Source: a bacterium
GTDB lineage: Bacteria; CLD3; SB21
Assembly (NCBI GenBank): GCA_008933615.1
Contig: WBUR01000002.1
Location: 28,372-92,371, forward strand
Length of the DNA: 64,000 nucleotides
Reading direction: 5' to 3'
Shown here: positions 1 through 64,000 of the stretch, one piece after another
How the letters are laid out: every line of letters begins with the position of its first letter
How positions within the stretch are numbered: the stretch's first letter is position 1
The notes under the pieces: model-generated
Databases searched by the model: none
The model's input: only the letters and a program-made list of their open reading frames with translations
What the model was told of the DNA's origin: nothing
Program-made: the position numbers and the translations under genes

Positions 1-1
1 T

Positions 2-163
2 GAAGTTTCCAAAGAGGCTGCAAAAGCTCCTAAGAGTTTTGTGCCAAAGCCCGGTCCGCCAGCAGAAATAAAGGCTGAAGAAACGACCGCAGAGGCTGCG
101 CCAGTAAAAAAACCAAAGATATTTGTGCCAAAGAGTAGACAGACTGAACCGCCACAATCGTAA
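2..163 (+). CDS. 3' end of an upstream gene (partial). The C-terminal tail is Lys/Pro/Ala-rich with repeated FVPK motifs (…KSFVPKPGPPAEIKAEETTAEAAPVKKPKIFVPKSRQTEPPQS*).
   Basis: Open frame running off the 5' edge of the window and ending at TAA 161-163. Low-complexity basic tail; the protein family cannot be identified from the fragment. Confidence 0.3.
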   Translation, partial: EVSKEAAKAPKSFVPKPGPPAEIKAEETTAEAAPVKKPKIFVPKSRQTEPPQS

Positions 164-254
164 TTCTTTAAAGCAAATGGTTTGATTTTATGACGGTTGT
201 TTATTAATTTAATACAAGAGTTTGTTTGCTTCTTCTAAAAGAGGTGTGAAATGT

Positions 255-845
255 ATGGATGTACCCGTTGAAATAAAGTGGATTATAGAAGACGAACAGA
301 GCAACGGATATATACTTCAGTTGATTGAGACCAATCACGATAAAGGCCGGATTTTACCGGTTGTCATTGGCGCGCCTGAAGCTCACGCCATCGCATTGGA
401 ACTCCAGGGCATTAAGCCCTTCAGACCTTTTACACATGATTTAGCTGTTCAATTTCTCGAAGCGTTGGATGCGGAAGTGCGAAAAGTGGTGATAACTGAA
501 TTAAACAAAAATACGTTTTTCGCCACGATATACATTAGCAGCAACAGCGTGGGCGAACAAGTGATAGATTCCAGGCCGTCGGATGCGATAGCCATCGCGA
601 TACGTGTTGGCGCTCCCATTTTTGTCAATGAAGACGTCATGAGCGTCGCCGGTTTGGAAGTTGACTTGCAAACGGGCGCCTATAATAAATCCTTAAAACA
701 AACGGACGGTATTCCCGATACTGCGCCGCCGATTATTCAAAATAACCTTGAAAAACTTGAGAAAGAACTTCAAAAAGCGATCGAATCTGAAAACTATGAA
801 CTCGCCGCCAAAATTCGTGATCAGATTAATCTCATGAAATCATAG
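255..845 (+). CDS. Bifunctional nuclease family protein (DUF151/BFN domain) with a C-terminal UVR (UvrB/UvrC-type) motif
   Basis: The translation contains ...ILPVVIGAPEAHAIALELQG...RPSDAIAIAIRVGAPIFV..., typical of the BFN domain. The C-terminus is LEKELQKAIESENYELAAKIRDQI, a UVR motif. ATG at 255 is preceded by a GAGGTG Shine-Dalgarno sequence. The ORF track uses an upstream TTG at 222. Confidence 0.7.
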   Translation: MDVPVEIKWIIEDEQSNGYILQLIETNHDKGRILPVVIGAPEAHAIALELQGIKPFRPFTHDLAVQFLEALDAEVRKVVITELNKNTFFATIYISSNSVGEQVIDSRPSDAIAIAIRVGAPIFVNEDVMSVAGLEVDLQTGAYNKSLKQTDGIPDTAPPIIQNNLEKLEKELQKAIESENYELAAKIRDQINLMKS

Positions 846-860
846 CCCAGAACTTACCCC

Positions 861-2459
861 ATGTTTATTCTTGCCCGATATATTATTCGCGAACATATCG
901 GCCCTTTCTTTTTTGCATTATCCCTCATTATGACCATGTTGGTTCTCAATTTTGTGCTTCAGGCTATGAAGTATATCATTGGCAAGGGAATCAGCATACA
1001 GGTTATATTTGAATTTATTGCTTATAACTTAGCCGGCATCATAGTGCTTGTTGTCCCCATGTCCATATTGGTTGCTACTATTATGGCATTTGGCCGTTTA
1101 TCATCGGATAATGAGATAACAGCAATCAAAGCAGGAGGGATTAATTTTTATAAGCTGATCATTCCTGTGCTCATGCTGTCGGGCGTTATCACCTACGGAT
1201 TGTTTGTGTTTAATGATCAGGTTTTGCCGATTGCAAATCACCACGCGCGTGTCCTGAAAAAAAACATTCAGACGAAGCGGCCGACGCTGACAATTGAACC
1301 GGGGGTCTATCTGGATGGAGTTGAGAATTTTACTATGATCGTGGAAAACAAGGATGAACTGGGCTCGTCGATTTACGGTATTACGATATTCGATAAGACT
1401 CAGCGAGATGCCGCGCGAACAATCACGGCCGAAAAGGGGCAAATTGAAATCGAAGAAGAAAATGAAGACATGGTTATCACTTTAGAGAACGGCGAGATCC
1501 ATGATATGAATCCGCGAAAACCGGATAATTACCAGAGGATAAATTTTACAAAATACAGAGTGACGGTCAAAGTTGAAAATCTTACATTAAAAAAGAGCGA
1601 TGAGAGTTTTCATAATGAACGTGAAAAAAATATTTCCCAATTAATGGAAGATGTGCAGCGTTATAAAAATGAAAGGGATAAGCATCTCGACAAAGTGGTC
1701 AAAGCAGTTGAGAAAAGTCCCGAAGTAATAACGCAACTTGATGAAAAAGGCAAAGGCTATTTTCATCGTTTCTTCTTTAATTACTCTTTTCTCGATGATA
1801 TTAACGCCATCTTTACGCGTCTAAATTTAGCGGCAGATACAACTGAGTACAAGTTCCAGACCGCTTTTCATGACTCCTCTCATAAGAGCATACTAACGAT
1901 TTTGAAATATTCTTCCGACAGCACGCGCAAGCCCGGCGTTGTCTTAAAACGGGGCATGAGTTCTGAAGATTCAATAAGAAAAATGAACGCCGGTATTCAA
2001 CTTCCCGATACAGCAGCAATGATTACGGCATTTGCCGTACAACAAGTCGCAAGCGCATTGAACTCCACGAATAATTATCAGCGTCTTATGGATCAACTGA
2101 TGGTGGAAGTTAACAAGAAATATTCAATACCCGTCGCATGTATCGTCTTCGTCATGCTGGGCGCTCCGTTAGGCGTAATGGCGAAAAAGGGGAACTTAGG
2201 AATAGCCGGCGGCATTAGTCTTTTTTTCTTCATCGCGTATTATTTTTGTTTAATTCTTGGTGAAAATTTTGCAGACCGCCAATTACTGAATCCTTTTGTT
2301 GCAATGTGGTTTATGAATATCCTATTGGGATCCGTTGGTGTTATTTTAATCTATCAAACGGCTTCGGAAAAAGATTTTGGAATTGTCTCATTCCTGCGCA
2401 CGGTTGTCTACAAAATCTATTATGCCGTAAAGCGGACGGATAAAAAGGAACGGCTTTGA
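861..2459 (+). CDS. LptF/LptG-family (YjgP/YjgQ) lipopolysaccharide export permease, long form with a large periplasmic insertion
   Basis: N-terminus MFILARYIIREHIGPFFFALSLIMTMLVLNFV is a YjgP/YjgQ signature. At 532 aa it is well over the roughly 360 aa of E. coli LptF/G because of a charged central domain. Hydrophobic helices flank that domain. Confidence 0.75.
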   Translation: MFILARYIIREHIGPFFFALSLIMTMLVLNFVLQAMKYIIGKGISIQVIFEFIAYNLAGIIVLVVPMSILVATIMAFGRLSSDNEITAIKAGGINFYKLIIPVLMLSGVITYGLFVFNDQVLPIANHHARVLKKNIQTKRPTLTIEPGVYLDGVENFTMIVENKDELGSSIYGITIFDKTQRDAARTITAEKGQIEIEEENEDMVITLENGEIHDMNPRKPDNYQRINFTKYRVTVKVENLTLKKSDESFHNEREKNISQLMEDVQRYKNERDKHLDKVVKAVEKSPEVITQLDEKGKGYFHRFFFNYSFLDDINAIFTRLNLAADTTEYKFQTAFHDSSHKSILTILKYSSDSTRKPGVVLKRGMSSEDSIRKMNAGIQLPDTAAMITAFAVQQVASALNSTNNYQRLMDQLMVEVNKKYSIPVACIVFVMLGAPLGVMAKKGNLGIAGGISLFFFIAYYFCLILGENFADRQLLNPFVAMWFMNILLGSVGVILIYQTASEKDFGIVSFLRTVVYKIYYAVKRTDKKERL

Positions 2460-3211
2460 ACGAAAAAAACATCATATTCGGCAGAAGGGCTGTTATGGAG
2501 GCCATTCGAAGCAATACGGCAATTGAGGAACTGTTTTTGCAGAAAAATGCACAGGGACTGTCTGATATCCAAAATGAAGCGCAACTGTTTTCAATAAAAA
2601 CAAAAGAAGTGCCGCAGAGCGTCATGGATAATATGGCCTTACGCCAGAACCATCAAGGTGTTCTTGCCAAACTAAAATATATGGAATTTGCCTATGCGAC
2701 CGTGGAAGATATTTTTGAAAGAGCGGAGCGCAAGAATGAAAGAGTCCTTATAACCATCTTGGATGAAATAGTAGATCCCCATAATTTGGGCGCCATCATT
2801 CGAAGCGCTGAATGCGCAGGATTTCACGGCGTTATTATTCCAAAACATAACTCAGCAGAAGTAAATGCCACCGTGATGAAAACATCAGCCGGAGCAGCTA
2901 CTCATATACCGATTGTCCAAGTAACTAATTTATCACGCGCGATGAAGGAACTGAAGGCCCAAGGCGTCTGGATACACGGGACGTCAATGAATGCCACAAA
3001 AAATTATTTTGAAATGGATGCGCGCGACCACATTGCTGTAGTGATTGGCAGCGAAGGAAGTGGAATGAGGCGTTTGACAGAACAGGGGTGCGACTTTTTG
3101 ATAAAAATTCCAATCTTCGGAAATATCGAGTCGCTCAACGCATCGGTCGCAGCCGGAATTGTATTTTTTGACATTCAAAGGCAACGTTTATCACGGCCAA
3201 AACCAGGTTAA
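2456..3211 (+). CDS. rlmB: TrmH/SpoU-family RNA 2'-O-methyltransferase, RlmB-like
   Basis: Motifs LDEIVDPHNLGAIIRSAECAGFHGVIIP, VIGSEGSGMRRLT and IPIFGNIESLNASVAAGI align with the E. coli RlmB catalytic domain. TTG start overlaps the upstream stop. Confidence 0.8.
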   Translation: MNEKNIIFGRRAVMEAIRSNTAIEELFLQKNAQGLSDIQNEAQLFSIKTKEVPQSVMDNMALRQNHQGVLAKLKYMEFAYATVEDIFERAERKNERVLITILDEIVDPHNLGAIIRSAECAGFHGVIIPKHNSAEVNATVMKTSAGAATHIPIVQVTNLSRAMKELKAQGVWIHGTSMNATKNYFEMDARDHIAVVIGSEGSGMRRLTEQGCDFLIKIPIFGNIESLNASVAAGIVFFDIQRQRLSRPKPG

Positions 3212-3215
3212 TACC

Positions 3216-4007
3216 TTAACTTTCCAGTTCTTTTTGTTTTAATTCTTCTTTCTGTTGAATTTTTTCGCCAACCCAACCTCCGAATAATCCAAATATTCCG
3301 CCCCCTATAAGCGCAATTAATAAAACAAATACCGGAATTTCAATATCTAAACCGAACTTGAGAAATAAATAATTAAAAAGTATCGTAACCGTACCTGCAA
3401 TCCCACATTCCAGTTCGGTGTTTCCCGGGGATTTGTAGCCTGCGACAATACCTGATGCTATGACGCTCAAGGCGAGAAATAGTGCAATAGGTATGAGTTT
3501 GTAGAAAAATAATGATACAAAAAACAAAATGAAACAATTGAGCATAAAACCGACAACTGATGCAACGATAATCCAATGCCACTGGATGAATTTTGTAGGT
3601 TGGTTAAACCCTTCCATTTCTTCACCGATCCAACCACCGAGCTGAGTCAGTAAAATACCTCCAACGATCAGTAGTAATATCTGAAAAACGCTGAGTTCAG
3701 TAAGTTGGGACTGCACTTCGTAAAGTCTAGTTAATATCATACCGACGATCGGAATGATCATACCTACCAAAGCTGCCTCTTTAATGGTATGTCCACTAGA
3801 ATAGTGGCCTAATATCATTCCCGTTAGGATATAGGCTAATCCTGTGATTAAATAGGGTATGACTGGATTGTGAAATTTAGCGTAACTAATGAGAACCAAT
3901 ATCCCAATAAGAATAAGCCCGACTACCGTGCCGGCCGTAACCCAAAACCAATCAATATTCGATAGTAAATTTTTAATAGGGTTATTTTTCAAGTTCTGCT
4001 CAGTCAT
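3216..4007 (-). CDS. Hypothetical polytopic membrane protein with an internal duplication
   Basis: About 8 hydrophobic helices. Two halves end in similar motifs, GGWIGEEMEGF and GGWVGEKIQQ. No recognisable family. Confidence 0.5.
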   Translation of the reverse strand: MTEQNLKNNPIKNLLSNIDWFWVTAGTVVGLILIGILVLISYAKFHNPVIPYLITGLAYILTGMILGHYSSGHTIKEAALVGMIIPIVGMILTRLYEVQSQLTELSVFQILLLIVGGILLTQLGGWIGEEMEGFNQPTKFIQWHWIIVASVVGFMLNCFILFFVSLFFYKLIPIALFLALSVIASGIVAGYKSPGNTELECGIAGTVTILFNYLFLKFGLDIEIPVFVLLIALIGGGIFGLFGGWVGEKIQQKEELKQKELES

Positions 4008-4255
4008 TACAGTGCCTCATATTTAGAATAATGGTGCGTATTATCATGCATGCAGAAAAATTCTCTCCGGAACATGTTTCAAACTGGAAAAATGTAGAAA
4101 TTATAATCCTTATTGTCAAATTCAAGTTTGGTTCACATTTTGGACATTAATTTTTGCAAATGGGATTTCATTAAGCTATATTTTTTATATTTCAATATAT
4201 ATAGACAAAACAATAAAATATTTTTCGATGTTTGGTTAGAATAAAAAATAGTACC

Positions 4256-4468
4256 ATGAACCGTTATACGCGCATAGCTGTCGGTGGGCTTTATATCATA
4301 TTCGGTACCTTCATAATGCATTTTGAAGTATTGCCTGGAAACTTCGACCCCAGATTTCTTACTATGATGGGATTTGTATTGATCTGTTATGGCATGTATC
4401 GGGTAGTGCACAACTTTTATGTGAAGCCCGAAAACAGGGAACAACAGAATGATAAGGGTAATCAATGA
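4256..4468 (+). CDS. Small 2-TM membrane protein (hypothetical)
   Basis: MNRYTRIAVGGLYIIFGTFIMHF...FVLICYGMYRVV gives two hydrophobic helices. Its stop overlaps the start of the next gene (ATGA), suggesting translational coupling. Could be spurious. Confidence 0.25.
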   Translation: MNRYTRIAVGGLYIIFGTFIMHFEVLPGNFDPRFLTMMGFVLICYGMYRVVHNFYVKPENREQQNDKGNQ

Positions 4469-5400
4469 ACTCCAGCGTTGCAAAGTACTTCCTTATTGCA
4501 GCTTTATGCTTGTCGTGCCGGAAACGCGATGACGTCAGTTCGCCGACGAGCGGCAAACTGGACGTCATTTGTGATGAATCGGTTTCATCGGCAATTGAAA
4601 CTCAAAAAACGGAGTTTGAAAAAAACTACCCTAAAGCGCGTATCAGCTTAAAGCTCAGTACGACAAATTATGCGATCGGCAGTTTACTTAACCATGACGT
4701 CGAATGTATTATTTCCACGCGCGAACTGGATTCCACTGAAACTGATTTTCTGATTCGAAACGACATTAAAGTATATTCGCAAAAATTAGCTTTGGACGGT
4801 ATCGCATTTATTGTCAACGCCAAGAACCCCATCCAGGAAGTTACTTTGGACCAAATAAGTTCTATACTAACCGGAAGAAATATTCGATGGAATTCAGTTT
4901 CTGACGCTACATCCTTTCCTTCAAACATTGATGAAGTCCGTCTTGTTATCGACGGCCGAAAATCAGGAAACTATTATCTGCTTAAACATCAGGTTTTGAA
5001 TGACGAGTCCATGACGGCAGCGGCTGAAATAATACCCGGTGACTCCATGGTCAGTTCGTCTGAAAGAATCTTGAATTACGTTGTATCGCATCGCGACGCG
5101 ATAGGGTATGTTAGCACTGCGTGGCTCGGAAATAATCCTAAATTCACCAAAGTTGCCGATCAAATAAAAGTGCTGCGTTTAGCAGCAACCGACTACCAGA
5201 AGGCCGTTGCTCCCATTCCTGGCTATGTTTACCGTGGGGATTATCCATTGCGGCGTTTTATTTACATAATGCACCGCCAAGACCACATCGGACTTGCGGC
5301 AGGATTTACGGCATATATGACCGGAAATGAAGGGCAGCGAATGTTCTTACGATCTAATCTGGTACCGGCGATGAATCCTGTCCGGCTCGTACCTGAATAA
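4465..5400 (+). CDS. PstS-like periplasmic phosphate-binding lipoprotein (PBP superfamily)
   Basis: Lipoprotein signal LIAALCLSC. PBP-like fold motifs are visible (…IAFIVNAKNPIQEVTLDQISSILTGRNIRWN…). No pstCAB genes follow, so it may be an orphan binding protein. Confidence 0.55.
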   Translation: MNSSVAKYFLIAALCLSCRKRDDVSSPTSGKLDVICDESVSSAIETQKTEFEKNYPKARISLKLSTTNYAIGSLLNHDVECIISTRELDSTETDFLIRNDIKVYSQKLALDGIAFIVNAKNPIQEVTLDQISSILTGRNIRWNSVSDATSFPSNIDEVRLVIDGRKSGNYYLLKHQVLNDESMTAAAEIIPGDSMVSSSERILNYVVSHRDAIGYVSTAWLGNNPKFTKVADQIKVLRLAATDYQKAVAPIPGYVYRGDYPLRRFIYIMHRQDHIGLAAGFTAYMTGNEGQRMFLRSNLVPAMNPVRLVPE

Positions 5401-5457
5401 AATTCGCTTGTGTTTTTATGAAAAAAATTAGAACTTTGCTGGCTTTTTATCCGTAGA

Positions 5458-7221
5458 ATGTTTCATACAAACCCTTATCAAATAGGCTTGAGAAAGATAT
5501 CTGTTCTAATGCGGCATATGCTGTTTAACTTTGCAAATACGAGTCTATTTTTATTGCTGTTAATTACTTCAGAAGCGATATCCCAGAATGTTCAAATTCA
5601 GGCGGCGCGAGAAAGGCTGAGTAGCGGCGATACAGCAGGCGCTCTGAGCCTCTTGGAAAGCGCAGCAAACGAATATCCTGAGTCGGCTGACGTCCACTAC
5701 TGGCTTGCGTTAGCATATTATAAGAGCGAACGAATCTCGGATGCACTGAACTCGGCCCAGAAGACATTCGCCATCAAGCCGAAACATCTATTGAACCGAA
5801 GCTTGTTACTTGATATTTACTTGAAAGAAGAAAATTTTACAGATGCAAAAGCTGAAGCTGAATTCTTGCTTAAGGAATCACCCAAAGATCCGGATCTTCG
5901 CTTTAGGTTTGCACAATGTTTGGCAGGTTTAAGTCAGTTTGAAGAAGCAAGTATTGAGCTTTCGAAACTGGAAGTGCATAAAAAGTTACCGTATAATTTG
6001 CAGTACAAAGTTCTCTTACTACTCGGGGATGTGTATGCCAAACAGAATATAAATGAAACGGCAATTGCCTATTATTCCAAAGCAGCGTCAGTAAACGGCA
6101 GTTCGGTTGATGTACATATAAAACTGGGCAAAACGTATTTCAAGGAACGCCAGTATAACGATGCGCTGAGGGAGTATCTAGAAGTCGTGCGGCTTGATTC
6201 AAATAACACCGAAGGCAATCTCAATGTAGGGTATATTTATTATAATGGAGGTAAATCAAATCCTCAGCAGTATGGGAACGCAATTTTTTATCTGCAGAAA
6301 TATGCGGCGCTAGAGCCGGCTGATCCTCGCGGATTTTTGTACATCGGAAAAAGTTTTCATGCGCTTAGAAGTTACTCCAACGCAATCCCACCGCTTCAGA
6401 CGGCTGCTCGGCTTGACAGTGGGGCAGGACGAGAAGAGACGATGAAATTTCTGGCTGAGTCGTATTCAGGAATTCAGGATCACGAAAAGACGATTAAGAT
6501 GTATGAAGAACTGGAGAAAAAACAGTATCCTTTGGACGCGATGGATTATGTCAGGTTAGGCCTTTCGTACAAAGCTATTAAAGATACGCTAAATACGGGC
6601 AAGTATTTTAGCAAAGCGGCATCCGCGGATTCGTTATACCATGTATTGCTTCAGGAAGTTGGGTTGATGTACTACGGAAGCAAAAATTTTGTCGAGGCGG
6701 CTCGCTGGTTCGAAAAACGAATTGCTGCAAACGCCAATGATACTGCCGTTGCCGGGACATGGCAGAGTTTAGGTTTATGCCAGTTTTATTCGGCAAAAAC
6801 ACGGCAGGATACATTAAAAGCGCTGTCATCAATTCGAAATGCGATACATTTAAAGCCGTATTCTCAATACTATTGGCTTATATTTGCACAAATCGCAGAG
6901 TATGCGGATTCCGCAGCGTCTGCAAAAATGGCTTATCAGCAGGTCGTAGATATTGATTCTAATAATGCTCAAGCTTATTTCGGGCTGGCAAGCATATCTT
7001 ACCGTTTAAAAAACAATGACGAAGCCATCACGTATTTCAAACAGGTTATCCGGCTCGACGACAAACATAAATACGCGCTGTATTATCTCGCCCAATGTTA
7101 CCTTAGGCAGAAAAATAATTTAGCAGCTATTCCATACCTGAGAAAATATGTCGAACTAGATCCAAACGGGCAATTCGCTGTAAATTCAAAACGTATTCTG
7201 AAGCAACTTGGCGCTAATTAA
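5458..7221 (+). CDS. TPR-repeat protein (secreted)
   Basis: Multiple 34-aa TPR-like repeats (…AYYSKAASVNGSSVDVHIKLGKTYF…, …AYFGLASISYRLKNNDEAITYFKQVIRLD…). Signal-like N-terminus; the real start may be the internal MRHML. Confidence 0.75.
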   Translation: MFHTNPYQIGLRKISVLMRHMLFNFANTSLFLLLLITSEAISQNVQIQAARERLSSGDTAGALSLLESAANEYPESADVHYWLALAYYKSERISDALNSAQKTFAIKPKHLLNRSLLLDIYLKEENFTDAKAEAEFLLKESPKDPDLRFRFAQCLAGLSQFEEASIELSKLEVHKKLPYNLQYKVLLLLGDVYAKQNINETAIAYYSKAASVNGSSVDVHIKLGKTYFKERQYNDALREYLEVVRLDSNNTEGNLNVGYIYYNGGKSNPQQYGNAIFYLQKYAALEPADPRGFLYIGKSFHALRSYSNAIPPLQTAARLDSGAGREETMKFLAESYSGIQDHEKTIKMYEELEKKQYPLDAMDYVRLGLSYKAIKDTLNTGKYFSKAASADSLYHVLLQEVGLMYYGSKNFVEAARWFEKRIAANANDTAVAGTWQSLGLCQFYSAKTRQDTLKALSSIRNAIHLKPYSQYYWLIFAQIAEYADSAASAKMAYQQVVDIDSNNAQAYFGLASISYRLKNNDEAITYFKQVIRLDDKHKYALYYLAQCYLRQKNNLAAIPYLRKYVELDPNGQFAVNSKRILKQLGAN

Positions 7222-7307
7222 TGTGAATTACCGGCGCATATATGCATCGCACACTACAGAAGCTATTATGAGACTCTACATCTTCACTATTCAAGGAGGA
7301 AATCTAC

Positions 7308-8057
7308 ATGAAACAGTCCGTTTTTATGACGGTATTAATCGCAACGGCATTTCTGATCTCAGCGATTATTTATGAATTCGTTTTTGGCGCGGAAGGCGAT
7401 GCTTTCGGATTAAACTATATCTACAAAGGCGGATATTTGGTTGTTGTCCTCATGGTCCTGTCCATTATGGTTATAACGTTTGTATTTGAACGTATCTTTT
7501 CTTTGCGTAAAGCCAACGGCAGTGATGCTTTGCCGTTTTTTTTGAAAAAAGTTCAAAAAAACCTTCTTGAAAACAGCGTGGAATCCGCTGTAGAAGTGTG
7601 TGACCATCAAAAAGGATCGTGCGCAAATATTATCAAAATGGGACTTGAAAGTTTTATTCGTACTGGAAAGTTAGGCTTGACGATCGATAAGCGTGTTGCG
7701 GAAATGAAACGATCCATCGAAGAAGCTTCTTCGCTGGAAGTGCCGCTGTTGGAGAGGAATTTAATCGCGATTTCAACCATTGCATCCATTTCTACGATGG
7801 TCGGGTTGCTTGGAACGACTATCGGTATGATTCGCGCGTTCAAAGCCCTGGCACAATCCGGCGCTCCCGATGCGGTTCAACTTTCACTTGGAATTTCAGA
7901 GGCCCTGATCAATACAGCGGGCGGCCTGTTTGCAGCCATTGTTGCCATCGTCGCATATAATTATTTTGTTAATAAAGTGGATACGTATACGTATCTCATT
8001 GACGAAGCGAGCTATAACGTGGTCGAGATCTTGGCTAATAAGAATTCCGATAAGTAA
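7308..8057 (+). CDS. exbB: MotA/TolQ/ExbB proton-channel family protein
   Basis: Three TM helices. Conserved C-terminal helix motif ...MVGLLGTTIGMIRAFKAL... First gene of the exbB-exbD-exbD-tonB cluster. Confidence 0.85.
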   Translation: MKQSVFMTVLIATAFLISAIIYEFVFGAEGDAFGLNYIYKGGYLVVVLMVLSIMVITFVFERIFSLRKANGSDALPFFLKKVQKNLLENSVESAVEVCDHQKGSCANIIKMGLESFIRTGKLGLTIDKRVAEMKRSIEEASSLEVPLLERNLIAISTIASISTMVGLLGTTIGMIRAFKALAQSGAPDAVQLSLGISEALINTAGGLFAAIVAIVAYNYFVNKVDTYTYLIDEASYNVVEILANKNSDK

Positions 8058-8084
8058 ACGATTCAATTCCCATAACGAGGCAAC

Positions 8085-8567
8085 ATGGCGAAAATTAAAA
8101 AACATCGCGTTGGTGTTAATCTTGATATGACCCCCATGGTAGACGTAGCGTTTCTGTTGTTAACTTTTTTTATGCTGGCAACGACGTTCCGACCGCCCGA
8201 AGAAGTATCTGTCACGGTGCCGGATTCTCATTCGCAATTAAAGTTACCGGTTGCAAACGTAATCACGCTGTCTATAACGAAGGAAAAACGAATATGGATG
8301 GACGTGGATGCTCAGGTTGTTCGCGCCAAGATTTTTGGAATAGACTATGCGCAGAAAGCCGGCAAAGAAATTAGTATAGATGAACTAGCTTCGCTGATCA
8401 ATAAAGCGAGGTTGGAGAATCTTGCGATTCGCGGAGCGCAAGGAGCCATGCGTGTTGTCATTAAAGCAGATAAAGACGCGGACTACGACGTCGTGAGTGA
8501 CATCATTGATATATTACAGAAAACCAAGATCACAACGGTAAATTTTATCACCAATCTGGAACGATAA
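8085..8567 (+). CDS. exbD: ExbD/TolR biopolymer transport protein
   Basis: N-terminus ...DMTPMVDVAFLLLTFFMLATTF is the ExbD/TolR signature TM segment. Confidence 0.85.
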   Translation: MAKIKKHRVGVNLDMTPMVDVAFLLLTFFMLATTFRPPEEVSVTVPDSHSQLKLPVANVITLSITKEKRIWMDVDAQVVRAKIFGIDYAQKAGKEISIDELASLINKARLENLAIRGAQGAMRVVIKADKDADYDVVSDIIDILQKTKITTVNFITNLER

Positions 8568-8588
8568 TAAATAGGCGGAGTTTAAATT

Positions 8589-9167
8589 ATGTCTGAAATA
8601 GGAGCGGCACAGCCAAGGTCGCACGGCAAAGGGAAAAAAAGAAAACGACGGCTCGGCGTTCGTCTTGATATGACGCCGATGGTGGACGTAGCTTTTCTTC
8701 TTTTGACTTTTTTTATGTTAACAACGGCCTTTCGTTTGCCGCAAACCATGGAAATCAGCATTCCGGAAGACGATAAAGAAAGCAATCAAGTCAAGATCGC
8801 CGAATCAAATATTTTGCAAGTGCGGGTAACGGATGATAATACGATTTATTGGAATTTGGGAAATAATGCACCTCAAAAGACGGACTTAAACAATTTACGT
8901 CACCTATTTATTGAGCGAAGCGAGAAGAATATTCAAGACGGCAAAGGCGTTACAATTAAGGAGAAATATAAACTGATTATGCTCATCAAAATCGATAAAA
9001 AGGCCAAATACGAACATATGATCAATATTGTCGATGAACTGGATCTTGCGATGGTCTCGCTGAATGAGAAAAATAAGTTAACGGAAAGCGGCAGTAAATT
9101 ATCTCCCCGTTTTGCCTTTGCGCCGCTTACCGATCGGGATCTAACGGAGCTTAAGAAGGCGCCATGA
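8589..9167 (+). CDS. exbD: ExbD/TolR biopolymer transport protein (second paralogue)
   Basis: Repeats the same DMTPMVDVAFLLLTFFMLTTAF motif. Paralogue of the preceding gene. Confidence 0.85.
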   Translation: MSEIGAAQPRSHGKGKKRKRRLGVRLDMTPMVDVAFLLLTFFMLTTAFRLPQTMEISIPEDDKESNQVKIAESNILQVRVTDDNTIYWNLGNNAPQKTDLNNLRHLFIERSEKNIQDGKGVTIKEKYKLIMLIKIDKKAKYEHMINIVDELDLAMVSLNEKNKLTESGSKLSPRFAFAPLTDRDLTELKKAP

Positions 9168-9907
9168 GCAATATCGATGTCATAGATGGATTTGAGAGGG
9201 AAAACTACGGTTCGTATGTACTCAAAAAAGTCTATTCGAAGAACTTAGCAGCCGGATTAATTATCGGCGTGGCGTTGCACATCGGAGGAATCGCTTCCTA
9301 TTATATTTCGAATATCGTGATGCAGGAGGATAGGATAATCACCGTCAAATTCACCGACATTAATGAACTCCAAAATGCCCCGCCGTTACAGGATGCGCCG
9401 CCGCCGCCGACAGTAAAAATAGAAATCCCGGATGTGATCAAACCTGCTATGGGAATGCCTATCATCGTTCCGGATGAGGAGGCGTTGCCGGAATTAACCA
9501 TTCAAACTCAGGAAGAAATCAAAACGGATATTGCATCAAGTACTTTTGGAGATCAGGATGGTGAAATAAGGGTTGATATCAGCGGAGTGATACAGGGGAT
9601 TTCCGGAAATGATGAACCCGGCATGGATGAATTTGTTGTGGTCGAACAAAACCCGGTTCCGCTTGGAAGGCCGAATATCGTCTATCCGGAACTCGCAAAA
9701 AAAGCAGGCCTGGAAGGCAAGGTTGTTGTTAAGGCGCTTATCGACGAGACGGGGAGCGTGACAAAAATTGTTGTGATCGCCGGTGAAGATATTTTTAAAG
9801 ACGCCGCAGTGGCTGCGATCAAGCAAATGAAATTTAAGCCCGCCATCAACGGCAACAGGGCTGTCAAGGTCTGGATTACTTATCCTGTCGTGTTTCGGCT
9901 CAATTGA
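9164..9907 (+). CDS. tonB: TonB-family energy transducer
   Basis: N-terminal TM anchor, a Pro-rich spacer (APPLQDAPPPPTVKIEIP) and a C-terminal TonB domain (…PVYPELAKKAGLEGKVVVKALIDETGSV…KPAINGNRAV…). Start overlaps the upstream stop. Confidence 0.85.
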   Translation: MSNIDVIDGFERENYGSYVLKKVYSKNLAAGLIIGVALHIGGIASYYISNIVMQEDRIITVKFTDINELQNAPPLQDAPPPPTVKIEIPDVIKPAMGMPIIVPDEEALPELTIQTQEEIKTDIASSTFGDQDGEIRVDISGVIQGISGNDEPGMDEFVVVEQNPVPLGRPNIVYPELAKKAGLEGKVVVKALIDETGSVTKIVVIAGEDIFKDAAVAAIKQMKFKPAINGNRAVKVWITYPVVFRLN

Positions 9908-10040
9908 AAGTTTTAGGGGATTAACTTTGGAGCCAAAAGCTATTGCGTTTACTACTCCGGATTAGTATGACAGACGCAGTTGTTCATTGATACAATAGTT
10001 ATGTGCAATTGTCCTTTCAAAACAAAGGCGTCTTTCGTCT

Positions 10041-10274
10041 TTAAGAAATGTGCTTATTTTCTACATCGGAGGCGCTTTTGTATTCCAATATGTCTCCGGG
10101 CTGACAATTCAAGGCCTTACAAATTTCCTCAAGGGTTGATAGCCGAATCGCTTTTGCCTTGCCGTTTTTTAAGACAGAAACATTGGCGATCGTGATACCG
10201 ACTTTCTCAGCAAGCTCGGTGACGCTCATTTTTCGTTTCGCCAGCATGACGTCTATGTTAATGATGATCGCCAT
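10041..10274 (-). CDS. XRE/Cro-C1-family helix-turn-helix transcriptional regulator (short)
   Basis: ...MSVTELAEKVGITIANVSVLKNGKAKAIRLSTLEEICKALNCQPGDILEY is a canonical HTH_XRE. Convergent with tonB and overlapping the upstream DUF2975 gene by 4 nt. Confidence 0.8.
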   Translation of the reverse strand: MAIIINIDVMLAKRKMSVTELAEKVGITIANVSVLKNGKAKAIRLSTLEEICKALNCQPGDILEYKSASDVENKHIS

Positions 10275-10278
10275 AGTC

Positions 10279-10764
10279 TTATACCGTTAAGTCGTTCTCG
10301 GACTTTATATCCACGGCACTTTGCAAAACCCGTTCAAATACCGCTGCCGCAATTGCGATGACGATAGAGGCGAATGTGGCGATGATTCCCAACATAATGG
10401 CACCCGCGGCGTCATCCTTGTCACTACGAGCGGCTATCATGAGAAAGGCATCCGCCGCGACGATTGCGCCCGCAGTAACGAGTGCGCAGTATTTTATCAT
10501 CCGAAAAGCTTTTACTGTTCCTTGTGAGAATGTTTTATTTATTCCGACATATCCTAGCACTTTGAATGCTTGATAGAGCGCCACGAAAAATGGGATGGAC
10601 CCTATATACACATATGCTAGAAATGGATCATTGAAATATATCTCAAAGAGCGTGGCGTGTACGTTCCTACCTTCGAGCTGGGGTTCCCACAGCAAGGCAG
10701 CTAGAACACCGATGCCGATGAGCACAATGACAACCTGAAGAAATATCGTTGAATTTTTTTTCAT
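10279..10764 (-). CDS. DUF2975-like 4-TM membrane protein (partner of the short XRE regulator)
   Basis: Four hydrophobic helices. The gene pairing (membrane protein immediately upstream of a roughly 70-aa XRE regulator) is a known conserved arrangement. Confidence 0.55.
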   Translation of the reverse strand: MKKNSTIFLQVVIVLIGIGVLAALLWEPQLEGRNVHATLFEIYFNDPFLAYVYIGSIPFFVALYQAFKVLGYVGINKTFSQGTVKAFRMIKYCALVTAGAIVAADAFLMIAARSDKDDAAGAIMLGIIATFASIVIAIAAAVFERVLQSAVDIKSENDLTV

Positions 10765-10945
10765 AAGATACTCACCTCAAGGATTAATCGATTAGTGTTT
10801 ATTTGCGACACATATTGAATATAAGATATTATTTATCGTTTGTCAATATGTTTTTATTGTTATATGTATATAGGAGGTGCTAACGTTCGCTCACCGCGCC
10901 AGCGGAAGAGTTTGAGATAGAGATTTGAGTTTACACGCGAATTTC

Positions 10946-10990
10946 TCATAAAACACAAATCCTCACAGATCCAAGACCTGTGAGGATTTG
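10946..10990 (-). terminator. Rho-independent terminator downstream of the hsp20 pair
   Basis: Perfect 13-bp inverted repeat CAAATCCTCACAG / CTGTGAGGATTTG (10956-10968 / 10978-10990) with a 9-nt loop. On the minus-sense transcript it is followed by UGUUUUAU. Confidence 0.6.
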
Positions 10991-11013
10991 TTATTTCATT
11001 TTTCCAAGTCAGA

Positions 11014-11472
11014 TTAGAACTTGATATCAATCTGTTTCGCTTTAGCTTCTTCCGCTTTAGGCAGTACGATGGTCAAAACGCCGTCTTTGTAATTAGCATC
11101 GATCTTATCGGACTTGACGAGCGACGGCAGACGGAATGACCTGCTGAAAGACCCGTAACTTCTTTCCACGCGATGGAAATTCTCTTCTTTCGTCTCGCTT
11201 TCCTGTTTCTTTTCTCCCTGAACGGTGAGAACGTTTTCCTGCAGCGTGATCTTTACGCCGTCTTTGGTGACGCCGGGCAATTCAATATGAACGGTGTATT
11301 TGTCCTTGCCCTCCGTGATGTCGGCTGACGGATACCAGTTCTGTAAACCGTTAAATGTCTCATCGTCGCCGGTGAAGAAGTTCGATAACATCTTACTCAT
11401 TTCTTTTTGCACGTTGAAGAGGTCGGTCAATACGCCTCTTTCGTTGATCGGGTTATACCTGATGATTGACAT
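11014..11472 (-). CDS. Hsp20/alpha-crystallin family small heat-shock protein
   Basis: Alpha-crystallin domain (…KDKYTVHIELPGVTKDGVKITLQENVLTVQGEK…SFRLPSLVKSDKIDANYKDGVLTIVLPK). Confidence 0.85.
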   Translation of the reverse strand: MSIIRYNPINERGVLTDLFNVQKEMSKMLSNFFTGDDETFNGLQNWYPSADITEGKDKYTVHIELPGVTKDGVKITLQENVLTVQGEKKQESETKEENFHRVERSYGSFSRSFRLPSLVKSDKIDANYKDGVLTIVLPKAEEAKAKQIDIKF

Positions 11473-11499
11473 GGTTATCCCTCCTTTTGTTTGTTGGTT

Positions 11500-11892
11500 T
11501 TAGTTAAAGTTAATTTTAATTTCACGAGGTTTAGCCTCTTCCTTTTTAGTTAAATTCATCTGTAAAAATCCGTTCTTCCATGACGCATCTATGTTTTGAG
11601 TATCAACGGTTTTTCCCAGCGTGAATATTCTTCGATAATTTCTTTTGTAGATCTCCGATCGTATCAATTCGCCTTCTTCCTGAATATTCATTTTGCCTTC
11701 GATCAAAAGCTGACCGTTTTTCACTTGCACGCTCAAAGTGTCCTTATTCACACCCGGCATCTCTAAGAGCAGGTGATAATGATCTTTGCTCTCGCGTATG
11801 TCGCAACGCGGCTGAACGTAGTAATAGCCATTTTCGTGTTTTACAACATCACGCTGATCTGTTTTGACTTCGTTGAAAGTTTTTGTCTCCAT
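11500..11892 (-). CDS. Hsp20/alpha-crystallin family small heat-shock protein
   Basis: …DHYHLLLEMPGVNKDTLSVQVKNGQLLIEGK…FTLGKTVDTQNIDASWKNGFLQMNL. Tandem with the downstream hsp20. Confidence 0.85.
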   Translation of the reverse strand: METKTFNEVKTDQRDVVKHENGYYYVQPRCDIRESKDHYHLLLEMPGVNKDTLSVQVKNGQLLIEGKMNIQEEGELIRSEIYKRNYRRIFTLGKTVDTQNIDASWKNGFLQMNLTKKEEAKPREIKINFN

Positions 11893-12319
11893 TTTTTGTC
11901 TCCTGTTTGATTTAATGAGTTAATTTTGGTTTCGTTCTTGATTAATACAAAGCCAGTGCCAAAATTTACATACTGAAATTTATGGGTTTATGAAGCACCC
12001 CTTTAGAAAATAAGACAAAATGACATATTTTACAATTTAGAAATCATGAAATAATTGCAATTATATGACAATATGGCTGTTTTTTACTAACTGAGGCATA
12101 TAGAAGGTAAAGATTCGTATTAGTTAAGGATTTTTATGACACCAAGGCATAAAAACGCGAAGATTGATTGCAAAAGAAATTTTTCATCTTAAGTTAACTT
12201 TATGACTACGGGTCTTTGTGGCACTTATTCAATGGGAGCTCAGCGGTCGCTTAATTTCTGTTGATTTTACAGGTAATTTTAGCTAAACTTTTTTGCCTTT
12301 TTTTAACCCGGAAATTGCA

Positions 12320-13120
12320 ATGTTAGACGAATTTCAAATAAGAGAAGACATTGTTGAGTGCGGCCGTCGATTGTATCAAAAGGGGTTTGTCGCGGCGAAT
12401 GACGGCAATATCAGCGTGAAAATAAGCGACGATGAGATACTTGCCACTCCCACCGGACGATGTAAAGGGTTTTTGTATACAGATGAGTTGGTCAAACTAA
12501 ATCATAAAGGCGATGTTCTTGAAGGAAGCGCCAAGCCATCAACGGAAATTTTGATGCACCTCGCCATTTATGAGGAACGCCCCGACGTTAGATCTGTGGT
12601 TCACGCTCATCCGATATACGCGACCGGCTTTGCAACCGCGAATATTCCTTTGTCCGATTGTGTGTTGGCGGAAATAGTTACGACCTTAGGATCAATTCCG
12701 ATAGCTCCTTATGCGACGCCGTCGACGCCGGAATTGGCGGATTCCATAAGAAACGTCATACGTCATGCCGATGCATGCCTTTTGGCAAATCACGGCGTCG
12801 TGACGTGCGGACGAAACGTATTTGACGCTTATTACAAAATGGAACGGGTGGAGCATTACGCGCATATCATCTACGTTGCAAAAATGCTGGGCGGGGAGAG
12901 GGTTTTGAGTCCGGAAGAGGTACAAAAATTGTATCAAATAAGAGAAACATACGGAACGCAAACTCACGCAAATCCGGGTTGCCTGGCATGTACGGAAGAC
13001 TGCGTCGGCGGCGATTGTGTCTTATATGAAAAAAAAAATAAAAGTCACGATAGCAGGAATGCGACCGATGAAACGCGTATATCTGCCCTTATCAGGGACA
13101 TCATTCAAACTTTAAAATAG
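12320..13120 (+). CDS. Class II aldolase/adducin-family protein with a C-terminal Cys-rich extension
   Basis: MLDEFQIREDIVECGRRLYQKGFVAANDGNISVK… is a typical aldolase-II N-terminus. Conserved His-containing catalytic motifs are present (…VVHAHPIYATGFA…). It carries an extra C-terminal tail of about 60 aa with CLACTEDCVGGDC. The ORF track start at 12293 is probably too early. Confidence 0.7.
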   Translation: MLDEFQIREDIVECGRRLYQKGFVAANDGNISVKISDDEILATPTGRCKGFLYTDELVKLNHKGDVLEGSAKPSTEILMHLAIYEERPDVRSVVHAHPIYATGFATANIPLSDCVLAEIVTTLGSIPIAPYATPSTPELADSIRNVIRHADACLLANHGVVTCGRNVFDAYYKMERVEHYAHIIYVAKMLGGERVLSPEEVQKLYQIRETYGTQTHANPGCLACTEDCVGGDCVLYEKKNKSHDSRNATDETRISALIRDIIQTLK

Positions 13121-13124
13121 TAAA

Positions 13125-13946
13125 ATGGTTGACAAGGCTTATCATTCAAAAATTCGTTCTTTCTTGTTTATTTCCTTTGGATTGGTTCTGACGTTTATAC
13201 TCGTTTTAACAGCAATACCAATTTCGCTTTTTGCGCCGATGGGAAAGACAATGGCTGCGATAGAAAAATTTTGGTCGGGTGTCCTCGTACGCTTTTCTAT
13301 GATGCGAGTTGTGGCTAAGGGGATGGAGCATATCAAAAGCGATAAAACGTATATATTTATTTGCAACCATCAAAGCGCGTTGGACATCCCGTTAATGATG
13401 TTTTACGCGCCGAAACAACTGCGGATGATATTTAAGAAAGAACTCCTATATATACCATTCTTTGGACTTGTGCTGTGGTTGCTCAAGTTCATTCCGATTG
13501 ACCGTGGAAATAGGGAAAAAGCTATAACGAGTTTAAAAAAAGCTGCCAAACGCATCCACGATGGAATCAATATTGTTATTTACGCCGATGGCACCAGAAG
13601 CGTGAATGGAGAATTGAAGCCGTTTAAAAAAGGAGCTTTTCTATTGGCCATCGACGCGCAGGTGGACATTATTCCGGTAACGATCAGTGGAACCATAAAC
13701 GTAATGCATAAATTCGGCGGAATTTTGGACGTCAAATTCGGCCAGGAAGTTCATATCATTTTTGATCCTCCCATTTCCACATCGTCTTTTGTGTTGGAAC
13801 AGAAAGACGAATTAAAGACATTAGTTAATTCACAGATTGCCGGTAACTACGAAGTGATAAAACATCTGTCCAAGATCACCGACACGAACTTATTAGATAA
13901 AGTTACCCGATTTGAACAAAAGCAGCATTCGGTTACCGCTGCATAA
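13125..13946 (+). CDS. plsC: 1-acyl-sn-glycerol-3-phosphate acyltransferase
   Basis: Acyltransferase motif I FICNHQSALD. Motifs FKKGAF and IPVTISGT are also present. Confidence 0.8.
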   Translation: MVDKAYHSKIRSFLFISFGLVLTFILVLTAIPISLFAPMGKTMAAIEKFWSGVLVRFSMMRVVAKGMEHIKSDKTYIFICNHQSALDIPLMMFYAPKQLRMIFKKELLYIPFFGLVLWLLKFIPIDRGNREKAITSLKKAAKRIHDGINIVIYADGTRSVNGELKPFKKGAFLLAIDAQVDIIPVTISGTINVMHKFGGILDVKFGQEVHIIFDPPISTSSFVLEQKDELKTLVNSQIAGNYEVIKHLSKITDTNLLDKVTRFEQKQHSVTAA

Positions 13947-13968
13947 CATTCATATAAAGGAAATACCG

Positions 13969-14694
13969 ATGAAAGGAATTATTTTAGCCGGAGGGCTCGG
14001 CTCACGCTTACAACCTCTGACTCTGATCACCAACAAACATTTGCTTCCCGTATATAATAAGCCGATGATCTACTATCCGATTGAAAAATTAGTTGAAGCG
14101 GGAATTGACGACATCGTTTTGGTAACCGGTGGAAGTTATGCAGGCGATTTTCTGCGGTTGCTTGGAAATGGAAAAGAATTTAACTTATCTCACATCAACT
14201 ATGTGTATCAAAAGGGTGAAGGCGGAATTGCAGAAGCGCTGGGTTTGTGCGAGCATTACGCGAAAAATGACTCCATCGCCGTAATATTAGGCGATAATAT
14301 TTTTGAGGATAGTATCAAAAATGCAGTCGCTGATTATGAAAAAACGAACAAAGGCGGCAAGATATTCCTGAAAGAAGTGCACGATCCGCAGCGTTTCGGT
14401 GTGGCGGAAGTTAAGGGTGAAAAAGTTATCGGCATTGAAGAAAAGCCAAAGATCCCGAAATCCAACTATGCGGTGACCGGAATCTACATGTATGATGCGG
14501 AAGTTTTCGATGTGATTAAAACGTTGAAACCATCCGGACGAGGCGAGCTGGAAATTACCGATGTGAACAATCACTACATCCGAAAAAACGCAATGAAGTA
14601 CGAATTCATGAACGGATGGTGGACAGATGCCGGAACGTTTGAGTCGCTGTTCCATGCAAGCGGGCTGGTTGCAAAGTCTTTGAATGAGAAATAA
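13969..14694 (+). CDS. Sugar-phosphate nucleotidyltransferase (glucose-1-phosphate thymidylyltransferase-like, short form)
   Basis: N-terminus MKGIILAGGLGSRLQPLTLITNKHLLPVYNKPMIYYPIE is the G-rich nucleotidyltransferase signature. The start is chosen at the ATG after AAGGAAAT; the ORF track start at 13912 overlaps plsC. Confidence 0.75.
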   Translation: MKGIILAGGLGSRLQPLTLITNKHLLPVYNKPMIYYPIEKLVEAGIDDIVLVTGGSYAGDFLRLLGNGKEFNLSHINYVYQKGEGGIAEALGLCEHYAKNDSIAVILGDNIFEDSIKNAVADYEKTNKGGKIFLKEVHDPQRFGVAEVKGEKVIGIEEKPKIPKSNYAVTGIYMYDAEVFDVIKTLKPSGRGELEITDVNNHYIRKNAMKYEFMNGWWTDAGTFESLFHASGLVAKSLNEK

Positions 14695-14803
14695 AGTTGT
14701 CTCCTTTAATAGGTCGCTATTAACCGGCCCATTGGGGTTTTTATTTTAAATTGTAATCAAAAAGAATTTTTTGTAATATAACAAAGTCAATTAAAGCTAA
14801 TTA

Positions 14804-15955
14804 ATGAAGAAACTTGGGATTTTCGGTTCAACAGGTTCGATTGGAAAGAACGCGCTTCAGGTTGTGCGGAATAACCCGGATCGTTTTAAGGTTGTATGTT
14901 TAACGGCGAACAACAATGTTGACCTTTTAGTTCAGCAGGCATTGCAATTCATTCCGGAAACTGTCTGTATTTCAGATCAATCTGGTTTTAAAATTGTTAG
15001 AGAAAGACTGCGGCCGACCGGTATTCAAGTTCTTTGTGGTGCGGAAGCGTTGTCTGATCTTGCGCGCGAGGCTAATTTTAATATGATGGTAGGGGCCATT
15101 GTCGGATTTGCCGGGCTCCTGCCGACGATTGAAGCGATAAAGGCCGGTAAAGATATTGCGCTTGCGAATAAGGAAACTTTGGTGGTCGCCGGAGAGATCG
15201 TAAACCGATTACTGGAAGAGCATTGCGTTAGACTCATACCGATTGACAGCGAACACAGCGCGCTGTTCCAGTGCCTCGTCGGCGAGGATAGAACTAGCAT
15301 TCGAAAGATAATTCTAACGGCATCGGGCGGGCCTTTTTTGCATAAGCCCAAAGAAGAATTCGGTAACATCACCGTGTCGGAAGCGCTGAAACATCCAAAT
15401 TGGAAAATGGGTTCAAAAATCACAATCGACTCGGCAACGCTTATGAATAAAGGGCTTGAGGTTATTGAAGCGCACTGGCTTTTCGGGCTCTCACCGGACA
15501 AAATAGACGTTGCAATTCATCCTCAGTCCATCATTCATTCAATGGTGGAATTTGTAGACGGATCTACAAAAGCGCAAATGGGCGCTCCCGATATGAAAGT
15601 TCCGATTCAATACGCATTATCATATCCCGAACGGATTAAGAACGGTTTTAACGCATTTAATTTCCGTAAAACAAATCGGCTGGATTTTTTTAAACCGGAT
15701 CGCACCAAGTTCAAGTGCCTGCCCTTAGCTTACGATGCCTTGAAAGAACTTGGGACCATGCCGGCAGTTTTGAATGCGGCAAATGAAGTAGTCGTAGAAA
15801 GTTTCCTTAAAGAAAAAATTAAGTTTGTTGATATTCCAAAATATATCAAAAAGGCGATGCAGGCGCATGACGTTATTCATGATCCTGGCCTGGGATGTAT
15901 TTTGGAGGCTGATCAATGGGCAAGAAGCTATGTAAAAAAATCATTAGGTTTATAA
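14804..15955 (+). CDS. dxr: 1-deoxy-D-xylulose 5-phosphate reductoisomerase
   Basis: MKKLGIFGSTGSIGKNALQVV… gives the NADPH-binding N-terminus. Motifs …LANKETLVVAGE…IPIDSEHSALFQCL… are Dxr hallmarks. Confidence 0.9.
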   Translation: MKKLGIFGSTGSIGKNALQVVRNNPDRFKVVCLTANNNVDLLVQQALQFIPETVCISDQSGFKIVRERLRPTGIQVLCGAEALSDLAREANFNMMVGAIVGFAGLLPTIEAIKAGKDIALANKETLVVAGEIVNRLLEEHCVRLIPIDSEHSALFQCLVGEDRTSIRKIILTASGGPFLHKPKEEFGNITVSEALKHPNWKMGSKITIDSATLMNKGLEVIEAHWLFGLSPDKIDVAIHPQSIIHSMVEFVDGSTKAQMGAPDMKVPIQYALSYPERIKNGFNAFNFRKTNRLDFFKPDRTKFKCLPLAYDALKELGTMPAVLNAANEVVVESFLKEKIKFVDIPKYIKKAMQAHDVIHDPGLGCILEADQWARSYVKKSLGL

Positions 15956-15980
15956 TTAAGCAAATTGATGAAAGGTACGT

Positions 15981-17471
15981 ATGGGTTCTGCGTTATTTGA
16001 TTTTATTATTCCATTTATTGTGGTCTTAGGCGTATTGGTTTTTATTCACGAATTGGGCCACCATCTGGCGGCGAAGCTTTTCGGGATGAAGGTAGACGCT
16101 TTTTCTTTAGGATTTCCTCCGCGCGCATGGGGGTTTCGATGGAGCACGAAAAGACTGCGTCCGAAATTCATGCGTGACTTAACTGCCGCGATCCAGGACA
16201 ATGTAACCTTCAGGCAGCTTCACGAACGCCTGGTCTGCAAAAAAAGCTCCACAGCTGAAGATGAGTCGATCCGAATATTAACTGAATTGTTTAATGTTCA
16301 AGTCGAAGAATCGAAGATCCAAGTGTTAAACAAAAAAGGAAAATCCGAAGAACGTATTGAAAGTAAAACAAACGTCGTAATTGCGGATGGCGGGATATCG
16401 AAAAAGTTTTTACAGGATGAATTAGATACGATGTATAAGACTTTCACATCTGATGCCGATCTTGTGGATAGTTTTCACCGGTATAGTGAAATTCAGGATG
16501 ATAAGATTTTTAAAGATAAATACCAGACGGACTATTGCGTTTCCTGGATTCCTTTGGGTGGTTATTGCAAGATCAACGGCATGATCGATGAAAGTTTCGA
16601 CGTCGATAGCATGAAGGAAGGTGTCGCTAAGCCCTGGGAATACCGCGCTAAACCTATATGGCAGAGGATCATTGCCATCACCGGCGGCGTTGTATTTAAT
16701 TTTCTCCTGGCGGTTATCATATTTGCCGTGATCGCCTTAAGCCACGGTTTGCCGGATATGGACAAATACGATGCATATAAAATGGGAACTACGATTCAAA
16801 CGGTAGGTCCGGGAAGTCCTGCTGAAAAAGCCGGTTTGCTGGCCGGCGATAAAATTACCGCCATCAACGATACGCCTGTGGATGAGTGGAGAAGTTTAGT
16901 TGAGATCATTCACAACCGGCCGGAAGAGAAAATTCGCGTGACTTATCAAAGAGGCGAATCTGTTTTAAGCGCTGAGATCATACCGAATAGAGTAAAAACG
17001 CAAACCGCCGAAGGAATAAAAGAAATCGGACAGATCGGGATCGGCCCCTCGCCGTTACCTGAATTTACTCGCGAAGCATCTTTTGCTGAATCGATGCAAT
17101 TTGGTTTTATGAATACCTACCGCGTTTCGGCGCTAATTCTCGTCAATCTCAAACAGATCATTCTTGGCGAACAATCATTTAAAGACAGCATGGGTGGTCC
17201 GATTGCCATTGTGAAGATGACCGGGGAAGTAAAACAACAACAAGGTTGGGCTGGCATTTGGGGTTTTATGGCGCTGCTCAGCATTAGTTTGGCTGTATTC
17301 AATCTTTTTCCAATCCCGGCCCTGGACGGCGGGCACTTGATGTTCTTAATTATTGAAGGGGTCATTCGACGTCCTTTGTCGATCAAATTTAAGTTATATG
17401 CACAGCAGGCCGGTATGGCGATTTTGCTGACTTTTATTGCGTATGTTACGTTCAATGATATCATGAAATGA
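15981..17471 (+). CDS. rseP: RseP-family site-2 zinc metalloprotease with a PDZ domain and an unusual insertion of about 130 aa after TM1
   Basis: HELGHH zinc motif in TM1. Also …IPLGGYCKINGM…, a PDZ domain (…GSPAEKAGLLAGDKITAINDTPV…) and the C-terminal LDGGHLMFL motif. See the separate finding on the insertion. Confidence 0.85.
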   Translation: MGSALFDFIIPFIVVLGVLVFIHELGHHLAAKLFGMKVDAFSLGFPPRAWGFRWSTKRLRPKFMRDLTAAIQDNVTFRQLHERLVCKKSSTAEDESIRILTELFNVQVEESKIQVLNKKGKSEERIESKTNVVIADGGISKKFLQDELDTMYKTFTSDADLVDSFHRYSEIQDDKIFKDKYQTDYCVSWIPLGGYCKINGMIDESFDVDSMKEGVAKPWEYRAKPIWQRIIAITGGVVFNFLLAVIIFAVIALSHGLPDMDKYDAYKMGTTIQTVGPGSPAEKAGLLAGDKITAINDTPVDEWRSLVEIIHNRPEEKIRVTYQRGESVLSAEIIPNRVKTQTAEGIKEIGQIGIGPSPLPEFTREASFAESMQFGFMNTYRVSALILVNLKQIILGEQSFKDSMGGPIAIVKMTGEVKQQQGWAGIWGFMALLSISLAVFNLFPIPALDGGHLMFLIIEGVIRRPLSIKFKLYAQQAGMAILLTFIAYVTFNDIMK

Positions 17472-17483
17472 TCGGTTTTAAGA

Positions 17484-18194
17484 TTGCAGAATTTTCACGG
17501 AGATTTTGACTCGGTATTGTTCGATTGTGACAGTACGCTGACAAAAATTGAAGGGATAGACGAACTAGCCGCGCTCAAAAATGTTAAGGACGAGGTGAGC
17601 CGCATAACGAATGACGCGATGGAAGGACGGCTGAGTTTTCAAAGCGCATTAGAAATGCGTTTATCAATTATCAGACCTTCCCACGCAGAATTGCTCGCGG
17701 TAGGGCAAAAATATATTGATGAGGTTGTAGATGGGGCTGTAGAGCTGATAGACGTGCTGCGCCAATCCGGAAAAGACGTTTATATACTCAGCGGCGGTTT
17801 CCAGGATTCAGTCAGATTGTTTGCAGAATTTCTGGGTGTTGAATTAAAACATGTTTTTGCCAATGAAATTCTTTTCGAAGCGGATGGAAATTACTCCGGC
17901 TTTAACGGTGAGTCGGCGTTGGCAAGGTCTCATGGAAAAGCTGAGATTGTTAGAACGATCAAAGGATCAAAAGTGATGATAGGAGACGGAGCCAGTGATC
18001 TGGAAACCCGGAACGATGTTGACCTTTTCATCGGATATTGCGGAGTTCAGAAACGAAAAATTATCGAGGAGAATGCAGATATTGTAGTTTACGATTCAAA
18101 CCTAATGTCAGTTGCTCCTTTGATTATGAATAGCAACTTCATGTTGACAGAGTCGGATCAAATTAGATTTAATAGTATAGATTTGCGTAGATAA
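17484..18194 (+). CDS. HAD-superfamily phosphoserine phosphatase-like (SerB family)
   Basis: Motif I FDCDSTLTKIEGIDELA. Downstream motifs SGGF and GDGASD are typical of HAD-IB SerB. Confidence 0.7.
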   Translation: MQNFHGDFDSVLFDCDSTLTKIEGIDELAALKNVKDEVSRITNDAMEGRLSFQSALEMRLSIIRPSHAELLAVGQKYIDEVVDGAVELIDVLRQSGKDVYILSGGFQDSVRLFAEFLGVELKHVFANEILFEADGNYSGFNGESALARSHGKAEIVRTIKGSKVMIGDGASDLETRNDVDLFIGYCGVQKRKIIEENADIVVYDSNLMSVAPLIMNSNFMLTESDQIRFNSIDLRR

Positions 18195-18215
18195 CCGATA
18201 CATTCATTAAATGAG

Positions 18216-21700
<3,485 letters not shown>

Positions 21701-21718
21701 AAAGCAAAGTTCAAAATA

Positions 21719-22633
21719 ATGCTCTTTCCTCTACTCGAAGCGCTTTTGCAGAAGAATACAGAATTATGCAAACTGCGAATTCAAGAACATATTCTATCCG
21801 ATGGAGATAGGATGTCAATTTACAAAAGCCTGTTTACCTACGCATCTCAACACGCCCCGTCAGACCATTCCAATATAAATGCGGTGATATTTTCTGATTG
21901 TTTGGTGAATCTGATTCAAGCCCATGGCGATAGGGGTGCGGGAAGTTGGCAGCAGGAGTTGATAGGATACGGTATCGATTATTTTTGTACGATTCCGATT
22001 GAGCCGATGGATACCACGCCGCTGAAGCCTTCGCGGAACGAAGCAAAAGTCGCTTCGATAGCAGATCTTGAGGAAAGTTTTGATCAGGACGATGTAAACA
22101 TGGTTATTGCATCCGTTCGCGATTTACTGACCCTGATGGACAACAAACGTTATTTCATGGAAATCATGTTTCGTATTGCGTTGAAAAAGCCCCCTCGATG
22201 CCTTGTCCTTGCAAGCGCGATTTCTCGTGCCATAGGAATAATGGGTTGGCAGAATAATTTCACTCCTTTTCTGCTTTATCATTTAATCGTACGGCTGCAT
22301 AATGAAAAAACAACATTTTCATTTTCAGAAAGAAATACGGAGAACACCAATATTTTTGAACAAAGTCTCGGCAACGTCAAATCAAACGATGACCTGCTTT
22401 TCCTGGCTGCTTCTTACCGAACGTACCATGACAGTAAGATACTTGCAACACAGATCCTTCCAATGATTCGTACGCGGCTCATCGATTATTTTGAGCGCAA
22501 GAGAAGCTCGGATCAATTGATCGAAAACAGTCAGTCAGCGATGGACCGTATCGTTCGCCCTTCCTGTCTCCTGGATTTGTCGTCTGTACAAGGAATTGAG
22601 GCGTTGCAGTCAAAAAATCCTTTTGCAGTTTAA
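21719..22633 (+). CDS. Hypothetical protein
   Basis: Long ORF with coding-like composition. No recognisable motifs. Confidence 0.4.
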   Translation: MLFPLLEALLQKNTELCKLRIQEHILSDGDRMSIYKSLFTYASQHAPSDHSNINAVIFSDCLVNLIQAHGDRGAGSWQQELIGYGIDYFCTIPIEPMDTTPLKPSRNEAKVASIADLEESFDQDDVNMVIASVRDLLTLMDNKRYFMEIMFRIALKKPPRCLVLASAISRAIGIMGWQNNFTPFLLYHLIVRLHNEKTTFSFSERNTENTNIFEQSLGNVKSNDDLLFLAASYRTYHDSKILATQILPMIRTRLIDYFERKRSSDQLIENSQSAMDRIVRPSCLLDLSSVQGIEALQSKNPFAV

Positions 22634-22677
22634 GTTAACTTTTCTATATTTTGACGAATTATAAAAAAACTTTTATC

Positions 22678-23229
22678 ATGCCCTCTCTAAAAATCACAAC
22701 ATACGGCAATCCGATACTTCGCAGGAAAGTAAAACCAATCACGAAAATTGATTCCGGTTTGAAAAAACTTGCAAAGGACATGTTGGAAGTCATGCACAAA
22801 GCCGACGGTATAGGATTAGCCGCGCCTCAGATAGGCAAGTCCATCTCAATTTTTGTTGCGGATATTTCTCCGATTCAAGAAGAAATGGCGCCGATGATTT
22901 TTTTGAATATTGAGATACTGGAATCGTTCGGGTCATCGCCTTATAATGAAGGCTGCTTGAGTATTCCCGGTGTGGTAGCCGAAGTCATTCGTCCGGAAAA
23001 AATTAGAATTCGTTATATGGACTTATCGGGCCGACATCATGAAGGCATGGCAGAAGGCGTGTTAGCCCGCGTGATTCAACATGAAACCGATCATTTGAAC
23101 GGAAAACTATTTATTGATTATCTGTCCGAGGAAACTCTGGAGCCTTTTCAAGCCATTCTCAAAGACCTTGAACAAAAAAATAAAAAACTCGTGGCGAAAA
23201 AAAAAACCGCTAAAACTTTTACCCACTAA
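22678..23229 (+). CDS. def: Peptide deformylase
   Basis: Three PDF motifs are present: GIGLAAPQIG, EGCLSIPG and QHETDHLNG. Start chosen at MPSLKI…; the ORF track gives 22651. Confidence 0.9.
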   Translation: MPSLKITTYGNPILRRKVKPITKIDSGLKKLAKDMLEVMHKADGIGLAAPQIGKSISIFVADISPIQEEMAPMIFLNIEILESFGSSPYNEGCLSIPGVVAEVIRPEKIRIRYMDLSGRHHEGMAEGVLARVIQHETDHLNGKLFIDYLSEETLEPFQAILKDLEQKNKKLVAKKKTAKTFTH

Positions 23230-23254
23230 AAATAGATTCGGCTCCGTTATATCC

Positions 23255-24100
23255 ATGCTTCAAAAAACTTTTAAGTTGTTCAATAAAAAACAGGAACCCA
23301 TACGGGGCGATGTCTGTATTCCCGATCTGAATCGCAGGTATCCAATCGTTATTATCTGCCACGGTTTTAAGGGATTTAAGGACTGGGGTTTCTTCCCCTA
23401 CGTCGCTGAAATGCTCTGCAAGCGAGGGTTCATTGTTGTTAAATTTAATTTTTCAGGAAGCGGGATCGGCGAAGATCTTATGAATTTCACGGAATTGGAT
23501 AAATTCGCATCCAATACGTACACTCAGGAACTTGAAGATCTGGAGAAAATTCTAGACGAACTCGAACGAGGGAACGTTTGCGGTAATTCAGGTTATCTCG
23601 ACAGAATCGGTATTTTGGGGCACAGCCGTGGCGGCGGAATGGCTATTTTAAAGGCGTCCTACGACAAGCGCGTAAAGGCCCTGGTAACATGGTCGGCTAT
23701 TTCTACCGTAGAGCGTCAGTCGTTCTTAGATGTACTTCCGCAATGGAAACGGCAGACGTATATTGAAATTCCGAATATGAGAACCGGCGAAAAGATGCGG
23801 CTCAATATGAATATCGTAGAAGATATCGAAAGAAACGCGAAATCACGGCTGAATATTTCCAGATCGGCTTCGAAATTGGATGTTCCTTACATGGTTATCC
23901 ATGGTGAAAAAGACGAAAGCGTGCCTGTAAGTGAAGCGCGCAATATTTTCCAGGAGTTACATTTATCCAGAATCAGACTTGAAATCATTCCGAACGCGAC
24001 GCATACCTACGGCTGTGTCCATCCTTTTGATGGCCCCACGCCGGAGCTTAAAAAAGCTTTTTCACTGACGCATGAATGGTTCAGCAATTTTTTAAAGTAA
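23255..24100 (+). CDS. Alpha/beta-hydrolase-fold protein (dienelactone-hydrolase-like)
   Basis: Nucleophile elbow GHSRGGG. …IHGEKDESVP… and a late His are consistent with a Ser-Asp-His triad. Start at the ATG after the def stop; the ORF track start overlaps def. Confidence 0.65.
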   Translation: MLQKTFKLFNKKQEPIRGDVCIPDLNRRYPIVIICHGFKGFKDWGFFPYVAEMLCKRGFIVVKFNFSGSGIGEDLMNFTELDKFASNTYTQELEDLEKILDELERGNVCGNSGYLDRIGILGHSRGGGMAILKASYDKRVKALVTWSAISTVERQSFLDVLPQWKRQTYIEIPNMRTGEKMRLNMNIVEDIERNAKSRLNISRSASKLDVPYMVIHGEKDESVPVSEARNIFQELHLSRIRLEIIPNATHTYGCVHPFDGPTPELKKAFSLTHEWFSNFLK

Positions 24101-24103
24101 ATT

Positions 24104-24751
24104 ATGATTATTGATATAGAAACGGTCGGCCCTTTTCAGGAAAATTGTTATATCATCGGCGATGAGAAAACCATGGCTGGCGCTATTATCGATCCGGGCG
24201 ATGAAGCCGATCGAATTCTTAAAACAGCAAAAAAAACCGGGCTGCAATTTAAATATATACTCAACACCCACGCGCATATTGACCACGTTTGCGGAGTTCA
24301 GGAGGTCAAAGACGCGCTGCAAATCCCTTTCTATCTCCACAAAGACGATTTAGTTCTTTTACAGAACCTTCCGAAGCAAGCCGCTATGTTTGGAATATTT
24401 GTTGATCGTGTGCCCGAAGTTGACTTTTTCTACGGTACGGAAACGCAAATTCAGATTGGCGGTCTCACGGCGCAGATTTTTCACACACCGGGACATTCTC
24501 CCGGCGGTGTATGTCTTTATTTCAAGTCGGAAAATATTGTTTTCGGCGGGGATGTGTTGTTCAACGGATCGATCGGGCGAACGGATTTGTACGGCGGCGA
24601 TTACGACACATTAATCAATGTAATTCGTGAGAAACTTTTTATACTTCCCGATGAAACTTTAGTTTACCCCGGACATGGCCCTGTTACTTCTATAGGCCAC
24701 GAGAAGAGATATAATCCGTTCTTGAGTGGTGAATCGGGGCAGTTTGCATAG
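24104..24751 (+). CDS. MBL-fold metallo-hydrolase (hydroxyacylglutathione-hydrolase-like)
   Basis: THAHIDHVCG (HxHxDH) and downstream HTPGHSPG and D…H motifs. Confidence 0.8.
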   Translation: MIIDIETVGPFQENCYIIGDEKTMAGAIIDPGDEADRILKTAKKTGLQFKYILNTHAHIDHVCGVQEVKDALQIPFYLHKDDLVLLQNLPKQAAMFGIFVDRVPEVDFFYGTETQIQIGGLTAQIFHTPGHSPGGVCLYFKSENIVFGGDVLFNGSIGRTDLYGGDYDTLINVIREKLFILPDETLVYPGHGPVTSIGHEKRYNPFLSGESGQFA

Positions 24752-24780
24752 GTTAATCAGAAAAACTTAAGGTCTACCAA

Positions 24781-25284
24781 ATGTCAACAGATAAAACAGA
24801 CGTTGCGCTCAGCCCAGTAAAACGCCTCGTATCCAAACGAGATATAGGCATTGAGGCGTTTGAATTAGAAAACGGCAATGTGATGCTGGAAGCGACTTTT
24901 TTGGATCCGTATCATTTGATACGATTAAATATTCAGGTGGATCCGCGCACCCGCACTATCGTTGCCGCAAAAAGTCAAATGGCGAACCATCCGCACTCCA
25001 TTTGCCCTAGCGTGACCGAGAAGGCAAAACTTCTGACAGGACTTGTTATAGAGCGAGGTATTACAAAAGAGATTTCCAAACGCATTGGCGGGAGCGAGGG
25101 ATGTGTTCATTTGCGTGAACTCGCGTTCGAAACGGTTAATTTCGCCGCAACCGTCATGATGGGGTATGATGAAGGCTTTGGTCTTATGAGCAGAGAATTT
25201 AATATTCTTGACGAAAAAAAGCGTTTTGATCTGTCAAAACAAATTCTAAAAAACACCTGTCATGTGTACAAAGCAGACGAATAG
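24781..25284 (+). CDS. DUF2889-family protein
   Basis: Matches the DUF2889 pattern as I remember it (…DPRTRTIVAAKSQMANHPHSICPSV…GGSEGCVHLRELA…). Flanked by MBL-fold genes. Confidence 0.5.
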   Translation: MSTDKTDVALSPVKRLVSKRDIGIEAFELENGNVMLEATFLDPYHLIRLNIQVDPRTRTIVAAKSQMANHPHSICPSVTEKAKLLTGLVIERGITKEISKRIGGSEGCVHLRELAFETVNFAATVMMGYDEGFGLMSREFNILDEKKRFDLSKQILKNTCHVYKADE

Positions 25285-25308
25285 GTCATTAGTGGGGAAG
25301 AGAACCAT

Positions 25309-26157
25309 ATGAGAATTGGAACATATACTGTTCATCCTATAGAAACAGGTAGATTCGCATTGGACGGAGGAGCCATGTTCGGCGTGGTTCCAAAGAATCT
25401 ATGGAACAAAACCAATCCTGCGGACGACCAGAATCGCATTAGTCTGGCCATGCGCTGCTTATTGCTGATCGCTGACGACGGCAGAAAAATTCTCTTTGAT
25501 AACGGTTTGGGACACAAATACCATGACAAATTCGCCTCTATTTACCGTGTGGATCATTCGCAATTCACTTTAGAGAAATCCTTGTCACAACTGGGGCTCA
25601 CAACGGATGATATTACGGATGCAGTTCTAACTCACTTGCATTTTGACCACGCCGGAGGCTCTACAAAAACCGATACCGTTGGAAAGGTCGAACCCACATT
25701 CAAAAATGCGAAGTATTATGTGCAAAAAAAACATTATGAATATGGACTGAACGCGAGCGAGAAAGACCGTGCGAGTTTTTTGAAACCGGATTTCATGCCG
25801 CTTATGGAATCTAAAAAACTGAATTTAGTCACCGATGCAGATTCTTTGTTTGATAACGTTTCTTTTTTTATTGCGCATGGCCATTCGCCATATCAGCAAT
25901 TGCCTATTATTTCAGACGGAACAACGACCATCTTTTTTTGCGGGGATTTGATGCCGACAAAAACGCATGTATCTGTTCCGTACGTCATGGCTTACGATAA
26001 TCAGCCTCTGGTAACCATCGATGAAAAAAAGAAAATACTCTCGCAAGCCGTTGAAGGTAAATGGGCTTTGTTTTTCGAACACGATCCGGACACGGCTATG
26101 GGAACTGTGATCAGTGATGAAAAAGGATATAGATTTGATGAAAAAATTGATTTTTAA
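25309..26157 (+). CDS. MBL-fold metallo-hydrolase
   Basis: THLHFDHAGG motif. Further His/Asp ligands downstream. Confidence 0.75.
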   Translation: MRIGTYTVHPIETGRFALDGGAMFGVVPKNLWNKTNPADDQNRISLAMRCLLLIADDGRKILFDNGLGHKYHDKFASIYRVDHSQFTLEKSLSQLGLTTDDITDAVLTHLHFDHAGGSTKTDTVGKVEPTFKNAKYYVQKKHYEYGLNASEKDRASFLKPDFMPLMESKKLNLVTDADSLFDNVSFFIAHGHSPYQQLPIISDGTTTIFFCGDLMPTKTHVSVPYVMAYDNQPLVTIDEKKKILSQAVEGKWALFFEHDPDTAMGTVISDEKGYRFDEKIDF

Positions 26158-26183
26158 TGTCGGGCTGAACACACGGTAATTAT

Positions 26184-26906
26184 ATGATTGGTCAGAAGAC
26201 TGTAAGTGCGATCATTCCATCGGCCGGCGTCGGCAAAAGAATGCAGGGTAAGGTTCCGGGCGGAGTGGGCAAACAATTTGTGTCTCTGCATAACAAACCG
26301 TTGATAAGTTACACGCTGGAAAAATTTGATAAGTCAAAATACGTCGATGAAATCATAGTCGTGTGCGCGGCTGAAGCTATCTCGTATATGAAAAAAGAAG
26401 TTTTGAATCCAAATCATTTTTCACGAATAATTAAGATCGTACCCGGAGGAAAAGAACGCCAGGACAGTGTTTACGAAGGGTTTAAAGGAATTGAGCACGC
26501 GGATATTGTGTTGGTTCATGACGGCGTTAGGCCATTTGTGAGAACAAGCCGAATTGATCAATTGATCGAGGTTTGCAGTACCGTCGGAGCGGCCGTTCTT
26601 GCTGTAAGGCCGAAGGATACTGTGAAATCACAGGATAATGAACAGTATATAGAAAAAACATTGGATCGTTCAACATTATGGAATATTCAAACGCCGCAGG
26701 CATTCGATTATGGGATGCTGAAAGAAGCTTACGAAAGCGCCAATCGTTCAGGGTTCTATGGTACCGATGAAGCCATGCTGGTTGAAAAAATCGGGCGTCG
26801 AATTAAATTGGTTGAAGGCGATTATGAAAACATCAAAATTACAACGCCCGATGATTTGAATTATGCGGAATTTATATTGGCCAACGAACTAAAACAATTA
26901 GTTTGA
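26184..26906 (+). CDS. ispD: 2-C-methyl-D-erythritol 4-phosphate cytidylyltransferase
   Basis: …AIIPSAGVGKRM…KQFVSLHNKPLISYTLE… N-terminus. …VLVHDGVRPFV… and …IQTPQAF… motifs. Confidence 0.85.
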   Translation: MIGQKTVSAIIPSAGVGKRMQGKVPGGVGKQFVSLHNKPLISYTLEKFDKSKYVDEIIVVCAAEAISYMKKEVLNPNHFSRIIKIVPGGKERQDSVYEGFKGIEHADIVLVHDGVRPFVRTSRIDQLIEVCSTVGAAVLAVRPKDTVKSQDNEQYIEKTLDRSTLWNIQTPQAFDYGMLKEAYESANRSGFYGTDEAMLVEKIGRRIKLVEGDYENIKITTPDDLNYAEFILANELKQLV

Positions 26907-26979
26907 CATTGCGGTATTCATTTCATTAAGTTTTTATTACTTATAAGCTTTACTAAGTTTTTTAACACAGGAGGAGCGT

Positions 26980-27489
26980 ATGGACGAATATAAAGAGTAT
27001 ATGAAAAAAGGCCGTGAGTTTTTCGTTCAGCAGGATTACCGAAAGGCGTATGAGTTTTTTAATGCCGCGCTGGACATGGTCAAAGAACTCAAAGAAGAGG
27101 ATGACAAAAAAAGTCATTATTATATAACTCAAGAATGTGTATTTGATTCATTGGAGAAAATGCAGGATTACAAAAGCGCTTTATCACGAATAGAAGAAGT
27201 TATTACGGAGGAAAAAGCCAAAGGCGAAAATGCTACCGTAAAACATATTGCTCACTTCATGCAGCGCAAGGCGTGCCTGGAAATTAAGAACGGGAATAGC
27301 CGTCCAGGGGTTAAGTTGGCAGGGGAAGCATATGATCTCAGCTTCAAGACAAAAGAACAGACTAATTGTGAAATTGCGGCAAAAATATGGAACGAACATC
27401 AACGAGGCTCTAAAGTAACAGTCGAGTATTTGGAATACTGGCAAAAGCACCACAACTATTGGGTTGCCGATAAAGACTTACCTATATAA
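26980..27489 (+). CDS. Hypothetical cytoplasmic protein
   Basis: Coding-like charged ORF with no recognisable family. Followed by a strong terminator. Confidence 0.45.
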   Translation: MDEYKEYMKKGREFFVQQDYRKAYEFFNAALDMVKELKEEDDKKSHYYITQECVFDSLEKMQDYKSALSRIEEVITEEKAKGENATVKHIAHFMQRKACLEIKNGNSRPGVKLAGEAYDLSFKTKEQTNCEIAAKIWNEHQRGSKVTVEYLEYWQKHHNYWVADKDLPI

Positions 27490-27511
27490 TTTTTGCAGAT
27501 TGCGTAATATT

Positions 27512-27546
27512 AAATCCGTTCCGGTTTTGGAGCGGATTTTTTTTTG
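27512..27546 (+). terminator. Rho-independent terminator
   Basis: AAATCCGTTCC-ggtttt-GGAGCGGATTT forms an 11-bp stem with one G-U pair. It is followed by a T8 tract. Confidence 0.75.
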
Positions 27547-27676
27547 CTGTTACCGTACCGAACCCAGTTGTTCATTCAAAGAAATTCTTGATTATTCATA
27601 GTAGGATGACTATATTTGGCACCAACAAAATTTGTTGGATAAACATACAACTTAGATTTTTTATCACGAGGATATT

Positions 27677-28819
27677 ATGGATTTCAAATTGAGCGATGAG
27701 CAAGAAATGATCAGGCAAACTGCACGGGATTTCGCACAGGAGCACTTGGCTCCGCATGCGGCGGAACGTGATGAAAAACAGTTTTTCCCAAAAGAAGTTA
27801 TTAAACAGATGGGCGAACTTGGATTTTTGGGCATGATGGTAGGCGAAAAATGGGGAGGTTTTGCCTCAGATTCCATTTCATACGTACAAGTAATAATCGA
27901 ACTTGCAAAAGCCGATGCTTCCGCCGCGGTCATAGCTTCGGTTAATAACTCCCTTGTTTGTTTTAACATTGAAAAGTATGGTACGGATATCCAGAAAGAG
28001 AAATATCTCAAACCTCTCGCGTCCGGACAAGCGCTCGGTGCGTATTCCTTATCGGAGGCGGTCTCGGGAAGCGACGCTGCAGGTTTGATTTGTTATGCGG
28101 AGAACAAAGGCGATCATTATCTGGTAAATGGAACTAAACTATGGGTAACGAATGGCCACCATTCAGATTATGTTGTGTGTTTTATTAGAACCGATAAGTC
28201 AAACAAAACAAAGGGTATAAGTGCATTTATAGTAGATAAAGCTTTCCCTGGGTTTAAAGTTGGCAAAAAAGAGAATAAACTGGGTATTCGCGCTTCCGAC
28301 ACGACGGAACTTGTGTTTGAAAATTGCAAAGTTCCAAAGGAAAATCTTCTGGGCCAAGAGGGTATGGGTTTTAAGATTGCCATGGAAACGCTGGACGGCG
28401 GTCGAATCGGAATAGCCGCGCAAGCGATAGGCATCGCGGAAGCCGCTCTTGATGAATCCGTTAAGTATACCAAAGCGCGGGAGCAGTTCGGCCAGCCGAT
28501 TGCAAAATTCCAGGCAAATGAATTTAAAATCGCAGACATGGCCATGCGTATTGACGCTTCCAAGCTGCTGCTTTACCGCGCCTGCTGGCTGAAAGATCAA
28601 GGCCAAAAATTCGGCAAAGAAGCGGCGATGGCTAAATTGTTTGCTTCTGAAACGGCAATGTGGGCAACGACCGAAGCCGTACAGATGCACGGGGGTTATG
28701 GTTATACAAAAGAATACCCTGTAGAACGTTTCATGCGCGACGCAAAAATAACTGAAATTTACGAAGGCACGTCGGAAATTCAGCGCATTGTAATCGCCCG
28801 TAATGTTTTGAACTGGTAG
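27677..28819 (+). CDS. Acyl-CoA dehydrogenase (short/branched-chain type)
   Basis: Full-length ACAD architecture: …LGFLGMMVGEKWGG…, YSLSEAVSGSDAAG, …GIAAQAIGIAEAAL…, and the C-terminal …QMHGGYGYTKEYPVERFMRDAKITEIYEGTSEIQR. Confidence 0.9.
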   Translation: MDFKLSDEQEMIRQTARDFAQEHLAPHAAERDEKQFFPKEVIKQMGELGFLGMMVGEKWGGFASDSISYVQVIIELAKADASAAVIASVNNSLVCFNIEKYGTDIQKEKYLKPLASGQALGAYSLSEAVSGSDAAGLICYAENKGDHYLVNGTKLWVTNGHHSDYVVCFIRTDKSNKTKGISAFIVDKAFPGFKVGKKENKLGIRASDTTELVFENCKVPKENLLGQEGMGFKIAMETLDGGRIGIAAQAIGIAEAALDESVKYTKAREQFGQPIAKFQANEFKIADMAMRIDASKLLLYRACWLKDQGQKFGKEAAMAKLFASETAMWATTEAVQMHGGYGYTKEYPVERFMRDAKITEIYEGTSEIQRIVIARNVLNW

Positions 28820-28837
28820 ATCAATATCGCCGGAGAA

Positions 28838-29953
28838 TTGAGAATGATAAATACGTTTGAATTGATGGAAGAGAAAGAACACGAAGAGGTTGTGTTTTTC
28901 AGCGATAAAAAAAGCGGATTGAAAGCGATCGTAGCAATTCATAATACCACTTTAGGTCCTGCTCTGGGCGGGTGCAGAATGTACCCGTATACATCAACTG
29001 AACAAGCTTTGACAGATGTGTTGCGCTTATCTCGCGGAATGACTTACAAAGCCGCTGTAGCCGGTCTTAATCTCGGAGGCGGAAAATCGGTAATTATCGC
29101 CGATCCGAAAAAAAATAAAAATGAAATTCTATTCAGGGCATTTGGTCGATTTATTCAAGGCCTTGGCGGACGATATATTACCGCCGAAGATGTCGGGACA
29201 TGCGTGACCGATATGGAATGGGTCCGAATGGAAACAAAATACGTTACCGGAATATCGCGTGCATTAGGCGGCAGCGGAGACCCTTCGCCCGTCACGGCTC
29301 TGGGTACGTATCGCGGTATGAAAGCTTGCGTTGAAAAAGTGTTCGGGACGCAGTCATTAAAAGGATTGCGTGTCGCTATTCAGGGATTGGGCCATGTAGG
29401 TTATTATCTTGTGCGCCATCTTCACGATGAGGGCGCCAAACTGATTGTGAACGATATCGACAATGAAAGAGTAAAAAAAGTTGTTAATGAATTTGGCGCG
29501 GAATATGTCGACGCGGATAAAATTTATTCCGTAGATGCGGATATTTTCGCTCCGTGCGCACTGGGCGCCATTGTAAACGACCAGACCATACCGCAATTTA
29601 AGTTCAAGATCATTGCTGGAGCCGCTAATAACCAGCTTGCCGACGAAGCCAAACACGGCCAAATGTTGATCGAAAAAAAAATAGTTTACGCGCCGGATTA
29701 TGTTATCAATTCAGGCGGCTTGATCAACGTATATAATGAGTTGGAAGGGTACAATCAGGAGAAAGCCCTTTCCCAGGCGAAGGGTATTTACGAAATTGTA
29801 AAGATAATATTGGATCTGGCGGAAAAAGAAAATATTCCGACCTACGTAGCATCTAACAAAATAGCCGAAGATCGTATGAATAGTATTGGCCGAATAAAGC
29901 AGACGTATGTCAGAAAATCCGAAACGGTGATGCGCAGATTAGAAAGTTTCTAG
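28838..29953 (+). CDS. Leu/Phe/Val (Glu/Leu/Phe/Val-family) amino-acid dehydrogenase
   Basis: …GPALGGCRMYPY…, AGLNLGGGKSVI and the Rossmann GxGxxG (IQGLGHVGYYL). Adjacent to an ACAD, suggesting branched-chain amino-acid catabolism. Confidence 0.85.
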   Translation: MRMINTFELMEEKEHEEVVFFSDKKSGLKAIVAIHNTTLGPALGGCRMYPYTSTEQALTDVLRLSRGMTYKAAVAGLNLGGGKSVIIADPKKNKNEILFRAFGRFIQGLGGRYITAEDVGTCVTDMEWVRMETKYVTGISRALGGSGDPSPVTALGTYRGMKACVEKVFGTQSLKGLRVAIQGLGHVGYYLVRHLHDEGAKLIVNDIDNERVKKVVNEFGAEYVDADKIYSVDADIFAPCALGAIVNDQTIPQFKFKIIAGAANNQLADEAKHGQMLIEKKIVYAPDYVINSGGLINVYNELEGYNQEKALSQAKGIYEIVKIILDLAEKENIPTYVASNKIAEDRMNSIGRIKQTYVRKSETVMRRLESF

Positions 29954-30009
29954 TTCCATTTGATTAACATATTCAACTTGCAAGTTGAAAAAGGTCTTTC
30001 TCAATTCTT

Positions 30010-30501
30010 ATGAATCCTCTGTTGCTTGACGAATTAAAACCCGGCAATCATACCCCTAAGAGCAGCCGCAGAGAAGCGCGTGAAACGGTTCTTCAGGTAT
30101 TATATGCCTATGAATTTTCTCAGGATCCTATCAATAAAATCGTCGAAGATGTTTGCGGCCCTTTTACAGATCAGACCATGGCGTTCATTAAGAAATTGGT
30201 CGCATGTGCCGTTAAGCATCGTGAGGTTCTTGACAATCACATCAAATCACGTACCCAAAATTGGGATTTTGAACGAATTGCGATGATTGACCGTTTGCTG
30301 TTGCGTATCGGAATTTGTGAATTCTTACATTTTGAAGATATCCCGCCCAAAGTTTCGATAAACGAAGTCATCGAAATCAGCAAGCGTTATAGTACCGACA
30401 AAAGCAGCAAATTCGTTAACGGCATTTTGGATTCAGTATACGAGGATCTCAAATTAGCCGGACGAATAACCAAGGCGGGCAGAGGCGTCATAGAAGAATA
30501 A
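30010..30501 (+). CDS. nusB: Transcription antitermination factor NusB
   Basis: …REARETVLQVLYAYEF… and …FERIAMIDRLLLRIGICEF… are NusB hallmarks. N-terminal extension of about 20 aa. Confidence 0.85.
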   Translation: MNPLLLDELKPGNHTPKSSRREARETVLQVLYAYEFSQDPINKIVEDVCGPFTDQTMAFIKKLVACAVKHREVLDNHIKSRTQNWDFERIAMIDRLLLRIGICEFLHFEDIPPKVSINEVIEISKRYSTDKSSKFVNGILDSVYEDLKLAGRITKAGRGVIEE

Positions 30502-30530
30502 AACTTTGATATGGACGAAAAACCGTTGTC

Positions 30531-30564
30531 AGCTTGTTCATATTCGTGAATAAGCTTTTTTTAT
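30531..30564 (+). terminator. Probable rho-independent terminator after nusB
   Basis: AGCTTGTTCA-tattcg-TGAATAAGCT stem with one G-U pair. Followed by TTTTTTAT, ending immediately before the next start codon. Confidence 0.45.
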
Positions 30565-31158
30565 ATGAATAACCATTTGATTGATATCGCGCAAATCGTA
30601 GCAGTTTCCGAGGTTAATGGACCTGGGAAACGAGCGGTAATCTGGGTACAGGGCTGCCATAAGCGTTGCCCAGGCTGCTGGAATCAAGATTACTTAGAGT
30701 TCAGCAGTGTTTGGCAGCTTACAGCGCAGAATCTTTTTGATACTGTAAAACAAATGACCGCAGATTTTGTAGCTATTGAAGGAATAACTTTCAGCGGGGG
30801 TGAACCGTTTGCCCAAGCCGAAACTCTAGCGGATGCAGCTGCTTTGTTCAAGGAAAATGATCTGACTATCATGAGTTACTCCGGATATACGCTGGAAGAA
30901 ATACAACGAAAAGATAAAAGTCAATCTAAGCTCCTTGCCGTTTTGGATATTTTGGTGGATGGCGAATATGTTAAGGAGCAGCATTGTGACCGTTTGTGGC
31001 GCAGTTCACTCAATCAAAAAGTACACTTTTTATCGGATCATTATAAATCGTATGAAGATTCGATCAACGCAGACGTTCGTGAATATGAGGTTGTTTTATC
31101 TGCGAACGAGACGCGTATTACTGGATTTCCAAAAGCTGAATTAATAACAAAAAGTTAA
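30565..31158 (+). CDS. Radical-SAM activating enzyme of the anaerobic RNR activase (NrdG-like) / 4Fe-4S single-cluster family
   Basis: …VNGPGKRAVIWVQGCHKRCPGCWN… carries the Cx3Cx2C cluster motif and closely resembles the NrdG N-terminus. GxE-type SAM motif …FSGGEPF…. No cognate glycyl-radical enzyme in the window. Confidence 0.65.
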   Translation: MNNHLIDIAQIVAVSEVNGPGKRAVIWVQGCHKRCPGCWNQDYLEFSSVWQLTAQNLFDTVKQMTADFVAIEGITFSGGEPFAQAETLADAAALFKENDLTIMSYSGYTLEEIQRKDKSQSKLLAVLDILVDGEYVKEQHCDRLWRSSLNQKVHFLSDHYKSYEDSINADVREYEVVLSANETRITGFPKAELITKS

Positions 31159-31217
31159 ATTGGTTTTTCGTTGCCGATACCGTGGGCGTCATGCAAAGTA
31201 AACATTTGGACTAGCGG

Positions 31218-32483
31218 ATGGACCTTTCAAAGAAGTTAAAAAATATTACGGATGAAACAATCCGGCTGATGGCTATAGTTGAAATTGGTAAACTGCTGAA
31301 TTCGACGCTGGACTTAAATAAGATCCTCGAAATTATTTTAGATACGGCCATAAAGAACCTGAATGCCGATCGGGGGACCGTTTATTTGATTGATCATGAA
31401 AAAAAACAATTGTGGTCGAAGGTACTGCAAGGCGATAGCATTGTTGAAGTGCGTTTAGCGCTTGGTCAGGGAATTGCAGGCTTTGTTGCCCAAACAGGAA
31501 AAAAAATTATTTTAAAGGACGCTTATAAAGACCCGCGATTCAACCCCGATTTTGACAAAAAAACGGGTTACGTGACAAAAAGCATACTGTGTATGCCTAT
31601 GAAAAACCGCAAGGGACAAATGATCGGCGTCTTTCAGATTCTCAATAAAAAGACCGGTTTTTTTAATGTTGACGACACAAAGTTTCTTGACACCTTATCC
31701 GTAGACGCTTGTATTGCAATTGAGAACGCGCGTCTTTACGAAGAAGCCATCGAAAAAGAACGAATGGAAAAGGAACTTGAAGTTGCGGCCACAATTCAGG
31801 AAATGATAATTCCGAAAGAGATTGTTCAGCAAGAGGGCTATGAAATTGCGGGTTTCAATGTACCGAGCAAACAAGTTGGTGGCGATTTCTATGATGTTGT
31901 CTATCTTCCGAACGGTAATACTGCGCTAATCATAGCCGATGTTTCCGGCAAGAGTATCCCGGGAGCCTTACTGGTGTCGACATTGCAAGCGTCGTTGCGC
32001 GCATACCTGGAAAGTGACTTTGAACTTGAAAAACTTGTTACAAAGTTAAATCGCATCATACTGAAAAATTCGACTGCAGATAAATATATTACTTTTTTTA
32101 TCGGAATTCTTGACCCCAAAACCCATACTTTGAAATCCGTCAATGCAGGCCATAATCCGCCGCTTATTTGCCGAAACGGAACTATCAAGAAACTTACGGT
32201 CGGCGGTATTCCGCTGGGTATGTATCCGTATGACCAATATGAATCGGAGGAAACTCAATTAGGGCCCAATGACGTTGTCGTTATGTTTACAGATGGGGTT
32301 ACGGAAGCGGCCGACAAGGATGACGAATTTTACGATGATAACAGGCTGGAACAATGCGTTTTAAAGAACGCTCAATTACATGCCGATAAATTGAAACAGG
32401 TTATTTTCGACGATGTGAAAGAGTTTGTTGGCGAAGCCGAACAATCGGATGACATAACGATGCTCTTATTAAGAAAAAAATAG
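31218..32483 (+). CDS. GAF-domain PP2C-type (SpoIIE/RsbU-like) serine phosphatase
   Basis: N-terminal GAF (…DRGTVYLID…GIAGFVAQTGK…), then a PPM phosphatase domain (…GGDFYDV…IADVSGKS…FTDGVTEA…DDITML). Confidence 0.8.
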   Translation: MDLSKKLKNITDETIRLMAIVEIGKLLNSTLDLNKILEIILDTAIKNLNADRGTVYLIDHEKKQLWSKVLQGDSIVEVRLALGQGIAGFVAQTGKKIILKDAYKDPRFNPDFDKKTGYVTKSILCMPMKNRKGQMIGVFQILNKKTGFFNVDDTKFLDTLSVDACIAIENARLYEEAIEKERMEKELEVAATIQEMIIPKEIVQQEGYEIAGFNVPSKQVGGDFYDVVYLPNGNTALIIADVSGKSIPGALLVSTLQASLRAYLESDFELEKLVTKLNRIILKNSTADKYITFFIGILDPKTHTLKSVNAGHNPPLICRNGTIKKLTVGGIPLGMYPYDQYESEETQLGPNDVVVMFTDGVTEAADKDDEFYDDNRLEQCVLKNAQLHADKLKQVIFDDVKEFVGEAEQSDDITMLLLRKK

Positions 32484-32502
32484 ACGTGTAAAGGGGGGGA
32501 TT

Positions 32503-33423
32503 ATGAAAACAGTATTCTCATTACTTATACTTTCATTCTGCTTAGTTTGTTCTGCCTATTCCCAGAGTACAAGCGGAAATGCAATGATTGTAAGCATTTC
32601 CGGCGATGTTCGATGCGCGACGTCACAACCTGCAATTCTAAAAACCGGGACTATCCTTGCGTCAAAAGACTCGCTTTTCTTAGGTGAAAAAGCAACGATT
32701 ACAATTTTGGAAGAAGACGGGAAAGTAACTACATACAGTCAATCATTTAGATTGGCGAGTAAATCCGAATGTAACCCCACACTCCAAAAGTTACTTAAAC
32801 AGGGCATACAAAGCCAAAACTGGATTGAATCTGCAAAAAAGAAACCGCGAAATAATTTCCGCTCCAACACGACTGACAACATCAGTATGGTTTATCCTCG
32901 GAACACCCGTTTGACGAAACTACCTGAGCGGCTGAATTGGACGGTATTGACTAAATCCGAAAGTGAATACGAAGTTTCAATTCGGTGTTATGAGAACGAT
33001 TTTTCATACGATCATACAACCGGAAACAATAGCCTAGATATAAGTTCGGATATATCGCTTTCAATCGGGCAGCAATATTATTGGTTTGTTCGGGATGTTT
33101 TTTCCGAACTTTCCGAAGTTCCTTCGGCAGTTTGGTTCAACGTTCTGGATACGAAGGAGATAAAAAAATTAGAACAGGAAAGACAAACCGTTGCGTTTAT
33201 CATGAATAACGACACACTCTCAGTTGCGTATCAAATGCTCTTCGCTAACTTGTTGATGTCGTATGAACTCTATGATGAATGCAAATCGTTATTGGATGAT
33301 TTATCAAAGCAAGACGGTCAGAACCATTTGCTCCACACATTTTATGCAATCATTTATGACAAAATGGATTTAATTAGCGATTCCAGAAAATATATCGAGT
33401 ATACTGATCAATATAGTAAATAG
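32503..33423 (+). CDS. Hypothetical secreted protein
   Basis: Signal peptide MKTVFSLLILSFCLVCSAYSQ. No recognisable domain. Confidence 0.45.
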   Translation: MKTVFSLLILSFCLVCSAYSQSTSGNAMIVSISGDVRCATSQPAILKTGTILASKDSLFLGEKATITILEEDGKVTTYSQSFRLASKSECNPTLQKLLKQGIQSQNWIESAKKKPRNNFRSNTTDNISMVYPRNTRLTKLPERLNWTVLTKSESEYEVSIRCYENDFSYDHTTGNNSLDISSDISLSIGQQYYWFVRDVFSELSEVPSAVWFNVLDTKEIKKLEQERQTVAFIMNNDTLSVAYQMLFANLLMSYELYDECKSLLDDLSKQDGQNHLLHTFYAIIYDKMDLISDSRKYIEYTDQYSK

Positions 33424-33542
33424 AATGGTTTTTTTTTGGAAATATGACAAAAGTCATTTGATTTATAAATAAAGTTTTTTACAATAGGTGGAACTTTAAT
33501 GGGTTGTTGTGCGTTAAAACGTATAGTTGACAGACAAAAAAT

Positions 33543-33968
33543 ATGATGATTTACAACAAAATAGTTAAAACGGGTATAGTTGCAATAACCATAACTGCAC
33601 TAATAGCGGTATATTTTAGTTCCGGTATGAAAATTTTGTGCTCGGCAAATGCGAGCGAAAGTATGACTTGTTGCAAGTCGGCTGACACTTCAAAAAATAG
33701 TTGCGATTCTCAAGGGCCGAATACTTTATCGCTTCAATCCGCACATAAGTGTCCTTGTCCTTCAATGCAAACGGGGCCTAATCAGAGTTTTGACGAAGTA
33801 TTGCCTAATACTGGAAAAGCAGAGTCAAAATCACAATCTGTTCAATGCACTTCTATTTCCACAGAAATTTACACAAGTTCCATCTCTGAATTAGTTTTGA
33901 CCGGTTATGTACATTCTTATTTATCTGCACATGAACGCCTTTCTCTCCTTCAAACCTTCCTTATTTAA
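33543..33968 (+). CDS. Hypothetical membrane-anchored Cys-rich protein immediately upstream of the metal-efflux operon
   Basis: N-terminal TM helix (GIVAITITALIAVYF), then …MTCCKS…NSCDS…HKCPCPS… Weak RBS; could be spurious. Confidence 0.3.
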   Translation: MMIYNKIVKTGIVAITITALIAVYFSSGMKILCSANASESMTCCKSADTSKNSCDSQGPNTLSLQSAHKCPCPSMQTGPNQSFDEVLPNTGKAESKSQSVQCTSISTEIYTSSISELVLTGYVHSYLSAHERLSLLQTFLI

Positions 33969-33997
33969 TCTCTTCTTTTTTTGATCATTGCTGTAGG

Positions 33998-34020
33998 TTG
34001 TTTTGACATTGTCAAAACAA
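33998..34020. promoter_or_regulatory. Perfect 23-bp palindrome (candidate operator) upstream of the metal-efflux operon
   Basis: TTGTTTTGACA-T-TGTCAAAACAA has 11-bp arms and a 1-bp spacer. It sits 80 bp upstream of the OMP gene start. A 1-nt loop makes a terminator hairpin unlikely. Confidence 0.45.
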
Positions 34021-34099
34021 TGTTATGCTATTCAGGTTATGTGGAATAGTGTGGCAACGCCGTAATCTAAAATGATGATTTCAAAAGAGGAAGATTTGT

Positions 34100-35377
34100 A
34101 TGTTTCATTCTATAAAAACCACGTTGTTTATTCTACTTGTATCACAGACCGTGTGTGCACAAACGCAAGACGGCTTAAGCCTTAATGAGCTTATTCAAGA
34201 AGCATTAGACAACAACCCGCAGTTACATTCTGCACGCCATCAAGCGGACGCCGCTAAAGCGCAAATCAAACAAGTGACCTCACTGGATGCACCGCAAGTT
34301 GGAATAGAGTTTTATCAAACACCGATTCAATCTTTTCCGATCGCGACAAAGAATAGCATGGAAACCGATTATTTTGTTCAGCAGATGTTTCCGTGGCCCG
34401 GAAAGTTATCCGGTATGGGAAAAATTGCAGAAAATAATGTCGCTATGAAAGAACAGGAATCGAAAGCGCTGGATAAGAAAATCATACGGGATCTTAAATC
34501 GGCGTATTATGAACTGTATCTAGTTCAGCGAAAGATGGAGATCAATGGAGAAAATAAACGCATCATGCAAAAGATCATTGATATTGCCCTTAAACAATAC
34601 GAAGTAGGCGCCGGAAATCAATCCGATATTTTGCGTGCGCAAACTGAATTGACAAAATTGACCAATGAAAGTTTTCTGTTGGAGAGGGAAAAAGGAATTA
34701 CGGAGGCTATGATCAATACATTGATCAGCAGACCAGCAAATCAACCTTTGGGGCGAATTGCAGAATTAGAGATTCATGATGTGAAAGTGGGCTTTGACCC
34801 ATTGGTTGCGATAGCCGAAGATAACCGTGCCGAACTAAAAGCTATGGGTTACAATATTGAGATGTTCAAGTCTGAACAAGCACTCGCGAAGCGCGAATTC
34901 TATCCCGACATCATGGTTCGCGGAATGTATAAGAACATGTCCAATACTTCAAAAGACTTTTGGTCGCTGATGATCGGTTTCAATGTTCCGATTGCGTTTT
35001 GGTCTAAAAATAGATACCAGGGTAAAGTCAATGAATTTGGTAAGCATATCAATCATGCAGAGATGGAATATCGGGATACGAAAAACATGATCGGAAATGA
35101 TATTCAGAATGCTTTGGTCATCATGGAGTCGTCGCGTAAGCAAGCGGATGAAATTAAGCGTCATCTTATTCCACAGGCAGAAGCGACATTAGAAGCAACG
35201 CTGGCGTCGTATCAATCGGGTAAAACATCATTCATCATGGCGCTGGACAGTTACCGGATGTTGTTAATGGCTAAACTGGATTATTCGATGAGCGTAATGA
35301 ATACTGCGGTCAGTGAGGCCCAGTTGGAACAGGCCGTTGGCTTGAGTATGAACGAAATTAAGGAGCGACTCAAATAA
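34100..35377 (+). CDS. TolC-family outer-membrane efflux protein (CusC/CzcC-like)
   Basis: Signal peptide. Two-repeat OEP architecture with conserved …YYELYLVQRKMEI… and …GAGNQSDILRAQTEL… segments. Confidence 0.8.
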   Translation: MFHSIKTTLFILLVSQTVCAQTQDGLSLNELIQEALDNNPQLHSARHQADAAKAQIKQVTSLDAPQVGIEFYQTPIQSFPIATKNSMETDYFVQQMFPWPGKLSGMGKIAENNVAMKEQESKALDKKIIRDLKSAYYELYLVQRKMEINGENKRIMQKIIDIALKQYEVGAGNQSDILRAQTELTKLTNESFLLEREKGITEAMINTLISRPANQPLGRIAELEIHDVKVGFDPLVAIAEDNRAELKAMGYNIEMFKSEQALAKREFYPDIMVRGMYKNMSNTSKDFWSLMIGFNVPIAFWSKNRYQGKVNEFGKHINHAEMEYRDTKNMIGNDIQNALVIMESSRKQADEIKRHLIPQAEATLEATLASYQSGKTSFIMALDSYRMLLMAKLDYSMSVMNTAVSEAQLEQAVGLSMNEIKERLK

Positions 35378-35394
35378 GTTGGGTCGTAATAATC

Positions 35395-38300
35395 ATGATA
35401 GAAAAAATTATTGATTGGAGCAGTAAGAATAGACTAATAGTTATATTTGCGTATTTGATTCTGACAGGATATGGTATATATGCTGTTTTCAATATGCCGG
35501 TCGATGCTATACCTGATTTATCGGAAAACCAGGTTATTATTTTTACGGAGTGGATGGGCCGGTCGCCGCAAATTGTGGAGTCCCAGTTAACATTTCCGAT
35601 CGTATCGTCTTTGCAGGGATTGCCGGATGTCAAAGCGGTTAGAGCGGCATCGATGTTCGGCATGTCCTTCGTCTTTGTAATCTTTGAAGACAATACGGAT
35701 ATTTACTTTGCGCGAACGCGTGTGCTTGAGCGGCTAAGCACGGTTCAAACTACGTTGCCGCCCGGGGTGACGCCGTCATTGGGGCCGGATGGGACGGGCG
35801 TGGGCCATGTATTTTGGTACACGGTCGAAGGAGAGGGTTATGATCTGGGAACCCTGCGTGCCGTGCAGGATTGGTATATTCGATATAAACTTGCTGCCGT
35901 TGATGGGGTAGCCGAAGTTGCCGGAATCGGTGGTTTTGTAAAACAATACCAGGTGGATATAAACCCGCTTCAATTACGCGCTTATAACATTTCAATTTCA
36001 GACGTCGTCAATGCGATCCAACGAAGCAATAATGAAGTGGGCGGCAAGATCATTGAGGCGAGCGACGCAGAATATTTTGTAAGAGGGCAGGGCTATATTC
36101 AATCGGTCGACGATATCGGCAATTCGCTTATAAGAACCGCGCCAAACGGAATTCCTGTTTTGATAAAGAACGTTGCAACCGTGCAGGTTGGCGGAGATAT
36201 CCGCAGAGGCTCTCTGGAAAAAGACGGAAAAGGCCAAGTAGTCGGCGGAATTATTGTCATGCGTAACGGAGAAAACGCTAAAGAGGTCATAGATCGTGTG
36301 AAGGAGAAAATTAATGAGATCTCACCGGGTCTGCCGTTCGGAGTTCAAATCGTTCCTTCCTATGACCGCAGCACACTTATTCGGGATGCTATCGGAACGC
36401 TTGAGCGTGCGCTGGTCGAGGCGGCAATCACCGTTTCAATCATGGTGGCCATATTTCTTCTGCACTTCAGGAGCATTTTGCGAATTATTATCGAAATTCC
36501 TGTTTCTGTGTTATTGTCTTTTATCCTCATGCGGATATTTGGAATCACATCGAACATCATGAGTCTTGGCGGTATCATTTTGGCAATTGGGGTCATTGTT
36601 GATGCTTCCATAGTCATGGTGGAAAATGCATATAGGAATATTGCGCATGCGATAGAAGAAAAAGGGCATTTGAGCGCGGAAGATTACAAAACAATTTCAA
36701 TATCATCTGCCAAGCAAGTCGGGCGGGCGATATTCTTTTCCGAACTCATCATTTTAGTGTCATTCCTGCCCGTATTTTTATTAACAGGACAAGAGGGAAA
36801 ACTATTTACGCCATTGGCATTTACAAAAACGTTTGTGATGATCGCTTCTGCCGTAGTAGTTATTACCCTAATCCCGGTCCTCATGACATTGCTTATGAAG
36901 GGAAAATTCAGGCCTGAAAAACAAAATCCTGTCACGGGCTTCTTCATTTGGATATACGAGCCCGTTATTCACTGGGTATTAAAATATCGCAAGACTACCA
37001 TTGCCATCAATGCCATTGCGTTGATTATTACGATACCGATGATCGTGAAAACAGGTTCTGAATTCATGCCGCCATTGGATGAAGGATCCATTTTGTATAT
37101 GCCGGTTACGCTGCCGAATGCCTCAATTACTGAAGTAAATCGTATCTTGCAGTTGCAGGACCAAATTATTCATACTGTACCGGAAGTTCACCATGTTCTC
37201 GGTAAGGCCGGTCGTGCTGAAACGGCTACCGATAACGCCCCGCTAAGCATGATTGAAACGATTATTGTTCTCAAGCCGAAGGAAGAATGGCGAGCGGGAA
37301 TTACAAAGAAAGATATTATCGCTGAACTGGATCAGAAGTTGCAGATTCCGGGTGTCCGTAACGGGTGGACGCAGCCGATCATCAATAGAATTAACATGCT
37401 CTCAACCGGAGTTCGTACGGATATTGGTTTTAAGATATTCGGCGACAATTTGGATACACTCGAATATTACGCAATTAAAGCAGAGCAACTACTCAAGACC
37501 GTGGATGGAGCGGCGGACGTAGTAGCGGAACGCGTTCAAAACGGATATTATCTCGATATTGACCTTAAACGCGAAGCGTTAGCCCGCTATGGCGTCAATA
37601 TAGCCGATATTCAAGACATCATAGAGACGGCCATTGGCGGACAAAATTTAGGTATTGTACTGCAGGAAAGAATGAGATTTCCTATTCGGATGCGATACGA
37701 ACGCGAAATTCGCGATAATATTGAAGAATTGAAAAATCTCATAATACCTGTGAATGTTTCCGGAGGAATGAGCAATACCGGCGGCATGAGTTCAGCAGGC
37801 GTAGCTTCTCAGAGCATGGTAAGTCGAAAAATGGGTAGTTCGCCGGGTATGCAAAATACTAACACGGATAAAACTTATGAAGCATCTTTGACAAACGGGT
37901 TTTCACTCACAACTTCCTCCGGTGATACAAAAGTCTATCTGCCTCTTTCATATTTGGCCGACATAAAGACGTTGACAGGCCCACCCATGATCAATAGCGA
38001 GAACGGTATGCTGCGGTCTATTGTTTTTATGAATACGCGAGGGCGCGATATGGGCAGCGTGATGGAGGACGCTAAAAATGTGATCACTGAAAAATTGGAC
38101 CTTCCGACAGGGTATACCTACACATGGAGCGGACAATACGAACATAAGGTCAGAGCACAAAGAACTTTGACCATCATTATGCCGGTCGTATTCTTACTGA
38201 TATTTTTCATGCTTTACTATACACTGCATGATTACAAAGAAGCGGGCGTCGTCATGTTGTCCGTGCCTTTTGCGCTGATTGGTGGTATGTATATGATTTA

Positions 38301-38745
38301 TTTTTTGGATTACAATTTTTCAGTTGCAGTCTGGGTCGGATTTATTGCTCTGTATGGGATTGCCACACAAACCGGCGTCATCATGGTAGTCTATTTGCAT
38401 GAGGCTTTGGACCGGCGTATTCGTGATCATGAAAAGGGACTGCGGGGCCCTGTCACCGTGAAGGATATTTATGACGCGACAGTGGAAGGTTCGGTCTTGC
38501 GGCTTCGCCCCAAACTCATGACCGTTAGTACAGCCATGATAGGACTCATTCCGGTTATGTGGGCAACCGGGGCCGGATCGGATGTCATGAAACCATTAAC
38601 GGCGCCTATGATCGGCGGGTTGTTTACATCGGCGGTTCATGTGCTGGTCGTTACGCCAATTTTGTTTGTCATTATGAAGGAACTCGCGCTGAAAAAAGGA
38701 AAACTCGAGAAATCTAAAATGGCGGATTGGATGAGAGAAGGATGA
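35395..38745 (+). CDS. cusA: Heavy-metal efflux RND transporter, CusA/CzcA (HME) family, with a Met/Ser/Gly-rich periplasmic insertion
   Basis: The N-terminus aligns closely with E. coli CusA (…PVDAIPDLSENQVIIFTEWMGRSPQIVESQLTFPI…IFEDNTDIYFARTRVLERL…GPDGTGVGHVFWY…). 12-TM RND topology. Insert at about aa 785-845. Confidence 0.9.
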   Translation: MIEKIIDWSSKNRLIVIFAYLILTGYGIYAVFNMPVDAIPDLSENQVIIFTEWMGRSPQIVESQLTFPIVSSLQGLPDVKAVRAASMFGMSFVFVIFEDNTDIYFARTRVLERLSTVQTTLPPGVTPSLGPDGTGVGHVFWYTVEGEGYDLGTLRAVQDWYIRYKLAAVDGVAEVAGIGGFVKQYQVDINPLQLRAYNISISDVVNAIQRSNNEVGGKIIEASDAEYFVRGQGYIQSVDDIGNSLIRTAPNGIPVLIKNVATVQVGGDIRRGSLEKDGKGQVVGGIIVMRNGENAKEVIDRVKEKINEISPGLPFGVQIVPSYDRSTLIRDAIGTLERALVEAAITVSIMVAIFLLHFRSILRIIIEIPVSVLLSFILMRIFGITSNIMSLGGIILAIGVIVDASIVMVENAYRNIAHAIEEKGHLSAEDYKTISISSAKQVGRAIFFSELIILVSFLPVFLLTGQEGKLFTPLAFTKTFVMIASAVVVITLIPVLMTLLMKGKFRPEKQNPVTGFFIWIYEPVIHWVLKYRKTTIAINAIALIITIPMIVKTGSEFMPPLDEGSILYMPVTLPNASITEVNRILQLQDQIIHTVPEVHHVLGKAGRAETATDNAPLSMIETIIVLKPKEEWRAGITKKDIIAELDQKLQIPGVRNGWTQPIINRINMLSTGVRTDIGFKIFGDNLDTLEYYAIKAEQLLKTVDGAADVVAERVQNGYYLDIDLKREALARYGVNIADIQDIIETAIGGQNLGIVLQERMRFPIRMRYEREIRDNIEELKNLIIPVNVSGGMSNTGGMSSAGVASQSMVSRKMGSSPGMQNTNTDKTYEASLTNGFSLTTSSGDTKVYLPLSYLADIKTLTGPPMINSENGMLRSIVFMNTRGRDMGSVMEDAKNVITEKLDLPTGYTYTWSGQYEHKVRAQRTLTIIMPVVFLLIFFMLYYTLHDYKEAGVVMLSVPFALIGGMYMIYFLDYNFSVAVWVGFIALYGIATQTGVIMVVYLHEALDRRIRDHEKGLRGPVTVKDIYDATVEGSVLRLRPKLMTVSTAMIGLIPVMWATGAGSDVMKPLTAPMIGGLFTSAVHVLVVTPILFVIMKELALKKGKLEKSKMADWMREG

Positions 38746-38790
38746 AGAATTTACGATCGATGAATAGATCAATTTAAGGAGGTAGTTTGT

Positions 38791-40086
38791 ATGAAATATG
38801 TTTTGGTTTTATCAATACTGATAGTGGCGGGGATTGCCGGTTGTTCAAATAAAGAGTCGAGTGGTGATGAAAAAGAGAAAACAAAAGAAATCTATTATTG
38901 TCCGATGCATCCGGAAGTTACTTCAGAAAAGCCCGGGGTATGCCCGATTTGCAATATGGATCTGGTAAAAAAGGTTGATGAGAAAAGGGCGGTAATGGAG
39001 GACATGCCAGGAATGATTAATCTGAGTTTACAAAAACAAGTTCTGGCAAATGTCTCTACGCTCAAAATTCAAAAGGAACATTTTTTAAAGGAACTTGTGT
39101 CCTATAGTTATCTCGATTTTGCAGAGCAAAATAGAAGGCTTATTTCTGCAAGATTTAACGGACGGATTGAAAAGCTGTTTGTCGATAAGACAGGTGACTA
39201 CATAAGCCGAGGACAGCCTTTATTTGAGATTTATAGTCCGGATTTGCTGGAAGCGCAGAACGAATATCTCATTGCACTTGAAAATACAGCCTCGATCCGC
39301 AAAACATCGTTTAATGACGCTGCCAGTACTAACACTTTAATCAAATCTTCACGCAAACGGCTTGAATTATATGGGTTGACGGATGAACAAATTGCGACCC
39401 TCGATTCAAGTCGTGAGTTACAATACACTATGACATATTATTCGCCTATTAGCGGAACGGTTATTGAAAAAAAGATTCAGGAGGGAGCATATGTAAATGA
39501 AGGCACGCTTCTTTATGATATCGCCGATATGTCCACCTTATGGGGTATTGCGGAAATTTATGAAAAAGATTTGTCTTTGATTAAAGTTGGCAACAGGGTC
39601 AAGCTTCGTCTTCCGGCATATCCGGATGAGGCTTTTGAAGGCTCTGTAAATTTTATATATCCTGTGGTCAACTCGCAAACACGCACGGTAAAAGTTCGCT
39701 CTGAATTTTCTAATGTAAATCACAAACTCAGGCCGCAGATGTATGGGGAGATTGTCGTTCAACAAGACATGGGAAAACAACTGCTGATTTCTCAGGATGC
39801 GGTTCTGTTTACAGGAAAACGTCAAATTGTATGGGTGAAAACGGCAGAAGACCATTTTGAGTCCAAGGAAGTGACTTTGGGAATTAAGAATGACGGGAAA
39901 TATCAAGTGTTATCCGGATTAAAAGAAGGCGATGAAGTAGCCGTAACCGGCGGATTTCTCATTGACTCCGAAAGCCAGCTTCGCAGCGGAAAGGCTACGG
40001 GACATCAACATGAAGGCATGAAAATGGACGATGATTCAAAGGATCAAAAAAAGGAAACAAATGAAAGCCCAGAACACAAACACTAG
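38791..40086 (+). CDS. cusB: Membrane-fusion (periplasmic adaptor) protein CusB/CzcB-like with an N-terminal heavy-metal-binding domain
   Basis: Lipobox IAGC. YYCPMHPEV…GVCPICNMDL is an HMBD/YHS-like Cys motif. The HlyD-like body …RLISARFNGRIEKLFVDKTGDYISRGQPLFEIYSPDLLEAQNEYL… follows. His-rich C-terminal tail …HQHEGMKMDD…EHKH. Confidence 0.85.
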   Translation: MKYVLVLSILIVAGIAGCSNKESSGDEKEKTKEIYYCPMHPEVTSEKPGVCPICNMDLVKKVDEKRAVMEDMPGMINLSLQKQVLANVSTLKIQKEHFLKELVSYSYLDFAEQNRRLISARFNGRIEKLFVDKTGDYISRGQPLFEIYSPDLLEAQNEYLIALENTASIRKTSFNDAASTNTLIKSSRKRLELYGLTDEQIATLDSSRELQYTMTYYSPISGTVIEKKIQEGAYVNEGTLLYDIADMSTLWGIAEIYEKDLSLIKVGNRVKLRLPAYPDEAFEGSVNFIYPVVNSQTRTVKVRSEFSNVNHKLRPQMYGEIVVQQDMGKQLLISQDAVLFTGKRQIVWVKTAEDHFESKEVTLGIKNDGKYQVLSGLKEGDEVAVTGGFLIDSESQLRSGKATGHQHEGMKMDDDSKDQKKETNESPEHKH

Positions 40087-40104
40087 GCTAAGGAGATAAA
40101 GTTT

Positions 40105-40476
40105 ATGAAAAGGACCCATAAACATAAAAATTACAACAATCGCATTTTATTGATTTCAGCTATTGGACTTCTTGTCTTTGCAATTGTTTCTTTGCTAAAC
40201 CTTGAGTTGGATGTAAAAGAGAACGTCGGGATATCAACGTCCAAAGCGACATCATCCGATGTTAGGGTAACCAAAATTGCATCGAAATTTATATGCAGTT
40301 GTGGAAGTTGTGGCGGTGAACCACTTGATTTATGTTCATGTGAGCATGCAGTTAAAGTGCGACAATATATCCAAGAGTATTTGTTAAATAATAAAAGCGA
40401 GGATCAGATTGTCGCCTTAATCAGCAAATCATACGGCGGATTGAAACCTCAATTTGAAAAAAACACGATAAAATGA
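40105..40476 (+). CDS. CcmH/NrfF-like domain protein with an expanded Cys cluster, membrane-anchored
   Basis: N-terminal signal anchor. …FICSCGSCGGEPLDLCSCEHAVKVRQYIQEYLLNNKSEDQIVALISKSYGG aligns with E. coli CcmH …LRCPKCQNN…DLRQKVYELMQEGKSKKEIVDYMVARYGNFV. RBS AAGGAGA lies 9 nt upstream and 18 bp after the cusB stop. Confidence 0.55.
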   Translation: MKRTHKHKNYNNRILLISAIGLLVFAIVSLLNLELDVKENVGISTSKATSSDVRVTKIASKFICSCGSCGGEPLDLCSCEHAVKVRQYIQEYLLNNKSEDQIVALISKSYGGLKPQFEKNTIK

Positions 40477-40535
40477 AATGTGTCTGAAAGTCCGAACACT
40501 TAACTAATTAATTAACGTACTTAAAGGGAGTATAC

Positions 40536-41054
40536 ATGCAAAATGTCCATCCTATGTTAATTCACTTTCCAATCGCTTTATTTCTGACAGCGATGATCTT
40601 TGACCTCGTCTCTTTTGCCCGTAGAAATGAATCTTTTGAAAATATGGCTTCTAAACTATTTATTCTCAGCGCTATTGCATTTATAGCGTCCGCTATCACT
40701 GGACTTTTAGCAGAAAACAGTGTGTCGCACAGCGAAGAAGCGCATCACATTATGGAAGACCATAAACTCTTTCAATTGATTGCTACAGGCATTTCTGTTT
40801 TTATTGCTTTACTAATATTTTTTGTCAAAAAAAGAATGCAATTGCTAAGATTAGTATTAACTCTTCTCGGTGCAGGATTCATGACGTACGGCTCGTACCT
40901 GGGTGGCGAACTTGTCTATAGGTTTGGAATTGGAACAAATGTGCAAGTAATAAAACCTGATAGCAATAGACAGAATGAGCAACCCATACAAGAAGTCAAA
41001 AAAGACTCTACAGAAACTGAAGAGCACTCTGATACCCACGAGCACAAACACTAA
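40536..41054 (+). CDS. 4-TM membrane protein, DUF2231-like, with a His-rich C-terminal tail
   Basis: MLIHFPIALFLTAMIFDL… plus three further helices. Tail …TEEHSDTHEHKH. Confidence 0.5.
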   Translation: MQNVHPMLIHFPIALFLTAMIFDLVSFARRNESFENMASKLFILSAIAFIASAITGLLAENSVSHSEEAHHIMEDHKLFQLIATGISVFIALLIFFVKKRMQLLRLVLTLLGAGFMTYGSYLGGELVYRFGIGTNVQVIKPDSNRQNEQPIQEVKKDSTETEEHSDTHEHKH

Positions 41055-41081
41055 TTAATTTTTAAAAAGAAAGAAACTAAC

Positions 41082-41666
41082 ATGAAGACATATGACATTA
41101 AGACTTATATAGTGTTGATTATCAGCGTCGCCGCGGTAACTCTGAACGGATGCATGATGATGGCAATGGGTGGCATGACTCATGACTCGCATTCTGATCG
41201 CGGAATACATCAATCTCAATCTGTAGAAATTCAAAAAGGCGATTTAAAAGCTATCTTGACCGTGCCTGCCCTCGTTATGGGGAAGGAGTCGGAAATTGTC
41301 ATGAAAGTATATGACCGCCATGGAATGGCCGTATCCGGCGCTAAAGTTACTATGCAATTTGATGCTGATCATGAGATGAAGAAGGATCACAATCACGGTT
41401 CTTTCGGTGGAGAAGAAAGGACTGCCGTAGAGACGGCGGGAAAGGGCACGTATAGCCTAAAACATAGCTTTGATCATCACGGTGCCATGCGTGTTACGGC
41501 GAAGATTTCCTATCAGGAGAATTCAGAGCCGCTTGTTCTGGCTATGACCACTGGGGTGTCACACATGCAAGAAAATCACAGCGGCCGCTCCATGACGCCC
41601 ATGATTATTGCAGGCGCCGCTCTGATGGCCGTGATGATGATTTTTATGATAGGAAGATACAATTAG
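41082..41666 (+). CDS. His/Met-rich lipoprotein with a FixH/YtkA-like beta-sandwich region and a C-terminal TM anchor
   Basis: Lipobox LNGC followed by MMMAMGGMTHDSHSD. His clusters DADHEMKKDHNHG and HSFDHHG. C-terminal helix IIAGAALMAVMMIFMIG. Fold assignment is tentative. Confidence 0.55.
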   Translation: MKTYDIKTYIVLIISVAAVTLNGCMMMAMGGMTHDSHSDRGIHQSQSVEIQKGDLKAILTVPALVMGKESEIVMKVYDRHGMAVSGAKVTMQFDADHEMKKDHNHGSFGGEERTAVETAGKGTYSLKHSFDHHGAMRVTAKISYQENSEPLVLAMTTGVSHMQENHSGRSMTPMIIAGAALMAVMMIFMIGRYN

Positions 41667-41699
41667 CAAATCATTATAAACTTAAAAAGGATTATTGCT

Positions 41700-42287
41700 A
41701 TGAAAACAATGAAAATCTCAACAATGGTACTTCTTGGACTTCTATGGGTCATGAGTTGCAGCAATAACGATGATATGATGCAGGCACTGCGGATTAGCCC
41801 AAAAGATGGCGAAACGGGTGTTGCCTTGAATAAAAACATCGAATTGGATTTTGATACACCTATGGCGCGTTCAGTTGTTCAAAGAAATTTCCACATGATG
41901 ACAACACAAAAAATGCAGACGATTGCAGATTCCATGATGGTTTATATGGTAATGATGGGGATGATGACACACGGCGATTCAGCGACAATTTATGACGGAA
42001 TGATGCGAATGATGGACAACAATACGATGCGCGGAACCTTTGTTTGGAACTCGGATTCGACCCGGTGCACGTTTGATCCTGATTCGCTTATGATGCCCGG
42101 TACACAATACCGAATGCACATGGGCCAAGAAATGATGACGATGACCGGTATGATGCAAGGTGACGGTATGATGTCGGATGACAATCATGGAATGATGGGC
42201 AATGCCGGCGGTATGATGCATGGGGATATGATGATTAATTTTACTACCGGCAACAGTATGATGAAATCAGGCAACCTGAAAAATTAG
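41700..42287 (+). CDS. Extremely methionine-rich lipoprotein: an Ig-like (Big_5-type) domain plus an MM-dipeptide repeat tail
   Basis: Lipobox VMSC. …ISPKDGETGVALNKNIELDFDTPM… resembles a bacterial Ig-like domain. About 40 of 195 residues are Met, mostly as MM pairs (SMMVYMVMMGMMTHG, DGMMRMMDNN, GMMQGDGMMSDDNHGMMGNAGGMMHGDMM). Confidence 0.65.
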   Translation: MKTMKISTMVLLGLLWVMSCSNNDDMMQALRISPKDGETGVALNKNIELDFDTPMARSVVQRNFHMMTTQKMQTIADSMMVYMVMMGMMTHGDSATIYDGMMRMMDNNTMRGTFVWNSDSTRCTFDPDSLMMPGTQYRMHMGQEMMTMTGMMQGDGMMSDDNHGMMGNAGGMMHGDMMINFTTGNSMMKSGNLKN

Positions 42288-42297
42288 GAGTAGAACT

Positions 42298-42660
42298 ATG
42301 TTAGTTCATAATAGAATTTTTATAGCGGCTATATTCAGTCTGATCTTTGCGACCGGATGTACCAGCCCCATGTTGACCATATATAAGGAAAATCCTCTGT
42401 CCAAAGAAGTAATAATCATTGCCGGCAACACTGAAAACATGACCATCGGCAAAACCTACATTGTCTATCGAAACGAAATCCATACCACCTTGCCTTCATC
42501 CGGCGCTCATGCAGGACACGGTGGTCATGATATGGGAGGATCCACCCTTTCAAGAAAGATGGTGGGTCTTATACTTATTACAACAATTTTGGATTCTAAA
42601 ACCGCCTCTGCTCAAGTCGTAAGTGGTGACGTGCAGAATGGAGATATAGCCGAGGAATAG
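42298..42660 (+). CDS. Small His-rich lipoprotein (hypothetical)
   Basis: Lipobox FATGC. Motif SSGAHAGHGGHDMGG. Last gene of the tightly packed operon. Confidence 0.45.
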   Translation: MLVHNRIFIAAIFSLIFATGCTSPMLTIYKENPLSKEVIIIAGNTENMTIGKTYIVYRNEIHTTLPSSGAHAGHGGHDMGGSTLSRKMVGLILITTILDSKTASAQVVSGDVQNGDIAEE

Positions 42661-42767
42661 TCGGATAAAATCTGTCAACACAATAATTTCTCTTGAGGTA
42701 TATTCTTTAAAGTATTTCTGAAATTGATTCTAACTCAATTCTCATTAATTAAACCAAGGAGTGATTT

Positions 42768-43121
42768 ATGAAAACCAGGATGTCTTTTTCTGTGTTAGTG
42801 ATGTTAATTTTGTGTCTGAATGTCAAAGCTTGGGCACAGGAATCAAAAGAAGCCGAAATTATATCGAAAATAGTTACCATTGATGTTCCTACCATTAAAT
42901 GCGGTTCATGCGTTAAAACCGTATCGAATGCTCTCAAACAATTGAAGGGAGTGGAAGAAGTCACTGTGGATAAAAAATCTAAAACGGCAGTTGTAAAATA
43001 CGATCCATCAAAACTAAAAGTAAATGACTTAGAAACGGCGATTTCAAAATCAGGTTATGACGCCAACGAGGTAAAAAGAGACAAAAAAGCGTTTGACGAA
43101 TTGGACTCATGTTGCCGCTAA
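42768..43121 (+). CDS. Secreted heavy-metal-associated (HMA) domain protein with a non-canonical CxxC motif
   Basis: Signal peptide (…NVKAWAQ). Ferredoxin-like HMA pattern …IVTIDVPTIKCGSCVKTVSNALKQLKGVEEVTVDKKSKTAVVKYD…LETAISKSGYDA…. C-terminus ends …DSCCR. Confidence 0.65.
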   Translation: MKTRMSFSVLVMLILCLNVKAWAQESKEAEIISKIVTIDVPTIKCGSCVKTVSNALKQLKGVEEVTVDKKSKTAVVKYDPSKLKVNDLETAISKSGYDANEVKRDKKAFDELDSCCR

Positions 43122-43238
43122 CAACGAAATTAATGTACTCCAAGCTTCATTCATACTAATTGCGATATAAAAAAATATATACCTGCACTACGGTTCAGTT
43201 GGTTAACGAAAGTTTATGACCCGCTGATTGCATTTGCC

Positions 43239-43811
43239 ATGCCCGAATTGAAGTTCAAAAAAGCATTGATCGAACAATCTCGTGTCAAAGCTAATCATAG
43301 CGTGCTTGATTTTGGTATGGGTACGGCCACATTATCTCTTTTACTAAAAAAAGAAGTACCCGATTCCTTTGTTACCGGAGTTGACGTTGATGATAAAATA
43401 TTATCTATTGCAAAACGGAAAATCGAGGAAAACAAAGCCGTGATTGTTGTTGATATATATGACGGATTAAAGCTCCCGTATGAGAATAATTCATTTGACA
43501 GGGTAATAACAAGCCTCGTGTTCCATCACCTTGATAAAGAACAAAAACTTAATTCTCTAAAAGAAATTTACCGGGTACTTAAACCAGCAGGAGAATTGCA
43601 TATAGCGGATTGGGGAAAAGCATCGAACGGATTTATGCGTTTGGTTTTTTATGGTGTACAGCTATTTGATGGATTTAGAACAACAAAAGATAATATTAAC
43701 GGATTACTGCCCGAATACATAAACAAAGCAGGATTTAAAGATATAAAAACGGGCAAATCTTTTAACACAATATTTGGAACGCTAACGCTATATAGAGGAG
43801 GCAAAAGTTGA
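43239..43811 (+). CDS. Class I SAM-dependent methyltransferase
   Basis: Motif I VLDFGMGTAT. Motif post-I VTGVDVDD. …VLKPAGELHIADW…. Confidence 0.75.
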   Translation: MPELKFKKALIEQSRVKANHSVLDFGMGTATLSLLLKKEVPDSFVTGVDVDDKILSIAKRKIEENKAVIVVDIYDGLKLPYENNSFDRVITSLVFHHLDKEQKLNSLKEIYRVLKPAGELHIADWGKASNGFMRLVFYGVQLFDGFRTTKDNINGLLPEYINKAGFKDIKTGKSFNTIFGTLTLYRGGKS

Positions 43812-44539
43812 TAAAAATATTCCAGGAAGACTATATGAATAAATATTTTTTAATGTTTTTAGCCGTTCTATTGCTAGGGTGCAAAAAAAACGAAACGTAC
43901 CAAGTTTATTACCGAGGCTCTTTAAGAGCCATCATGATGGGTGAAGACCTGGAAGCGAAAATGGAGATGGATTCAATAGCCGGGCTAAAGAACCTTTATG
44001 CTCTCGGTGCCATGGAAAACTTAAAAGGAGAAATGCTAGTCTTAAATAGCATTCCTCTTATCTCTACTGTAAGCGATTCTACGGTAACCGTTGAACGTAC
44101 TTTTAATAAAAAACCGGCATTACTTGTGTATGTACAGGTTACCCGTTGGGATACGATCAAAATTACACAACCATTACGCGATACGGGTGAATTAGAATCT
44201 TTAATTGCATCCATGATTGAAACAAGGCGTTTAACACAGCCTGTGCCATTTATATTGCGTGGGAACTTTGAATCACTTGAATGGCATGTGATACGACCCA
44301 AAAATAGAAAAATACAAAATGAACACGACGGGCATAAGAATACCGGCTTTAAGGGGGTATTAAAAAATGAAAACGATGTTTATGTATTAGGATTTTTTTC
44401 CACCGAACATCAGGGTATCATTACCCACCACGATGCATTTACGCATATGCATTTTAAGACACCGGATGATAAGCTGGCTGGACATGTAGACAATATTATT
44501 CTTAAAGGTGAGGTGAACTTATTGTTACCAGGTATATAG
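43808..44539 (+). CDS. Alpha-acetolactate decarboxylase-family lipoprotein
   Basis: Lipobox LLGCKK. The pattern …YQVYYRGSLRAIMMGE…GLKNLYALGAMENLKGEMLVLNS… and …VLGFFSTEHQGIITHHDAFTHMHFKT… parallels ALDC family proteins. The true start is probably the internal MNKYF at 43835. Confidence 0.5.
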   Translation: MIKIFQEDYMNKYFLMFLAVLLLGCKKNETYQVYYRGSLRAIMMGEDLEAKMEMDSIAGLKNLYALGAMENLKGEMLVLNSIPLISTVSDSTVTVERTFNKKPALLVYVQVTRWDTIKITQPLRDTGELESLIASMIETRRLTQPVPFILRGNFESLEWHVIRPKNRKIQNEHDGHKNTGFKGVLKNENDVYVLGFFSTEHQGIITHHDAFTHMHFKTPDDKLAGHVDNIILKGEVNLLLPGI

Positions 44540-44559
44540 ATAAGTTGAAGATTAAATTT

Positions 44560-46272
44560 TCATTCAAGCAGATGCGGGGCATTCCAGAAAAACTGGGTTA
44601 GGCCTTTGTTTGTGCCAAACCATACATAATCGCCGTCAATCAATATTTTTTTTACGCGCGCCCCGGCCAATCCGTCCTGGATTCCGTAATAGATCCACTT
44701 TTGCTTACGTTTGATGTATCGTAGGACGCCGTTGTTTGTCCCGATCCATAAATTATTTTCATCGGATGCCGCGTCATTGACGCCGGGCAATAAATACTGG
44801 GTATTGACTGGAATAGACTCCCAAAACATCCTTACCTTATTGTATCTGATAACGCTTAAGTCGGATGCAAAATAGATGTATGTTGAATCCTCCGTTAAAC
44901 CCCTGATCTGTTGATCAAGAAATTGCGAAGGACTGACAGTAAATCCCACCGCATTAAAATGAGAAAATGTATAGTCGGACAACGATACCGCATAGATGCC
45001 GTTGCTTGTGCCAAGCCAGATCGTCTTATTGAAGATTAATATTTTAAAGATAGAGACGTTAAATAATGCAGGAATTTCAATTTTAGAGATTACATATTCT
45101 TTCTGCTTGGGCCTAACTATGTTTAGCCCCTGCTGTGTTCCTACATACAAGTTGTTGCCTTCCGTTGCTATGGAATATACCGATGGATGATACAAACCGC
45201 TATACGTGCCATACGTTGTCCAATAGTCCATTTTGTTGATCCGTTGAACCAAACCTTCATCCGTTCCTATCCAAATATTGTTCTTATCGCTTATCATGCA
45301 GTTCACATTTTGCAGTCGCAAGCCTGACCTGAACCCGGAATCGTAATATTTAAAATCATCCTTTTCCTGATTCCATTCTGTGACTCCGGAAACAAAGGAG
45401 GAATAGGTTCGTCCATTTGATGAACGAATATTCCCGCCGGTCCACATAGTAATGTCGTCAAAGCACATAGCGGACACGTCCTCCATTGCAAGCCCGTAGT
45501 TTAAGGGTTCCGCTAAATAGGAAACGCTGTTTGCCTTCCAGACGCCGGCGCCATAAGTCGTGAGCCATAAATTACCAAGATGATCGTATACAGAAGAAGT
45601 GACAGGAAATTTACGAAATTCATTATCCGTAAAAACCTGTTCGTAATCGTCAAATTGAAAACCGGTTTCGGTGTTCGTAAAAATATGAGGCAATTTTCCT
45701 TGCGGCACCGCTCGCAAACCGTACCAGGCAACTACGGTTGTTTCGAGTAACGATTCTCGCGCAAACCCAAATAGTGAATTACTGGAAGATAAATAGCCTT
45801 TATTAGTTTGAAGCCAAACTTTGCTGCCTTCAAAGCCGATGGAGTGAATTTCTTCATCCAAAAGAATGCCGATTTGAAAATATGTTGCAGTTGTGAATTG
45901 TTGAGACACGGGGTTGTAGATTTGCAGACCCTCTCTTGACGCAACCCAAAGAAAGTCGTTTTGCTTTTCAACGGCGACAACTTTGATGTAATTATCCAAT
46001 AAGCCGTTGCTCGTGGTCAATGGATAATTGAACTGTTTTTTTGTAAAATCATAGCGTAAGACGCCGCCTAAGGTTCCGACATACGCAATTTTATAACTGA
46101 CTGCAATTGAAGTGCTGTAACGGGTCGCAGAAAAAGTAATCCAGTCGCCCGGCCTGTAGTTGAGTTGATAGTATATTTTTTCTACATCTTTTTTGGTTTG
46201 GGAATAAAGAAAGGCCGTAGAATTGGCAACTAGGAGCCCAAAAACGACACAATACTTAAGCATAGTTTTCAT
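44560..46272 (-). CDS. Secreted beta-propeller sensor-domain protein (two-component-regulator propeller / Y_Y_Y-like repeats), no kinase domain
   Basis: Signal peptide. Repeated …W.GT..GL..Y… blades (e.g. LWVASREGLQIYN, IWIGTDEGLVQRI, IWLGTSNGIYAVS, LWIGTNNGVLRYI, VWFGTNKGLTQF). Confidence 0.6.
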   Translation of the reverse strand: MKTMLKYCVVFGLLVANSTAFLYSQTKKDVEKIYYQLNYRPGDWITFSATRYSTSIAVSYKIAYVGTLGGVLRYDFTKKQFNYPLTTSNGLLDNYIKVVAVEKQNDFLWVASREGLQIYNPVSQQFTTATYFQIGILLDEEIHSIGFEGSKVWLQTNKGYLSSSNSLFGFARESLLETTVVAWYGLRAVPQGKLPHIFTNTETGFQFDDYEQVFTDNEFRKFPVTSSVYDHLGNLWLTTYGAGVWKANSVSYLAEPLNYGLAMEDVSAMCFDDITMWTGGNIRSSNGRTYSSFVSGVTEWNQEKDDFKYYDSGFRSGLRLQNVNCMISDKNNIWIGTDEGLVQRINKMDYWTTYGTYSGLYHPSVYSIATEGNNLYVGTQQGLNIVRPKQKEYVISKIEIPALFNVSIFKILIFNKTIWLGTSNGIYAVSLSDYTFSHFNAVGFTVSPSQFLDQQIRGLTEDSTYIYFASDLSVIRYNKVRMFWESIPVNTQYLLPGVNDAASDENNLWIGTNNGVLRYIKRKQKWIYYGIQDGLAGARVKKILIDGDYVWFGTNKGLTQFFWNAPHLLE

Positions 46273-47504
46273 GGTGTTGACAATATCAATTGTAAACGTT
46301 TGTGTGCATCATCTAAGGCTTGTTTAGCCGTTTTCTTTTTGTATATAGCATACTCTATTTCATCCTCAATCACGGTTTCGATTTTTATCCAATGCGAATG
46401 AATAGGGGATGGACGGGACGTCTGTAACTGTTCAAATAGAATTTTTTCTATAGGTTTTCCCTCGTAATAGGAATCATTGTCTAAAACTTTTGATGCCGGA
46501 AGCGTGACTTTTGAAACATCGCAAAGCTTTAGAGCGTTCTCCTTTTTCATCAGGAAACGTATGAATTCGACGGCGCTGTCTTTTTTTGTAGATTGTTTAT
46601 TTATTACGAGATATTCACCGCCAAAAAACGAGAACGAGCGTTGATCTTTCTTACTTTGTGGAAACATTATCGCGCCGTAATTCAGCCCCGGATTCTGATC
46701 AGCGATTTTTTTAATAAGCCATCCTCCTGAAAATACAAATCCAATGTGTCCTTGGGCAAACTTATCATCCAGGTTTTTTTGGCTTTCCAACAATCCATAT
46801 TCACATAATTTTAAATAATATTCGAGCGCTTCAATATTTTCTTTTGAATTAATAACGGAAGTCTTTTTATCCGGAGACAACACATCGCCTCCATTGCTCC
46901 AAAAAAAAGGCAATATTTTTTTATATAATTGATGAGGTTCTTTCTTCGTATTACCGAAACCGTAAATATCATGGTCGGGATTATGTGCTTTCTTTACTGC
47001 CGCAAGAAGTTCATCCCATGTATGAATAGAATCGTTCGCAACCAGCTGTTTGTTGTAGAAAATGACGCGCGAGCCCAGCATCCACGGAAAACCAAAGGTC
47101 TGTGAATCATCCTGGCAGGATTCCCATCCTAAAAAACCATCTTTGATTTTTGTAGCTTCTGAACTTACATCCGCCAAAACATCACGTGAAGCAAATTCGT
47201 AAATCCAGTCGGAACCCAGTTCAAGCATATCCGGAGCGCGTCCCGAGGCAAATGAAGCAACGATTTTGTCATGACCGCCGGACCATGTTAGTTCGGTCAT
47301 TTCGATTTTGATTCGTGGGTGAAGTTCTTCGAATTCGTTAATTAATTCTCTCACAATCGGCTTTTGATAGGGCTCTGCCCAAAATTGCCACCAGGTTATG
47401 ACTGTTCTATCTTCGGTAGGGAGTTTAGCGGAACACGAAATTGAAATGATACATAAAGTTGCTATGCATAAGATTGATTTCACGGACATTTGAAGCGATT
47501 TCAC
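46269..47504 (-). CDS. ABC-transporter extracellular solute-binding lipoprotein (family 1, sugar-type)
   Basis: Lipobox ISISCS. …ITWWQFWAEPY…, …FGFPW… and …GEYLVINKQS… are typical of SBP_bac_1. Confidence 0.7.
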   Translation of the reverse strand: MKSLQMSVKSILCIATLCIISISCSAKLPTEDRTVITWWQFWAEPYQKPIVRELINEFEELHPRIKIEMTELTWSGGHDKIVASFASGRAPDMLELGSDWIYEFASRDVLADVSSEATKIKDGFLGWESCQDDSQTFGFPWMLGSRVIFYNKQLVANDSIHTWDELLAAVKKAHNPDHDIYGFGNTKKEPHQLYKKILPFFWSNGGDVLSPDKKTSVINSKENIEALEYYLKLCEYGLLESQKNLDDKFAQGHIGFVFSGGWLIKKIADQNPGLNYGAIMFPQSKKDQRSFSFFGGEYLVINKQSTKKDSAVEFIRFLMKKENALKLCDVSKVTLPASKVLDNDSYYEGKPIEKILFEQLQTSRPSPIHSHWIKIETVIEDEIEYAIYKKKTAKQALDDAHKRLQLILSTP

Positions 47505-47511
47505 TATTTTG

Positions 47512-48951
47512 TCACACTAGTTTTTCAATTGTATGACCGACACGGAAACACATGGTTTCATCAAAAGCCTTTGAGATGACCTGAATACCAATCGGCATAT
47601 TTTCGGAGTTTGTTCCGCACGGCACGCTGAGGGCGGGATTCCCGGCGATATTAATATTTACTGTATAAACATCTGACAAATACATGGCGAGCGGGTCTTT
47701 AGTTTTTTCGCCGAATTTAAAGGCCACCGTTGGTGAAGTTGGCGCAAGTAAACAGTCAATGTTCTTTGAAAAAACGTTTACGAAGTCATTCTTTATCAGC
47801 GTTCGAACTTTCTGAGCCTTTTTGTAATAGGCTTCGTAATATCCTGCGCTTAAGACATAAGTACCCAGCATGATGCGCCGTTTAACTTCCTCACCAAACG
47901 CCTCGCTTCTGCTTTTGACATAGGTTTCAGCAATGGTCTTTGCCTCCTGGCTGCGATGGGTATAACGGATTCCATCATAACGCGCAAGATTGGACGACGC
48001 TTCAGCAGTTACAAGTATATAATACGTTGCAATTCCATACTCGGTATTCGGAAGCGACACGTCGACAATTTCCGCTCCTTCTTTTGATAACTTATCCATC
48101 ATTGAGCGTATGCTTTTTTCGATCGCAGCATCAAGACCTTTTCCAAAATATTCCTTCGGAATTCCGATTCGTAATCCTTTAACACCCATGGAAATATGAT
48201 CTGCATAATGGGGGACGGGAACATTCGCGCTGGTTGAATCCGATGCATCCAGGCCGGCAATAATTTCGGTTAATAGGGACGTGTCTTCCACATTATTGCC
48301 GATCGGCCCGATCTGGTCAAATGAAGATGCAAACGCGGATAACCCGTATCGTGATATCCGTCCATACGTGGGTTTTAGTCCTACGACTCCGCAAAAACTT
48401 GCCGGTAAGCGCACTGAACCGCCTGTTTCTGAACCTAATGCAACGGTGCTCATCCCTGCAGTAACGGCCACTACGCTTCCGCCGCTGGAGCCGCCTGGAA
48501 CTCGCGACGTGTCCAATGGATTCAGGACATTCCCATAAGCGGAATTTTCGTTGGACGAACCCATGGCAAATTCATCCATGTTCGCTTTGCCAATGATGAT
48601 GGCGTCTTCCTTTTCCAATCGTTCAATTACTGTTGCGTCATAAGGTGAAATATAATTTTCTAGAATTTTTGAACCGGATGTGTTGCGCTCATCTTTAACA
48701 ACAATAGCATCCTTTACAGCAACAACAAGTCCTGCTAATTTACCGGCGGATTTGGAATTTATTTTAGAATCTACAATTTCAGCTTGTTTTGCCAACTTTT
48801 CTTTATCAAACACCGTGATAAAAGCGTTTAAGTTTTTTTTCTTTTCAATATTTTGTAAATAGCCGTTAACCAATGTTTTGCACGAAGTCTGCCCGCTTTT
48901 CAATTCCATTGATATTTCAGAAAAGGTTTTGTTCACTGGATCTTTCTCCAA
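47512..48951 (-). CDS. gatA: Glutamyl/aspartyl-tRNA amidotransferase subunit A
   Basis: Amidase signature …GGSSGGSVVAVTAGMSTVALGSETGGSVRLPASFCGVVGLKPTYGRISRYGL…. Confidence 0.9.
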   Translation of the reverse strand: MEKDPVNKTFSEISMELKSGQTSCKTLVNGYLQNIEKKKNLNAFITVFDKEKLAKQAEIVDSKINSKSAGKLAGLVVAVKDAIVVKDERNTSGSKILENYISPYDATVIERLEKEDAIIIGKANMDEFAMGSSNENSAYGNVLNPLDTSRVPGGSSGGSVVAVTAGMSTVALGSETGGSVRLPASFCGVVGLKPTYGRISRYGLSAFASSFDQIGPIGNNVEDTSLLTEIIAGLDASDSTSANVPVPHYADHISMGVKGLRIGIPKEYFGKGLDAAIEKSIRSMMDKLSKEGAEIVDVSLPNTEYGIATYYILVTAEASSNLARYDGIRYTHRSQEAKTIAETYVKSRSEAFGEEVKRRIMLGTYVLSAGYYEAYYKKAQKVRTLIKNDFVNVFSKNIDCLLAPTSPTVAFKFGEKTKDPLAMYLSDVYTVNINIAGNPALSVPCGTNSENMPIGIQVISKAFDETMCFRVGHTIEKLV

Positions 48952-48992
48952 TTAATCATTATGTCTGGTTAAAACAAAATCGGCCGCGACGA

Positions 48993-49700
48993 TCAGGGGA
49001 AGTTTGTTATTATTTTAAATAAATCCGTCGGCGTGCTGATTTCAAAATCCGGTTTGTGCTTCCAAAATTTTGTATCAGCCCCGCTATATTTTACAACGAC
49101 CGAAATAACTTTGCTTTTTTCGCACAATCTATCTTTAAGGTTTCTTGCAAATTCAACATCCATCTGATGGTCGCCAATATAGAGTATGATTTTCTCCGCT
49201 ATGGTGTCAAATAACTGCTTCAGACACTTTATTCCGCCATATCCGGATGGTTTTTGTTCATCAGGAGGAATATCGTCATAGCCAACTATTGAGCCAAACT
49301 TATGAGATAAATTGTTTTCATTCAACACGCAATTTATGTTTTTAGAAGAATTCTGCGAACAAATCCCTTGGGGAATAGAAATTTGATCGATGGCTTCTTT
49401 AATCTTGGGGAACAAGTTAACGGGAGTTGGGTTTTTTAATTGATATTCAGTCCACAATCGTCCGGCATCAAGCATTTCAATTTTAGTCATTCCAAAATAA
49501 GAAATATACAAATCCTGCCAATTTTTGGCTTGATGATTGGCTGTGCTATATACTATTTCGCTTTTCAGACAGTCAGGTAAATTTTCTCCTGTCAGGCGAG
49601 GGGCTACAACCGACAGAATCTGTTTTGTAACGTCGAGGTTTTTTGGGACTGAATTTACCAAGGTTCCATCGTAGTCCCAAATGATTGCATCCACTTTCAT
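48993..49700 (-). CDS. HAD-superfamily hydrolase
   Basis: Motif I IIWDYDGTLV. C-terminal …YIGDHQMDVEFARN… supplies the motif III/IV Asp residues. Confidence 0.7.
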   Translation of the reverse strand: MKVDAIIWDYDGTLVNSVPKNLDVTKQILSVVAPRLTGENLPDCLKSEIVYSTANHQAKNWQDLYISYFGMTKIEMLDAGRLWTEYQLKNPTPVNLFPKIKEAIDQISIPQGICSQNSSKNINCVLNENNLSHKFGSIVGYDDIPPDEQKPSGYGGIKCLKQLFDTIAEKIILYIGDHQMDVEFARNLKDRLCEKSKVISVVVKYSGADTKFWKHKPDFEISTPTDLFKIITNFP

Positions 49701-49762
49701 TGAGTGCTCGTTATTGATTTATCTTAGTCTCAGATTAACGACTGTCCCGTACAAATGTACTA

Positions 49763-49808
49763 TACAAAAAAAATCCCGACACGCCGACAAGTCGGATAAT
49801 CGGGATTT
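49763..49808 (-). terminator. Rho-independent terminator downstream of tatA
   Basis: On the minus sense, AAATCCCGA…(inner CCGACttgTCGG hairpin)…TCGGGATTT is followed by TTTTTTTTGT. Confidence 0.65.
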
Positions 49809-49836
49809 CTAAAAAATATAATTCCGAAATATATTA

Positions 49837-50019
49837 TTATTTCTTATCCGGATCTTCGGTAATTCCTTTTTTGATCTCTTCTTCGGTCGAATGCATCGCG
49901 CGTTTGAATTCTCTGATGCCTTTACCCAGGCCTTGGGCAAATTCCGGGATTTTTTTGGCACCGAAAAGAACTAATACTGCGATACAAATGATAATAATTT
50001 CAGGCATACCTAAATTCAT
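49837..50019 (-). CDS. tatA: Twin-arginine translocase subunit TatA/E
   Basis: MNLGMPEIIIICIAVLVLFGAKKIPEFAQGLGKGIREFKRA… GGAGGTG Shine-Dalgarno 7 nt upstream of the chosen ATG. The ORF track start is 5 codons earlier. Confidence 0.85.
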   Translation of the reverse strand: MNLGMPEIIIICIAVLVLFGAKKIPEFAQGLGKGIREFKRAMHSTEEEIKKGITEDPDKK

Positions 50020-50133
50020 GAAAAGCACCTCCAATGGGAGTTAATAAGCATTTTTTACACAATCGAATGTATTGTTTTGTCAATTTAAATGCAACAAATA
50101 AAAAAGAGTAGGCGTCAACTACTCTTTGTTTTG

Positions 50134-50204
50134 CTGGAATGCAGGGATTCGAACCCCGATTAATGGATCCAGAGTCCATTGTCCTACCATTGGACGACAT
50201 TCCA
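50134..50204 (-). tRNA. tRNA-Gln (anticodon CUG)
   Basis: Hand-folded. Acceptor TGGAATG/CATTCCA gives a U1:A72 pair, typical of tRNA-Gln. D-arm GTCC-AATGGTA-GGAC. Anticodon arm ATGGA-CTCTGGA-TCCAT, with CTG at positions 34-36. T-arm CGGGG-TTCGAAT-CCCTG. Discriminator G. CCA is not encoded. Position 37 is G, which is atypical, so the isotype needs confirmation. Confidence 0.75.
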
Positions 50205-50462
50205 AAGAACGGCTCAATATATTCAACCGATAGTGAAAATGCAATATTGAAATTTTGAAAAATCAAATCCTCAATCAGGACGGAAAAGTTTAAATCTGCC
50301 TACCCTGCAGCAATAATCAGATCTGCGATTGAACGTGTGATATCATGTTTCGATAATTAGCCGCCGAATGAATCATCCAAAAACCCAAGAGTGGCATACT
50401 ATTGAATCATAAAAATAAAAAAAGTATATTTGTATATCTTACCATACTCAATGAGGCACATC

Positions 50463-51680
50463 ATGAAACACAGTGACTTGCTCAAAATGCTTTCACAAAA
50501 AACCGATTCGAAGATCGTTCTTTTAGTGCTGGACGGACTTGGCGGTATACGAACGAAAGAACGTCCTAAAACCGAATTAGAATTAGCGAATATACCTAAT
50601 CTGAATGCGCTGGCAAAAGAATCTCTTTGCGGGCGAATTATGCCGGTTTCATACGGCATAACGCCCGGCAGCGGACCGGCGCATTTCTCTTTGTTCGGCT
50701 ATGATCCGACGGATGACCAGATTCAGATAGGGCGCGGCGTTTTGGAGGCGCTTGGGCTGGATATGAAATTACAAGCCGGCGATGTTGCCACGCGATGTAA
50801 TTTTGCAACGATCGATGAAAAAGGGTTACTAACAGACCGGCGCGCCGGACGTATTCCTACAGAAGAATGCGTACGTCTATGCGACTTACTGTCTGCTAAG
50901 ATCAAAAAAGTAGATGACGTAAAAGTGATAATAAAACCGGGTGAACAATACCGTTTTGTCGTAGTTTTCCGTGGAAAAAAACTGGACGGACGCATCAAGG
51001 ATACCGATCCGCAAGTAACGGGTGTAAAAGCGCTAGCGGCGGTTGCTGCAAATACAGCGTCAAAGCGTATGGCGCTTATTGCCAATAAATTTATAGTTAA
51101 AGCGAATCAGGTATTGAAAAGCGAGCTTAAGGCCAACAGCATCCTCATGCGCGGGTTTTCAGTATTGCCGCACGTTCCTTCGATGACAGAACGATTTAAT
51201 ATCACGCCGGTTTGTATAGCCAGTTATCCCCTCTACCGCGGTGTTGCCAGCGTCGTGGGTATGGATGTTTTTCACACGGGAATGGAGATTTCAGATGAAT
51301 TTCAGACGCTGAAAGAAAATTGGAGCAAATACGACTTCTTCTTTATGCACATCAAAAAAACCGATTCATATGGTGAAGACGGGAATCCCGAAGGCAAAAT
51401 GAAGATACTTGAGGAAGTAGATAAACATATTCCGATGTTGAGAGAATTACATCCGGACGTTATTATGGTAACGGGCGATCATTCAACTCCGCCGCCGATG
51501 AAAAGCCACAGTTGGCATCCGGTCCCATTTATGATCTATTCAGCCGTTTGCAGTTTCGATGATACACAGGCCTTTAATGAAGTAGAGTGTTCAAAAGGAC
51601 AGCTGGGCAATTTCCCATCGTATTATATAATGGAACTGGCGCTGGCAAATGCCGGCAAACTAAAAAAATTCGGAGCCTAG
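50463..51680 (+). CDS. Cofactor-independent phosphoglycerate mutase, archaeal-type (ApgM / PF10143-like, alkaline-phosphatase superfamily)
   Basis: …KIVLLVLDGLGG…, …GSGPAHFSLFGYDP… and …VTGDHSTPP… are metalloenzyme-superfamily motifs. Start at MKHSDLL with a GAGG RBS. Confidence 0.7.
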   Translation: MKHSDLLKMLSQKTDSKIVLLVLDGLGGIRTKERPKTELELANIPNLNALAKESLCGRIMPVSYGITPGSGPAHFSLFGYDPTDDQIQIGRGVLEALGLDMKLQAGDVATRCNFATIDEKGLLTDRRAGRIPTEECVRLCDLLSAKIKKVDDVKVIIKPGEQYRFVVVFRGKKLDGRIKDTDPQVTGVKALAAVAANTASKRMALIANKFIVKANQVLKSELKANSILMRGFSVLPHVPSMTERFNITPVCIASYPLYRGVASVVGMDVFHTGMEISDEFQTLKENWSKYDFFFMHIKKTDSYGEDGNPEGKMKILEEVDKHIPMLRELHPDVIMVTGDHSTPPPMKSHSWHPVPFMIYSAVCSFDDTQAFNEVECSKGQLGNFPSYYIMELALANAGKLKKFGA

Positions 51681-51686
51681 AAAAAA

Positions 51687-52187
51687 ATGGAAATTTATTT
51701 ATTACGTCATGGCATCGCCGAAAATATCGGCGGTAAAATTCGATCGGACGGAGTACGTCCATTGACCGAAGAAGGTATTGATCTCATGCGTGATGAGGCT
51801 AAGGGTATGAAACGTCTCGGGCTGCATTTCAACGTGGTCTTGACAAGTCCGCTGGTGCGTTCAAAACAAACTGCGGAGATTGTGGGTGATGTGCTGGATT
51901 GTTCCAACAAAATCCACAATTGCGCAGCTTTGGCAATTCCAATGTCCGTAGCTGATCTGATGCAGTCGTTCAAGTCATTCCAGAATGACTACAAGGTTCT
52001 TTTAGTCGGACATCAACCGGACCTTGGAAAATTAGCCGGTTATTTTATCGGAAACAGTAAGCTGTCGCTTTCCCTAAAGAAGGGAAGCCTTTGTAAGATC
52101 GAAGTGGAACGCCTCAGCCCGACACCGCGCGGTAATTTAAAATGGTACCTCACGCCACGTCAATTGAAAATTATGAGTCAGGCTTAG
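51687..52187 (+). CDS. Histidine-phosphatase superfamily protein (SixA-like phosphohistidine phosphatase)
   Basis: MEIYLLRHGIAE gives the RHG catalytic motif. A later …VGHQPDLG… His is present. Size of about 165 aa is typical of SixA. Confidence 0.75.
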   Translation: MEIYLLRHGIAENIGGKIRSDGVRPLTEEGIDLMRDEAKGMKRLGLHFNVVLTSPLVRSKQTAEIVGDVLDCSNKIHNCAALAIPMSVADLMQSFKSFQNDYKVLLVGHQPDLGKLAGYFIGNSKLSLSLKKGSLCKIEVERLSPTPRGNLKWYLTPRQLKIMSQA

Positions 52188-52211
52188 CGGTTTAATACAA
52201 AGTATGGCGAT

Positions 52212-53774
52212 ATGAGAAAAAAACAAACTGAAAAGAATAAGAATTATCTTGCCGCAATAGATATTGGTACAAATTCGTTTCATCTTGTCATCGTAGAAAT
52301 CCTGGCGGACGGAAATGTCAAAATTCTGGATCGCGCTAAAGAAAACGCACGTCTGGGCAGCGGCGGTAAAGATATGAAAACGATCACACCTGAGGCAATG
52401 GAACGCGGTATAACCGCTTTAAAACATTTTGCTGAAATCGCTCACACGTACCAAGCTCCGATTCGTGCTGTGGCAACTAGCGCCGTGCGCGAAGCGCTGA
52501 ATCAAAATAATTTTCTCAAGAAAGTTCATGCCAGAACCGGTATTACCGTAGAAGTGGTCTCTGGATTTGAAGAAGCGCGCCTCATTTATTTGGGTGTGCT
52601 ACAGGCTTTGCCGGTTTTTGAGAAGAGAGTGTTATGCATTGACATCGGGGGTGGGAGTGTAGAATATCTGATCGGTACTAAGGGCGAAGCGCTGTATGCC
52701 AACAGCCTTAAAATCGGGTGTATCCGCTTAACGGAAAGGTTCTTTTCTAGGTCCATCCTCAAAGATAAGGATATCAAGGCGTGTCGTGAACACATAGTCG
52801 GTTTCATTTCGCCTGTTGCAAGAGAAATTAAAAAGTACCGCTATGAATTTGCCATAGGAAGTTCTGGGACGATACAAAATATCGCAAATATGATCCGGGC
52901 TATGCGTGGCGAAATCATCAGCATGCAGGTTAATAATTTTTCTTTCACAAAAGACGAACTTAATAAGATCGTTAAGACTCTTTTGCGGGCAAGAACGGAT
53001 GGTCAGCGCGCACAAATTCCCGGGCTGGATCCTAAACGTGTGGATATTATTGTTGCAGGCGCGCTTGTATTACAAGAATCATTCAATCTGCTAAAAATTA
53101 AACGTCTCACGGTTTCTGAATTTGCACTTCGCGAAGGGATAATCTATGATTATTTGAAAAACCGTTTGTATGAACTCGATCACCACCACCACCTTTCAAA
53201 TATTCGTTACAAAAGCGTGATGCAATTGGCAAAAACGTTTAATTACGATACGCATCATGCAAATCAAGCCGTAAAATTATCGTTGAGTATTTTTGACCAA
53301 ACCAAGAATTTGCACAAGCTGGGCGAGAGGGAAAGAGAGTTTCTAGAATATGCGGCTTTACTCCATGAGATTGGGTTTTTTATTTCCCATGCGCAGCATC
53401 ACCGCCACACGTATTATTTGATACGTAATTCGGAATTAGCCGGTTTTACGGACACTGAAAAAGAAATCATTGCCAACATCGCGCGTTACCACCGAAAGAG
53501 CCACCCGAAGCCCAAACACGACGGGTACAATTATTTAACGGAAAATGAAAGAGTGATTGTTAAGAAATTGGCGGGGATATTACGTTTGGCTGACGGCCTT
53601 GATCGAAGCCATATTAGCAAAGTTTCGTCTGTTAAGTGCAGGGTGCAACCGCGGAGTTTTATATTAAAGATAAAGTCCTCGTCGAAAATTGATCTCGAAG
53701 AATGGGCTGTGAATATGAAAAAAGGTCTATTCGAAGAAGTGTTTCATAAACCGGTCGTGTTAAAGCGCGCTTAA
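52212..53774 (+). CDS. Ppx/GppA-family exopolyphosphatase / pppGpp phosphohydrolase with a C-terminal HD domain
   Basis: …LAAIDIGTNSFHLVIVE… is the ASKHA fold phosphate-1 motif. …CIDIGGGSVEY…. C-terminal HD-type His/Asp (…LLHEIGFFISHAQHHRHTYYLI…). Confidence 0.85.
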   Translation: MRKKQTEKNKNYLAAIDIGTNSFHLVIVEILADGNVKILDRAKENARLGSGGKDMKTITPEAMERGITALKHFAEIAHTYQAPIRAVATSAVREALNQNNFLKKVHARTGITVEVVSGFEEARLIYLGVLQALPVFEKRVLCIDIGGGSVEYLIGTKGEALYANSLKIGCIRLTERFFSRSILKDKDIKACREHIVGFISPVAREIKKYRYEFAIGSSGTIQNIANMIRAMRGEIISMQVNNFSFTKDELNKIVKTLLRARTDGQRAQIPGLDPKRVDIIVAGALVLQESFNLLKIKRLTVSEFALREGIIYDYLKNRLYELDHHHHLSNIRYKSVMQLAKTFNYDTHHANQAVKLSLSIFDQTKNLHKLGEREREFLEYAALLHEIGFFISHAQHHRHTYYLIRNSELAGFTDTEKEIIANIARYHRKSHPKPKHDGYNYLTENERVIVKKLAGILRLADGLDRSHISKVSSVKCRVQPRSFILKIKSSSKIDLEEWAVNMKKGLFEEVFHKPVVLKRA

Positions 53775-55111
53775 TCCGCATCTTCTATATCCGATTCGAT
53801 TTCAAATGCTCTCCTTTTATCCTGCGCATGCTTTTTTGCTGCAGTGAAACGTGCGTAAAACTCCTGCAAGAATTGATTACCAACCTGTCTGTCATAAATG
53901 ACGAGAAAATTATCGTCATTAGCTTCATTGGCATTTTTACTGAAATTAAATGAGCCTGTAATGACGATAGGGATATCTTCCGTATCCGGATTTTCAGCGT
54001 CAATGAGAATGTACTTATGATGAAGCTGTCGATCTTCATGGGCAAGATAAGCATCGGCTTTTTTAGCCCAAGGTTGACGTGAAATCGAATCTAAGGTCAT
54101 TGCGCTATAGAGGCCATACGAACTTCTGCCGGTTTTGTCAAATACCGCTTTCAGGTCCAGGTTTTTTAATTCAAATTTTTCACGGATCGCCTCATCAATC
54201 TCTACGCCGGTACTGAAAGAGAATGCGCATATCTTTATGTCATGGTCTGCCTCTTTGGAAATTAGGTCTGCCACTATTTCCAGCAAATTAGGCCTAATCT
54301 TATCTTTGCTCATCGGAGCAAAATAAGCTTCGACTCTGCTATTGTTACCAACCAAGGTTTTTGCATTCGACGATTTTTTTTTGTATTGGTGAAACGCAGC
54401 TTTTAAAGTATCCGGGTTTTCATCAGAACAGCCCCACATGGTTTCAAATTCTTCTGTAAACGAACGTGCCAGAGTTCGACTTTGAACTTCTATCACGTTC
54501 TGCATGCTGACCATGCCCGTGATTGTAAAATTATAGGATCCGGTGATAACTATATCATCCGTTGAATCCGCTGAAAGATAATCTGCTACCAAAAATTTGT
54601 TATGCATAAAGGCGCTTCGTCCTTTGAAAAAATTCTTTTTGGACTTTATAGCCGGCCAGCCGGCATCGCTCAGCATTGGGATTTTATATTTATTCTGAAG
54701 AAGACTGCGGGCAACTTTCCAAAGATCTTTGTTATTATTCGGTGCGCTTTCATCATCAAATATTATGCGAACTCTCACTCCTCTGACTTTCGCCTTACAG
54801 AGAGCCACTACAATATTTAAACTGTTTAATTCAAAAGCGGCTAGATCAATACTTTTTTTTGCGTTATTAACTGCGTCCATAACGCGTTGCTCAAGGTTTT
54901 CATTACCATTTGCAATATTTCCGGAACTTGCGTAAATGCTGTCGATTGTTCCGTTAAAATAAATATATCCTTTTCCACCAAAGACCGGGGTTGGGCTTAG
55001 ATTATATCGCACTTGGGCGGCGAGATTTGCATAGGCAAGAATTCCAAGCACATGCAACACAATGAGAGCGTTTGAAATCGTGAAGTGCAAAATAGGTTTC
55101 TGGTGAGTCAA
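53771..55111 (-). CDS. Secreted/membrane-anchored phospholipase-D-family protein with two HKD motifs
   Basis: N-terminal signal anchor. Two HxKxxxxD motifs: SAFMHNKFLVAD and QLHHKYILIDAE. Acidic C-terminal tail. Its 3' end overlaps the ppx stop by 4 nt (convergent). Confidence 0.75.
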   Translation of the reverse strand: MTHQKPILHFTISNALIVLHVLGILAYANLAAQVRYNLSPTPVFGGKGYIYFNGTIDSIYASSGNIANGNENLEQRVMDAVNNAKKSIDLAAFELNSLNIVVALCKAKVRGVRVRIIFDDESAPNNNKDLWKVARSLLQNKYKIPMLSDAGWPAIKSKKNFFKGRSAFMHNKFLVADYLSADSTDDIVITGSYNFTITGMVSMQNVIEVQSRTLARSFTEEFETMWGCSDENPDTLKAAFHQYKKKSSNAKTLVGNNSRVEAYFAPMSKDKIRPNLLEIVADLISKEADHDIKICAFSFSTGVEIDEAIREKFELKNLDLKAVFDKTGRSSYGLYSAMTLDSISRQPWAKKADAYLAHEDRQLHHKYILIDAENPDTEDIPIVITGSFNFSKNANEANDDNFLVIYDRQVGNQFLQEFYARFTAAKKHAQDKRRAFEIESDIEDAD

Positions 55112-55548
55112 TAATTATATTATAAACAAATTTATGTGCTTATCGGATTCTCACCCACTTAGCGAATTACTTGTCAGCCTAGCATGTCGAAGGTTGATTT
55201 TATTGATCAACAGGCTTGTCCCGAGCCCTGCCGAAGGGCTCAGCTGACTTTGTGAGCCGACCCGATGAGCAGGTAAATTTAACATAGTTTCAATCGTTTT
55301 CAAAGTAATTTTTCAAATGATGTCTTGAACAACTTACGCCAATTTGACATAAAAAATAATTAACTGCCACAAATTCATGATTTAGTGACAAAAAGCCAAA
55401 GCAATCCGCCATAAATGCTTAAAAATACATGAATTTACATGGTATAAGGTTTGCAATGATAAGGAAATGTCATTGTTTGAGCTATTGAGTTAATTTTACA
55501 TAAAGTTAGAAATAAATTAAATAAAATCCATAACAAGGAGACAGAATC

Positions 55549-57459
55549 ATGACCAAAGGAAAAGTCATAGGAATCGATCTTGGAACAACAAACTCATGCG
55601 TTGCAATAATGGAAGGCGGGCAGCCTGTCGTCATTGCAAATGCTGAGGGCGGACGAACCACGCCGTCGGTTGTCGCATTCACTAAAGTTGGCGAAAGAAT
55701 TATTGGCGGCCCGGCTAAACGGCAGGCCATTACAAATCCGAAAAATACAATTTTTTCAATCAAGCGATTTATGGGCCGGCGCCATGATGAAGTAGTCGAA
55801 GAGCGTCAAAAAGTGCCCTACGAGGTTATCAGCGGCGACGGGAATTCGGCGCGCGTCAAGATTAACGATCAGGTTTTTTCGCCTCCTGAAATTTCCGCAA
55901 TGGTATTGCAGAAAATGAAACAAACGGCTGAGGATTATTTAGGACAAGCCGTGACGGATGCCGTTGTTACGGTTCCTGCCTATTTCAACGATGCGCAGCG
56001 GCAGGCAACAAAGGACGCAGGTAAAATAGCGGGCCTCAATGTGCTGCGGATTTTAAACGAACCGACGGCCGCCGCATTGGCATATGGCCTTGACAAGAAA
56101 TCAAATGAAAAGATAGCCGTATACGATTTAGGAGGCGGTACATTTGATATTTCAATTTTGGAAATCGGTGACGGCGTGTTTGAAGTGCTGTCGACGAACG
56201 GCGATACGCATTTGGGCGGCGACGATTTTGACGAACGCGTAGTGAACTGGCTCGCTGATGAATTCAAAAAGAATGAAGGGATTGATCTAAGAAAAGACCC
56301 CATGGCGCTGCAACGGTTAAAAGATGCAGCTGAAAAAGCGAAGATTGAAATCTCCAGCTCTATGCAGACACAGATCAATTTGCCGTATGTTACCGCAGTG
56401 GATTCAGTGCCTAAACACTTGGACATTGTCTTAACGCGCGCAAAATTTGAGCAAATCTGCGAAGATCTGATACAGCGTACGGTTCGTCCTGTCGAGCAGG
56501 CCATGAAAGACGCGGGATTGCAGTATTCGCAAATTGATGAAGTAATTCTCGTGGGCGGTTCGACGCGTATTCCCAAGATTCAACAGCTTGTTCAGGATCT
56601 CTTCAAAAAGGAACCGCATAAAGGTGTTAACCCGGACGAGGTTGTCGCGGTCGGAGCAGCTATTCAAGGCGCAGTTTTAGCCGGCGAAGTTAAGGACGTA
56701 TTGTTACTCGATGTGACGCCGTTGTCGCTCGGAATCGAAACGCTCGGCGGAGTATTCACAACGATGATTCCGCGCAATACCACGATTCCAACGAAGAAAA
56801 GCGAGATATTTTCCACTGCGGCTGACAGCCAAACTGCAGTGACTATTCGCGTAGGACAGGGTGAACGTCAGCTATTTACGGATAACAGAGAGATTGGTCG
56901 TTTCGAATTAGTAGGAATCCCCCCTGCGCCGCGCGGAGTGCCTCAGATCGAAGTGACGTTTGATATTGACGCGAACGGTATTCTCCATGTTCTCGCGAAA
57001 GACAAAGCGACCAACAAAGAACAGAGTATTCGAATAGAATCTTCGTCGGGATTGAATTCTGAAGAAATCGAGCGAATGGTGAACCAGGCAAAAGAACACG
57101 CCGACGAAGATAAGCGGAGCCGGGATCGAATCGATGCAAAAAATCATGGTGAAAGCCTTGCATATCAAACGGAAAAAAACATAAAAGAATTTGGCGATAA
57201 GATCGATGCCGATTCTAAAACCAGGCTTGAAAACGAATTGCAGAAATTGCGTGACGCGATCGCTTCCAATAACGTAGATGACATCAAATCTGCATCCGGA
57301 TCATTGGAAAGCGTATGGAATGAAATTTCTACAAAAATGTATCAGGCGGGAGCAGGCGCTCAAACGGCACAACCGGGGCAAGAGGCCGCGGGCAGCGATC
57401 AAGGCAAGAAAGTGGAAGAAGCCGATTATGAAGTAGTTGACGATAAAGAAAAGAAGTAA
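55549..57459 (+). CDS. dnaK: Molecular chaperone DnaK (Hsp70)
   Basis: Canonical [21 protein letters not shown] and [11 protein letters not shown] motifs. Acidic C-terminus ending DDKEKK. Confidence 0.95.
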
Positions 57460-57477
57460 ATACGAAAGAACAATAGT

Positions 57478-57723
57478 ATGCCGACCTATGATTTCAAATG
57501 TCCGGAAGGGCATGTATTCGAAGAGTTCCAACGTATCAACGATGAACCGTCAACGCCATGTCCGACTTGCGGAAAGGCGTCATCGCGAATGATCGGAGCA
57601 GGATCTGGCCTTATGTTCAAAGGTTCAGGCTTTTATATAACTGATTATAAGAAAACCGGTGCCTCGAATGGCTCCAATGGTGAAAAAAAAGAAAAGAAGA
57701 CTGATTCCGGGAAGAAGGATTAG
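57478..57723 (+). CDS. FmdB-family zinc-ribbon protein
   Basis: MPTYDFKCPEGHVFEEF…CPTCG… is the CxxxH…CxxC zinc-ribbon pattern typical of the FmdB family. Confidence 0.7.
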   Translation: MPTYDFKCPEGHVFEEFQRINDEPSTPCPTCGKASSRMIGAGSGLMFKGSGFYITDYKKTGASNGSNGEKKEKKTDSGKKD

Positions 57724-57762
57724 GCCCAAATTATCTGAAAAAAAAAGAGGAAGGTTTCAAGT

Positions 57763-58644
57763 ATGTTTTTCATGAACACATTTAAGACCATGTTTTTGCT
57801 TACAATGCTGACATTACTTTTCGTGTTTATAGGAAATATGATTGGCGGTCAGTCAGGTGCCATTATCGCTTTGGTCTTGGCCGGTATTATGAATTTTGTG
57901 AGCTATTGGTTTAGCGATAAAATCGTACTGAAAATGTATGGCGCGAAGGAAATCCAATATAGCGATAACACTAAATTTTATAATCTGGTTCAGCGGTTAG
58001 CAACTAATGCGAGTCTGCCGATGCCACGGCTTTACATTATTCCGACAGATTCGCCAAACGCATTTGCTACCGGACGTGATCCGGAGCATGCCGCAGTAGC
58101 AGCTACAGAAGGTATTCTATCAAGGCTGAGCGAGGACGAACTTGAAGGAGTGATGGCGCACGAACTTGCGCATGTTAAGAACCGCGATATACTGATTAGC
58201 TCAATTGTAGCTACATTCGCGGGTGCGATAGGTTATATCGCGAGTATGGCGCAGTGGGCTGCGATTTTTGGCGGATTCAACAAAAGTTCTGATGATGATG
58301 ATAGCGGCGGCAGTAACATTTTTTCATTTCTTATCATGGCAATTCTTGCTCCCATTGTCGCAACCATCATTCAGTTAGCCATATCACGGTCGCGTGAGTT
58401 TTTGGCGGATAGAACGGGTGCAGAAATCTCTCGCAGGCCTATGCAGCTGGCAAACGCTTTGATTAAATTGGAAAAAGGAAATTTGCAGCTGCCATTACAC
58501 GCAAGTAATGCGACCGCTCATATGTTCATCATTAGCCCTTTGACAGGAGGCGGCCTTACCGGTTTGTTCAGGACGCATCCGACGACGAAAGAACGGGTTG
58601 AAAAGCTCAAGCAATATGCACAGGAAACGGGATTATCATTTTAA
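57763..58644 (+). CDS. htpX: Zinc metalloprotease HtpX (peptidase M48)
   Basis: [10 protein letters not shown] gives the HExxH motif. Four TM helices. Matches the E. coli HtpX pattern. Confidence 0.85.
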
Positions 58645-58655
58645 GAAAGATTTCC

Positions 58656-59528
58656 TTGAAAGATTATTACAAAATATTGGGCATTTCGGAATCAGCATCG
58701 GAGGATGAGATCAAAACGGCGTACAAAACGCTGGCGAAAAAATTTCATCCGGACCGTAACCACGGAAATAAACAGTCGGAGGAAAGATTCAAGGAAATGT
58801 CCGAAGCCTATAATACCCTGAGCGATGCAAAAAAAAAGAAAGAATATGATACACTGCGCCGATTCGGCGGCGGGAGAAGCGGAACGAGTTATCAGAATTC
58901 TGATGATTTCTCATCCTCTGACTTGAATGATTTTATGAGAAATTTTAAATCGGGTGGGAAATCATACGGATTTGGCGGGCGTGAATCGTTTGCAGATATA
59001 CTGGATGATATGTTCTTTGGCAACACCACAAAAAAGCAGGAAATCAATGTTGAATTATCCGTTCCGTTTCAGAAATCGATAAATGGTGGAGATGTGGAGT
59101 TTGCTATAAACAATGGTATTCCGCACACCATACGGGTAAAACTGCCAGAAGGAATTAACGACGGTGAGCAATTGCGTATTCATCAAAACAATTCCCCTGA
59201 CATACTTTTAACTATACGCGTTCAGCCCGATCCGTTTTTTTCAAGAAAGGGTAATGATGTTTATTGCGAAATTCCGGTTAATTTCGCTCAGATGTCGCTT
59301 GGGAGTACTGTTAAAGTTAAGACAGTTTATGGGAGCCATGTGGAAGTCAAAATTCCGGTTGGAACACAAAACGGAACGATGTTGAAACTTTCACATTTAG
59401 GAGTTCGCCATAGCGGGAAAAAAGGGGATATGTATGTTACTATGGCGCTTTCAGTTCCAAAAAATTTAACAAGAAAACAGAAAGAGCTATTGGAAGCCTT
59501 TGCCAATGAATCCGGAATGAAATGGTAA
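58656..59528 (+). CDS. DnaJ-class co-chaperone lacking the Zn-finger (CbpA-like)
   Basis: J-domain MKDYYKILGIS…KFHPDRN with HPD. Gly/Phe region, then the DnaJ C-terminal beta domain. No CxxCxGxG repeats. Confidence 0.8.
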   Translation: MKDYYKILGISESASEDEIKTAYKTLAKKFHPDRNHGNKQSEERFKEMSEAYNTLSDAKKKKEYDTLRRFGGGRSGTSYQNSDDFSSSDLNDFMRNFKSGGKSYGFGGRESFADILDDMFFGNTTKKQEINVELSVPFQKSINGGDVEFAINNGIPHTIRVKLPEGINDGEQLRIHQNNSPDILLTIRVQPDPFFSRKGNDVYCEIPVNFAQMSLGSTVKVKTVYGSHVEVKIPVGTQNGTMLKLSHLGVRHSGKKGDMYVTMALSVPKNLTRKQKELLEAFANESGMKW

Positions 59529-59668
59529 TTCAGCAGAGTTAAATTTCAATATTATTAAGGTTAGACTAATATTATTAATAAATTATTACGTATTTTGGAT
59601 AAAACTTTCAGCATTTTATACCGTAAAAAAAATAAAGTTTTCTTTATAACAAATTTTGGAGGAATGTA

Positions 59669-61168
59669 ATGCATACTGCGAGATCGTCGAGACTAATCAT
59701 AGGGTTAGTACTGGTTATTATTGGAATAGTCGCCGGTATCCTTCTGACGGCAAATTTAGATATGACTTTTAAAGGACGAGCTGGATCGGATACGGAAGTC
59801 AGGCTTCAATTGGAAGAGAAAATGGCGGCCATGAAAGATTGGAGTGAAGGGTTTTCAGTGGTTGCTGAATATGTCACACCAAGCGTGGTTACAGTTGAAA
59901 CTGAGACTACCGTAAAATATAGCGATCCATTCAACGATTTTATGGGTGGGGACGATATGTTCAGGAGATTCTTCGGGAATCCAAGAAGCCAGCCAAAACA
60001 AGAGCAAAAAGTTGCGGGTCTTGGGTCAGGCGTTATTGTGAGCACCGATGGATATATAATTACGAATAATCACGTAATTGACAGAACCGACAAGATAAAA
60101 ATCACGCTATCAAACGGGAAAACATATGACGGAAAGTTGATTGGAACTGATCCAAGAACAGATCTTGCCGTTGTAAAAATTGATGAAAAAGGATTACCGG
60201 CAATCAAAGTTGCCAATTCGGATAATATAAAAGTCGGCCAATGGGCGTTAGCGGTTGGAAATCCTTTCAGCAAATCTCTTAGCCATACTGTAACCGCCGG
60301 CATTATCAGCGGCATGTCGCGTTCCTCCGTTGGCCTTGATACCGATGTCGATTTTTTACAAACGGATGCGGCCATTAATCCGGGTAACAGCGGCGGTGCA
60401 TTGGTTAATTTGAGCGGAGAACTGGTTGGCATAAATGCCGCGATCATGTCAAGAAGCGGCGGTTATGAAGGAATCGGTTTTGCAATACCGTCTAACACCG
60501 CAAAATCGATTATGGATCAATTAATCAAGTCAGGAAAAGTTGTTCGCGGCTTTGTCGGCGTGAGCATGCAGGACGTGGATGAACAAATGGCGAAAGCCCT
60601 TGGGTTAAAGTCGGCAAAAGGCGCTGTCATTGCTCAAATCGTGGAAGGCAGTCCGGCTGACAAAGCACAGTTGAAACAAGGCGATGTAATTGTGAAGGTG
60701 GACGGTAAAGAAGTTGCCAATAGCGTCGAGATTAGAAAACAAATAATTCCAAAGCAGCCTGGAACCGATGTTGATCTTACTTTAATACGCGACGGCAAAG
60801 AAATAACCATAAAAGTTACATTAGCGGAAGCCCCAGGCGAGCCTATGGCTGTAAAAGAAGAAGCGCCTGCCAAAAAGAGCTTTGAACGATTGGGGATCAA
60901 TGTTACCACGATGAATAAAGATCTGGCAACTAAGTTCGGCGTCTCAAATATTCCGGGTGTTATAATTACGGACATTGAACAGGACGGATCTGCATTTGGC
61001 GCAGGGCTTAGACAAGGCGATATCATTCAGCGTGTGGGCCGGAAGGACGTTAAGAATGTGAAAGAATTTATCGATGAAGTAGATAAGGTGACCAAAGGAG
61101 AAACGGTACTGCTGCTGGTAAACCGCAAAGGGAGTTCATTATTTGTCGCGTTTAACATGCCAAACTAA
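59669..61168 (+). CDS. HtrA/DegP-family periplasmic serine endoprotease with two PDZ domains
   Basis: N-terminal TM. Trypsin-fold catalytic residues (…TNNHVI…, …DLAVVKI…, GNSGGAL). Two PDZ segments (…GFVGVSMQDV…, …LGINVTTMN…). Confidence 0.9.
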   Translation: MHTARSSRLIIGLVLVIIGIVAGILLTANLDMTFKGRAGSDTEVRLQLEEKMAAMKDWSEGFSVVAEYVTPSVVTVETETTVKYSDPFNDFMGGDDMFRRFFGNPRSQPKQEQKVAGLGSGVIVSTDGYIITNNHVIDRTDKIKITLSNGKTYDGKLIGTDPRTDLAVVKIDEKGLPAIKVANSDNIKVGQWALAVGNPFSKSLSHTVTAGIISGMSRSSVGLDTDVDFLQTDAAINPGNSGGALVNLSGELVGINAAIMSRSGGYEGIGFAIPSNTAKSIMDQLIKSGKVVRGFVGVSMQDVDEQMAKALGLKSAKGAVIAQIVEGSPADKAQLKQGDVIVKVDGKEVANSVEIRKQIIPKQPGTDVDLTLIRDGKEITIKVTLAEAPGEPMAVKEEAPAKKSFERLGINVTTMNKDLATKFGVSNIPGVIITDIEQDGSAFGAGLRQGDIIQRVGRKDVKNVKEFIDEVDKVTKGETVLLLVNRKGSSLFVAFNMPN

Positions 61169-61195
61169 ACGAGACAATGTGATTTCTTGTGCATC

Positions 61196-61235
61196 AGCAT
61201 CAGGAATCTTTACGGTCCCTGATGCTTTTTTATTA
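61196..61235 (+). terminator. Rho-independent terminator after htrA
   Basis: AGCATCAGG-(13-nt loop)-CCTGATGCT forms a perfect 9-bp stem. Followed by TTTTTTATTATTT. Confidence 0.75.
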
Positions 61236-61272
61236 TTTATTATTATATGATTTCATTATCAAGGATTAGAAG

Positions 61273-63720
61273 ATGACAAAAACTTTCGAGGAACAGATTT
61301 CTCTCAAAGAAAAAAAGAAGAAGGGTCAGTTACCGGAATCGTTGCCGATCATTCCGTTGCGCAATACGGTGCTATTTCCTCAGCAGATCATGCCTTTGTC
61401 CATCGGCAGAGACAAGACGCTTAAGCTGATTTCAGAGTTCTCAGACGCAAACCGCCTGATCGGTGTTGTAGCGCAGAAGGAAAGTTCGATTGAGAATCCC
61501 AGCCATTCCGATATGTATGAATACGGAGTAGCTGCGACGATCATGCGCGTATTCGATATGCCGGATGGCAGTAAGAGCGTAATCGTTCAGGGTGTTCAAC
61601 GGATCCGACTCAAAGAATTTATACAGGATGACCCCTATTGGGTGGCAAAGATAGACGAATTGGTTGATATTCCTCCATCGCATGATGACCTTGAGATAGA
61701 CGCATTGGTGATGAATATAAAAAGCATTTTTCAAAAAATGGCCGGGTTAGCACCGTATCTTACTGCAGAACAGACGTCAATGATACTAAATGTACAACTG
61801 CCTGGACGGGTCGCCGACGTTGCAGTTTCAGCGCTGAATATTTCAACCGAAGAAAAACAGGAGATACTGCAAGTTCTGAATGTGAAGGAGCGCCTGGATA
61901 AAACGCATGTGATGTTAAATAAGGTTTTGCAGACTCTCGAATTAGGGAACAAAATCCAAAGTGATGTGCAGGACGAAATTAGCAAAACGCAACGTGAATA
62001 TTATTTACGCGAGCAGTTAAAGGCAATTCAGCGTGAGCTGGGTGATGCGGAATCTGCCAACCCGGAAATTACAGAGATAAAAGAAAAGATTGAAAAAGCG
62101 AAGATGCCTAAAGAAGTGTATGACGTCACAAAAAAGGAATTGGAGCGTCTGGGCCGCATGTCGCCTATGGCGGCCGAGTATACAGTATCACGCACCTACA
62201 TTGACTGGCTTGTCGACATGCCGTGGAGCATATTTACTGAAGACAATATGAAGATAGATGCGGCGCGAAAAAGCCTTGAATCGGACCATTATGGTTTGGA
62301 AAAGGTCAAGAAAAGAATATTGGAATATCTGTCCGTGCGTAAACTTAAGAACGATATGCGCGGCCCGATCCTCTGTTTTGTTGGTCCGCCGGGCGTCGGA
62401 AAAACCTCATTAGGCCGATCCATTGCTAAGGCGCTTGGGCGAAAATTCGTTCGCATGTCGTTGGGCGGGATTCGTGATGAAGCGGAGATTCGAGGCCACC
62501 GCCGAACATATATCGGCGCATTACCGGGGCGCGTGATACAAGGTATCAAGAAAGGCGGTTCCATCAACCCGGTATTCATGCTTGATGAGATTGATAAGGT
62601 TGGAATGGATTTTCGAGGGGATCCGTCAAGCGCATTGCTTGAAGTGCTTGATCCGGAACAGAATTTCAGTTTTGCAGACCATTATCTGGATGTACCGTTT
62701 GATCTCTCGAAAGTCCTATTTATTGCGACAGCCAATCTAGCTGATCCGATCATACCCGCCCTGCGTGATCGTATGGAGATCATTGAAATTCCAGGTTATA
62801 CGGAGGAAGAGAAGATAAATATTGCACAAAAATTCATTATTCCGAAACAGATAAGCGAACACGGTTTAAGCGGGAAACAAATCAAATTTGACCGTCAAAC
62901 GATCAAACACATTATCCGCGATCACACACGCGAGGCGGGGCTGAGAAATCTGGAGCGGGAAATTGCGACTATTTGCAGAGGTGTCGCACACCAAATTGCC
63001 GAAGGAAAAATCACCAAGACCACGATTGACAAAAAAAACTTGTATACTTACCTCGGAAAAATAAAGTTCTTCTCAGATGCCGTTGAGCGTATCAATAAGC
63101 CTGGAATTGTCACGGGACTGGCATGGACAGCCGCCGGCGGGGACATACTGTTTATTGAAGCTTCAAAAATGAAAGGGAAGGGCAACTTGACACTGACAGG
63201 GCAGCTGGGTGATATCATGAAAGAATCAGCCGTTGCTGCATTGAGTCAAATTCGGTCGCAGGCAGAGGAGCTTGGAATCACAGATGAATTCGACAAAATA
63301 GACATCCATATTCATGTGCCTGCAGGAGGAATTCCGAAGGATGGGCCTTCAGCAGGAATCACTATGTATACGGCCATTTATTCGCTATTAACAAACAGGC
63401 TTGTTCGAAATGATATTGCGATGACTGGAGAAATTACGCTTAGAGGGGCTGTATTGCCGATCGGCGGCGTAAAAGAGAAAATACTCGCGGCGCATCGCGC
63501 AGGTATCCGAACCATAATTATTCCGAATAAGAATGCTAATGATCTTGATGAAGTTCCAAAACAGATCCGCGATGAGATCAAGTTTGTTCTGGTCAAAGAA
63601 GTTTCTAAAGTTGTTGAGATCGCACTTGAACCGATCGTTAAATCCATACGGGTTCATAACAACGGTGTGAAACCAAAAAGGAAGAAAACAAAAAGTCTAA
63701 AACGATCACAAAAAAAATAA
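61273..63720 (+). CDS. lon: ATP-dependent Lon protease
   Basis: LON N-domain, Walker A GPPGVGKTS, and a Ser-Lys dyad protease domain (…PKDGPSAGITMYTAIYS…). Lys-rich C-terminal tail. Confidence 0.95.
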   Translation: MTKTFEEQISLKEKKKKGQLPESLPIIPLRNTVLFPQQIMPLSIGRDKTLKLISEFSDANRLIGVVAQKESSIENPSHSDMYEYGVAATIMRVFDMPDGSKSVIVQGVQRIRLKEFIQDDPYWVAKIDELVDIPPSHDDLEIDALVMNIKSIFQKMAGLAPYLTAEQTSMILNVQLPGRVADVAVSALNISTEEKQEILQVLNVKERLDKTHVMLNKVLQTLELGNKIQSDVQDEISKTQREYYLREQLKAIQRELGDAESANPEITEIKEKIEKAKMPKEVYDVTKKELERLGRMSPMAAEYTVSRTYIDWLVDMPWSIFTEDNMKIDAARKSLESDHYGLEKVKKRILEYLSVRKLKNDMRGPILCFVGPPGVGKTSLGRSIAKALGRKFVRMSLGGIRDEAEIRGHRRTYIGALPGRVIQGIKKGGSINPVFMLDEIDKVGMDFRGDPSSALLEVLDPEQNFSFADHYLDVPFDLSKVLFIATANLADPIIPALRDRMEIIEIPGYTEEEKINIAQKFIIPKQISEHGLSGKQIKFDRQTIKHIIRDHTREAGLRNLEREIATICRGVAHQIAEGKITKTTIDKKNLYTYLGKIKFFSDAVERINKPGIVTGLAWTAAGGDILFIEASKMKGKGNLTLTGQLGDIMKESAVAALSQIRSQAEELGITDEFDKIDIHIHVPAGGIPKDGPSAGITMYTAIYSLLTNRLVRNDIAMTGEITLRGAVLPIGGVKEKILAAHRAGIRTIIIPNKNANDLDEVPKQIRDEIKFVLVKEVSKVVEIALEPIVKSIRVHNNGVKPKRKKTKSLKRSQKK

Positions 63721-63750
63721 CAACTCAAAAGGGCTCATAAGGAACATATA

Positions 63751-64000
63751 ATGAATAAACAAAAACTGCAGATACCTATCATTTTGGGCGTCCTATTTCT
63801 ATTTGTTCTCCTCAACCCAATATTATTTCCAAGCGGACAAGACGCAGAAATAACCTATAAGGAGTTTCGCGATAAATTAGCCGCAGGAAAAATTGACGAA
63901 GTTCAAATCACCAACGACAAGATATTCGGAAAATTTAAATTACCTGATAGTCTTGTTGCTCAGCAGGAAAAAGCAAACCAGCAGCCGACGGATATCACGG
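63751..64000 (+). CDS. ftsH: 5' part of ATP-dependent zinc metalloprotease FtsH (runs off the window)
   Basis: N-terminal TM helix. The periplasmic segment …EITYKEFRDKLAAGKIDEVQITNDKIFGKF… matches the FtsH N-terminal region pattern. Confidence 0.6.
   Translation, partial: MNKQKLQIPIILGVLFLFVLLNPILFPSGQDAEITYKEFRDKLAAGKIDEVQITNDKIFGKFKLPDSLVAQQEKANQQPTDIT

Follow-up and report, generated by a model that had tools for sequence, protein, structure and literature searches.

The rseP locus and the family membership of its product

The window, i.e., the whole stretch of 64,000 nucleotides that was analyzed, lies on a contig from an uncultured bacterium labeled as phylum CLD3. On its forward strand, an ORF at 14804..15955 (+) with a match to Pfam DXP_reductoisom represents dxr (DXP reductoisomerase), and directly downstream of it, after a gap of 25 bases, rseP is found at 15981..17471 (+), its predicted product being a group I site-2 protease (S2P) of 496 aa with one PDZ domain and an inserted domain. 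Pfam searches on gene calls revealed that the dxr-rseP pairing is retained in all insert-bearing orthologues. This includes both lineages that carry the insert, which fits the expectation for the housekeeping copy of rseP.

Profile searches placed the product within the RseP family. It matched Pfam Peptidase_M50 (PF02163) with 194 bits against a cut-off of 27.2 (E 2e-57), the match being broken around the insert region and having its best stretch at residues 179-484, and it passed the NCBIfam model TIGR00054 (RIP metalloprotease RseP) with 246 bits against a cut-off of 147.55. The score for PRK10779 (NF008046), the equivalog model of the E. coli-type sigma-E regulator, was 170.7 bits and remained below the cut-off of 477. 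Furthermore, a Pfam search at E values up to 10 did not reveal a CBS domain in the protein or in 22 insert sequences.

The catalytic motifs are in place as well. The zinc-binding and catalytic motif HELGH (residues 23-27; 16047..16061, +) can be read directly from the sequence within TM1, and H23, E24, and H27 are near-invariant in alignments of 33 and 66 sequences. TM3 harbors NLFPIPALDGG (residues 441-451; 17301..17333, +), which follows the pattern NxxPxxxLDGG and of which N441, P444, P446, L448, D449, G450, and G451 are invariant in the multiple alignment. Motif alignment in combination with the description of E. coli RseP (PMC9401612) indicates that N441 is the counterpart of the Asn clamp (N394) and D449 that of the zinc ligand (D402). 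A single periplasmic PDZ domain was predicted at residues 267-333 (16779..16979, +) by Pfam PDZ_6 (E 1.6e-12), PDZ_2, and PDZ, and Foldseek matched this region to PDZ-C structures of RseP with target-normalized TM-scores of 0.8-0.93.

A full-length AlphaFold2 model (mean pLDDT 89.3, pTM 0.78) was matched by Foldseek to B. subtilis RasP (9a6w), E. coli RseP (7w6x), and Aquifex RseP (9j82/9j83) with E values of 1e-25 to 1e-29, the integrative model of RasP being the top match (E 1.1e-29). RasP is a single-PDZ group I S2P, and we know of no insertion in its reentrant sheet; 9a6w_A comprises 422 residues compared to the 496 of the window protein. Judged from its sequence, the product of the ORF at 15981-17471 is a group I S2P of the RseP type, in which every defining feature that can be assessed at this level was found and for which proteolytic activity is predicted. 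By the same evidence, it is neither an equivalog of the E. coli sigma-E regulator nor an S2P of the CBS type (group III).

Position and extent of the inserted domain

[quoted passage not shown] In the window protein, strands 1 and 2 correspond to residues 38-55 (VDAFSLGFPPRAWGFRWS; 16092..16145, +; DSSP E38-54) and strands 3 and 4 to residues 183-198 (TDYCVSWIPLGGYCKI; 16527..16574, +; DSSP E183-198). The SLGFPP and PLGGY segments of the sheet are conserved, with T183, Y185, P191, G193, G194, and K197 invariant in the multiple alignment, and the sheet is interrupted between strands 2 and 3. At this point, residues 56-182 (T56-Q182; 16146..16526, +) constitute an inserted domain with a net length of 126 aa.

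Several alignments agree on this extent. When compared to Aquifex RseP (9j82), residues 9-55 of the query align with residues 3-49 of the chain and the query from residue 182 onward aligns with the chain from residue 50 onward, leaving approximately 126 query residues devoid of a counterpart. In the multiple alignment, the span from PPR to GGY comprises 24 residues in non-insert relatives (PPRAFGKKIG-DTDYCVSWIPLGGY), which carry one Asp or Glu in place of residues 56-182, and 150 in the window protein. Upon deletion of the insert, the remaining sequence aligns with Aquifex RseP without any gap, and with the RseP proteins of Kangiella and E. coli with a single one-residue gap, located at the junction. 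Among 224 related RseP proteins, the spacing between HExxH and P[LIV]GG was 42 in 183, 58 in 2, and 162-168 in 31; the remaining 8, mostly truncations, lack one of the two motifs. Since the length of this loop is otherwise rigidly fixed, the insert represents a discrete and exceptional feature. Separately, unrelated short insertions were noticed in the same place, comprising 16 aa in P0168 and P0181 and approximately 15 aa in L008.

The junction lies at most 1 residue from K54/H55 of Kangiella RseP and inside the T52-G56 turn of E. coli RseP. [quoted passage not shown] From the strand ranges given in that study together with the N-out topology, we infer that the turn connects strands 2 and 3 and faces the cytoplasm. 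The alignment of the insertion site with this turn, in combination with the N-out topology, therefore places the insert on the cytoplasmic surface. These results bear out a preliminary description of the window, which had proposed an extra cytoplasmic domain in the TM1-TM2 loop of RseP that forms the reentrant sheet: alignments and spacing counts confirm a true in-frame insertion, the interval of 16120-16540 proposed at that time encloses the actual insert, and the peptide quoted for it is exact.

Presence in independent assemblies and purifying selection

A domain of this size in an otherwise invariant loop could stem from an artefact or a selfish element, namely a chimeric assembly, an intein, or the remnant of a mobile element. 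Such an origin would be in line with the GC content of the insert (0.39 compared to 0.46 overall) and its GC3 (0.41 compared to 0.49); however, the lower GC is accounted for by a composition rich in K, E, D, N, and I. Moreover, the identical protein was found on a 161-kb ENA contig (Bacteria_p_CLD3_contig_351), and all close orthologues (52-85% identity, 489-508 aa) contain the insert. The corresponding lineage, referred to as lineage A below, is represented by independent assemblies from ENA, Logan, JGI, and NCBI, and the orthologues share the gene order dxr-rseP-(CsgG/TPR)-tgt-rhodanese-def. Since separately assembled data from many samples all show this insert at the identical codon, a chimera is ruled out.

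Selfish elements are equally poorly supported. Neither direct or inverted repeats nor other scars of mobile elements were found at the borders of the insert, the insert sequences lacked Pfam matches to intein/HINT or transposase families, and no ORF of at least 60 aa overlaps the insert in another frame. An intein was considered specifically and rejected: while the insert starts with a Thr (T56), it ends in KYQ ahead of T183 and thus without the C-terminal His-Asn, and its predicted fold consists of six helices and one hairpin instead of an all-beta HINT domain.

Furthermore, codon comparisons with three orthologues, for which pN and pS were used in place of dN/dS due to the saturation of synonymous sites, yielded pN values of 0.20-0.32 and pS values of 0.72-0.93 for the insert. 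The pN well below pS indicates that the insert is translated and subject to purifying selection, roughly at the rate of the PDZ domain (pN 0.11-0.25). Compared to the TM core (pN 0.03-0.06), it evolves approximately four to five times faster. Taken together, the probability of an artefact or a selfish element is negligible, and the extra domain is very probably real, in frame, conserved, folded, and cytoplasmic.

Predicted fold, conservation, and search for relatives

[quoted passage not shown] The models thus predict, with high confidence, an alpha/beta domain that folds autonomously. According to DSSP, it begins with three helices (a1-a3, residues 59-72, 75-86, and 93-103; 16155..16289, +), continues with a beta-hairpin that is present in both models (residues 104-116 and 122-134; 16290..16382, +), and ends with three further helices (a4-a6, residues 145-156, 159-172, and 174-180; 16413..16520, +), the last of which leads straight into strand 3. 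Indels among homologues are located at the tip of the hairpin and in the loop that follows it, which is consistent with the model. The preliminary description had called the insert charged and helix-prone. The former holds, with 23 K+R and 23 D+E among 127 residues (pI 6.7), and the latter holds in part, as the predicted fold also includes the long beta-hairpin.

Across both carrier lineages, L59, K62, F63, D66, F77, F104, L161, and I171 are conserved, with L59, K62, and F63 being invariant and D66 and F77 nearly so. Except for K62 and D66, all of these residues belong to the hydrophobic core. In the alignment of both lineages, no conserved surface patch was found on the insert, and neither a Cys/His cluster nor a nucleotide-binding, ligand-binding, or catalytic motif is conserved within it. 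The start of a1 is formed by a conserved basic motif, (T/S)(K/R)(K/R)L(R/K/Q)xKFxxD. The hairpin has a polar distal half and, in lineage A, the tip NKKGK, which is not conserved in lineage B, where deletions of 4-8 residues shorten the distal half.

The basic motif and the hairpin suggest that the insert could serve as a membrane-surface anchor or as an oligomerization module. As an anchor, the basic N-terminal helix (TKRLRPKF) and the hairpin tip (NKKGK) would bind anionic lipid head groups, in line with the position of the motif right after strand 2, at the interface of membrane and cytoplasm, and with the invariance of K62. As an oligomerization module, the protruding hairpins of two protomers would pair and thereby form an RseP dimer, for which the 13-residue strands, the polar distal half, and the Lys-rich tip of lineage A would be suitable. 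However, in lineage B the tip is not only shortened but also acidic or neutral, and the net charge of the insert is -5 to -10, while it is approximately zero in lineage A. Furthermore, we know of no evidence that S2Ps of the RseP type need to oligomerize. We therefore regard both the anchor and the dimer as improbable.

Searches for relatives of the inserted domain did not link it to any described family. With the 22 insert sequences, no Pfam family was common to more than 2 members and no NCBIfam family matched more than 1. A sequence-profile search of the PDB yielded a compositional match only (8s05, E 0.019), which was rejected because it corresponds to a repetitive helical tail lacking a consistent structure, and a Foldseek search against BFVD revealed nothing at E<=1e-3. 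When a HMMER profile of the insert was run against 1.84 billion representatives, two proteins were recovered, both of them RseP (P0010, 502 aa; P0121, 546 aa). Similarly, a search of genome contigs with the insert and its flanks returned ordinary RseP loci only, among the matches listed. Two partial matches, L003 and L008, were discarded as insert carriers, as they show no insert or merely approximately 15 extra residues. Across Pfam, NCBIfam, PDB, BFVD, and HMMER searches, the insert thus could not be assigned to a described family, and the predicted structure makes it a candidate for a new fold.

Taxonomic distribution and history of the insert

Insert-bearing RseP proteins were found in two lineages. 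Lineage A, to which the window protein belongs, comprises 27 clusters at 90% identity with one PDZ domain. Lineage B consists of six clusters (P0028, P0123, P0032, P0033, P0124, and P0121) with proteins of 529-558 aa and two PDZ domains, which are labeled as Ignavibacteriales or Bacteroidota at NCBI and are of the Ignavibacteria type. The proposal of a lineage-specific elaboration, made in the preliminary description, is thereby supported, with 31 of the 224 related proteins showing the long spacing. While the insert is universal within its own clade, it is very rare globally; source databases refer to the insert-bearing protein as plain 'RIP metalloprotease RseP', leaving the insert unannotated.

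A neighbor-joining tree was calculated from 249 core columns, leaving out the insert and the PDZ region. In this simple distance tree with 200 bootstraps, lineage A was monophyletic in 99% of the bootstraps, with the insert-free P0029 (381 aa) as its sister (100%). Lineage B was monophyletic in 98% and placed among ordinary two-PDZ proteins of the Ignavibacteria type with 437 aa. Monophyly of lineages A and B together was found in 0 of 200 bootstraps. The insert has thus either moved between two RseP lineages or is old and has been lost repeatedly and precisely, and we prefer a transfer as more parsimonious than an ancient origin with many precise losses. A transfer could have proceeded through recombination of strand 2 together with the insert across the conserved flanks FSLGFPPRA ... 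TDYCxSWxPxGG. The identity of the insert between the two lineages is approximately 23-25% and hence saturated.

Coupling to the MRE-beta sheet and a possible docking role

In the models, helix a1 starts 4 residues past strand 2 and helix a6 ends 2 residues ahead of strand 3, so that the insert is predicted to be joined to the flanking strands without flexible linkers and to be rigidly coupled to them. In a comparison with 188 insert-free relatives, the only core positions that co-vary with the presence of the insert are F52, R53, W54, and F443. Based on the aligned motif, we take F443 to be the equivalent of E. coli F396, which is likewise a Phe. F52, R53, and W54 are located on strand 2, with F52 and W54 representing aromatic replacements, and occur in 93-100% of lineage A and in 60-80% of lineage B, compared to at most 3% of the 188 non-insert relatives, which mostly harbor K, K/Q, and I at these positions. 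The near-restriction of these residues to insert carriers suggests direct packing of the domain against the sheet at its cytoplasmic end.

As the catalytic machinery is intact, ordinary S2P chemistry is to be expected, and zinc, HExxH, LDG, the Asn clamp, and strand addition would act unchanged in catalysis. The insert itself may form a fixed cytoplasmic platform next to the substrate exit, its orientation relative to this exit being deduced from topology. Such a platform might serve as a docking site for the part of the substrate that lies in the cytoplasm, e.g., an anti-sigma domain together with its sigma factor, or else for a regulator, and would thereby add specificity or regulatory input from the cytoplasm, following a logic like that of the linker and CBS domain of SpoIVFB. 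On the side of the cytoplasm, the N-terminal tail of the substrate has been described to follow the edge strand (PMC11864173). We propose this role, as yet tentatively and by analogy, since the insert appears rigidly mounted on the substrate-holding sheet at the same face and since SpoIVFB offers an analogous case. The preliminary description had likewise envisaged a domain that could gate substrate access or bind a regulator. Against docking, conservation is mostly that of a hydrophobic core, lacking a surface patch or binding motif, the hairpin tip NKKGK is absent from lineage B, and the fast evolution relative to the TM core would also fit a loosely constrained passenger.

The latter explanation would imply a structural passenger or buttress devoid of a signaling role, which stabilizes the MRE-beta sheet or is neutral to it and is tolerated at a permissive surface turn, with selection only keeping the domain folded and the protease undisturbed. 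The equivalent turn of Kangiella RseP indeed tolerated the PA tag with activity kept (PMC9401612), other relatives (P0168/P0181 and L008) harbor unrelated short insertions at the same site, only core hydrophobic residues are conserved, and pN of the insert is several-fold above that of the TM core. Nevertheless, the insert has retained its 126 aa in proteins whose overall identity has fallen to 52% and whose inserts share approximately 25% identity, with decay, truncation, or loss in none of the 27 and six clusters, and the insert is also found on a second RseP backbone. This long retention and the second backbone point to a selected benefit and, therefore, argue against a mere passenger, which we consider possible but rather doubtful.

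Overall, the best explanation, to which we assign a probability of roughly 0.4, is a housekeeping RseP whose turn between strands 2 and 3 harbors an orphan domain that would act as a docking or regulatory platform. A more far-reaching version, according to which a new fold arose or was captured in RseP, spread between unrelated lineages by domain-level recombination, and provides cytoplasmic docking input, seems unlikely.

Comparison with known site-2 proteases and implications

The window protein shares with the RseP proteins of E. coli, Kangiella koreensis, and Aquifex aeolicus (7w6x, 7w6y, and 9j82) HExxH in TM1, the four-stranded MRE-beta sheet, GFx, PLGGY, a periplasmic PDZ domain, the Asn clamp and LDG in TM3, as well as TM4. 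In contrast to these proteins, it contains one PDZ domain instead of two, and the turn between strands 2 and 3, which comprises 3-5 residues in the three enzymes, is replaced by a folded domain of 126 aa.

With respect to position, the nearest precedent is the PA14 insertion in Kangiella RseP. The engineered KkRseP(54-PA14-55) carries its insertion at most 1 residue from the same beta-turn and retained proteolysis (Imaizumi et al. 2022, PMC9401612), indicating that the insertion site is permissive. However, PA14 is an artificial epitope of 14 residues, while the insert described here, a domain of 126 aa, occurs naturally and has been conserved in two lineages. With respect to function, the nearest analogy is the linker and CBS module of SpoIVFB. 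Like the window protein, SpoIVFB and MjS2P (both group III) combine an S2P core with an extra cytoplasmic module. The CBS domain of SpoIVFB positions a cytoplasmic interdomain linker, which is packed against the cytoplasmic subdomain of Pro-sigmaK and on which the processing of Pro-sigmaK depends (PMC11486902). The CBS domains of SpoIVFB and MjS2P are C-terminal, belong to a known family, and are thought to be nucleotide-responsive, whereas the insert is internal, resides in the reentrant sheet, and lacks a match to CBS or any other Pfam family as well as a structural neighbor among the structures searched. A natural domain insertion in the reentrant sheet is not mentioned in the RseP and SpoIVFB studies consulted (PMC9401612, PMC11864173, and PMC11486902).

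While the protease family itself is already known, the conserved and unannotated domain insertion is newly recognized. It reveals the turn between strands 2 and 3 as a natural insertion site, beyond its engineered use, which could serve for tags, cryo-EM fiducials, and sensors, and it provides an orphan domain with a confidently predicted fold as a candidate for a new fold. For the time being, its impact on biology remains modest, with the carriers being uncultured (CLD3 and a group of the Ignavibacteria type) and the role proposed only.

Known substrate selection by S2Ps of the RseP type relies on the PDZ size filter, the PCT/TM4 gate, and the MRE-beta edge strand, i.e., on the periplasm and the membrane, and the cytoplasmic face is the site of the anti-sigma/sigma complex and of water entry. 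The insert would represent the first accessory module on the cytoplasmic face of a group I S2P, and, if the docking role is true, it would provide regulated intramembrane proteolysis with a second checkpoint, on the side of the cytoplasm, besides the periplasmic PDZ size filter.

Gene neighbourhood of rseP

The genes flanking rseP were delimited with the help of public gene calls on the 161-kb ENA contig Bacteria_p_CLD3_contig_351, which carries an identical RseP. Directly downstream, these place a HAD-family hydrolase gene (window 17484-18194, + strand) between rseP and a gene for a 655-aa CsgG/TPR protein (18216-20183, + strand), in which an N-terminal CsgG-like domain is followed by many TPR repeats. 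The latter protein contains a long module in 3 copies, each with a near-identical terminal motif of 25 letters. The contigs bearing the closest orthologues likewise have the CsgG/TPR gene downstream of rseP; the HAD-family hydrolase gene is absent from this position in all 3 of them, with rseP being followed directly by the CsgG/TPR gene. This difference has the appearance of a gene recently gained or lost at this locus.

Upstream of rseP, the mechanical ORF of an NTP_transferase gene spans 260 aa from a TTG start (13912-14694, + strand), while the public gene call on the identical contig comprises 241 aa (window equivalent 13969-14694) and begins at the internal start MKGIILAGG; the shorter version is probably correct. 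Further upstream, gene calls from the same contig, converted to window coordinates with an offset of +7980, include 2 adjacent HSP20 small heat-shock genes (11014-11892, - strand) beside an ExbB-ExbD-ExbD-TonB_C cluster (8085-9907, + strand). The sole RNA gene found across the 64-kb window is a tRNA-Gln(CTG) (50133-50204, - strand), with no other Rfam family reaching its gathering score.

The insert-free protein P0029, which is the sister of the insert-bearing single-PDZ clade, is encoded on a contig (L091) that harbors a 73-aa ORF between dxr and rseP (5721-5942) as well as a sigma-70-family gene two genes downstream of rseP (7576-8445). Thus, the dxr-rseP surroundings of P0029 differ in gene content from those of the insert-bearing clade.

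Profile searches and further insertions at the strand 2-3 turn

A word-index profile search with the insert alignment returned zero matches and missed even the parent RseP proteins. RseP parents were recovered at 124 and 74 bits when that alignment was used in an exhaustive HMMER search. The empty word-index result looks like a limitation of the method for short, fast-evolving profiles rather than biology.

Additional residues at the strand 2-3 turn were found in other RseP proteins as well: 16 in 2 Ignavibacteria-type RseP (P0168 and P0181; …GWNKKTKFSFGKLADDLDLEGNTDY…) and approximately 15 in an RseP relative from a Bacteroidaceae MAG (L008, 4497-5897; …SSKRSRWFTRLFPKMKDKETDY…). These short insertions occupy the same turn as the 126-aa insert and are unrelated to it. 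Insertions seem to have a natural hot spot in the strand 2-3 turn of RseP.

Follow-up and report, generated by a model that had tools for sequence, protein, structure and literature searches.

The E. coli CusCFBA system is a tripartite assembly of an outer-membrane protein (OMP), a CusA-type RND permease and a CusB-type adaptor, and its permease carries the Met triad M573/M623/M672 and a CusA-type TM4; all of these features are shared by the locus described here. In H. pylori, CrdA is the copper-binding partner of the CrdB-CzcBA pump (PMC9182242), and structures of the CrdA system are available (PDB 9ll2 and 9ll4). FetABCDEF of C. jejuni comprises a DUF2318/YHS membrane protein, an FtsX-type ABC transporter and thiol oxidoreductases (PMC10783030). 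The YtkA domain has been implicated in copper delivery to CuA (PMC13344008).

Here, we analyzed a 64 kb window (the whole stretch of DNA under study) from a MAG contig with the phylum label CLD3. Positions 33543-43121 of this window, which comes from an uncultured bacterium of the CLD3 phylum, make up a ten-gene unit. We are moderately confident in the overall reading, including the mechanism and the leader discussed below, that its genes specify a tripartite Cu(I)/Ag(I) efflux pump of the CusCBA type, together with a lineage-specific set of envelope proteins. The copper/silver pump itself is ordinary, and the helper set is a variant of a known system rather than a new kind, in which small envelope proteins with predicted metal binding probably replace the classical helper CusF.

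Organization of the ten-gene unit

All nine ORFs of the first-pass annotation are present on the plus strand, with the order OMP-RND-MFP first (Table 1). The layout it had described, with gaps of 10-59 bp and then 107 bp before the HMA gene, is borne out: from OMP to HMA, the intergenic gaps are 17, 45, 18, 59, 27, 33, 10 and 107 nt, and no terminator-like site on the plus strand was found in any gap of the unit. A scan located a promoter-like site (42675-42704) within the 107 nt gap, and the HMA gene, whose position is kept in the related genomes L004, L007 and L087, may have its own promoter there. Pfam and NCBIfam searches returned matches for the nine-ORF set with the exception of the 120 aa ORF, the YtkA match (21.1 bits) lying below its Pfam cutoff of 25.9.

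Table 1. Features of the unit, in coordinates of the 64 kb window
Feature	Position	Strand	Description
Candidate operon promoter	33458-33485	+	TTGATT-16-TACAAT, ~58 nt upstream of the Cys-rich small ORF; consensus scan only
Cys-rich small ORF	33543-33968	+	141 aa; N-terminal TM segment and Cys-rich domain
Leader	33969-34099	+	131 nt, conserved, strongly structured; P1 encloses hairpins P2 and P3
Palindrome	33998-34020	.	23 nt, perfect, TTGTTTTGACA-T-TGTCAAAACAA; 11-1-11 dyad
OMP	34100-35377	+	TolC/CusC-like outer-membrane factor, signal peptide; PF02321 OEP, E 1e-43
RND	35395-38745	+	CusA-type HME-RND permease, 1116 aa
MFP	38791-40086	+	CusB-type membrane-fusion lipoprotein; PF16576 243.6 bits, PF19335 HMBD 51.2 bits
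CcmH-like	40105-40476	+	Signal-anchored, single domain; PF03918 26.4 bits (cutoff 25)
DUF2231	40536-41054	+	Membrane protein, four-helix bundle; 74.8 bits
His/Met lipoprotein (CrdA/YtkA-like)	41082-41666	+	Met/His-rich tether, beta-sandwich, C-terminal TM helix
Big_5 lipoprotein	41700-42287	+	Ig-like N-terminal part, then MM-rich segments; PF13205 34.2 bits, aa 29-75
120 aa lipoprotein	42298-42660	+	Invariant SSG-H-AGHG-x-HD loop
HMA protein	42768-43121	+	Secreted, MerP/CopZ-like, CGSC site, C-terminal CC; PF00403 64.7 bits

The Cys-rich small ORF is probably the first gene of the unit. It is open in L087 (74% aa identity) and L004 (58%), where its Cys and His residues (C33, CC43-44, C54 and HKCPCP at 68-73) are all invariant, and its dN/dS is 0.27-0.30; no match to it was found in Pfam or NCBIfam. 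The candidate promoter ahead of it is weak because such sites are no commoner here than in shuffled sequence. No gene is called at this ORF in the ENA record, and the first-pass annotation had overlooked the ORF as well as the capacity of the following intergenic stretch to form RNA structure.

Among the called genes and larger ORFs of the whole 64 kb window, there is no CusF, CusRS, CopA or multicopper oxidase and no member of known regulator families. The claimed absence of the classical copper genes, including CopA-type ATPases, thus holds well beyond the operon, as does the statement that no recognisable regulator is encoded nearby.

A Cus-type pump and its adaptor

The permease matches the CusA/CzcA model TIGR00914 with 1091.6 bits (cutoff 701), and its best PDB match is E. 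coli CusA (948 bits, versus 547 for ZneA). All three residues of the E. coli Met triad align with Met, indicating that the Cu(I)/Ag(I) site is kept. TM4, read directly as AIGVIVDASIVMVEN, has the CusA-type motif, and the acidic Czc residues are absent by both alignment and direct reading. The proposal of a Cus-type rather than Czc-type pump therefore stands. The dN/dS of CusA is 0.04, and the OMP is 89-92% identical to its copies in L087 and L004.

The CusB of the unit has an HMBD at its N-terminus (aa 35-61), followed by an MEDMPGM motif at aa 69-75. Its His/Met tail has EHKH at the end, and the protein scores 177 bits against the CusB model NF007303, which is under the cutoff of that model. 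A motif comparison indicates that MxDMPGM is conserved, and together with the HMBD it may do much of the job of CusF in cis. Compared with E. coli CusCFBA, the unit has the order C-A-B, lacks CusF and CusRS, carries these two elements in CusB, and has a 62 aa Met/Ser/Gly-rich insertion in CusA (an alignment gap versus CusA at approximately aa 785-846, nt 37747-37932); it also adds six downstream genes and the upstream Cys-rich ORF.

Accessory envelope proteins

The accessory genes are conserved and, with dN/dS values of 0.13-0.21, under purifying selection, and their products are predicted to be exported or membrane-tethered, with conserved Met/His/Cys motifs. The same operon occurs in the related MAGs L004, L087 and L007, rearranged accessory sets lie beside CusA of 44-46% identity in L088, L089 and L092, and another rearranged set lies beside CusB in L090. 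The accessory genes therefore recur beside two CusA clades, and their linkage to HME-RND pumps persists across related MAGs, including where CusA is only 46% identical. We infer the functions of all proteins of the unit. The earlier reading of the set as a metal-handling module survives in part: the genes are real and selected, with motifs, pump linkage and one CrdA/FetP/PmoD-type fold, whereas the CcmH-like protein as a chaperone and the family-wide linkage of DUF2231 do not hold. Several accessory genes look dispensable, namely the CcmH-like gene, the 120 aa gene and, in L007, where it is split, the DUF2231 gene.

Based on the modelled structure, the His/Met lipoprotein is predicted to have the fold of CrdA/FetP/PmoD-type periplasmic copper binders. 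Its Met and His contents are 10.3% and 6.2% (window background, 2.3% and 1.7%), and its model, with a mean pLDDT of only 69, is a beta-sandwich whose best match by two methods is the copper/silver binder CrdA of H. pylori, with FetP/P19 and PmoD also among the matches. Since the best fold match is CrdA, a precedent exists: in crdA-crdB-czcB-czcA of H. pylori, a copper RND pump is already accompanied by a periplasmic binder other than CusF (PMC9182242). The two proteins are only 16-18% identical, no CopC or CrdA family match was found by sequence, and the lipoprotein here is anchored twice, by a lipid at one end and a TM helix at the other, and is rich in His, a residue that CrdA lacks. Compared with the H. 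pylori system, the unit also has several more accessory proteins and no CrdRS. B. subtilis CtaK (YtkA) and the YtkA domain of YcnJ likewise represent a YtkA-type beta-sandwich and extracytoplasmic lipoprotein implicated in copper handling (PMC13344008), although the protein of the unit has a sub-cutoff YtkA score and an efflux-pump context instead of one of oxidase assembly or import.

The next lipoprotein, previously described as about 20% Met, measures 21.0%; its Met positions are kept across eight homologues, and it shares 89% identity with its L092 counterpart, although CusA there is only 46% identical. The 120 aa protein has a dN/dS of 0.21 and shares 92% identity with its L092 copy. It had been called His-rich; its overall His content is only 4.2%, although its loop HAGHG(G/S)HD is invariant. 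No informative homologues were found for the Big_5 protein, the 120 aa protein or the Cys-rich small ORF. The HMA protein shares the HMA fold and CxxC site of MerP and CopZ and is secreted, as MerP is; it differs from them in its scores of 60.9 against MerP and 57.2 against CopZ, each under the equivalog cutoff, in its extra C-terminal CC and in its location in a cus-type operon. In the DUF2231 protein (His 5.8%), H5 and H76 are invariant, the loop SHSEEAHHIMEDH is His-rich, and the disordered tail ends in HEHKH. The four TM segments and this tail are thus present as first described, but most of the family is not linked to pumps: of 80 GTDB loci, 13 have an HME-RND gene no more than 10 kb away, the family is mostly scattered, and the immediate neighbours are heterogeneous.

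The CcmH-like gene belongs to a distinct Cys-cluster family, where it is a short orphan of a larger CcmH-like/FtrD-like/FtsX/ABC module. Its Cys cluster, C-x-C-G-x-C-x5-L-D-x-C-x-C, is present as claimed and occurs in 142 of the 148 best members of a family of 386 representatives. The usual family context is CusCBA ... CcmH-like - FtrD-like (PF10080, former DUF2318) - FtsX - ABC, and of 37 loci with a length of 5 kb or more, 27 have the last three after the CcmH-like gene; all three are missing beside the gene of the unit. The same parts, with a thiol protein alongside, make up C. jejuni FetABCDEF, and by analogy the module is similar to the redox-relay part proposed for that system (PMC10783030). 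The module differs in being attached to Cus-type efflux pumps, not the FetMP importer, and in having a CcmH-like instead of a thioredoxin-like thiol protein, and the window keeps the CcmH-like gene only. In L004/L005 the gene carries a frameshift, and in L087 and L007 an unrelated 240 nt spacer takes its place. This leftover of the module is probably dispensable, and its interpretation as a bespoke chaperone is not upheld.

A predicted structured leader ahead of the pump genes

The leader has an MFE of -41.5 kcal/mol, compared with -24.5 +/- 3.4 for shuffles (z -5.0), and the orthologous leaders (z -4.6 and -3.7) have the same architecture. In the predicted P1 helix, a pyrimidine tract starting 2 nt past the stop codon of the small ORF pairs with the Shine-Dalgarno region of the OMP gene, AAAAGAGGAAGA. 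Identity to the orthologues is 88-89% overall, with 95% at paired and 72-77% at unpaired positions (Fisher p 0.002 and 0.0003). No compensatory changes were found among these three near-identical sequences, from which the structure was itself derived, and the leader has no match in Rfam.

The perfect palindrome that had been reported ahead of the operon lies within this leader. Its 21 nt core occurs once in the window (chance expectation 0.01), and L087 and L004 keep TGTTTTGACA-N-TGTCAAAACA but differ at the centre base (T/G) and in the outermost pair. Judging from the folding model, the palindrome may not be an operator but RNA hairpin P2, part of a leader by which the ribosome-binding site is masked. 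A promoter-operator would likewise take the form of a perfect palindrome with TTGACA in it, and TTGACA is read directly here.

Proposed mechanism and alternatives

In the mechanism we propose, periplasmic Cu(I)/Ag(I) would be captured and buffered by the CrdA/YtkA-like, the 21% Met Ig-like and the His-loop lipoproteins and by the secreted HMA protein. Standing in for CusF, these four proteins would deliver the metal to CusB, at its N-terminal sites, and to CusA, at its Met triad, while the DUF2231 protein would offer periplasm-facing His sites at the inner membrane and the CcmH-like protein would be a remnant of its former module. Transcription would start upstream of the Cys-rich small ORF, and the leader, with the palindrome as its hairpin P2, would hide the ribosome-binding site of the OMP gene until opened by ribosomes terminating on the small ORF or by some signal.

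The strongest competitor concerns regulation. It is a realistic, if tentative, possibility that the palindrome is a DNA operator overlapping the -35 element (TTGACA) of the pump promoter, that a repressor or activator whose gene lies elsewhere in the genome binds it as a dimer, and that the RNA fold is incidental. A unique, perfect dyad that includes TTGACA, with an invariant core and a variable centre base as expected of a dyad-symmetric protein site, is consistent with this, as is an RNA structure without compensatory changes. However, the 64 kb window contains no regulator gene, and the scan gives no promoter at this site and no acceptable -10 element at 16-18 nt. Moreover, conservation spans the whole 131 nt rather than the dyad alone, substitutions avoid the predicted paired positions, and an operator would leave the long P1 helix over the Shine-Dalgarno region unexplained.

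The remaining alternatives concern the accessory proteins. It is somewhat unlikely that the accessory string is partly evolutionary debris, in that the CcmH-like gene, perhaps together with the 120 aa gene, is a non-contributing relic of a larger ancestral cluster. The CcmH-like gene, short, single-domain and without its usual partners, fits this description, as do its losses in sister genomes and the state of the 120 aa gene, which is split by a frameshift in L004 and reduced to a fragment in L007; yet both ORFs are intact in the window, the identity, loop and dN/dS of the 120 aa protein speak against debris, and the frameshifts could be assembly errors, though one is present in two independent assemblies. 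Less probable still is a role in copper acquisition or in cuproprotein/cytochrome maturation instead of detoxification, with YtkA/CtaK-like and FetP/P19-like chaperones, a CcmH-like thiol protein and pump adjacency that reflects shared regulation only. The function of the YtkA domain and CtaK in CuA assembly (PMC13344008), the FetP/P19 and PmoD fold matches, and the CcmF and CycH-like TPR genes in several larger clusters speak for such a role, but the window has no oxidase, cytochrome or importer genes, the best fold match is the efflux-associated CrdA, and the accessory genes track Cus-type pumps through rearrangements. Finally, it is very improbable that another thiophilic or divalent metal (Hg, Cd, Zn or Au) is handled. 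The slightly higher score of the HMA protein against MerP and the Cys-rich nature of the small ORF and the CcmH-like protein would agree with this, but the permease has the Met triad and TM4 of CusA without the acidic Czc residues, its CusA match is far stronger than that to ZneA, and Met-rich sites favour Cu(I)/Ag(I).

Operon layout and a Cus-type pump core

As the first-pass annotation described, ORF reading placed nine closely spaced genes between 34100 and 43121 on the plus strand, separated by gaps of 17, 45, 18, 59, 27, 33, 10 and 107 nt. The window belongs to the ENA contig 'Bacteria_p_CLD3_contig_351' (161 kb). The family searches proposed there (HMM searches on each ORF) were run with Pfam and NCBIfam and gave matches for all but the 120 aa ORF.

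Features of the operon and its flanks (window coordinates)
Feature	Position	Strand	Remarks
GAF-SpoIIE (PP2C) phosphatase and 306 aa secreted protein	31218-33423		just upstream
Small ORF, 141 aa	33543-33968	+	TM segment and Cys-rich domain
Leader	33969-34099		131 nt, small-ORF stop to OMP start
Palindrome	33998-34020		TTGTTTTGACA-T-TGTCAAAACAA
OMP	34100-35377	+	
RND (CusA)	35395-38745	+	
CusA insertion	37747-37932	+	aa ~785-846; 62 aa, Met/Ser/Gly-rich relative to E. coli CusA
MFP (CusB)	38791-40086	+	
EHKH terminus of CusB	40072-40086	+	
CcmH-like	40105-40476	+	123 aa
DUF2231	40536-41054	+	
EHKH terminus of DUF2231 protein	41040-41054	+	
YtkA-like lipoprotein	41082-41666	+	194 aa
Big_5 lipoprotein	41700-42287	+	195 aa
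Lipoprotein, 120 aa	42298-42660	+	
Secreted HMA protein	42768-43121	+	117 aa
SAM methyltransferase, then acetolactate-decarboxylase-like His-rich lipoprotein	43239-44539		after the HMA gene

At the core is an ordinary pump that belongs with the Cus-type HME-RND systems and is predicted from its sequence to export Cu/Ag. The RND permease scores 1091.6 bits against the CusA/CzcA heavy-metal family model TIGR00914 (NCBIfam; cutoff 701.45), and its best PDB match is E. coli CusA (948 bits), with the Zn pump ZneA at 547 bits. All three positions aligned to the Cu(I)/Ag(I) site of E. coli CusA (M573, M623 and M672; the PDB chain numbering in this alignment is offset by 7) are Met in the query. Direct reading gives AIGVIVDASIVMVEN for TM4, which is classed as CusA type and not acidic Czc type, an assignment based on established knowledge of HME-RND classes. 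CusA is 1116 aa long, equal in both relatives, and its insertion, which includes GGMSNTGGMSSAGVASQSMVSRKMGSSPGMQ and contains 8% Met, may form an extra periplasmic Cu(I)-capturing loop. In Pfam, the adaptor matches PF16576 (243.6 bits) and the outer-membrane factor PF02321 (OEP, 149.8 bits); against the CusB subfamily model NF007303 the adaptor scores 177 bits, under the cutoff of 390. This CusB is a lipoprotein with an invariant N-terminal HMBD, and it carries M-x-D-M-P-G-M, the same pattern as the MxxMPGM motif of CopC, PcoC and CrdA, where it makes up the Cu(I) site (PMC9182242). Its C-terminal EHKH recurs in the DUF2231 protein, and a similar terminal HxH is found both in the closest subgroup of DUF2231 relatives and in the CusB orthologues of three related loci (L087, L007 and L004).

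Compared with the described cus, czc and cop layouts, the locus differs in its C-A-B gene order, in the metal-binding extensions on CusA and CusB, in its string of accessory genes and in being without CusF and CusRS. The reported absence of CusF, CusRS, a CopA-type ATPase and a multicopper oxidase was borne out in the operon and among the genes called across the 64 kb window, where CusF_Ec, histidine kinase and response regulator models gave zero matches.

Accessory proteins

Met makes up 21.0% of the Big_5 protein and 10.3% of the YtkA-like protein, against a window background of 2.3%; His makes up 6.2% of the latter against a background of 1.7%. Behind its lipobox, the YtkA-like protein has a tether rich in Met and His, then a beta-sandwich and finally a C-terminal TM helix, and it contains conserved Met and His residues. 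Its score against PF13115 (YtkA/CtaK) is 21.1 bits (E 4.9e-4), under the gathering threshold of 25.9, and the orthologue P0101 has a precomputed PF13115 match. In the AlphaFold model (core pLDDT ~85, mean 69) the predicted beta-sandwich can be superposed on CrdA. The top Foldseek match is likewise CrdA (E 5.9e-6), including the silver-bound structure, followed by FetP/P19 and PmoD, which are periplasmic copper binders. CrdA is a Met-rich binder encoded with crdB-czcB-czcA (PMC9182242), and work in B. subtilis implicates YtkA domains in delivering copper (PMC13344008). The window's YtkA-like protein lacks an MxxMPGM motif and gave zero Pfam matches to the CopC family at E <= 0.1. A word-indexed search returned 8 homologues, and hhalign detected no relationship between the YtkA-like and Big_5 profiles.

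The Big_5 lipoprotein has a PF13205-type match (34.2 bits), its Met positions are kept in 8 homologues, and sequence comparison gives it no informative structural relative. PDB searches with the YtkA-like, Big_5, CcmH-like and 120 aa sequences, whether single or combined into profiles, gave nothing above chance. In the 120 aa lipoprotein, which matched no family in Pfam or NCBIfam, an SSG-H-AGHG-x-HD loop is invariant. The HMA protein (PF00403, 64.7 bits; threshold 24.8) is secreted, with a CGSC site and a C-terminal CC, and falls under the cutoffs of the equivalog models for MerP (60.9; cutoff 92.55) and CopZ (57.2; cutoff 91).

The DUF2231 protein matches PF09990 at 74.8 bits (gathering threshold 26.4) and is modelled by AF2 as a four-helix bundle with a disordered tail. 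By the positive-inside rule, its N-terminus, His-rich loop and tail probably face the periplasm. H5 and H76 are invariant in 22 relatives, and HxH tails are limited to the closest subgroup. An HME-RND pump lies within 10 kb in 13 of 80 GTDB loci with DUF2231 relatives. Gene context was also considered as a guide to DUF2231 function and gave none: the 121 flanking ORFs of these 80 loci are heterogeneous, the commonest families among them being tRNA pseudouridine synthase (truA, 8) and PRA isomerase (trpF, 5). We found no literature linking DUF2231 with copper; the domain was mentioned only in a cysteine-annotation database paper.

Conservation and probable exchange of the accessory genes

The operon is shared with three syntenic relatives (L004/L005, L087 and L007). 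Relative to L087 and L004, dN/dS is 0.13-0.21 for the DUF2231, YtkA-like, Big_5, 120 aa and HMA genes and 0.04 for CusA, the HMA value coming from L087 only because dS is saturated against L004. Part of the set seems dispensable. L004/L005 have a frameshift in the CcmH-like gene, in whose place L087 and L007 carry an unrelated spacer of ~240 nt that is conserved between the two; L004 also has a frameshift in the 120 aa gene, of which L007 has a fragment, and in L007 the DUF2231 gene is split. The spacer (L087 9216-9455; L007 1418-1668) is non-coding and GC-rich, with repeated CCGCGG/CTGCGG elements.

The accessory families reappear, rearranged, beside CusA proteins just 44-46% identical to that of the window (loci L088, L089 and L092), and also beside CusB in L090. 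The neighbourhood conservation that the first-pass annotation proposed to check thus holds, with the accessory families tracking pumps even in rearranged clusters. For the Big_5 and 120 aa genes (41700-42660), identity to the L092 copies (L092 10664-11621), which lie next to a CusA just 46% identical, is 89% and 92%; identity to those of the syntenic relatives is lower (59-80%). Since both genes are closer to L092 than to the syntenic relatives, these identities suggest that accessory genes have been exchanged or recombined between paralogous pump operons, giving a mosaic ancestry.

A Cys-cluster CcmH-like family attached to Cus-type pumps

The match of the CcmH-like ORF to PF03918 is marginal (26.4 bits; Pfam gathering threshold 25), and it scores 14 bits against the NrfF model TIGR03147 (cutoff 159). 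The canonical LRCxxC active site is not present in the protein; its motif, FICSCGSCGGEPLDLCSC, keeps the CxxC, is missing the Arg and has three extra Cys. No ccm genes (ccmF/ccmE linkage) occur in the window. Judged by sequence, the protein is a member of a separate Cys-cluster family. A word-indexed search found only 3 matches, and a full HMMER scan was needed to recover the family, which comprises 386 representative clusters (190 with E <= 1e-10). The pattern C-x-C-x2-C-x(4-10)-C-x-C is present in 142 of the 148 best matches (once in 74, twice in 68), and proteins of 200-330 aa that match over two or three stretches are frequent among them. In P0003 and the L014 protein, two relatives whose full sequences were read, a zinc-ribbon-like Cys motif opens the chain and a TM segment comes next. 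With a single domain, the window protein represents a minimal form.

We fetched 64 metagenome loci with this domain, of which 37 span at least 5 kb. In 27 of these 37, genes for an FtrD-like protein (PF10080, former DUF2318), FtsX and an ABC protein lie directly downstream of the CcmH-like gene, and in 20 a CusA-like pump lies upstream on the same strand. HMBD (21), P-II-like (10), YHS (9), DUF2231 (7) and CcmF (4) proteins are enriched around these modules. The FtrD-like, FtsX and ABC genes are absent from the window and present in the relatives L088, L089 and L092, with the full module lying amid the same accessory genes in the CLD3 relatives L088 and L092. Because the window keeps the CcmH-like gene only, this gene is read as a putative orphan remnant of the larger module. 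The Cys-cluster module resembles C. jejuni FetABCDEF in combining a DUF2318 membrane protein, an FtsX-type ABC system and a thiol protein; a proposed role of FetABCDEF is to pass reducing power on to the periplasm (PMC10783030).

A distant locus (L014 1-13300) encodes an RND-OMP-MFP set, a Cys-cluster CcmH-like protein, a CopA-type ATPase bearing YHS and HMBD, a His-tailed DUF2231 protein, a CcmF-like protein and one more CcmH-like protein, and it connects genes of the DUF2231 and CcmH-like kinds with copper export in a different lineage. In many module loci of the L096-L148 set, a P-II-like ORF of ~100-115 aa directly follows CusA (e.g. L097 7245-7589 and L103 8197-8496), and HMBD and YHS proteins are also common there.

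A predicted structured leader behind a conserved small ORF

The 141 aa small ORF upstream of the pump genes is open and conserved (74% identical in L087, 58% in L004), with all Cys/His of its cluster invariant and a dN/dS of 0.27-0.30; it has no family match in Pfam or NCBIfam. The leader that follows is 88-89% identical in the relatives, where dS of the flanking genes is 0.3-1.0. Its predicted RNA fold has an energy of -41.5 kcal/mol, compared with -24.5 +/- 3.4 for shuffled sequences (z -5.0), and the orthologues keep the architecture unchanged (z -4.6 and -3.7). In helix P1, a pyrimidine tract beginning 2 nt past the small-ORF stop codon is predicted to pair with the Shine-Dalgarno region AAUGAUGAUUUCAAAAGAGGAAGA, which lies 8 nt ahead of the OMP ATG; two further predicted hairpins are P2, formed by the palindrome, and P3. 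Substitutions avoid paired positions (4 of 88 paired versus 10-12 of 43 unpaired; p 0.002 and 0.0003), the structure being derived from the same sequences used in this count, which contain zero compensatory changes. While terminating on the small ORF, a ribosome would cover P1 on its 5' arm, which could release the OMP ribosome-binding site. Rfam 15 gave no match to the leader, the sole match being a chance-level mir-30 inside cusA (E 0.24), and searching 58 loci with a covariance model built from the leader turned up no additional copy.

The palindrome is indeed perfect, as had been claimed, and its core is unique in the window (0.01 expected by chance). On a rival reading to hairpin P2, it could be the operator of a DNA-binding protein, overlapping a TTGACA element; no recognisable transcription factor is encoded in the operon or among the genes called across the 64 kb window. 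A canonical sigma-70 promoter at this site was considered and dropped, the best -10-like hexamer lying at a spacing of 15 nt and a promoter scan reporting no site. The metal pump has no regulator nearby, and the predicted leader structure is a candidate for controlling it in cis.

Significance of the locus

To our knowledge, most Cus-type pumps outside Proteobacteria are without CusF, and their periplasmic source of Cu(I) is poorly known. The locus offers a compact, conserved and directly testable set of candidate CusF substitutes, one of them with a CrdA-like fold. The functions that we infer draw on sequence, modelled structure and gene context. In the broadest reading, to which we would give a low probability, the accessory genes would constitute an undescribed modular kit for periplasmic copper handling that passes from one CusA clade to another and supplies the pump with Cu(I), under the control of a new RBS-masking leader RNA coupled to translation of the Cys-rich small membrane protein. 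The kit would comprise the CrdA/YtkA-like binder, the Met-rich Ig lipoprotein, the His-loop lipoprotein, the DUF2231 protein and the Cys-cluster CcmH-like protein, joined in its full form by the FtrD-like/FtsX/ABC redox or transport module. H. pylori crdAB-czcBA is an existing precedent, in which a copper RND pump is encoded together with a periplasmic binder other than CusF (PMC9182242). Given this precedent and CrdA as the best fold match, we judge the locus to be a variant of an already known concept.

Two leads go beyond the first-pass annotation: the structured leader and the widespread module of Cys-cluster CcmH-like, FtrD-like and ABC proteins on Cus pumps. That the CcmH-like and FtrD-like/FtsX/ABC genes repeatedly accompany Cus-type pumps in uncultured bacteria points to a so far undescribed step, redox or ABC-driven, in how copper is handled in the periplasm.

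Flanking genes and additional copies

The unit as counted leaves out the methyltransferase and the acetolactate-decarboxylase-like lipoprotein that follow the HMA gene. The methyltransferase was considered as an operon member and dropped: it is missing from L004 and L087, and with 28% identity over 68 aa it is not orthologous to the methyltransferase of the L088 cluster. The lipoprotein also lies 3' of the operon in L087 (67%) and is missing from L004 and L007. The phosphatase and the secreted protein just upstream, the latter without a family, are both syntenic in L087.

Many of the closest relatives of the DUF2231 protein in GTDB species genomes come from Methylococcaceae methanotrophs (L009, L011, L020, L022-L024, L027-L029, L035, L037, L039-L042 and other loci), many of them at housekeeping loci. 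An NCBI MAG with the locus-tag prefix JNM05 carries two YtkA-like copies, P0097 (JNM05_07575) and that of L007 (JNM05_09370), 98% and 68% identical to the window protein; this MAG contains either two operons or two mixed strains.

What the first reader, a model, noticed from the sequence alone, without database searches (positions are those of the whole stretch)
37750..37930. Met/Ser/Gly-rich low-complexity insertion of about 60 aa in a periplasmic loop of CusA
Relative to the E. coli CusA pattern, this CusA carries an insert: …VNVSGGMSNTGGMSSAGVASQSMVSRKMGSSPGMQNTNTDKTYEASLTNGFSLTTSSGDTKVYLPL… It is rich in Met, Ser, Gly and Thr and predicted disordered. It lies in the periplasmic docking/porter region before TM7-8 resumes with …DIKTLTGPPMINSENGMLRS….

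The repeated GGMS/GMQ units could act as an intrinsic Cu(I)-capturing tentacle. Functionally this would be analogous to the Met-rich N-terminus of CusB. It makes the protein about 70 aa longer than typical CusA.
Basis: partly seen in the sequence, partly recalled or inferred. Interest (0 to 1): 0.5.

Follow-up and report, generated by a model that had tools for sequence, protein, structure and literature searches.

The report
Methionine-rich floppy loop crowning a copper pump
This copper/silver efflux pump carries a real, lineage-conserved, about 60-residue disordered loop studded with conserved methionines at the very top of the pump; similar methionine/glycine-rich loops occur at the same spot in copper pumps of several other phyla, which points to an undescribed metal-handling add-on at the exit of the pump rather than at its entrance.

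Summary
The 1116-aa CusA (window 35395-38745, +) has a 62-aa insert (aa 785-846, nt 37747-37932) that replaces the 5-residue turn of E. coli CusA 789-793.

It is not an artefact. There is no DNA repeat, an independent assembly is identical, and all 121 close homologues (Ignavibacteria/Kapabacteria-type MAGs) carry it at 52-74 aa.

A good AlphaFold model (pLDDT 81.5; TM 0.95 to CusA of the CusBA complex) is disordered only at 790-843, between two retained beta-strands. The site aligns with AcrB G796/Q797. That is the tip of beta-hairpin 2 of the DC funnel subdomain, at the crown of the pump where the adaptor ring sits.

The loop drifts fast (37% identity against 83% in the flanks) but always keeps 3-7 Met, and Met positions 792, about 813 and 819 are conserved.

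Across 50%-identity representatives, about 23% of pumps with the three-Met site carry inserts of at least 15 aa here, against 1 of 52 without that site. These inserts hold 6% Met; inserts at other sites hold 1.3%. Lineages named so far include Myxococcota, Poribacteria, Planctomycetota and Zixibacteria.

My reading is a thioether "brush" for Cu(I)/Ag(I) at the exit funnel. An entry-side capture tentacle is less likely. This is a new variant of a known pump, and I found no description of it in the literature searched.

The parts
35395..38745 (+). cusA: HME-RND Cu(I)/Ag(I) efflux permease, 1116 aa
   Evidence: TIGR00914 scores 1091.6 bits against a cut-off of 701. E=5.8e-284 to E. coli CusA 3K07. 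AF2 model has pLDDT 81.5 and TM 0.95 to 4DNT/3NE5 chain A. M573/M623/M672, the transmembrane Met pairs and D405 are retained.
37747..37932 (+). The insert, aa 785-846 (62 aa). It replaces the 5-residue hairpin turn of E. coli CusA 789-793.
   Evidence: Unaligned gap in the HMMER, MAFFT and BLAST-anchor alignments.
37762..37923 (+). Predicted disordered core of the insert, aa 790-843
   Evidence: This is the only internal segment with pLDDT below 50 in an otherwise confident model, and DSSP assigns it coil.
37768..37851 (+). Met-bearing stretch, aa 792-819 (M792, M798, M808, M813, M819)
   Evidence: M792 is kept in 88% and M819 in 97% of 120 homologues. A Met lies within 3 columns of M813 in 92%. 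Other residues in aa 790-825 are kept in 16% on average.
37894..37911 (+). Semi-conserved motif N-G-F-S-L-T (aa 834-839) near the C-terminal end of the insert
   Evidence: S837 and L838 are invariant in the 20-sequence alignment A1. Column conservation is 0.9 in 121 sequences. AF2 still predicts this stretch as coil.
37741..37755 (+). Ascending strand of DC beta-hairpin 2 (aa 783-787, LIIPV)
   Evidence: DSSP strand E783-787. It aligns with CusA 'LPILT' and AcrB 'WYVRA'.
37930..37944 (+). Descending strand of DC beta-hairpin 2 (aa 846-850, KVYLP)
   Evidence: DSSP strand E846-850. It aligns with CusA 'QQITL' and AcrB 'QMVPF'.
34100..35377 (+). Outer-membrane factor (TolC/CusC-like), 425 aa, immediately upstream
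   Evidence: Pfam OEP 1e-43. TolC-family NCBIfam hits.
38791..40086 (+). cusB: periplasmic adaptor, 431 aa, with an N-terminal HMBD metal-binding domain and a VMEDMPGM motif
   Evidence: HlyD_D23 1.7e-72, HMBD 1.2e-13. CusB NF007303 3e-52. Sequence.

Best explanation
The gene encodes a genuine Cu(I)/Ag(I) CusA pump. The tip of its crown hairpin (beta-hairpin 2 of the DC funnel subdomain) has been opened and extended by a flexible loop of about 55-60 residues. The loop is uncharged, rich in Ser, Asn and Gly, and carries 3-7 methionines, of which two to three positions are conserved.

Shown here: the position of the insert, its predicted disorder, its conservation across a clade, the conservation of its Met residues, and the recurrence of Met/Gly-rich inserts at this exact site in pumps that keep the three-Met site, in several phyla.

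Inferred: a trimer carries three such loops. They emerge at the rim of the exit funnel, inside or against the ring of CusB beta-barrel domains. There the thioethers would act as a low-affinity, multivalent Cu(I)/Ag(I) 'brush'. The brush would extend the pump's methionine relay beyond the funnel and receive ions released from the extrusion channel. It would keep the soft ions ligated while they pass into the CusB/outer-membrane duct, and it would disfavour back-flow. In short, I read it as an exit-side hand-off device. I think an entry-side capture arm less likely.
For: Position. The insert lies between CusA K793/Q794, which align with AcrB G796/Q797. The flanking strands are retained, and 790-843 is the only disordered internal segment. 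The model superposes on CusA of the CusBA complex with TM 0.95 and rmsd 2.3 A. In AcrAB-TolC the two crown hairpins are grasped by the adaptor beta-barrels (PMC6975555) and were cross-linked to TolC (PMC4446572). In CusA the ion is proposed to leave the three-Met site upward through the extrusion channel to the CusB and CusC channels (PMC8092243; PMC7558416).

Selection on Met. All 121 clade members have 3-7 Met in the insert (7.5% against 3.9% in the rest of the protein), and the insert has no His, Cys or Trp and only about 5% charged residues. Pairwise identity is 37% in the insert against 83% in the flanks. Met is by far the best-conserved residue type there (0.49 against 0.16; M792 88%, M819 97%).

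Recurrence. At this same site 23 of 100 representatives with the three-Met site have inserts of at least 15 aa, against 1 of 52 without it (Fisher P=3e-4). The inserts fall in at least five separate clades of a neighbour-joining tree. Many contain GMGG(M) runs; one Poribacteria protein has 179 aa with 18% Met. Of 119 relatives of the Myxococcota/Zixibacteria group, 107 carry inserts of 21-126 aa with 8% Met.

Site specificity. Inserts of at least 20 aa elsewhere in the same proteins have 1.3% Met against 6.0% here (P=2.6e-7) and look like folded domains. The filler residues track genome composition (S/N/T here, G/A/P in GC-rich lineages) while Met stays constant.

Entry-side capture is already provided for. 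CusB has an HMBD domain and an MxxMxxM motif.

Met-rich flexible regions are established weak, multivalent Cu(I) binders (PMC11840665).
Against: No metal-binding or transport data exist for any of these loops.

The geometry relative to CusB and the outer-membrane factor is inferred from homologous complexes and was not modelled. The prediction covers a monomer only.

Met density here is modest (5 of 62). Spacing is mostly 5-11 residues, so the loop does not follow the classic MxM or MxxM pattern (0.6 MxxM per sequence). His and Asp, which often accompany Met in known Cu regions, are absent.

Some inserts at the same site in other lineages have no Met at all (P0237, P0152, P0156, P0201), so the site can host loops with other roles.

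The statistical tests are not corrected for phylogeny, and the tree is a rough neighbour-joining tree.

Three 60-residue loops in or near the adaptor interface could equally well serve assembly.
Confidence: 0.42

Rival explanations
1. Entry-side capture tentacle. The loop reaches out into the periplasm, collects Cu(I) and feeds it to the PC1/PC2 cleft, doing the job of CusF or the CusB N-terminus.
For: Met enrichment and conserved Met positions. No CusF homologue was found among the ten neighbouring ORFs scanned. A 62-aa loop could in principle span the roughly 40-50 A down to the cleft (inference from length).
Against: The insertion point is the crown hairpin tip at the top of the funnel domain. 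In assembled pumps the adaptor ring grasps this hairpin (PMC6975555), so the loop would have to thread through or around CusB. CusB in this operon keeps its own HMBD domain and Met motif. Other accessory metal proteins are also present: an HMA protein, a YtkA-like protein and a protein with 21% Met.
Confidence: 0.15
2. Assembly or docking element. The loop tunes or stabilises contact between CusA and its adaptor or outer-membrane channel, for example as a gasket, a spacer or a specificity determinant, and the methionines are secondary.
For: The site is the hairpin that gives the largest buried adaptor-pump interface in AcrAB-TolC, and deleting that hairpin loses TolC (PMC6975555; PMC4446572). 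The semi-conserved N-G-F-S-L-T motif could be a short linear contact motif. Some lineages have Met-free inserts here.
Against: Disordered, fast-drifting, low-complexity sequence (37% identity) is unusual for a specific interface. This idea does not explain why Met is the conserved and recurrent feature, nor why inserts are nearly confined to pumps with the three-Met site. Insert length varies from 11 to 179 aa among lineages.
Confidence: 0.2
3. Neutral filler. This is a tolerated low-complexity expansion at a permissive surface turn, with no function.
For: The sequence is low-complexity, poorly conserved and variable in length. The turn is solvent-exposed, and the family has other insertion hot-spots.
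Against: Length is held within 52-74 aa in 121 of 121 clade members down to 58% overall identity. Met positions are conserved while their neighbours drift. Met enrichment is specific to this site. The feature recurs in at least five clades.
Confidence: 0.15
4. Sequencing or assembly artefact, or in-frame repeat expansion.
For: None found.
Against: There is no tandem repeat. An independent assembly has the identical sequence. More than 120 homologues from many projects carry the insert.
Confidence: 0.01

Closest known systems
E. coli CusA (PDB 3K07, 3NE5, 4DNT), the Cu(I)/Ag(I) HME-RND pump
   Same: Collinear over its full length at 40% identity. The model superposes with TM 0.95 and rmsd 2.3 A. 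It keeps the three-Met site M573/M623/M672, the transmembrane Met pairs, D405 and the charged relay residues, and the operon includes an adaptor and an outer-membrane factor.
   Different: It has a 62-aa disordered Met-bearing loop where E. coli has the 5-residue turn 789-793. It lacks the E. coli M271/M755 funnel pair (I and N here) and M403. That pair is specific to E. coli among the representatives. Gene order is OMF-cusA-cusB, and no cusF was found.
AcrB DC beta-hairpin 2 (tip D795-G796-Q797), the crown hairpin that contacts the adaptor beta-barrel and was cross-linked to TolC
   Same: The insertion point aligns exactly with this turn, and both flanking strands are retained.
   Different: In AcrB and E. 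coli CusA it is a tight turn. Here it is opened into a loop of about 55 disordered residues.
N-terminal Met site of CusB (M21, M36, M38; numbering from my own knowledge) and the CusF chaperone
   Same: Both use methionine thioethers in a flexible periplasmic segment of the same efflux system, with about three conserved Met (PMC7558416).
   Different: CusB's site is at the entrance side next to the PC1/PC2 cleft. This loop is at the exit crown. CusB in this operon keeps its own sites.
Met-rich insert of the multicopper oxidase CueO
   Same: It is a Met-rich, partly disordered insertion into a conserved fold that provides several weak Cu(I) sites (PMC11840665).
   Different: CueO's region has 14 Met plus His and Asp and gates an enzyme active site. 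This loop has 3-7 Met and no His, and it sits on a transporter.
Disordered His/Met-rich N-terminal domain of the outer-membrane copper channel PcoB
   Same: It is a poorly conserved intrinsically disordered region attached to a copper-export component. It tolerates changes in sequence and size yet is needed for function (PMC12509749).
   Different: PcoB's region is terminal and its function depends on His. This one is an internal loop of the inner-membrane pump and has no His.

Membership tests
CusA/CzcA heavy-metal efflux RND permeases (TIGR00914), Cu(I)/Ag(I) subgroup | Score above the curated family cut-off | tested here: met
   1091.6 bits against a cut-off of 701.45.
CusA/CzcA heavy-metal efflux RND permeases (TIGR00914), Cu(I)/Ag(I) subgroup | Full-length RND architecture and fold (12 TM helices, two large periplasmic loops with PN1/PN2/DN and PC1/PC2/DC) | tested here: met
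   Query 1-784 and 847-1094 align to CusA 1-788 and 794-1038. The AF2 model has pLDDT 81.5 and TM 0.95 to 4DNT_A and 3NE5_A.
CusA/CzcA heavy-metal efflux RND permeases (TIGR00914), Cu(I)/Ag(I) subgroup | Periplasmic three-methionine Cu(I)/Ag(I) site (M573, M623, M672) | tested here: met
   All three are retained.
CusA/CzcA heavy-metal efflux RND permeases (TIGR00914), Cu(I)/Ag(I) subgroup | Transmembrane Met pairs, proton-relay D405 and charged residues R83, E567, D617, E625, R669, K678 | tested here: met
   M391, M1009, M486, M410, M501, D405, R83, E567, D617, E625 and R669 are retained. K678 is R and M403 is I.
CusA/CzcA heavy-metal efflux RND permeases (TIGR00914), Cu(I)/Ag(I) subgroup | Funnel Met pair M271-M755 of the E. 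coli relay | tested here: not met
   The residues are I and N here. Among 100 representatives with the three-Met site, only E. coli CusA has M/M, so this pair does not define the family.
CusA/CzcA heavy-metal efflux RND permeases (TIGR00914), Cu(I)/Ag(I) subgroup | Encoded together with a periplasmic adaptor and an outer-membrane factor | tested here: met
   OEP protein at 34100-35377 and CusB-type adaptor at 38791-40086.
CusA/CzcA heavy-metal efflux RND permeases (TIGR00914), Cu(I)/Ag(I) subgroup | Proton-driven export of Cu(I)/Ag(I) | not testable with these tools
   This needs transport or resistance assays.
Met-rich Cu(I)-binding disordered regions (CueO insert, PcoB N-terminal domain, CusB N-terminus, Ctr1 Mets motifs) | Met enrichment over suitable backgrounds | tested here: met
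   7.5% in the insert against 3.9% in the rest of the protein across 121 sequences. 6.0% against 1.3% for inserts at other sites, P=2.6e-7, not corrected for phylogeny.
Met-rich Cu(I)-binding disordered regions (CueO insert, PcoB N-terminal domain, CusB N-terminus, Ctr1 Mets motifs) | Met positions conserved while the surrounding sequence drifts | tested here: met
   M792 is kept in 88% and M819 in 97%. A Met lies near 813 in 92%. Other residues are kept in 16% on average.
Met-rich Cu(I)-binding disordered regions (CueO insert, PcoB N-terminal domain, CusB N-terminus, Ctr1 Mets motifs) | Clustered MxM, MxxM or MxxxM motifs | tested here: inconclusive
   The Ignavibacteria-type loops average 0.6 MxxM and 0.4 MxxxM per sequence, and spacing here is 5-11 residues. 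The Myxococcota, Poribacteria and other loops do have GMGGMGG runs.
Met-rich Cu(I)-binding disordered regions (CueO insert, PcoB N-terminal domain, CusB N-terminus, Ctr1 Mets motifs) | Accompanying His or Asp ligands | tested here: not met
   There is no His in any of the 121 clade inserts, and D+E is about 3%.
Met-rich Cu(I)-binding disordered regions (CueO insert, PcoB N-terminal domain, CusB N-terminus, Ctr1 Mets motifs) | Intrinsic disorder or flexibility | tested here: met
   pLDDT is about 30 and DSSP gives coil for 790-843 in an otherwise confident model. This is the lowest-entropy segment of the protein.
Met-rich Cu(I)-binding disordered regions (CueO insert, PcoB N-terminal domain, CusB N-terminus, Ctr1 Mets motifs) | Measured Cu(I)/Ag(I) binding | not testable with these tools
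   This needs peptide or protein biochemistry.
RND crown hairpin (beta-hairpin 2 of the DC funnel subdomain) | Homologous position and retained flanking strands | tested here: met
   The site aligns with AcrB G796/Q797 and CusA K793/Q794. Strands 783-787 and 846-850 are predicted.
RND crown hairpin (beta-hairpin 2 of the DC funnel subdomain) | Contact with the adaptor beta-barrel or the outer-membrane factor in the assembled pump | not testable with these tools
   This is known for AcrAB-TolC from the literature (PMC6975555, PMC4446572). No complex could be modelled here.

The most novel reading that the evidence does not exclude
Disordered Met/Gly-rich loops at the crown hairpin would be a convergently evolved module of Cu(I)/Ag(I) RND pumps. 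They occur in Ignavibacteria/Kapabacteria, Myxococcota, Poribacteria, Planctomycetota and Zixibacteria at 11-179 aa per protomer. Three loops per trimer would thread into the adaptor and outer-membrane duct and form a thioether 'wire' or brush along which soft metal ions hop. A disordered polypeptide phase inside an efflux conduit would then conduct the ions, loosely comparable to FG repeats in the nuclear pore. This would add an unrecognised fourth stage to the methionine relay of Cus-type pumps.
Probability: 0.2. Interest if true: 0.75.

Novelty: new variant of a known kind. Interest (0 to 1): 0.55.

Why it matters
How Cu(I) travels from the CusA funnel through CusB and CusC to the outside is the least understood step of the Cus mechanism. 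No structure of the full CusA3B6C3 complex exists (PMC7558416).

A conserved, Met-bearing flexible loop placed exactly at that hand-off point recurs in several phyla and only in pumps with the three-Met site. This gives a natural handle on the question: the loops can be deleted, swapped or grafted into E. coli CusA. Related inserts occur in cultured Myxococcota (isolate records for Vulgatibacter sp. and Myxococcus sp. AM011).

The finding also shows that the crown hairpin, regarded as an assembly element in multidrug pumps, tolerates large insertions. It adds a case to the small set of functional Met-rich disordered regions in copper homeostasis (CueO, PcoB).

If the loops turn out to be inert, the result is still useful for annotation. 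CusA proteins of about 1110-1300 aa in these phyla are intact proteins, not mis-assemblies.

Tried and rejected
- The first AlphaFold run used a shallow 20-sequence alignment (A1) and gave an unusable model (pLDDT 41.8). I repeated it with 93 sequences spanning 42-94% identity (A3), which worked.
- I suspected that the many 1430-1480-aa HME-RND representatives carried a giant insert at this site. They have the normal 5-residue turn, and the extra ~400 aa is a C-terminal OMF-like extension.
- I tested whether the loop compensates for loss of the E. coli M271/M755 funnel pair. I rejected this because the pair is absent from essentially all representatives, with or without an insert.
- Tandem-repeat search on the DNA found nothing.
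- The Rfam scan of the window found one tRNA far away.
- I looked for Met-rich inserts at the other crown hairpin (DN). There is only one small case, P0250 'SMESRMEHL'. The two larger inserts after residue 239 are in a different loop.
- Literature searches for any description of this insert found nothing relevant.
- The primary CusBA structure papers (PMC3078058, PMC3423576) and the AcrB hairpin-deletion paper (PMC3984920) are not held. A search for CusA-CusB contact residues found nothing. The statements about CusB contacts therefore rest on reviews and on the AcrAB-TolC analogy.
- I considered O-glycosylation of the Ser/Thr-rich loop. No D-[ST]-[AILVMT] motif (the Bacteroidota consensus, from my own knowledge) is present in the insert, by reading of the sequence.
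Full report
**1. What is in the sequence**

The finding lies inside one long ORF, window 35395-38745 on the + strand, 1116 aa. No ORF of 80 aa or more on either strand overlaps 37750-37930 apart from this one.

The protein is an unambiguous heavy-metal RND permease:
- TIGR00914 (CusA/CzcA) scores 1091.6 bits against a cut-off of 701.
- The best solved relatives are E. coli CusA entries, E=5.8e-284.

HMMER splits the match into query 1-784 = CusA 1-788 and query 847-1094 = CusA 794-1038 (chain numbering minus the tag). Query residues 785-846 therefore have no counterpart.

The 62 residues are PVNVSGGMSNTGGMSSAGVASQSMVSRKMGSSPGMQNTNTDKTYEASLTNGFSLTTSSGDTK. Composition is S13 G9 T8 N5 M5, with no His, Cys or Trp and a net charge of +1. 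The segment contains the lowest-complexity 25-mer of the protein.

**2. It is not an artefact**

- Tandem Repeats Finder finds no repeat in 37600-38100.
- GC content of the insert (0.457) equals that of the gene (0.453).
- An independent MAG contig (L001, JAEUSK010000057.1) encodes the identical protein.
- The 120 best database homologues, 75-94% identical and from many projects, are all 1096-1161 aa long.
- Anchoring on the flanks shows that every one has an insert of 52-74 aa here.

In species-representative genomes, every relative shown with at least 58% identity carries the insert. The MAGs are labelled Ignavibacteriales, Melioribacter, Ignavibacterium, Kapaibacterium, 'Chlorobiota' and 'Bacteroidota'. 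Relatives at 48% identity or less lack it (Chromatiales, Nitrospirae, Elusimicrobia, Acidobacteriota, Gammaproteobacteria). The exception is an 11-residue 'GMGGGAEMESP' in an Akkermansiaceae MAG.

**3. Where it sits in the pump**

A MAFFT alignment with E. coli CusA and AcrB puts the insert between CusA K793/Q794 and AcrB G796/Q797. This is the turn of the hairpin LPILTPMK|QQITL in CusA and WYVRAADG|QMVPF in AcrB.

That hairpin is beta-hairpin 2 of the DC funnel (docking) subdomain, one of the two hairpins per protomer at the crown of RND pumps.

The first AlphaFold attempt with a shallow alignment failed (pLDDT 41.8). A second used 93 sequences that included distant relatives (A3). It gave a good model with mean pLDDT 81.5 and pTM 0.76. 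The only internal segment below pLDDT 50 is 790-843, predicted as coil. It is flanked by strands 783-787 and 846-850.

The model superposes on CusA of the CusBA complex (4DNT_A, 3NE5_A) with TM 0.95 and rmsd 2.3 A. The fold is therefore intact, and the hairpin has simply been opened at its tip.

What the literature says about this element:
- In AcrAB-TolC the adaptor's beta-barrel domains grasp the two crown hairpins 'in a pincer-like fashion', forming the largest adaptor-pump interface (PMC6975555).
- The hairpins were cross-linked to TolC, and deleting them loses TolC from the complex (PMC4446572).
- Six CusB molecules form an inverted funnel over the CusA trimer and make a continuous conduit (PMC7558416).

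The insert is therefore at the exit crown of the pump. It is not at the PC1/PC2 entrance cleft.

**4. The pump itself is a copper/silver type**

These residues are retained:
- the three-Met site M573/M623/M672
- M391, M1009, M486, M410 and M501
- the proton-relay D405
- R83, E567, D617, E625 and R669

K678 is Arg and M403 is Ile. The E. coli funnel pair M271/M755 is I/N here, but that pair is peculiar to E. coli among 100 representatives with the three-Met site. I draw no conclusion from its absence.

The gene is flanked by an outer-membrane factor (34100-35377) and a CusB-type adaptor (38791-40086).

**5. The methionines look selected**

Within the clade of 121 sequences the insert evolves fast. 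Mean pairwise identity is 37%, against 83% for 100 residues on each side. Its character is nevertheless constant: S 26%, N 11%, G 11%, M 7.5%, only about 5% charged residues and no His, Cys or Trp. Every sequence has 3-7 Met, with a median of 5.

Met is by far the best-conserved residue type in the variable part:

| Position | Kept in homologues |
|---|---|
| M792 | 88% |
| M819 | 97% |
| Met within three columns of M813 | 92% |
| Other residues, aa 790-825 (mean) | 16% |

A second conserved element, N-[DG]-F-S-L-T near the C-terminal end (S837 and L838 invariant in A1), is also present. AlphaFold still predicts it as coil.

**6. The same site carries Met/Gly-rich loops in other phyla**

A search of 1.84 billion representatives clustered at 50% identity returned 150 HME-RND clusters. 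Anchoring on the flanks shows that the usual spacing at this site is 5 residues. About 30 of 138 clusters have inserts of 11-179 aa.

Many of these contain GMGG(M) runs:
- P0128: 179 aa, 18% Met, 24% Gly
- P0134, P0221, P0158, P0132 and P0121 are similar

A few are free of Met or contain His (P0237, P0152, P0156, P0201, P0180).

| Comparison | At this site | Control | Test |
|---|---|---|---|
| Inserts of at least 15 aa | 23 of 100 representatives with the three-Met site | 1 of 52 without it | Fisher P=3e-4 |
| Met content of inserts of at least 20 aa | 6.0% (n=23) | 1.3% at other sites (n=104) | Mann-Whitney P=2.6e-7 |
| Hydrophobic residues | 9% | 34% | |
| Charged residues | 10.5% | 22% | |
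| G/S/A/P/T/N/Q | 72% | 40% | |

The control sites lie after E. coli residues 145, 510, 553 and 638. Their inserts have the composition of folded domains.

On a rough neighbour-joining tree the insert-bearing sequences fall in at least five separate clades, each with insert-free neighbours.

Names attached to these clusters are Candidatus Poribacteria (P0128), Bradymonadaceae (P0221) and Planctomycetota (P0175 cluster).

A profile search seeded with the distant insert-bearing sequences returned 119 further proteins:
- 107 of them have inserts of 21-126 aa at this site.
- Pooled composition is G24 A16 S12 P10 M8.
- They include records named Vulgatibacter sp. and Myxococcus sp. AM011 (isolate genomes), Kofleriaceae and Myxococcales MAGs, and a Zixibacteria genome.
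- The Myxococcus gene lies in an OEP-CusB(HMBD)-CusA operon.

The filler residues follow genome composition: S/N/T in the AT-rich Ignavibacteria-type sequences and G/A/P in the GC-rich ones. Met is the constant.

These tests are not corrected for phylogeny, and I cannot tell repeated gain from ancient gain followed by many losses. Either history implies that Met is maintained.

**7. How it most likely works**

*Shown.* The insert is a clade-conserved disordered loop at the tip of the DC crown hairpin. Its Met positions are conserved. Met/Gly-rich loops recur at this site in pumps with the three-Met site.

*Established elsewhere.* Flexible Met-rich regions bind Cu(I) weakly but multivalently through thioethers, and a tris-Met environment is highly favourable (PMC11840665). 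Poorly conserved disordered metal-binding regions can be essential for a copper exporter (PcoB, PMC12509749).

*Inferred.* Three loops per trimer emerge at the funnel rim within or against the CusB ring. They act as an exit-side thioether brush that takes Cu(I)/Ag(I) from the extrusion channel, keeps it ligated on the way into the CusB/OMF duct and opposes back-flow. I give this specific mechanism about 0.4. I give the broader statement, that the loop binds soft metal and contributes to pump function, about 0.6.

**8. Rivals**

CusB here also has its own HMBD domain and a VMEDMPGM motif, and the operon encodes further periplasmic metal proteins. It is not excluded for a pump without a bound adaptor.
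- *Assembly or gasket role.* This is plausible because the hairpin is an adaptor contact, some lineages have Met-free inserts and a short conserved motif exists. It does not explain the Met pattern or the restriction to pumps with the three-Met site.
- *Neutral filler.* Length constraint, Met conservation and site-specific enrichment argue against it.
- *Artefact.* Excluded.

**9. Comparison with what is known, and novelty**

The protein is a member of the CusA family by every sequence and fold criterion I could test. The loop works most like the Met-rich regions of CueO, PcoB and the CusB N-terminus. It differs from them in position (an internal loop of the inner-membrane pump, at its exit), in lacking His and Asp, and in its wider Met spacing.

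Four full-text searches found no description of such an insert in CusA or any HME-RND pump. The library does not cover most subscription journals, so this is absence of evidence only.

I rate it a new variant of a known kind. Interest is moderate to fairly high for people working on RND assembly and copper efflux, because it touches the unresolved CusA-to-CusC hand-off and is directly testable. No function has yet been demonstrated.

Noticed in passing
window 41700-42287 (+): A 195-aa lipoprotein-like protein with a Big_5 Ig-like domain and 21% methionine (many MM doublets), in the same gene string as cusAB. Small ORFs with 20-26% Met lie downstream of cusAB in about 7 of 36 related loci (L010, L013, L027, L029, L031, L034, L042). 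It could be a periplasmic Cu(I) sponge or chaperone that stands in for CusF.
   Followed up: partly
window 38791-40086 (+): The CusB adaptor has an N-terminal HMBD domain (YYCPMHP...CPICNM) followed by VMEDMPGM (MxxMxxM). Entry-side metal capture therefore seems to be provided by the adaptor. The Myxococcus sp. AM011 operon has the same HMBD-CusB arrangement.
   Followed up: partly
window 40105-43121 (+): A string of small accessory genes follows cusB: a CcmH-like protein with a Cys-rich motif (40105-40476), a DUF2231 membrane protein (40536-41054), a YtkA-like protein with 10% Met and 6% His (41082-41666), an unknown 120-aa lipoprotein-like ORF (42298-42660) and a secreted HMA-domain protein (42768-43121). 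No CusF homologue was detected.
   Followed up: partly
window 33543-33968 (+): A 141-aa ORF just upstream of the OMF gene has no family match and is rich in Cys (CCKSADTSKNSC..., HKCPCPS). It might be a small metal-binding or regulatory protein of the island.
   Followed up: no
representatives P0217, P0218, P0225, P0266, P0188 and many other 1430-1480-aa HME-RND proteins: These have the normal 5-residue turn at the crown hairpin. They also carry a ~400-aa C-terminal extension that begins with a signal-peptide-like stretch and looks like an outer-membrane factor. They are either RND-OMF fusions or read-through gene calls.
   Followed up: partly
HME-RND representatives, positions equivalent to E. 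coli CusA residues 510 and 638: There are two other recurrent insertion hot-spots: after residue 510 (25 clusters, median 61 aa) and after residue 638 (41 clusters, median 101 aa). Their composition looks like folded domains and Met is low (1.4-1.7%). I did not examine what they are.
   Followed up: no
L074 (Akkermansiaceae MAG, JAIPKB010000221.1), match 5970-9263: This CusA homologue has a miniature 11-residue insert, GMGGGAEMESP, at the same hairpin tip. It may be an early or reduced form of the Met/Gly loop.
   Followed up: no
window 50134-50204 (-): One tRNA gene is the only Rfam match in the 64-kb window.
   Followed up: no
window 44563-46272 (-): A 570-aa protein with Reg_prop and PorZ-like beta-propeller repeats suggests a type IX secretion-related protein and fits an FCB-group (Bacteroidota-related) origin of the window.
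   Followed up: no

Follow-up and report, generated by a model that had tools for sequence, protein, structure and literature searches.

A CcmH-fold protein with five invariant cysteines encoded in a copper/silver efflux operon

The window, i.e. the whole 64-kb stretch of DNA that was analysed, contains a copper/silver efflux operon in which genes for an outer-membrane efflux protein (OEP), a CusA/CzcA pump and a CusB protein with a heavy-metal-binding domain (HMBD) are followed by a short ORF (hereafter the target) and then by genes for a DUF2231 protein, Met-rich lipoproteins and an HMA protein. The features are listed below in positional order, those of the target being given separately within its span.

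34100..35377, + strand: outer-membrane factor (OEP/TolC family); Pfam OEP, E 1e-43; NCBIfam TolC family
35395..38745, + strand: CusA/CzcA-family heavy-metal RND pump; TIGR00914, 1091 bits against a cut-off of 701; Pfam ACR_tran in two stretches
38791..40086, + strand: CusB-like membrane-fusion lipoprotein; Pfam HlyD_D23, E 1.7e-72, and HMBD, E 1.2e-13; best NCBIfam match CusB
40090..40095, + strand: ribosome-binding site AAGGAG, read from the sequence
40105..40476, + strand: target ORF, 123 aa; bitopic membrane protein of the five-cysteine (Cys5) branch of the CcmH superfamily
40105..40143, + strand: residues 1-13, MKRTHKHKNYNNR; basic N-terminal tail, predicted to be cytoplasmic
40144..40203, + strand: residues 14-33, ILLISAIGLLVFAIVSLLNL; single transmembrane anchor
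40243..40470, + strand: residues 47-122; periplasmic CcmH-fold domain
40294..40341, + strand: residues 64-79, CSCGSCGGEPLDLCSC; five-Cys cluster C-x-C-G-x-C-x7-C-x-C (C64, C66, C69, C77, C79)
40536..41054, + strand: His-rich DUF2231 membrane protein ending in HEHKH, next gene downstream of the target; Pfam DUF2231, E 9.4e-21
41082..41666, + strand: Met/His-rich lipoprotein (10% Met, 6% His), weakly YtkA-like (E 4.9e-4, under the gathering score)
41700..42287, + strand: lipoprotein with 21% methionine and a Big_5 Ig-like domain (Pfam Big_5, E 4.4e-8), recurring at 18 of 113 family loci
42298..42660, + strand: 120-aa lipoprotein with the His/Gly motif HAGHGGHDMGG, recognized from its sequence and from neighbour counts
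42768..43121, + strand: exported HMA-domain protein (Pfam HMA, E 1e-17; NCBIfam MerP/CopZ-like)

The target is co-oriented with the CusA-, CusB- and OEP-family genes, beginning 18 nt after cusB and ending 59 nt before the DUF2231 gene. The 18-nt gap that follows the cusB stop codon (40084-40086) holds the ribosome-binding site, 9 nt 5' of the ATG, which implies co-transcription with cusB. This tight, co-oriented spacing and an association that is kept in distant relatives are the marks of a Cus-operon accessory gene. A promoter and terminator scan returned promoter-like sites below the numbers in shuffled sequence and an unremarkable number of terminator-like sites. The product is 100% identical to the NCBI entry 'hypothetical protein F9K33_01090', which carries the precomputed Pfam label PF03918.

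The preliminary description had placed the ORF beside cusB and metal-binding lipoproteins with no ccm genes nearby, and both points held: the neighbours comprise CusB with its HMBD, CusA/CzcA, OEP, the HMA protein and the Met/His-rich lipoproteins, and no ccm gene was found among the 39 scanned ORFs of the window. The CusA/CzcA pump carries an insertion of ~60 residues rich in Ser, Gly and Met. The HMBD of the CusB-like lipoprotein is an N-terminal, Cys-based domain (C37, C51, C54), and this protein may be the target's client or partner. The HMA protein, which has a signal peptide and carries a CGSC motif (C45, C48) as well as a CC at its C-terminus, is a second Cys-based periplasmic metal site of the operon. 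The Met/His-rich lipoprotein has a C-terminal hydrophobic segment and recurs at 18 of the 113 validated loci of the target's family, the DUF2231 gene is also found at 21 of them, and the Big_5 lipoprotein is a candidate Cu(I)-binding protein. The 120-aa His/Gly lipoprotein is in other genomes often encoded directly upstream of long family members. Since no ORF of the operon matched the CusF family in Pfam, the role of CusF is vacant. The operon likewise encodes no CxxCH protein, for which reason a dedicated heme lyase serving a local cytochrome was rejected.

The target is an inner-membrane protein that crosses the membrane once: a short basic N-terminus on the cytoplasmic side leads into the transmembrane helix, and a linker of ~14 residues joins this helix to a three-helix domain of CcmH fold in the periplasm. 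The cytoplasmic placement of the tail follows the positive-inside rule, the topology being inferred, and the anchor is based on a helix at residues 13-35 of the AlphaFold2 model together with the sequence; at 20 residues its hydrophobic stretch exceeds what is typical of a cleaved signal peptide. In the periplasmic domain the helices span residues 48-59, 80-94, 99-109 and 115-121, and the first two are joined by the Cys loop, which was modelled with a pLDDT of 95-96 and contains a small beta-bridge. The chain stops 12 residues past the conserved YGG, with no C-terminal transmembrane helix after the domain. That the protein has the CcmH-superfamily fold and is anchored on the periplasmic side is close to certain, and its periplasmic location agrees with the preliminary description, by way of an N-terminal anchor. 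An Fe-S cluster was judged unlikely given the Sec-type anchor, the lack of a twin-arginine motif and the periplasmic position of the domain.

The C-terminal half of the protein had been said to align with CcmH, and the profile search bore this out: PF03918 matched residues 47-122 with an E value of 4.6e-6, at 26.4 bits marginally over the gathering score of 25, and over model positions 21-97 of 143 only. The same model matched 32 of 34 family members (best E 5.4e-11). When a family profile was compared with the whole PDB, the sole matches were the two solved CcmH chains, 2hl7 (E 3.6e-5) and 2kw0 (E 2.7e-4), in accord with the predicted structure, a three-helix bundle in which the Cys motif occupies the loop connecting the first two helices. 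A single-sequence phmmer search of the PDB with the target found no homologue and gave only a spurious aIF1 match (E 0.43), so that the family profile was needed to reach the CcmH structures. The NCBIfam NrfF model TIGR03147 scored only 14 bits on the target, against a cut-off of 159.2.

The cluster sequence FICSCGSCGGEPLDLCSC is present in the target, but the number of cysteines in the cluster is five (64, 66, 69, 77 and 79) and not seven as first described. Across 354 unique family domains each of the five was conserved at ~100%, with G67 at 97% and L74 at 99%. A C-x-C-G-C type motif that we take to be superficially similar occurs in small exported proteins, the PCYCGC-motif lipoproteins (PF13798); kinship with these was rejected, as the window protein gave no such Pfam match at E ≤ 1. 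CcmH is a non-thioredoxin thiol oxidoreductase and carries its LRCPKC motif in the loop that connects its helices 1 and 2 (PMC3884852). The statement that the LRCxxC motif of CcmH is replaced was correct in part: the L-R pair is gone, C64-S65 standing in its place, and three extra invariant cysteines are present, but C66-G-S-C69 keeps the CxxC spacing and is in register with CPKC of CcmH in the alignment of the family profile to PDB CcmH. In a second register, provided by the Cys5 CcmH of ccm operons (see below), the first Cys of the cluster falls on the first Cys of CcmH, making C64 its counterpart, and the exact correspondence between the cysteines of the target and those of CcmH is therefore ambiguous. 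A small subclade of the family has C-x-C-x4-C, in which the five cysteines are kept and the CxxC spacing is lost.

Homology to CcmH (P. aeruginosa 2HL7 and the E. coli N-domain 2KW0) and to NrfF, which are also periplasmic and membrane-tethered, is detectable, and the position of the motif and the CxxC spacing are common to both sides. The differences are that the target has five invariant cysteines and lacks the Arg of the LRC motif, whereas CcmH has two cysteines; that it has an N-terminal anchor (in the family with or without zinc ribbons), whereas CcmH has a cleaved signal peptide and a C-terminal transmembrane helix; and that it is encoded in a Cu/Ag efflux cluster, whereas CcmH and NrfF are encoded in ccm or nrf operons.

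Relatives of the target were sparse in a word-indexed search, which found only three and then seven, and the family was obtained by an exhaustive HMM search. Its members fall into 400 or more sequence clusters, the majority of them from the FCB group, and were found in over 100 species-level genomes from Ignavibacteriota, Calditrichota, Fidelibacterota and Bacteroidota. The HMM profile took in the zinc-ribbon region of one homologue (P0003), and a few of its matches (e.g. P0042, 1903 aa) are to the zinc ribbon only. Genomic loci were located with a hand-made degenerate DNA pattern, of whose 120 matches seven were due to chance; as the pattern demands the cysteines, Cys conservation at these loci is partly ascertained, and the representatives found by HMM show the same picture. 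The anchor of the family is N-terminal, in place of the C-terminal helix of CcmH, and in 98 of 151 representative relatives it is preceded by zinc ribbons, of which many relatives have one or two. Cultured hosts of the family are Melioribacter sp. Ez-97 and Rosettibacter primus 4148-Me, which makes its function testable.

Genes of metal homeostasis (CusA, CusB, P1B-ATPase, HMBD, HMA) were found at 97 of the 113 validated loci (86%); among short-form loci CusA was present in 28 of 62 and a P1B-ATPase in 22 of 62. In 29 of 115 cases the family member directly follows a gene for a small HMBD protein and in 17 of 115 a P1B-ATPase gene, and the 38% identical homologue P0003 is encoded between a CusA-like gene and an HMBD gene. 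This survey of CcmH-like genes beside metal efflux genes, which had been proposed as a check, indicates by these counts and the P0003 locus that the link is non-accidental. Directly downstream lies an FtrD-like/DUF2318 gene in 41 of 115 cases, and two-domain forms of the family are followed by FtrD-like and MacB-type ABC genes. The FtrD-like neighbour has the same zinc ribbon-transmembrane helix architecture as most of the relatives. DUF2318 belongs to the CsoR copper regulon in Firmicutes and is also fused to HMA and DsbD_2 (PMC4938975). A CcmF/NrfE-like gene adjoins the family member at 13 of 113 loci, two of which (L013 and L068) have the family member immediately 5' of ccmE-ccmF-ccmH-ccmI; the true ccm clusters that adjoin family members already hold a separate CcmH. 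Only seven of the 113 loci have a CxxCH protein as a neighbour. No recurrent regulator gene was seen in the family neighbourhoods.

The family gene is not a constant part of Cus operons. A family member within 10 kb was present at none of 29 metagenomic loci related to the CusB and Cus operon of the window, many of which encode HMBD-CusB; the target was accordingly rejected as a core part of HMBD-CusB operons, and the idea that it is a general part of such Cus operons was not upheld. In the closest relative (L002/L003, 85% identity) a 1-nt insertion cuts the protein off after the Cys cluster and the remaining operon is intact. The family forms a separate and as yet uncharacterised branch within the CcmH superfamily, and its genes nearly always lie in copper-export clusters of Ignavibacteria-type bacteria. 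No relevant report of a CcmH-like protein from a copper locus was found in a literature search.

In the genuine ccmE-ccmF-ccmH operons of Calditrichota and relatives, which include ccmE-ccmF-ccmH-ccmI clusters, CcmH bears a homologous Cys5 motif, LMCTCGCTMPLYTCEC. These proteins (NCBI name CcmH, e.g. P0156) come from the same phyla as the window's family, and a profile-profile comparison (hhalign) matched the two with a probability of 98.4% and an E value of 4e-15, with all five cysteines aligned. Their spacing is C-x-C-G-C, two residues shorter than in the window's family, and in one of them (P0186) the spacing C-x-C-G-x-C...C-x-C is identical to that of the family. Unlike the window's family, the ccm-operon proteins have a signal peptide and a C-terminal 'SAPTKKGFNL.AW..PF' transmembrane segment and are encoded after ccmF. 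The window's family is a paralogue of this Cys5 CcmH of related phyla in which the C-terminal transmembrane segment of CcmH has been lost. Judged from these sequences, the Cys5 motif is not confined to copper loci, and the notion of the Cys expansion as a copper-specific invention was not sustained.

The target is probably tied functionally to copper/silver export and not to cytochrome maturation. The reading preferred here, though put forward tentatively, is that Cu(I)/Ag(I) export has taken over a CcmH paralogue, which serves it as a thiol/thiolate module in the periplasm and acts as a reductase of Cys-based copper sites; for this mechanism specifically our confidence is somewhat lower again. 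The protein would keep the chemistry of CcmH, i.e. thiol-disulfide exchange with a periplasmic CxxC-type client, and the client would have changed from the CxxCH of apocytochrome c to the Cys-based copper sites exported by the same clusters. Putative clients are the HMBD of CusB, the small HMBD proteins and the periplasmic HMA protein, whose sites the target would hold in a reduced, Cu(I)/Ag(I)-competent state under copper-driven thiol oxidation. In favour of this reading are the two exported, Cys-based sites of the operon (C37, C51 and C54 of CusB and CGSC of the HMA protein), descent from a redox protein (the ccm-operon Cys5 CcmH), the CxxC that falls on CPKC, the copper context, the lack of a local cytochrome substrate, and the links elsewhere to CcmF/NrfE-like and FtrD-like/DUF2318 genes.

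Scs proteins are periplasmic thiol-disulfide oxidoreductases tied to copper stress. The role proposed for the target, that of countering copper-driven periplasmic thiol oxidation, is theirs and that of DsbC, which is required under copper stress (cited in PMC7558416). DsbC and the Scs proteins, however, are thioredoxin-fold proteins that DsbD or ScsB returns to the reduced state, and no such partner gene was seen beside the target's family; the neighbour-gene clusters contained no recurrent thioredoxin, CcdA or DsbD gene, which counts against the reductase reading as leaving it with no electron source among the recurrent neighbours. The same is true of the number of cysteines, since two suffice for a simple reductase and yet five are invariant, of the C-x-C-x4-C subclade, and of the frameshift after the Cys cluster in the closest relative. 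The absence of the family gene from all 29 related Cus operons, many with HMBD-CusB, indicates that HMBD sites do not generally depend on the family.

Alternatively, the target may bind copper directly, which we regard as possible but less likely than the reductase reading: the five cysteines would form a Cu(I)/Ag(I)-thiolate site, possibly polynuclear or across a dimer, in a membrane-tethered periplasmic metallochaperone or buffer that would pass Cu(I) from the P1B-ATPase or the periplasm to CusB/CusA in the manner of CusF, or act in the manner of CopG. The arrangement of the invariant cysteines as CxC, CxxC and CxC is typical of Cu(I)-thiolate clusters (metallothioneins, Ace1/Mac1, CopG), and the subclade without CxxC suits a ligand geometry better than a redox motif. 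The Cys loop modelled with a pLDDT of 95-96 and a small beta-bridge is also in favour. The positions directly downstream of P1B-ATPase (17/115) and HMBD (29/115) genes also fit, as does the want of a CusF-family match in the operon. CusF, the Cu(I)/Ag(I) chaperone of E. coli CusCFBA, is like the target a small periplasmic accessory within a cus operon, but it has no homology to it and is a soluble beta-barrel with Met, His and Trp ligands and no cysteines. Known periplasmic Cu(I) carriers in general rely on Met, His or Trp, which speaks against a thiolate carrier, as do the homologous cysteines in the CcmH proteins of true ccm operons, which would not be expected to bind copper, the several candidate Cu(I) binders already present in the operon and the absence of the gene from 29 related Cus operons.

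CopG (DUF411) offers a parallel, being a thiol-oxidoreductase scaffold in the periplasm in which a CxxC has become a multi-Cys motif; its CxCC holds a Cu4 cluster, and it is genetically linked to copA and cusCBA (PMC7558416). No sequence relation between CopG and the target was found: CopG has a thioredoxin fold with CxCC plus Met and bound copper, whereas the target has a CcmH fold and its copper binding is putative. A more speculative proposal, of rather low probability, would make the Cys5 module of CcmH fold a novel type of copper site in the periplasm, or a redox switch that depends on copper, the analogue for CcmH of what CopG is for thioredoxin. With the CcmF/NrfE-like paralogues and the FtrD-like and MacB-type ABC genes that flank longer relatives, it could then belong to an unrecognised membrane system that detoxifies Cu/Ag by supplying the periplasm with reducing power or thiolate ligands, with the corollary that System I cytochrome c maturation in bacteria of the Calditrichota type would use a Cys5 and not a CxxC CcmH.

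It is improbable that the target is still a cytochrome-c maturation factor, i.e. an extra CcmH/NrfF-type subunit working with CcmF/NrfE-like heme lyases, its place in the Cus operon being incidental or serving a cytochrome needed under metal stress. The homology to CcmH would be accounted for, as would the 13 of 113 loci with an adjoining CcmF/NrfE-family gene, among them the two directly before ccmE-ccmF-ccmH-ccmI, and System I is used by Ignavibacteriota, CcmF (MROS_0623) having been detected in M. roseus (PMC5492636). The window, however, yielded no ccm gene and the operon no CxxCH substrate, 86% of loci are metal clusters, and ccm clusters beside family members have a CcmH of their own; moreover, the family lacks the C-terminal transmembrane segment and 'SAPTKKGFNL.AW' region that ccm-operon CcmH retains, and the NrfF model scored far below its cut-off (14 bits against 159).

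Slightly less probable still is a structural Zn site, in which four of the cysteines would form a Zn knuckle in a membrane scaffold or sensor that couples the periplasmic state to the cytoplasmic zinc ribbons of most relatives. The zinc ribbons followed by a transmembrane helix in 98 of 151 relatives, the same architecture in the FtrD-like neighbour and the compact Cys loop with a beta-bridge in the predicted structure are consistent with such a site, but the window protein has no zinc ribbon and just 13 cytoplasmic residues, and so has nothing to signal with, and recurrent regulator genes were absent from the neighbourhoods. It is very improbable that the gene now does little in this operon, as an accessory that can be dispensed with or is in decay, for although the closest relative has a 1-nt insertion in an otherwise intact operon and related Cus operons lack the gene, the copy in the window is intact and has a good ribosome-binding site, 354 unique domains show strong purifying conservation, and the position beside HMBD and CusA genes is kept in distant lineages.

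Periplasmic copper handling is known to involve Met- and His-based carriers (CusF, CusB, CopC) and thioredoxin-fold proteins (CopG, DsbC, Scs). The family described here, labelled in databases as 'hypothetical' or, misleadingly, as 'cytochrome c biogenesis CcmH/NrfF', consists of CcmH-fold proteins with five invariant cysteines whose genes recur as accessories in CusCBA and P1B-ATPase clusters. The presence of the Cys5 motif in CcmH of genuine ccm operons bears on the debated mechanism of thioreduction by CcmH. If the protein proves to be a thiol reductase or a Cu(I) binder, it would be a new scaffold for copper homeostasis, and would help to explain how Cys-based sites such as HMBD and HMA can be used in the periplasm of these bacteria.

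The ORF proposed at 40105–40476 (+) proved to be real, with an ATG start, a product of 123 aa and a ribosome-binding site (AAGGAG) at 40090–40095; it begins 18 nt after the stop codon of the membrane-fusion gene that precedes it and ends 59 nt short of the next gene. In the protein, MKRTHKHKNYNNR is followed by a hydrophobic helix of 20 residues, a linker and ...IASKFICSCGSCGGEPLDLCSCEHAVKVRQYIQEYLLNNKSEDQIVALISKSYGGLKPQFEKNTIK. Its cysteine cluster, counted as seven residues in the preliminary description, contains five (64, 66, 69, 77 and 79), and the protein represents the minimal form, with a single domain and no zinc ribbon, of a branch of the CcmH superfamily termed here the Cys5 family. 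Assignment of the surrounding genes to families bore out the expected cusB and metal-binding lipoprotein neighbours within a co-oriented efflux cluster:

34100–35377 (+), outer-membrane factor
35395–38745 (+), CusA/CzcA-family RND pump (TIGR00914, 1091 bits)
38791–40086 (+), CusB-like lipoprotein with an N-terminal cysteine-based heavy-metal-binding domain (HMBD; C37, C51, C54)
40105–40476 (+), target ORF
40536–41054 (+), DUF2231 membrane protein
41082–41666 (+), Met/His-rich lipoprotein, weakly YtkA-like
41700–42287 (+), Big_5 lipoprotein, 21 % Met
42298–42660 (+), His/Gly lipoprotein
42768–43121 (+), exported HMA protein (MerP/CopZ-like) with CGSC

In agreement with the earlier statement that no other ccm genes are nearby, Pfam scans of 39 ORFs in the 64-kb window detected none beyond generic TPR matches, and no CxxCH protein was found in the target's operon.

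Several further features of the region were recorded. The CusA-like pump carries a low-complexity Ser/Gly/Met/Ala-rich insertion of ~60 residues (~residues 790–860; ...GGMSNTGGMSSAGVASQSMVSRKMGSSPGMQ...) that splits its Pfam ACR_tran match in two, and a distant CusA homologue (L001:179–3541) has a similar one. C-terminal H-x-H tails (...EHKH, ...HEHKH, ...HSHKH, ...KHSH) were seen on unrelated copper-cluster proteins, namely CusB, DUF2231 and small HMBD proteins (window 38791–40086 and 40536–41054; L001:4189–4701; L007, L078, L079 and others), HKH being the terminal tripeptide in nine of 1348 neighbourhood ORFs. Just 5' of the efflux operon, 33543–33968 encodes a 141-aa membrane-anchored Cys-rich protein (..MTCCKS..NSCDS..HKCPCPS..) without a match in Pfam or NCBIfam; unannotated ORFs of 136–158 aa precede the first efflux gene in the related loci L002, L127, L129, L134, L136, L140 and L147, their likeness to it being one of size and position. 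A protein with Reg_prop/PorZ-like β-propeller matches is encoded beside the operon (44560–46272, −), which is compatible with an FCB-group host having a type IX secretion system.

The target belongs to the CcmH superfamily by both fold and sequence. As suggested previously, the homology is genuine: PF03918 matched residues 47–122 (26.4 bits, E 4.6e-6; marginal for a single sequence against a gathering score of 25) and also 32 of 34 relatives (top E 5.4e-11). A PDB-wide search with a 33-relative profile matched nothing but the two CcmH domains of known structure, 2hl7 (E 3.6e-5) and 2kw0 (E 2.7e-4); the target as a single sequence had no PDB match, and the NCBIfam NrfF model scored 14 bits on it against a cut-off of 159. 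CcmH is a non-thioredoxin thiol oxidoreductase with a three-helix bundle and LRCPKC in the helix 1–helix 2 loop (PMC3884852), and the AlphaFold2 model of the target (34-sequence alignment; pLDDT 94–97 over residues 51–120) had helices at 48–59, 80–94, 99–109 and 115–121, in line with the fold expected earlier. The LRCxxC motif is indeed altered, but it has not simply been replaced, since in the profile alignment C66-G-S-C69 aligns in spacing with CPKC; the same alignment, whose register is uncertain, pairs C64 with the leucine of LRC, and C77 and C79 with the serine and alanine of 'ADSNA'.

When 1.84 billion representatives were searched exhaustively with an HMM, 416 clusters matched at E ≤1e-3 and 190 at ≤1e-10. 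The hallmark of the family is [IV]-A-x-K-F-x-C-x-C-G-x-C-x(3-5)-L-x2-C-x-C-x2-A...R-x-F-I-R...Y-G, and among 354 unique domains the five Cys were each conserved at ~100 %, with F62 at 98 %, G67 at 97 % and L74, A82 and G111 at 99 %; a few members have a C-x-C-x4-C variant. Zinc ribbon(s) N-terminal to the transmembrane helix were present in 98 of 151 proteins, and 65 had a second, diverged Cys5 domain (F-x-CPCGQC...L-x-DC-x-C-x-HP-x-GA-x-EVK). The Cys5 family unites a CcmH fold and homology, an anchor and an invariant five-cysteine loop with a conserved copper-export context, and its domain is probably periplasmic, judging from the basic N-terminus and the relatives' cytoplasmic zinc ribbons. 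Pfam has already absorbed the family into PF03918, and its proteins are labelled 'hypothetical' (NCBI) or 'CcmH/NrfF' (JGI); literature searches turned up no account of CcmH-like proteins in copper loci.

Genomic context was surveyed with a degenerate DNA pattern of the motif against one genome per species, giving at least 120 stretches; among the matches listed, 113 were true family members by HMM and seven were chance. Hosts of the listed matches were chiefly Ignavibacteriota/Melioribacteraceae, Calditrichota, Fidelibacterota/Neomarinimicrobiota and Bacteroidota MAGs; Verrucomicrobiota and other groups contributed a small number. Melioribacter sp. Ez-97 and Rosettibacter primus 4148-Me are the two cultured organisms among them. 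Of the 113 listed loci, 97 had one or more metal-homeostasis genes (uncentred 8-kb blocks), extending the association with metal efflux first noted in the window. Among the listed loci, the short, single-domain form neighboured CusA in 28 of 62 and a P1B-ATPase with HMBD/YHS in 22 of 62, and the long, two-domain form neighboured an FtrD-like/DUF2318 protein (43/51), an FtsX/MacB-type permease (37/51) and an ABC ATPase (28/51), usually directly 3'. The gene directly upstream, for all listed forms, encoded a small HMBD protein (29/115) or a P1B-ATPase (17/115). A 38 %-identical homologue, found independently, has a CusA-like gene on one side and an HMBD gene on the other, and DUF2318 occurs in the CsoR copper regulon of Firmicutes and fused to HMA and DsbD_2 (PMC4938975). 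Together these data tie the Cys5 family strongly to copper loci.

The gene is an accessory of copper-efflux operons, not a core component. None of 29 metagenomic CusB-relative loci (28–59 % identity, many with HMBD) had a family member within 10 kb. The closest relative (L002/L003; 85 % protein identity, syntenic operon) has a 1-nt insertion directly after the Cys cluster, at ~window 40362 (L002:7467–7900 and L003:2368–2800 vs window 40090–40540), cutting the product to 96 aa; the insertion is present in two assemblies, the remaining operon is intact and the downstream codons are conserved in another frame. This copy represents a pseudogene or else a truncated variant.

Other recurrent neighbours were also seen. 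Two-domain Cys5, FtrD-like/DUF2318, FtsX/MacB-type permease and ABC ATPase genes form a conserved module in L044:1485–4980 (Melioribacter sp. Ez-97) and ~40 further loci, a module that resembles the DUF2318, MacB-type ABC and thioredoxin genes beside Campylobacter P19/FTR1; its Cys5 and FtrD-like proteins are laid out alike, with a zinc ribbon at the N-terminus, then a transmembrane helix and a Cys-rich domain in the periplasm. The commonest unannotated neighbour (42 of the 113 listed loci) was a small P-II-like protein of ~110–126 aa (MKEIKAYIRRE...GMTVIDV...), usually just 3' of CusA (e.g. L025:7020–7400, L044:53–385), and DUF302 proteins recurred in 10 listed loci.

A CcmF/NrfE-family gene adjoins the family member in 13 of the listed loci. 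In L036, L041, L092, L105 and L016 it is a divergent ~745-aa paralogue directly 5' of a two-domain member in a metal cluster (L036:4145–6376; L092:2550–4775), scoring 285 bits against the NCBIfam cut-off of 569; the L092 copy keeps an intact WGGYWGWDPVEN (WWD motif). These clusters, which are not ccm operons, contain DUF302, YtkA-like, two-domain Cys5, FtrD-like and MacB-type ABC genes, L036 adding Rieske-like and YHS-like genes. Loci L013 and L068 have the family member directly 5' of a real ccmE-ccmF-ccmH-ccmI cluster, whose CcmH (so named by NCBI) is canonical in architecture: a signal peptide leads into the domain, and a transmembrane segment ('SAPTKKGFNL.AW..PF') closes the C-terminus. 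This CcmH of Calditrichota and relatives (L013:2997–3512; L068:484–966; L087:6916–7389; L020:5121–5738) also has five Cys, in LMCTCGCTMPLYTCEC, without the spacing of a classical CxxC, and so do almost all of 40 recovered relatives (P0156–P0195). Profile–profile comparison with the target's family gave 98.4 % probability (E 4.4e-15) with the five Cys in register; the target's family has two extra one-residue insertions, and the ccm-type P0186 has the exact C-x-C-G-x-C...C-x-C spacing. The ccm-operon proteins and the CcmH of E. coli and P. aeruginosa align with each other at their first Cys, so that more than one pair among C64, C66 and C69 could be the counterpart of the classical CxxC. We conclude that the Cys expansion characterises the CcmH lineage of these phyla and was not invented for copper. 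The target's family is a CcmH paralogue that traded the C-terminal anchor for one at the N-terminus and relocated to metal clusters.

The best-supported mechanism for the target protein, which we favour tentatively, is thiol exchange at copper sites. The paralogue would still carry out thiol-disulfide exchange on a CxxC client, as CcmH does, but its clients would now be the cysteine-based copper sites that its own cluster exports (the CusB HMBD and the HMA protein), which it may keep reduced during copper stress. The redox ancestry, the CxxC spacing kept in the loop, redox-flavoured neighbours elsewhere (CcmF-like, FtrD-like) and the presence of candidate clients but no local cytochrome point this way; however, thioredoxin, CcdA and DsbD are not recurrent neighbours, related HMBD-CusB operons lack the gene, and three further invariant Cys are left unaccounted for. 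The main alternative, possible if doubtful, is that the loop itself binds Cu(I)/Ag(I) as a tethered chaperone or buffer, by analogy with CusF or with CopG, a thioredoxin-fold protein that uses CxCC to bind a Cu4 cluster and shows linkage to copA and cusCBA (PMC7558416). The CxC/CxxC/CxC arrangement, the CxC-x4-C subclade and a position just 3' of genes for a P1B-ATPase or HMBD protein are consistent with such binding, but true CcmH carries the same motif. Continued service in cytochrome c maturation is unlikely; of the functional-CcmH tests run, the target failed those on a C-terminal transmembrane segment and on ccm linkage, and its motif is altered. A structural Zn site in a scaffold or sensor is quite improbable, and it is very improbable that the target gene is decaying.

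For the Cys5 family, the genomic signal is clear and broad and the present annotation is misleading, and a role in copper handling is testable in cultured hosts. A side result concerns System I, which exists in this group given that CcmF is expressed by M. roseus (PMC5492636): the five-cysteine CcmH of the ccm operons implies that System I in these phyla has a CcmH whose redox site is non-canonical.
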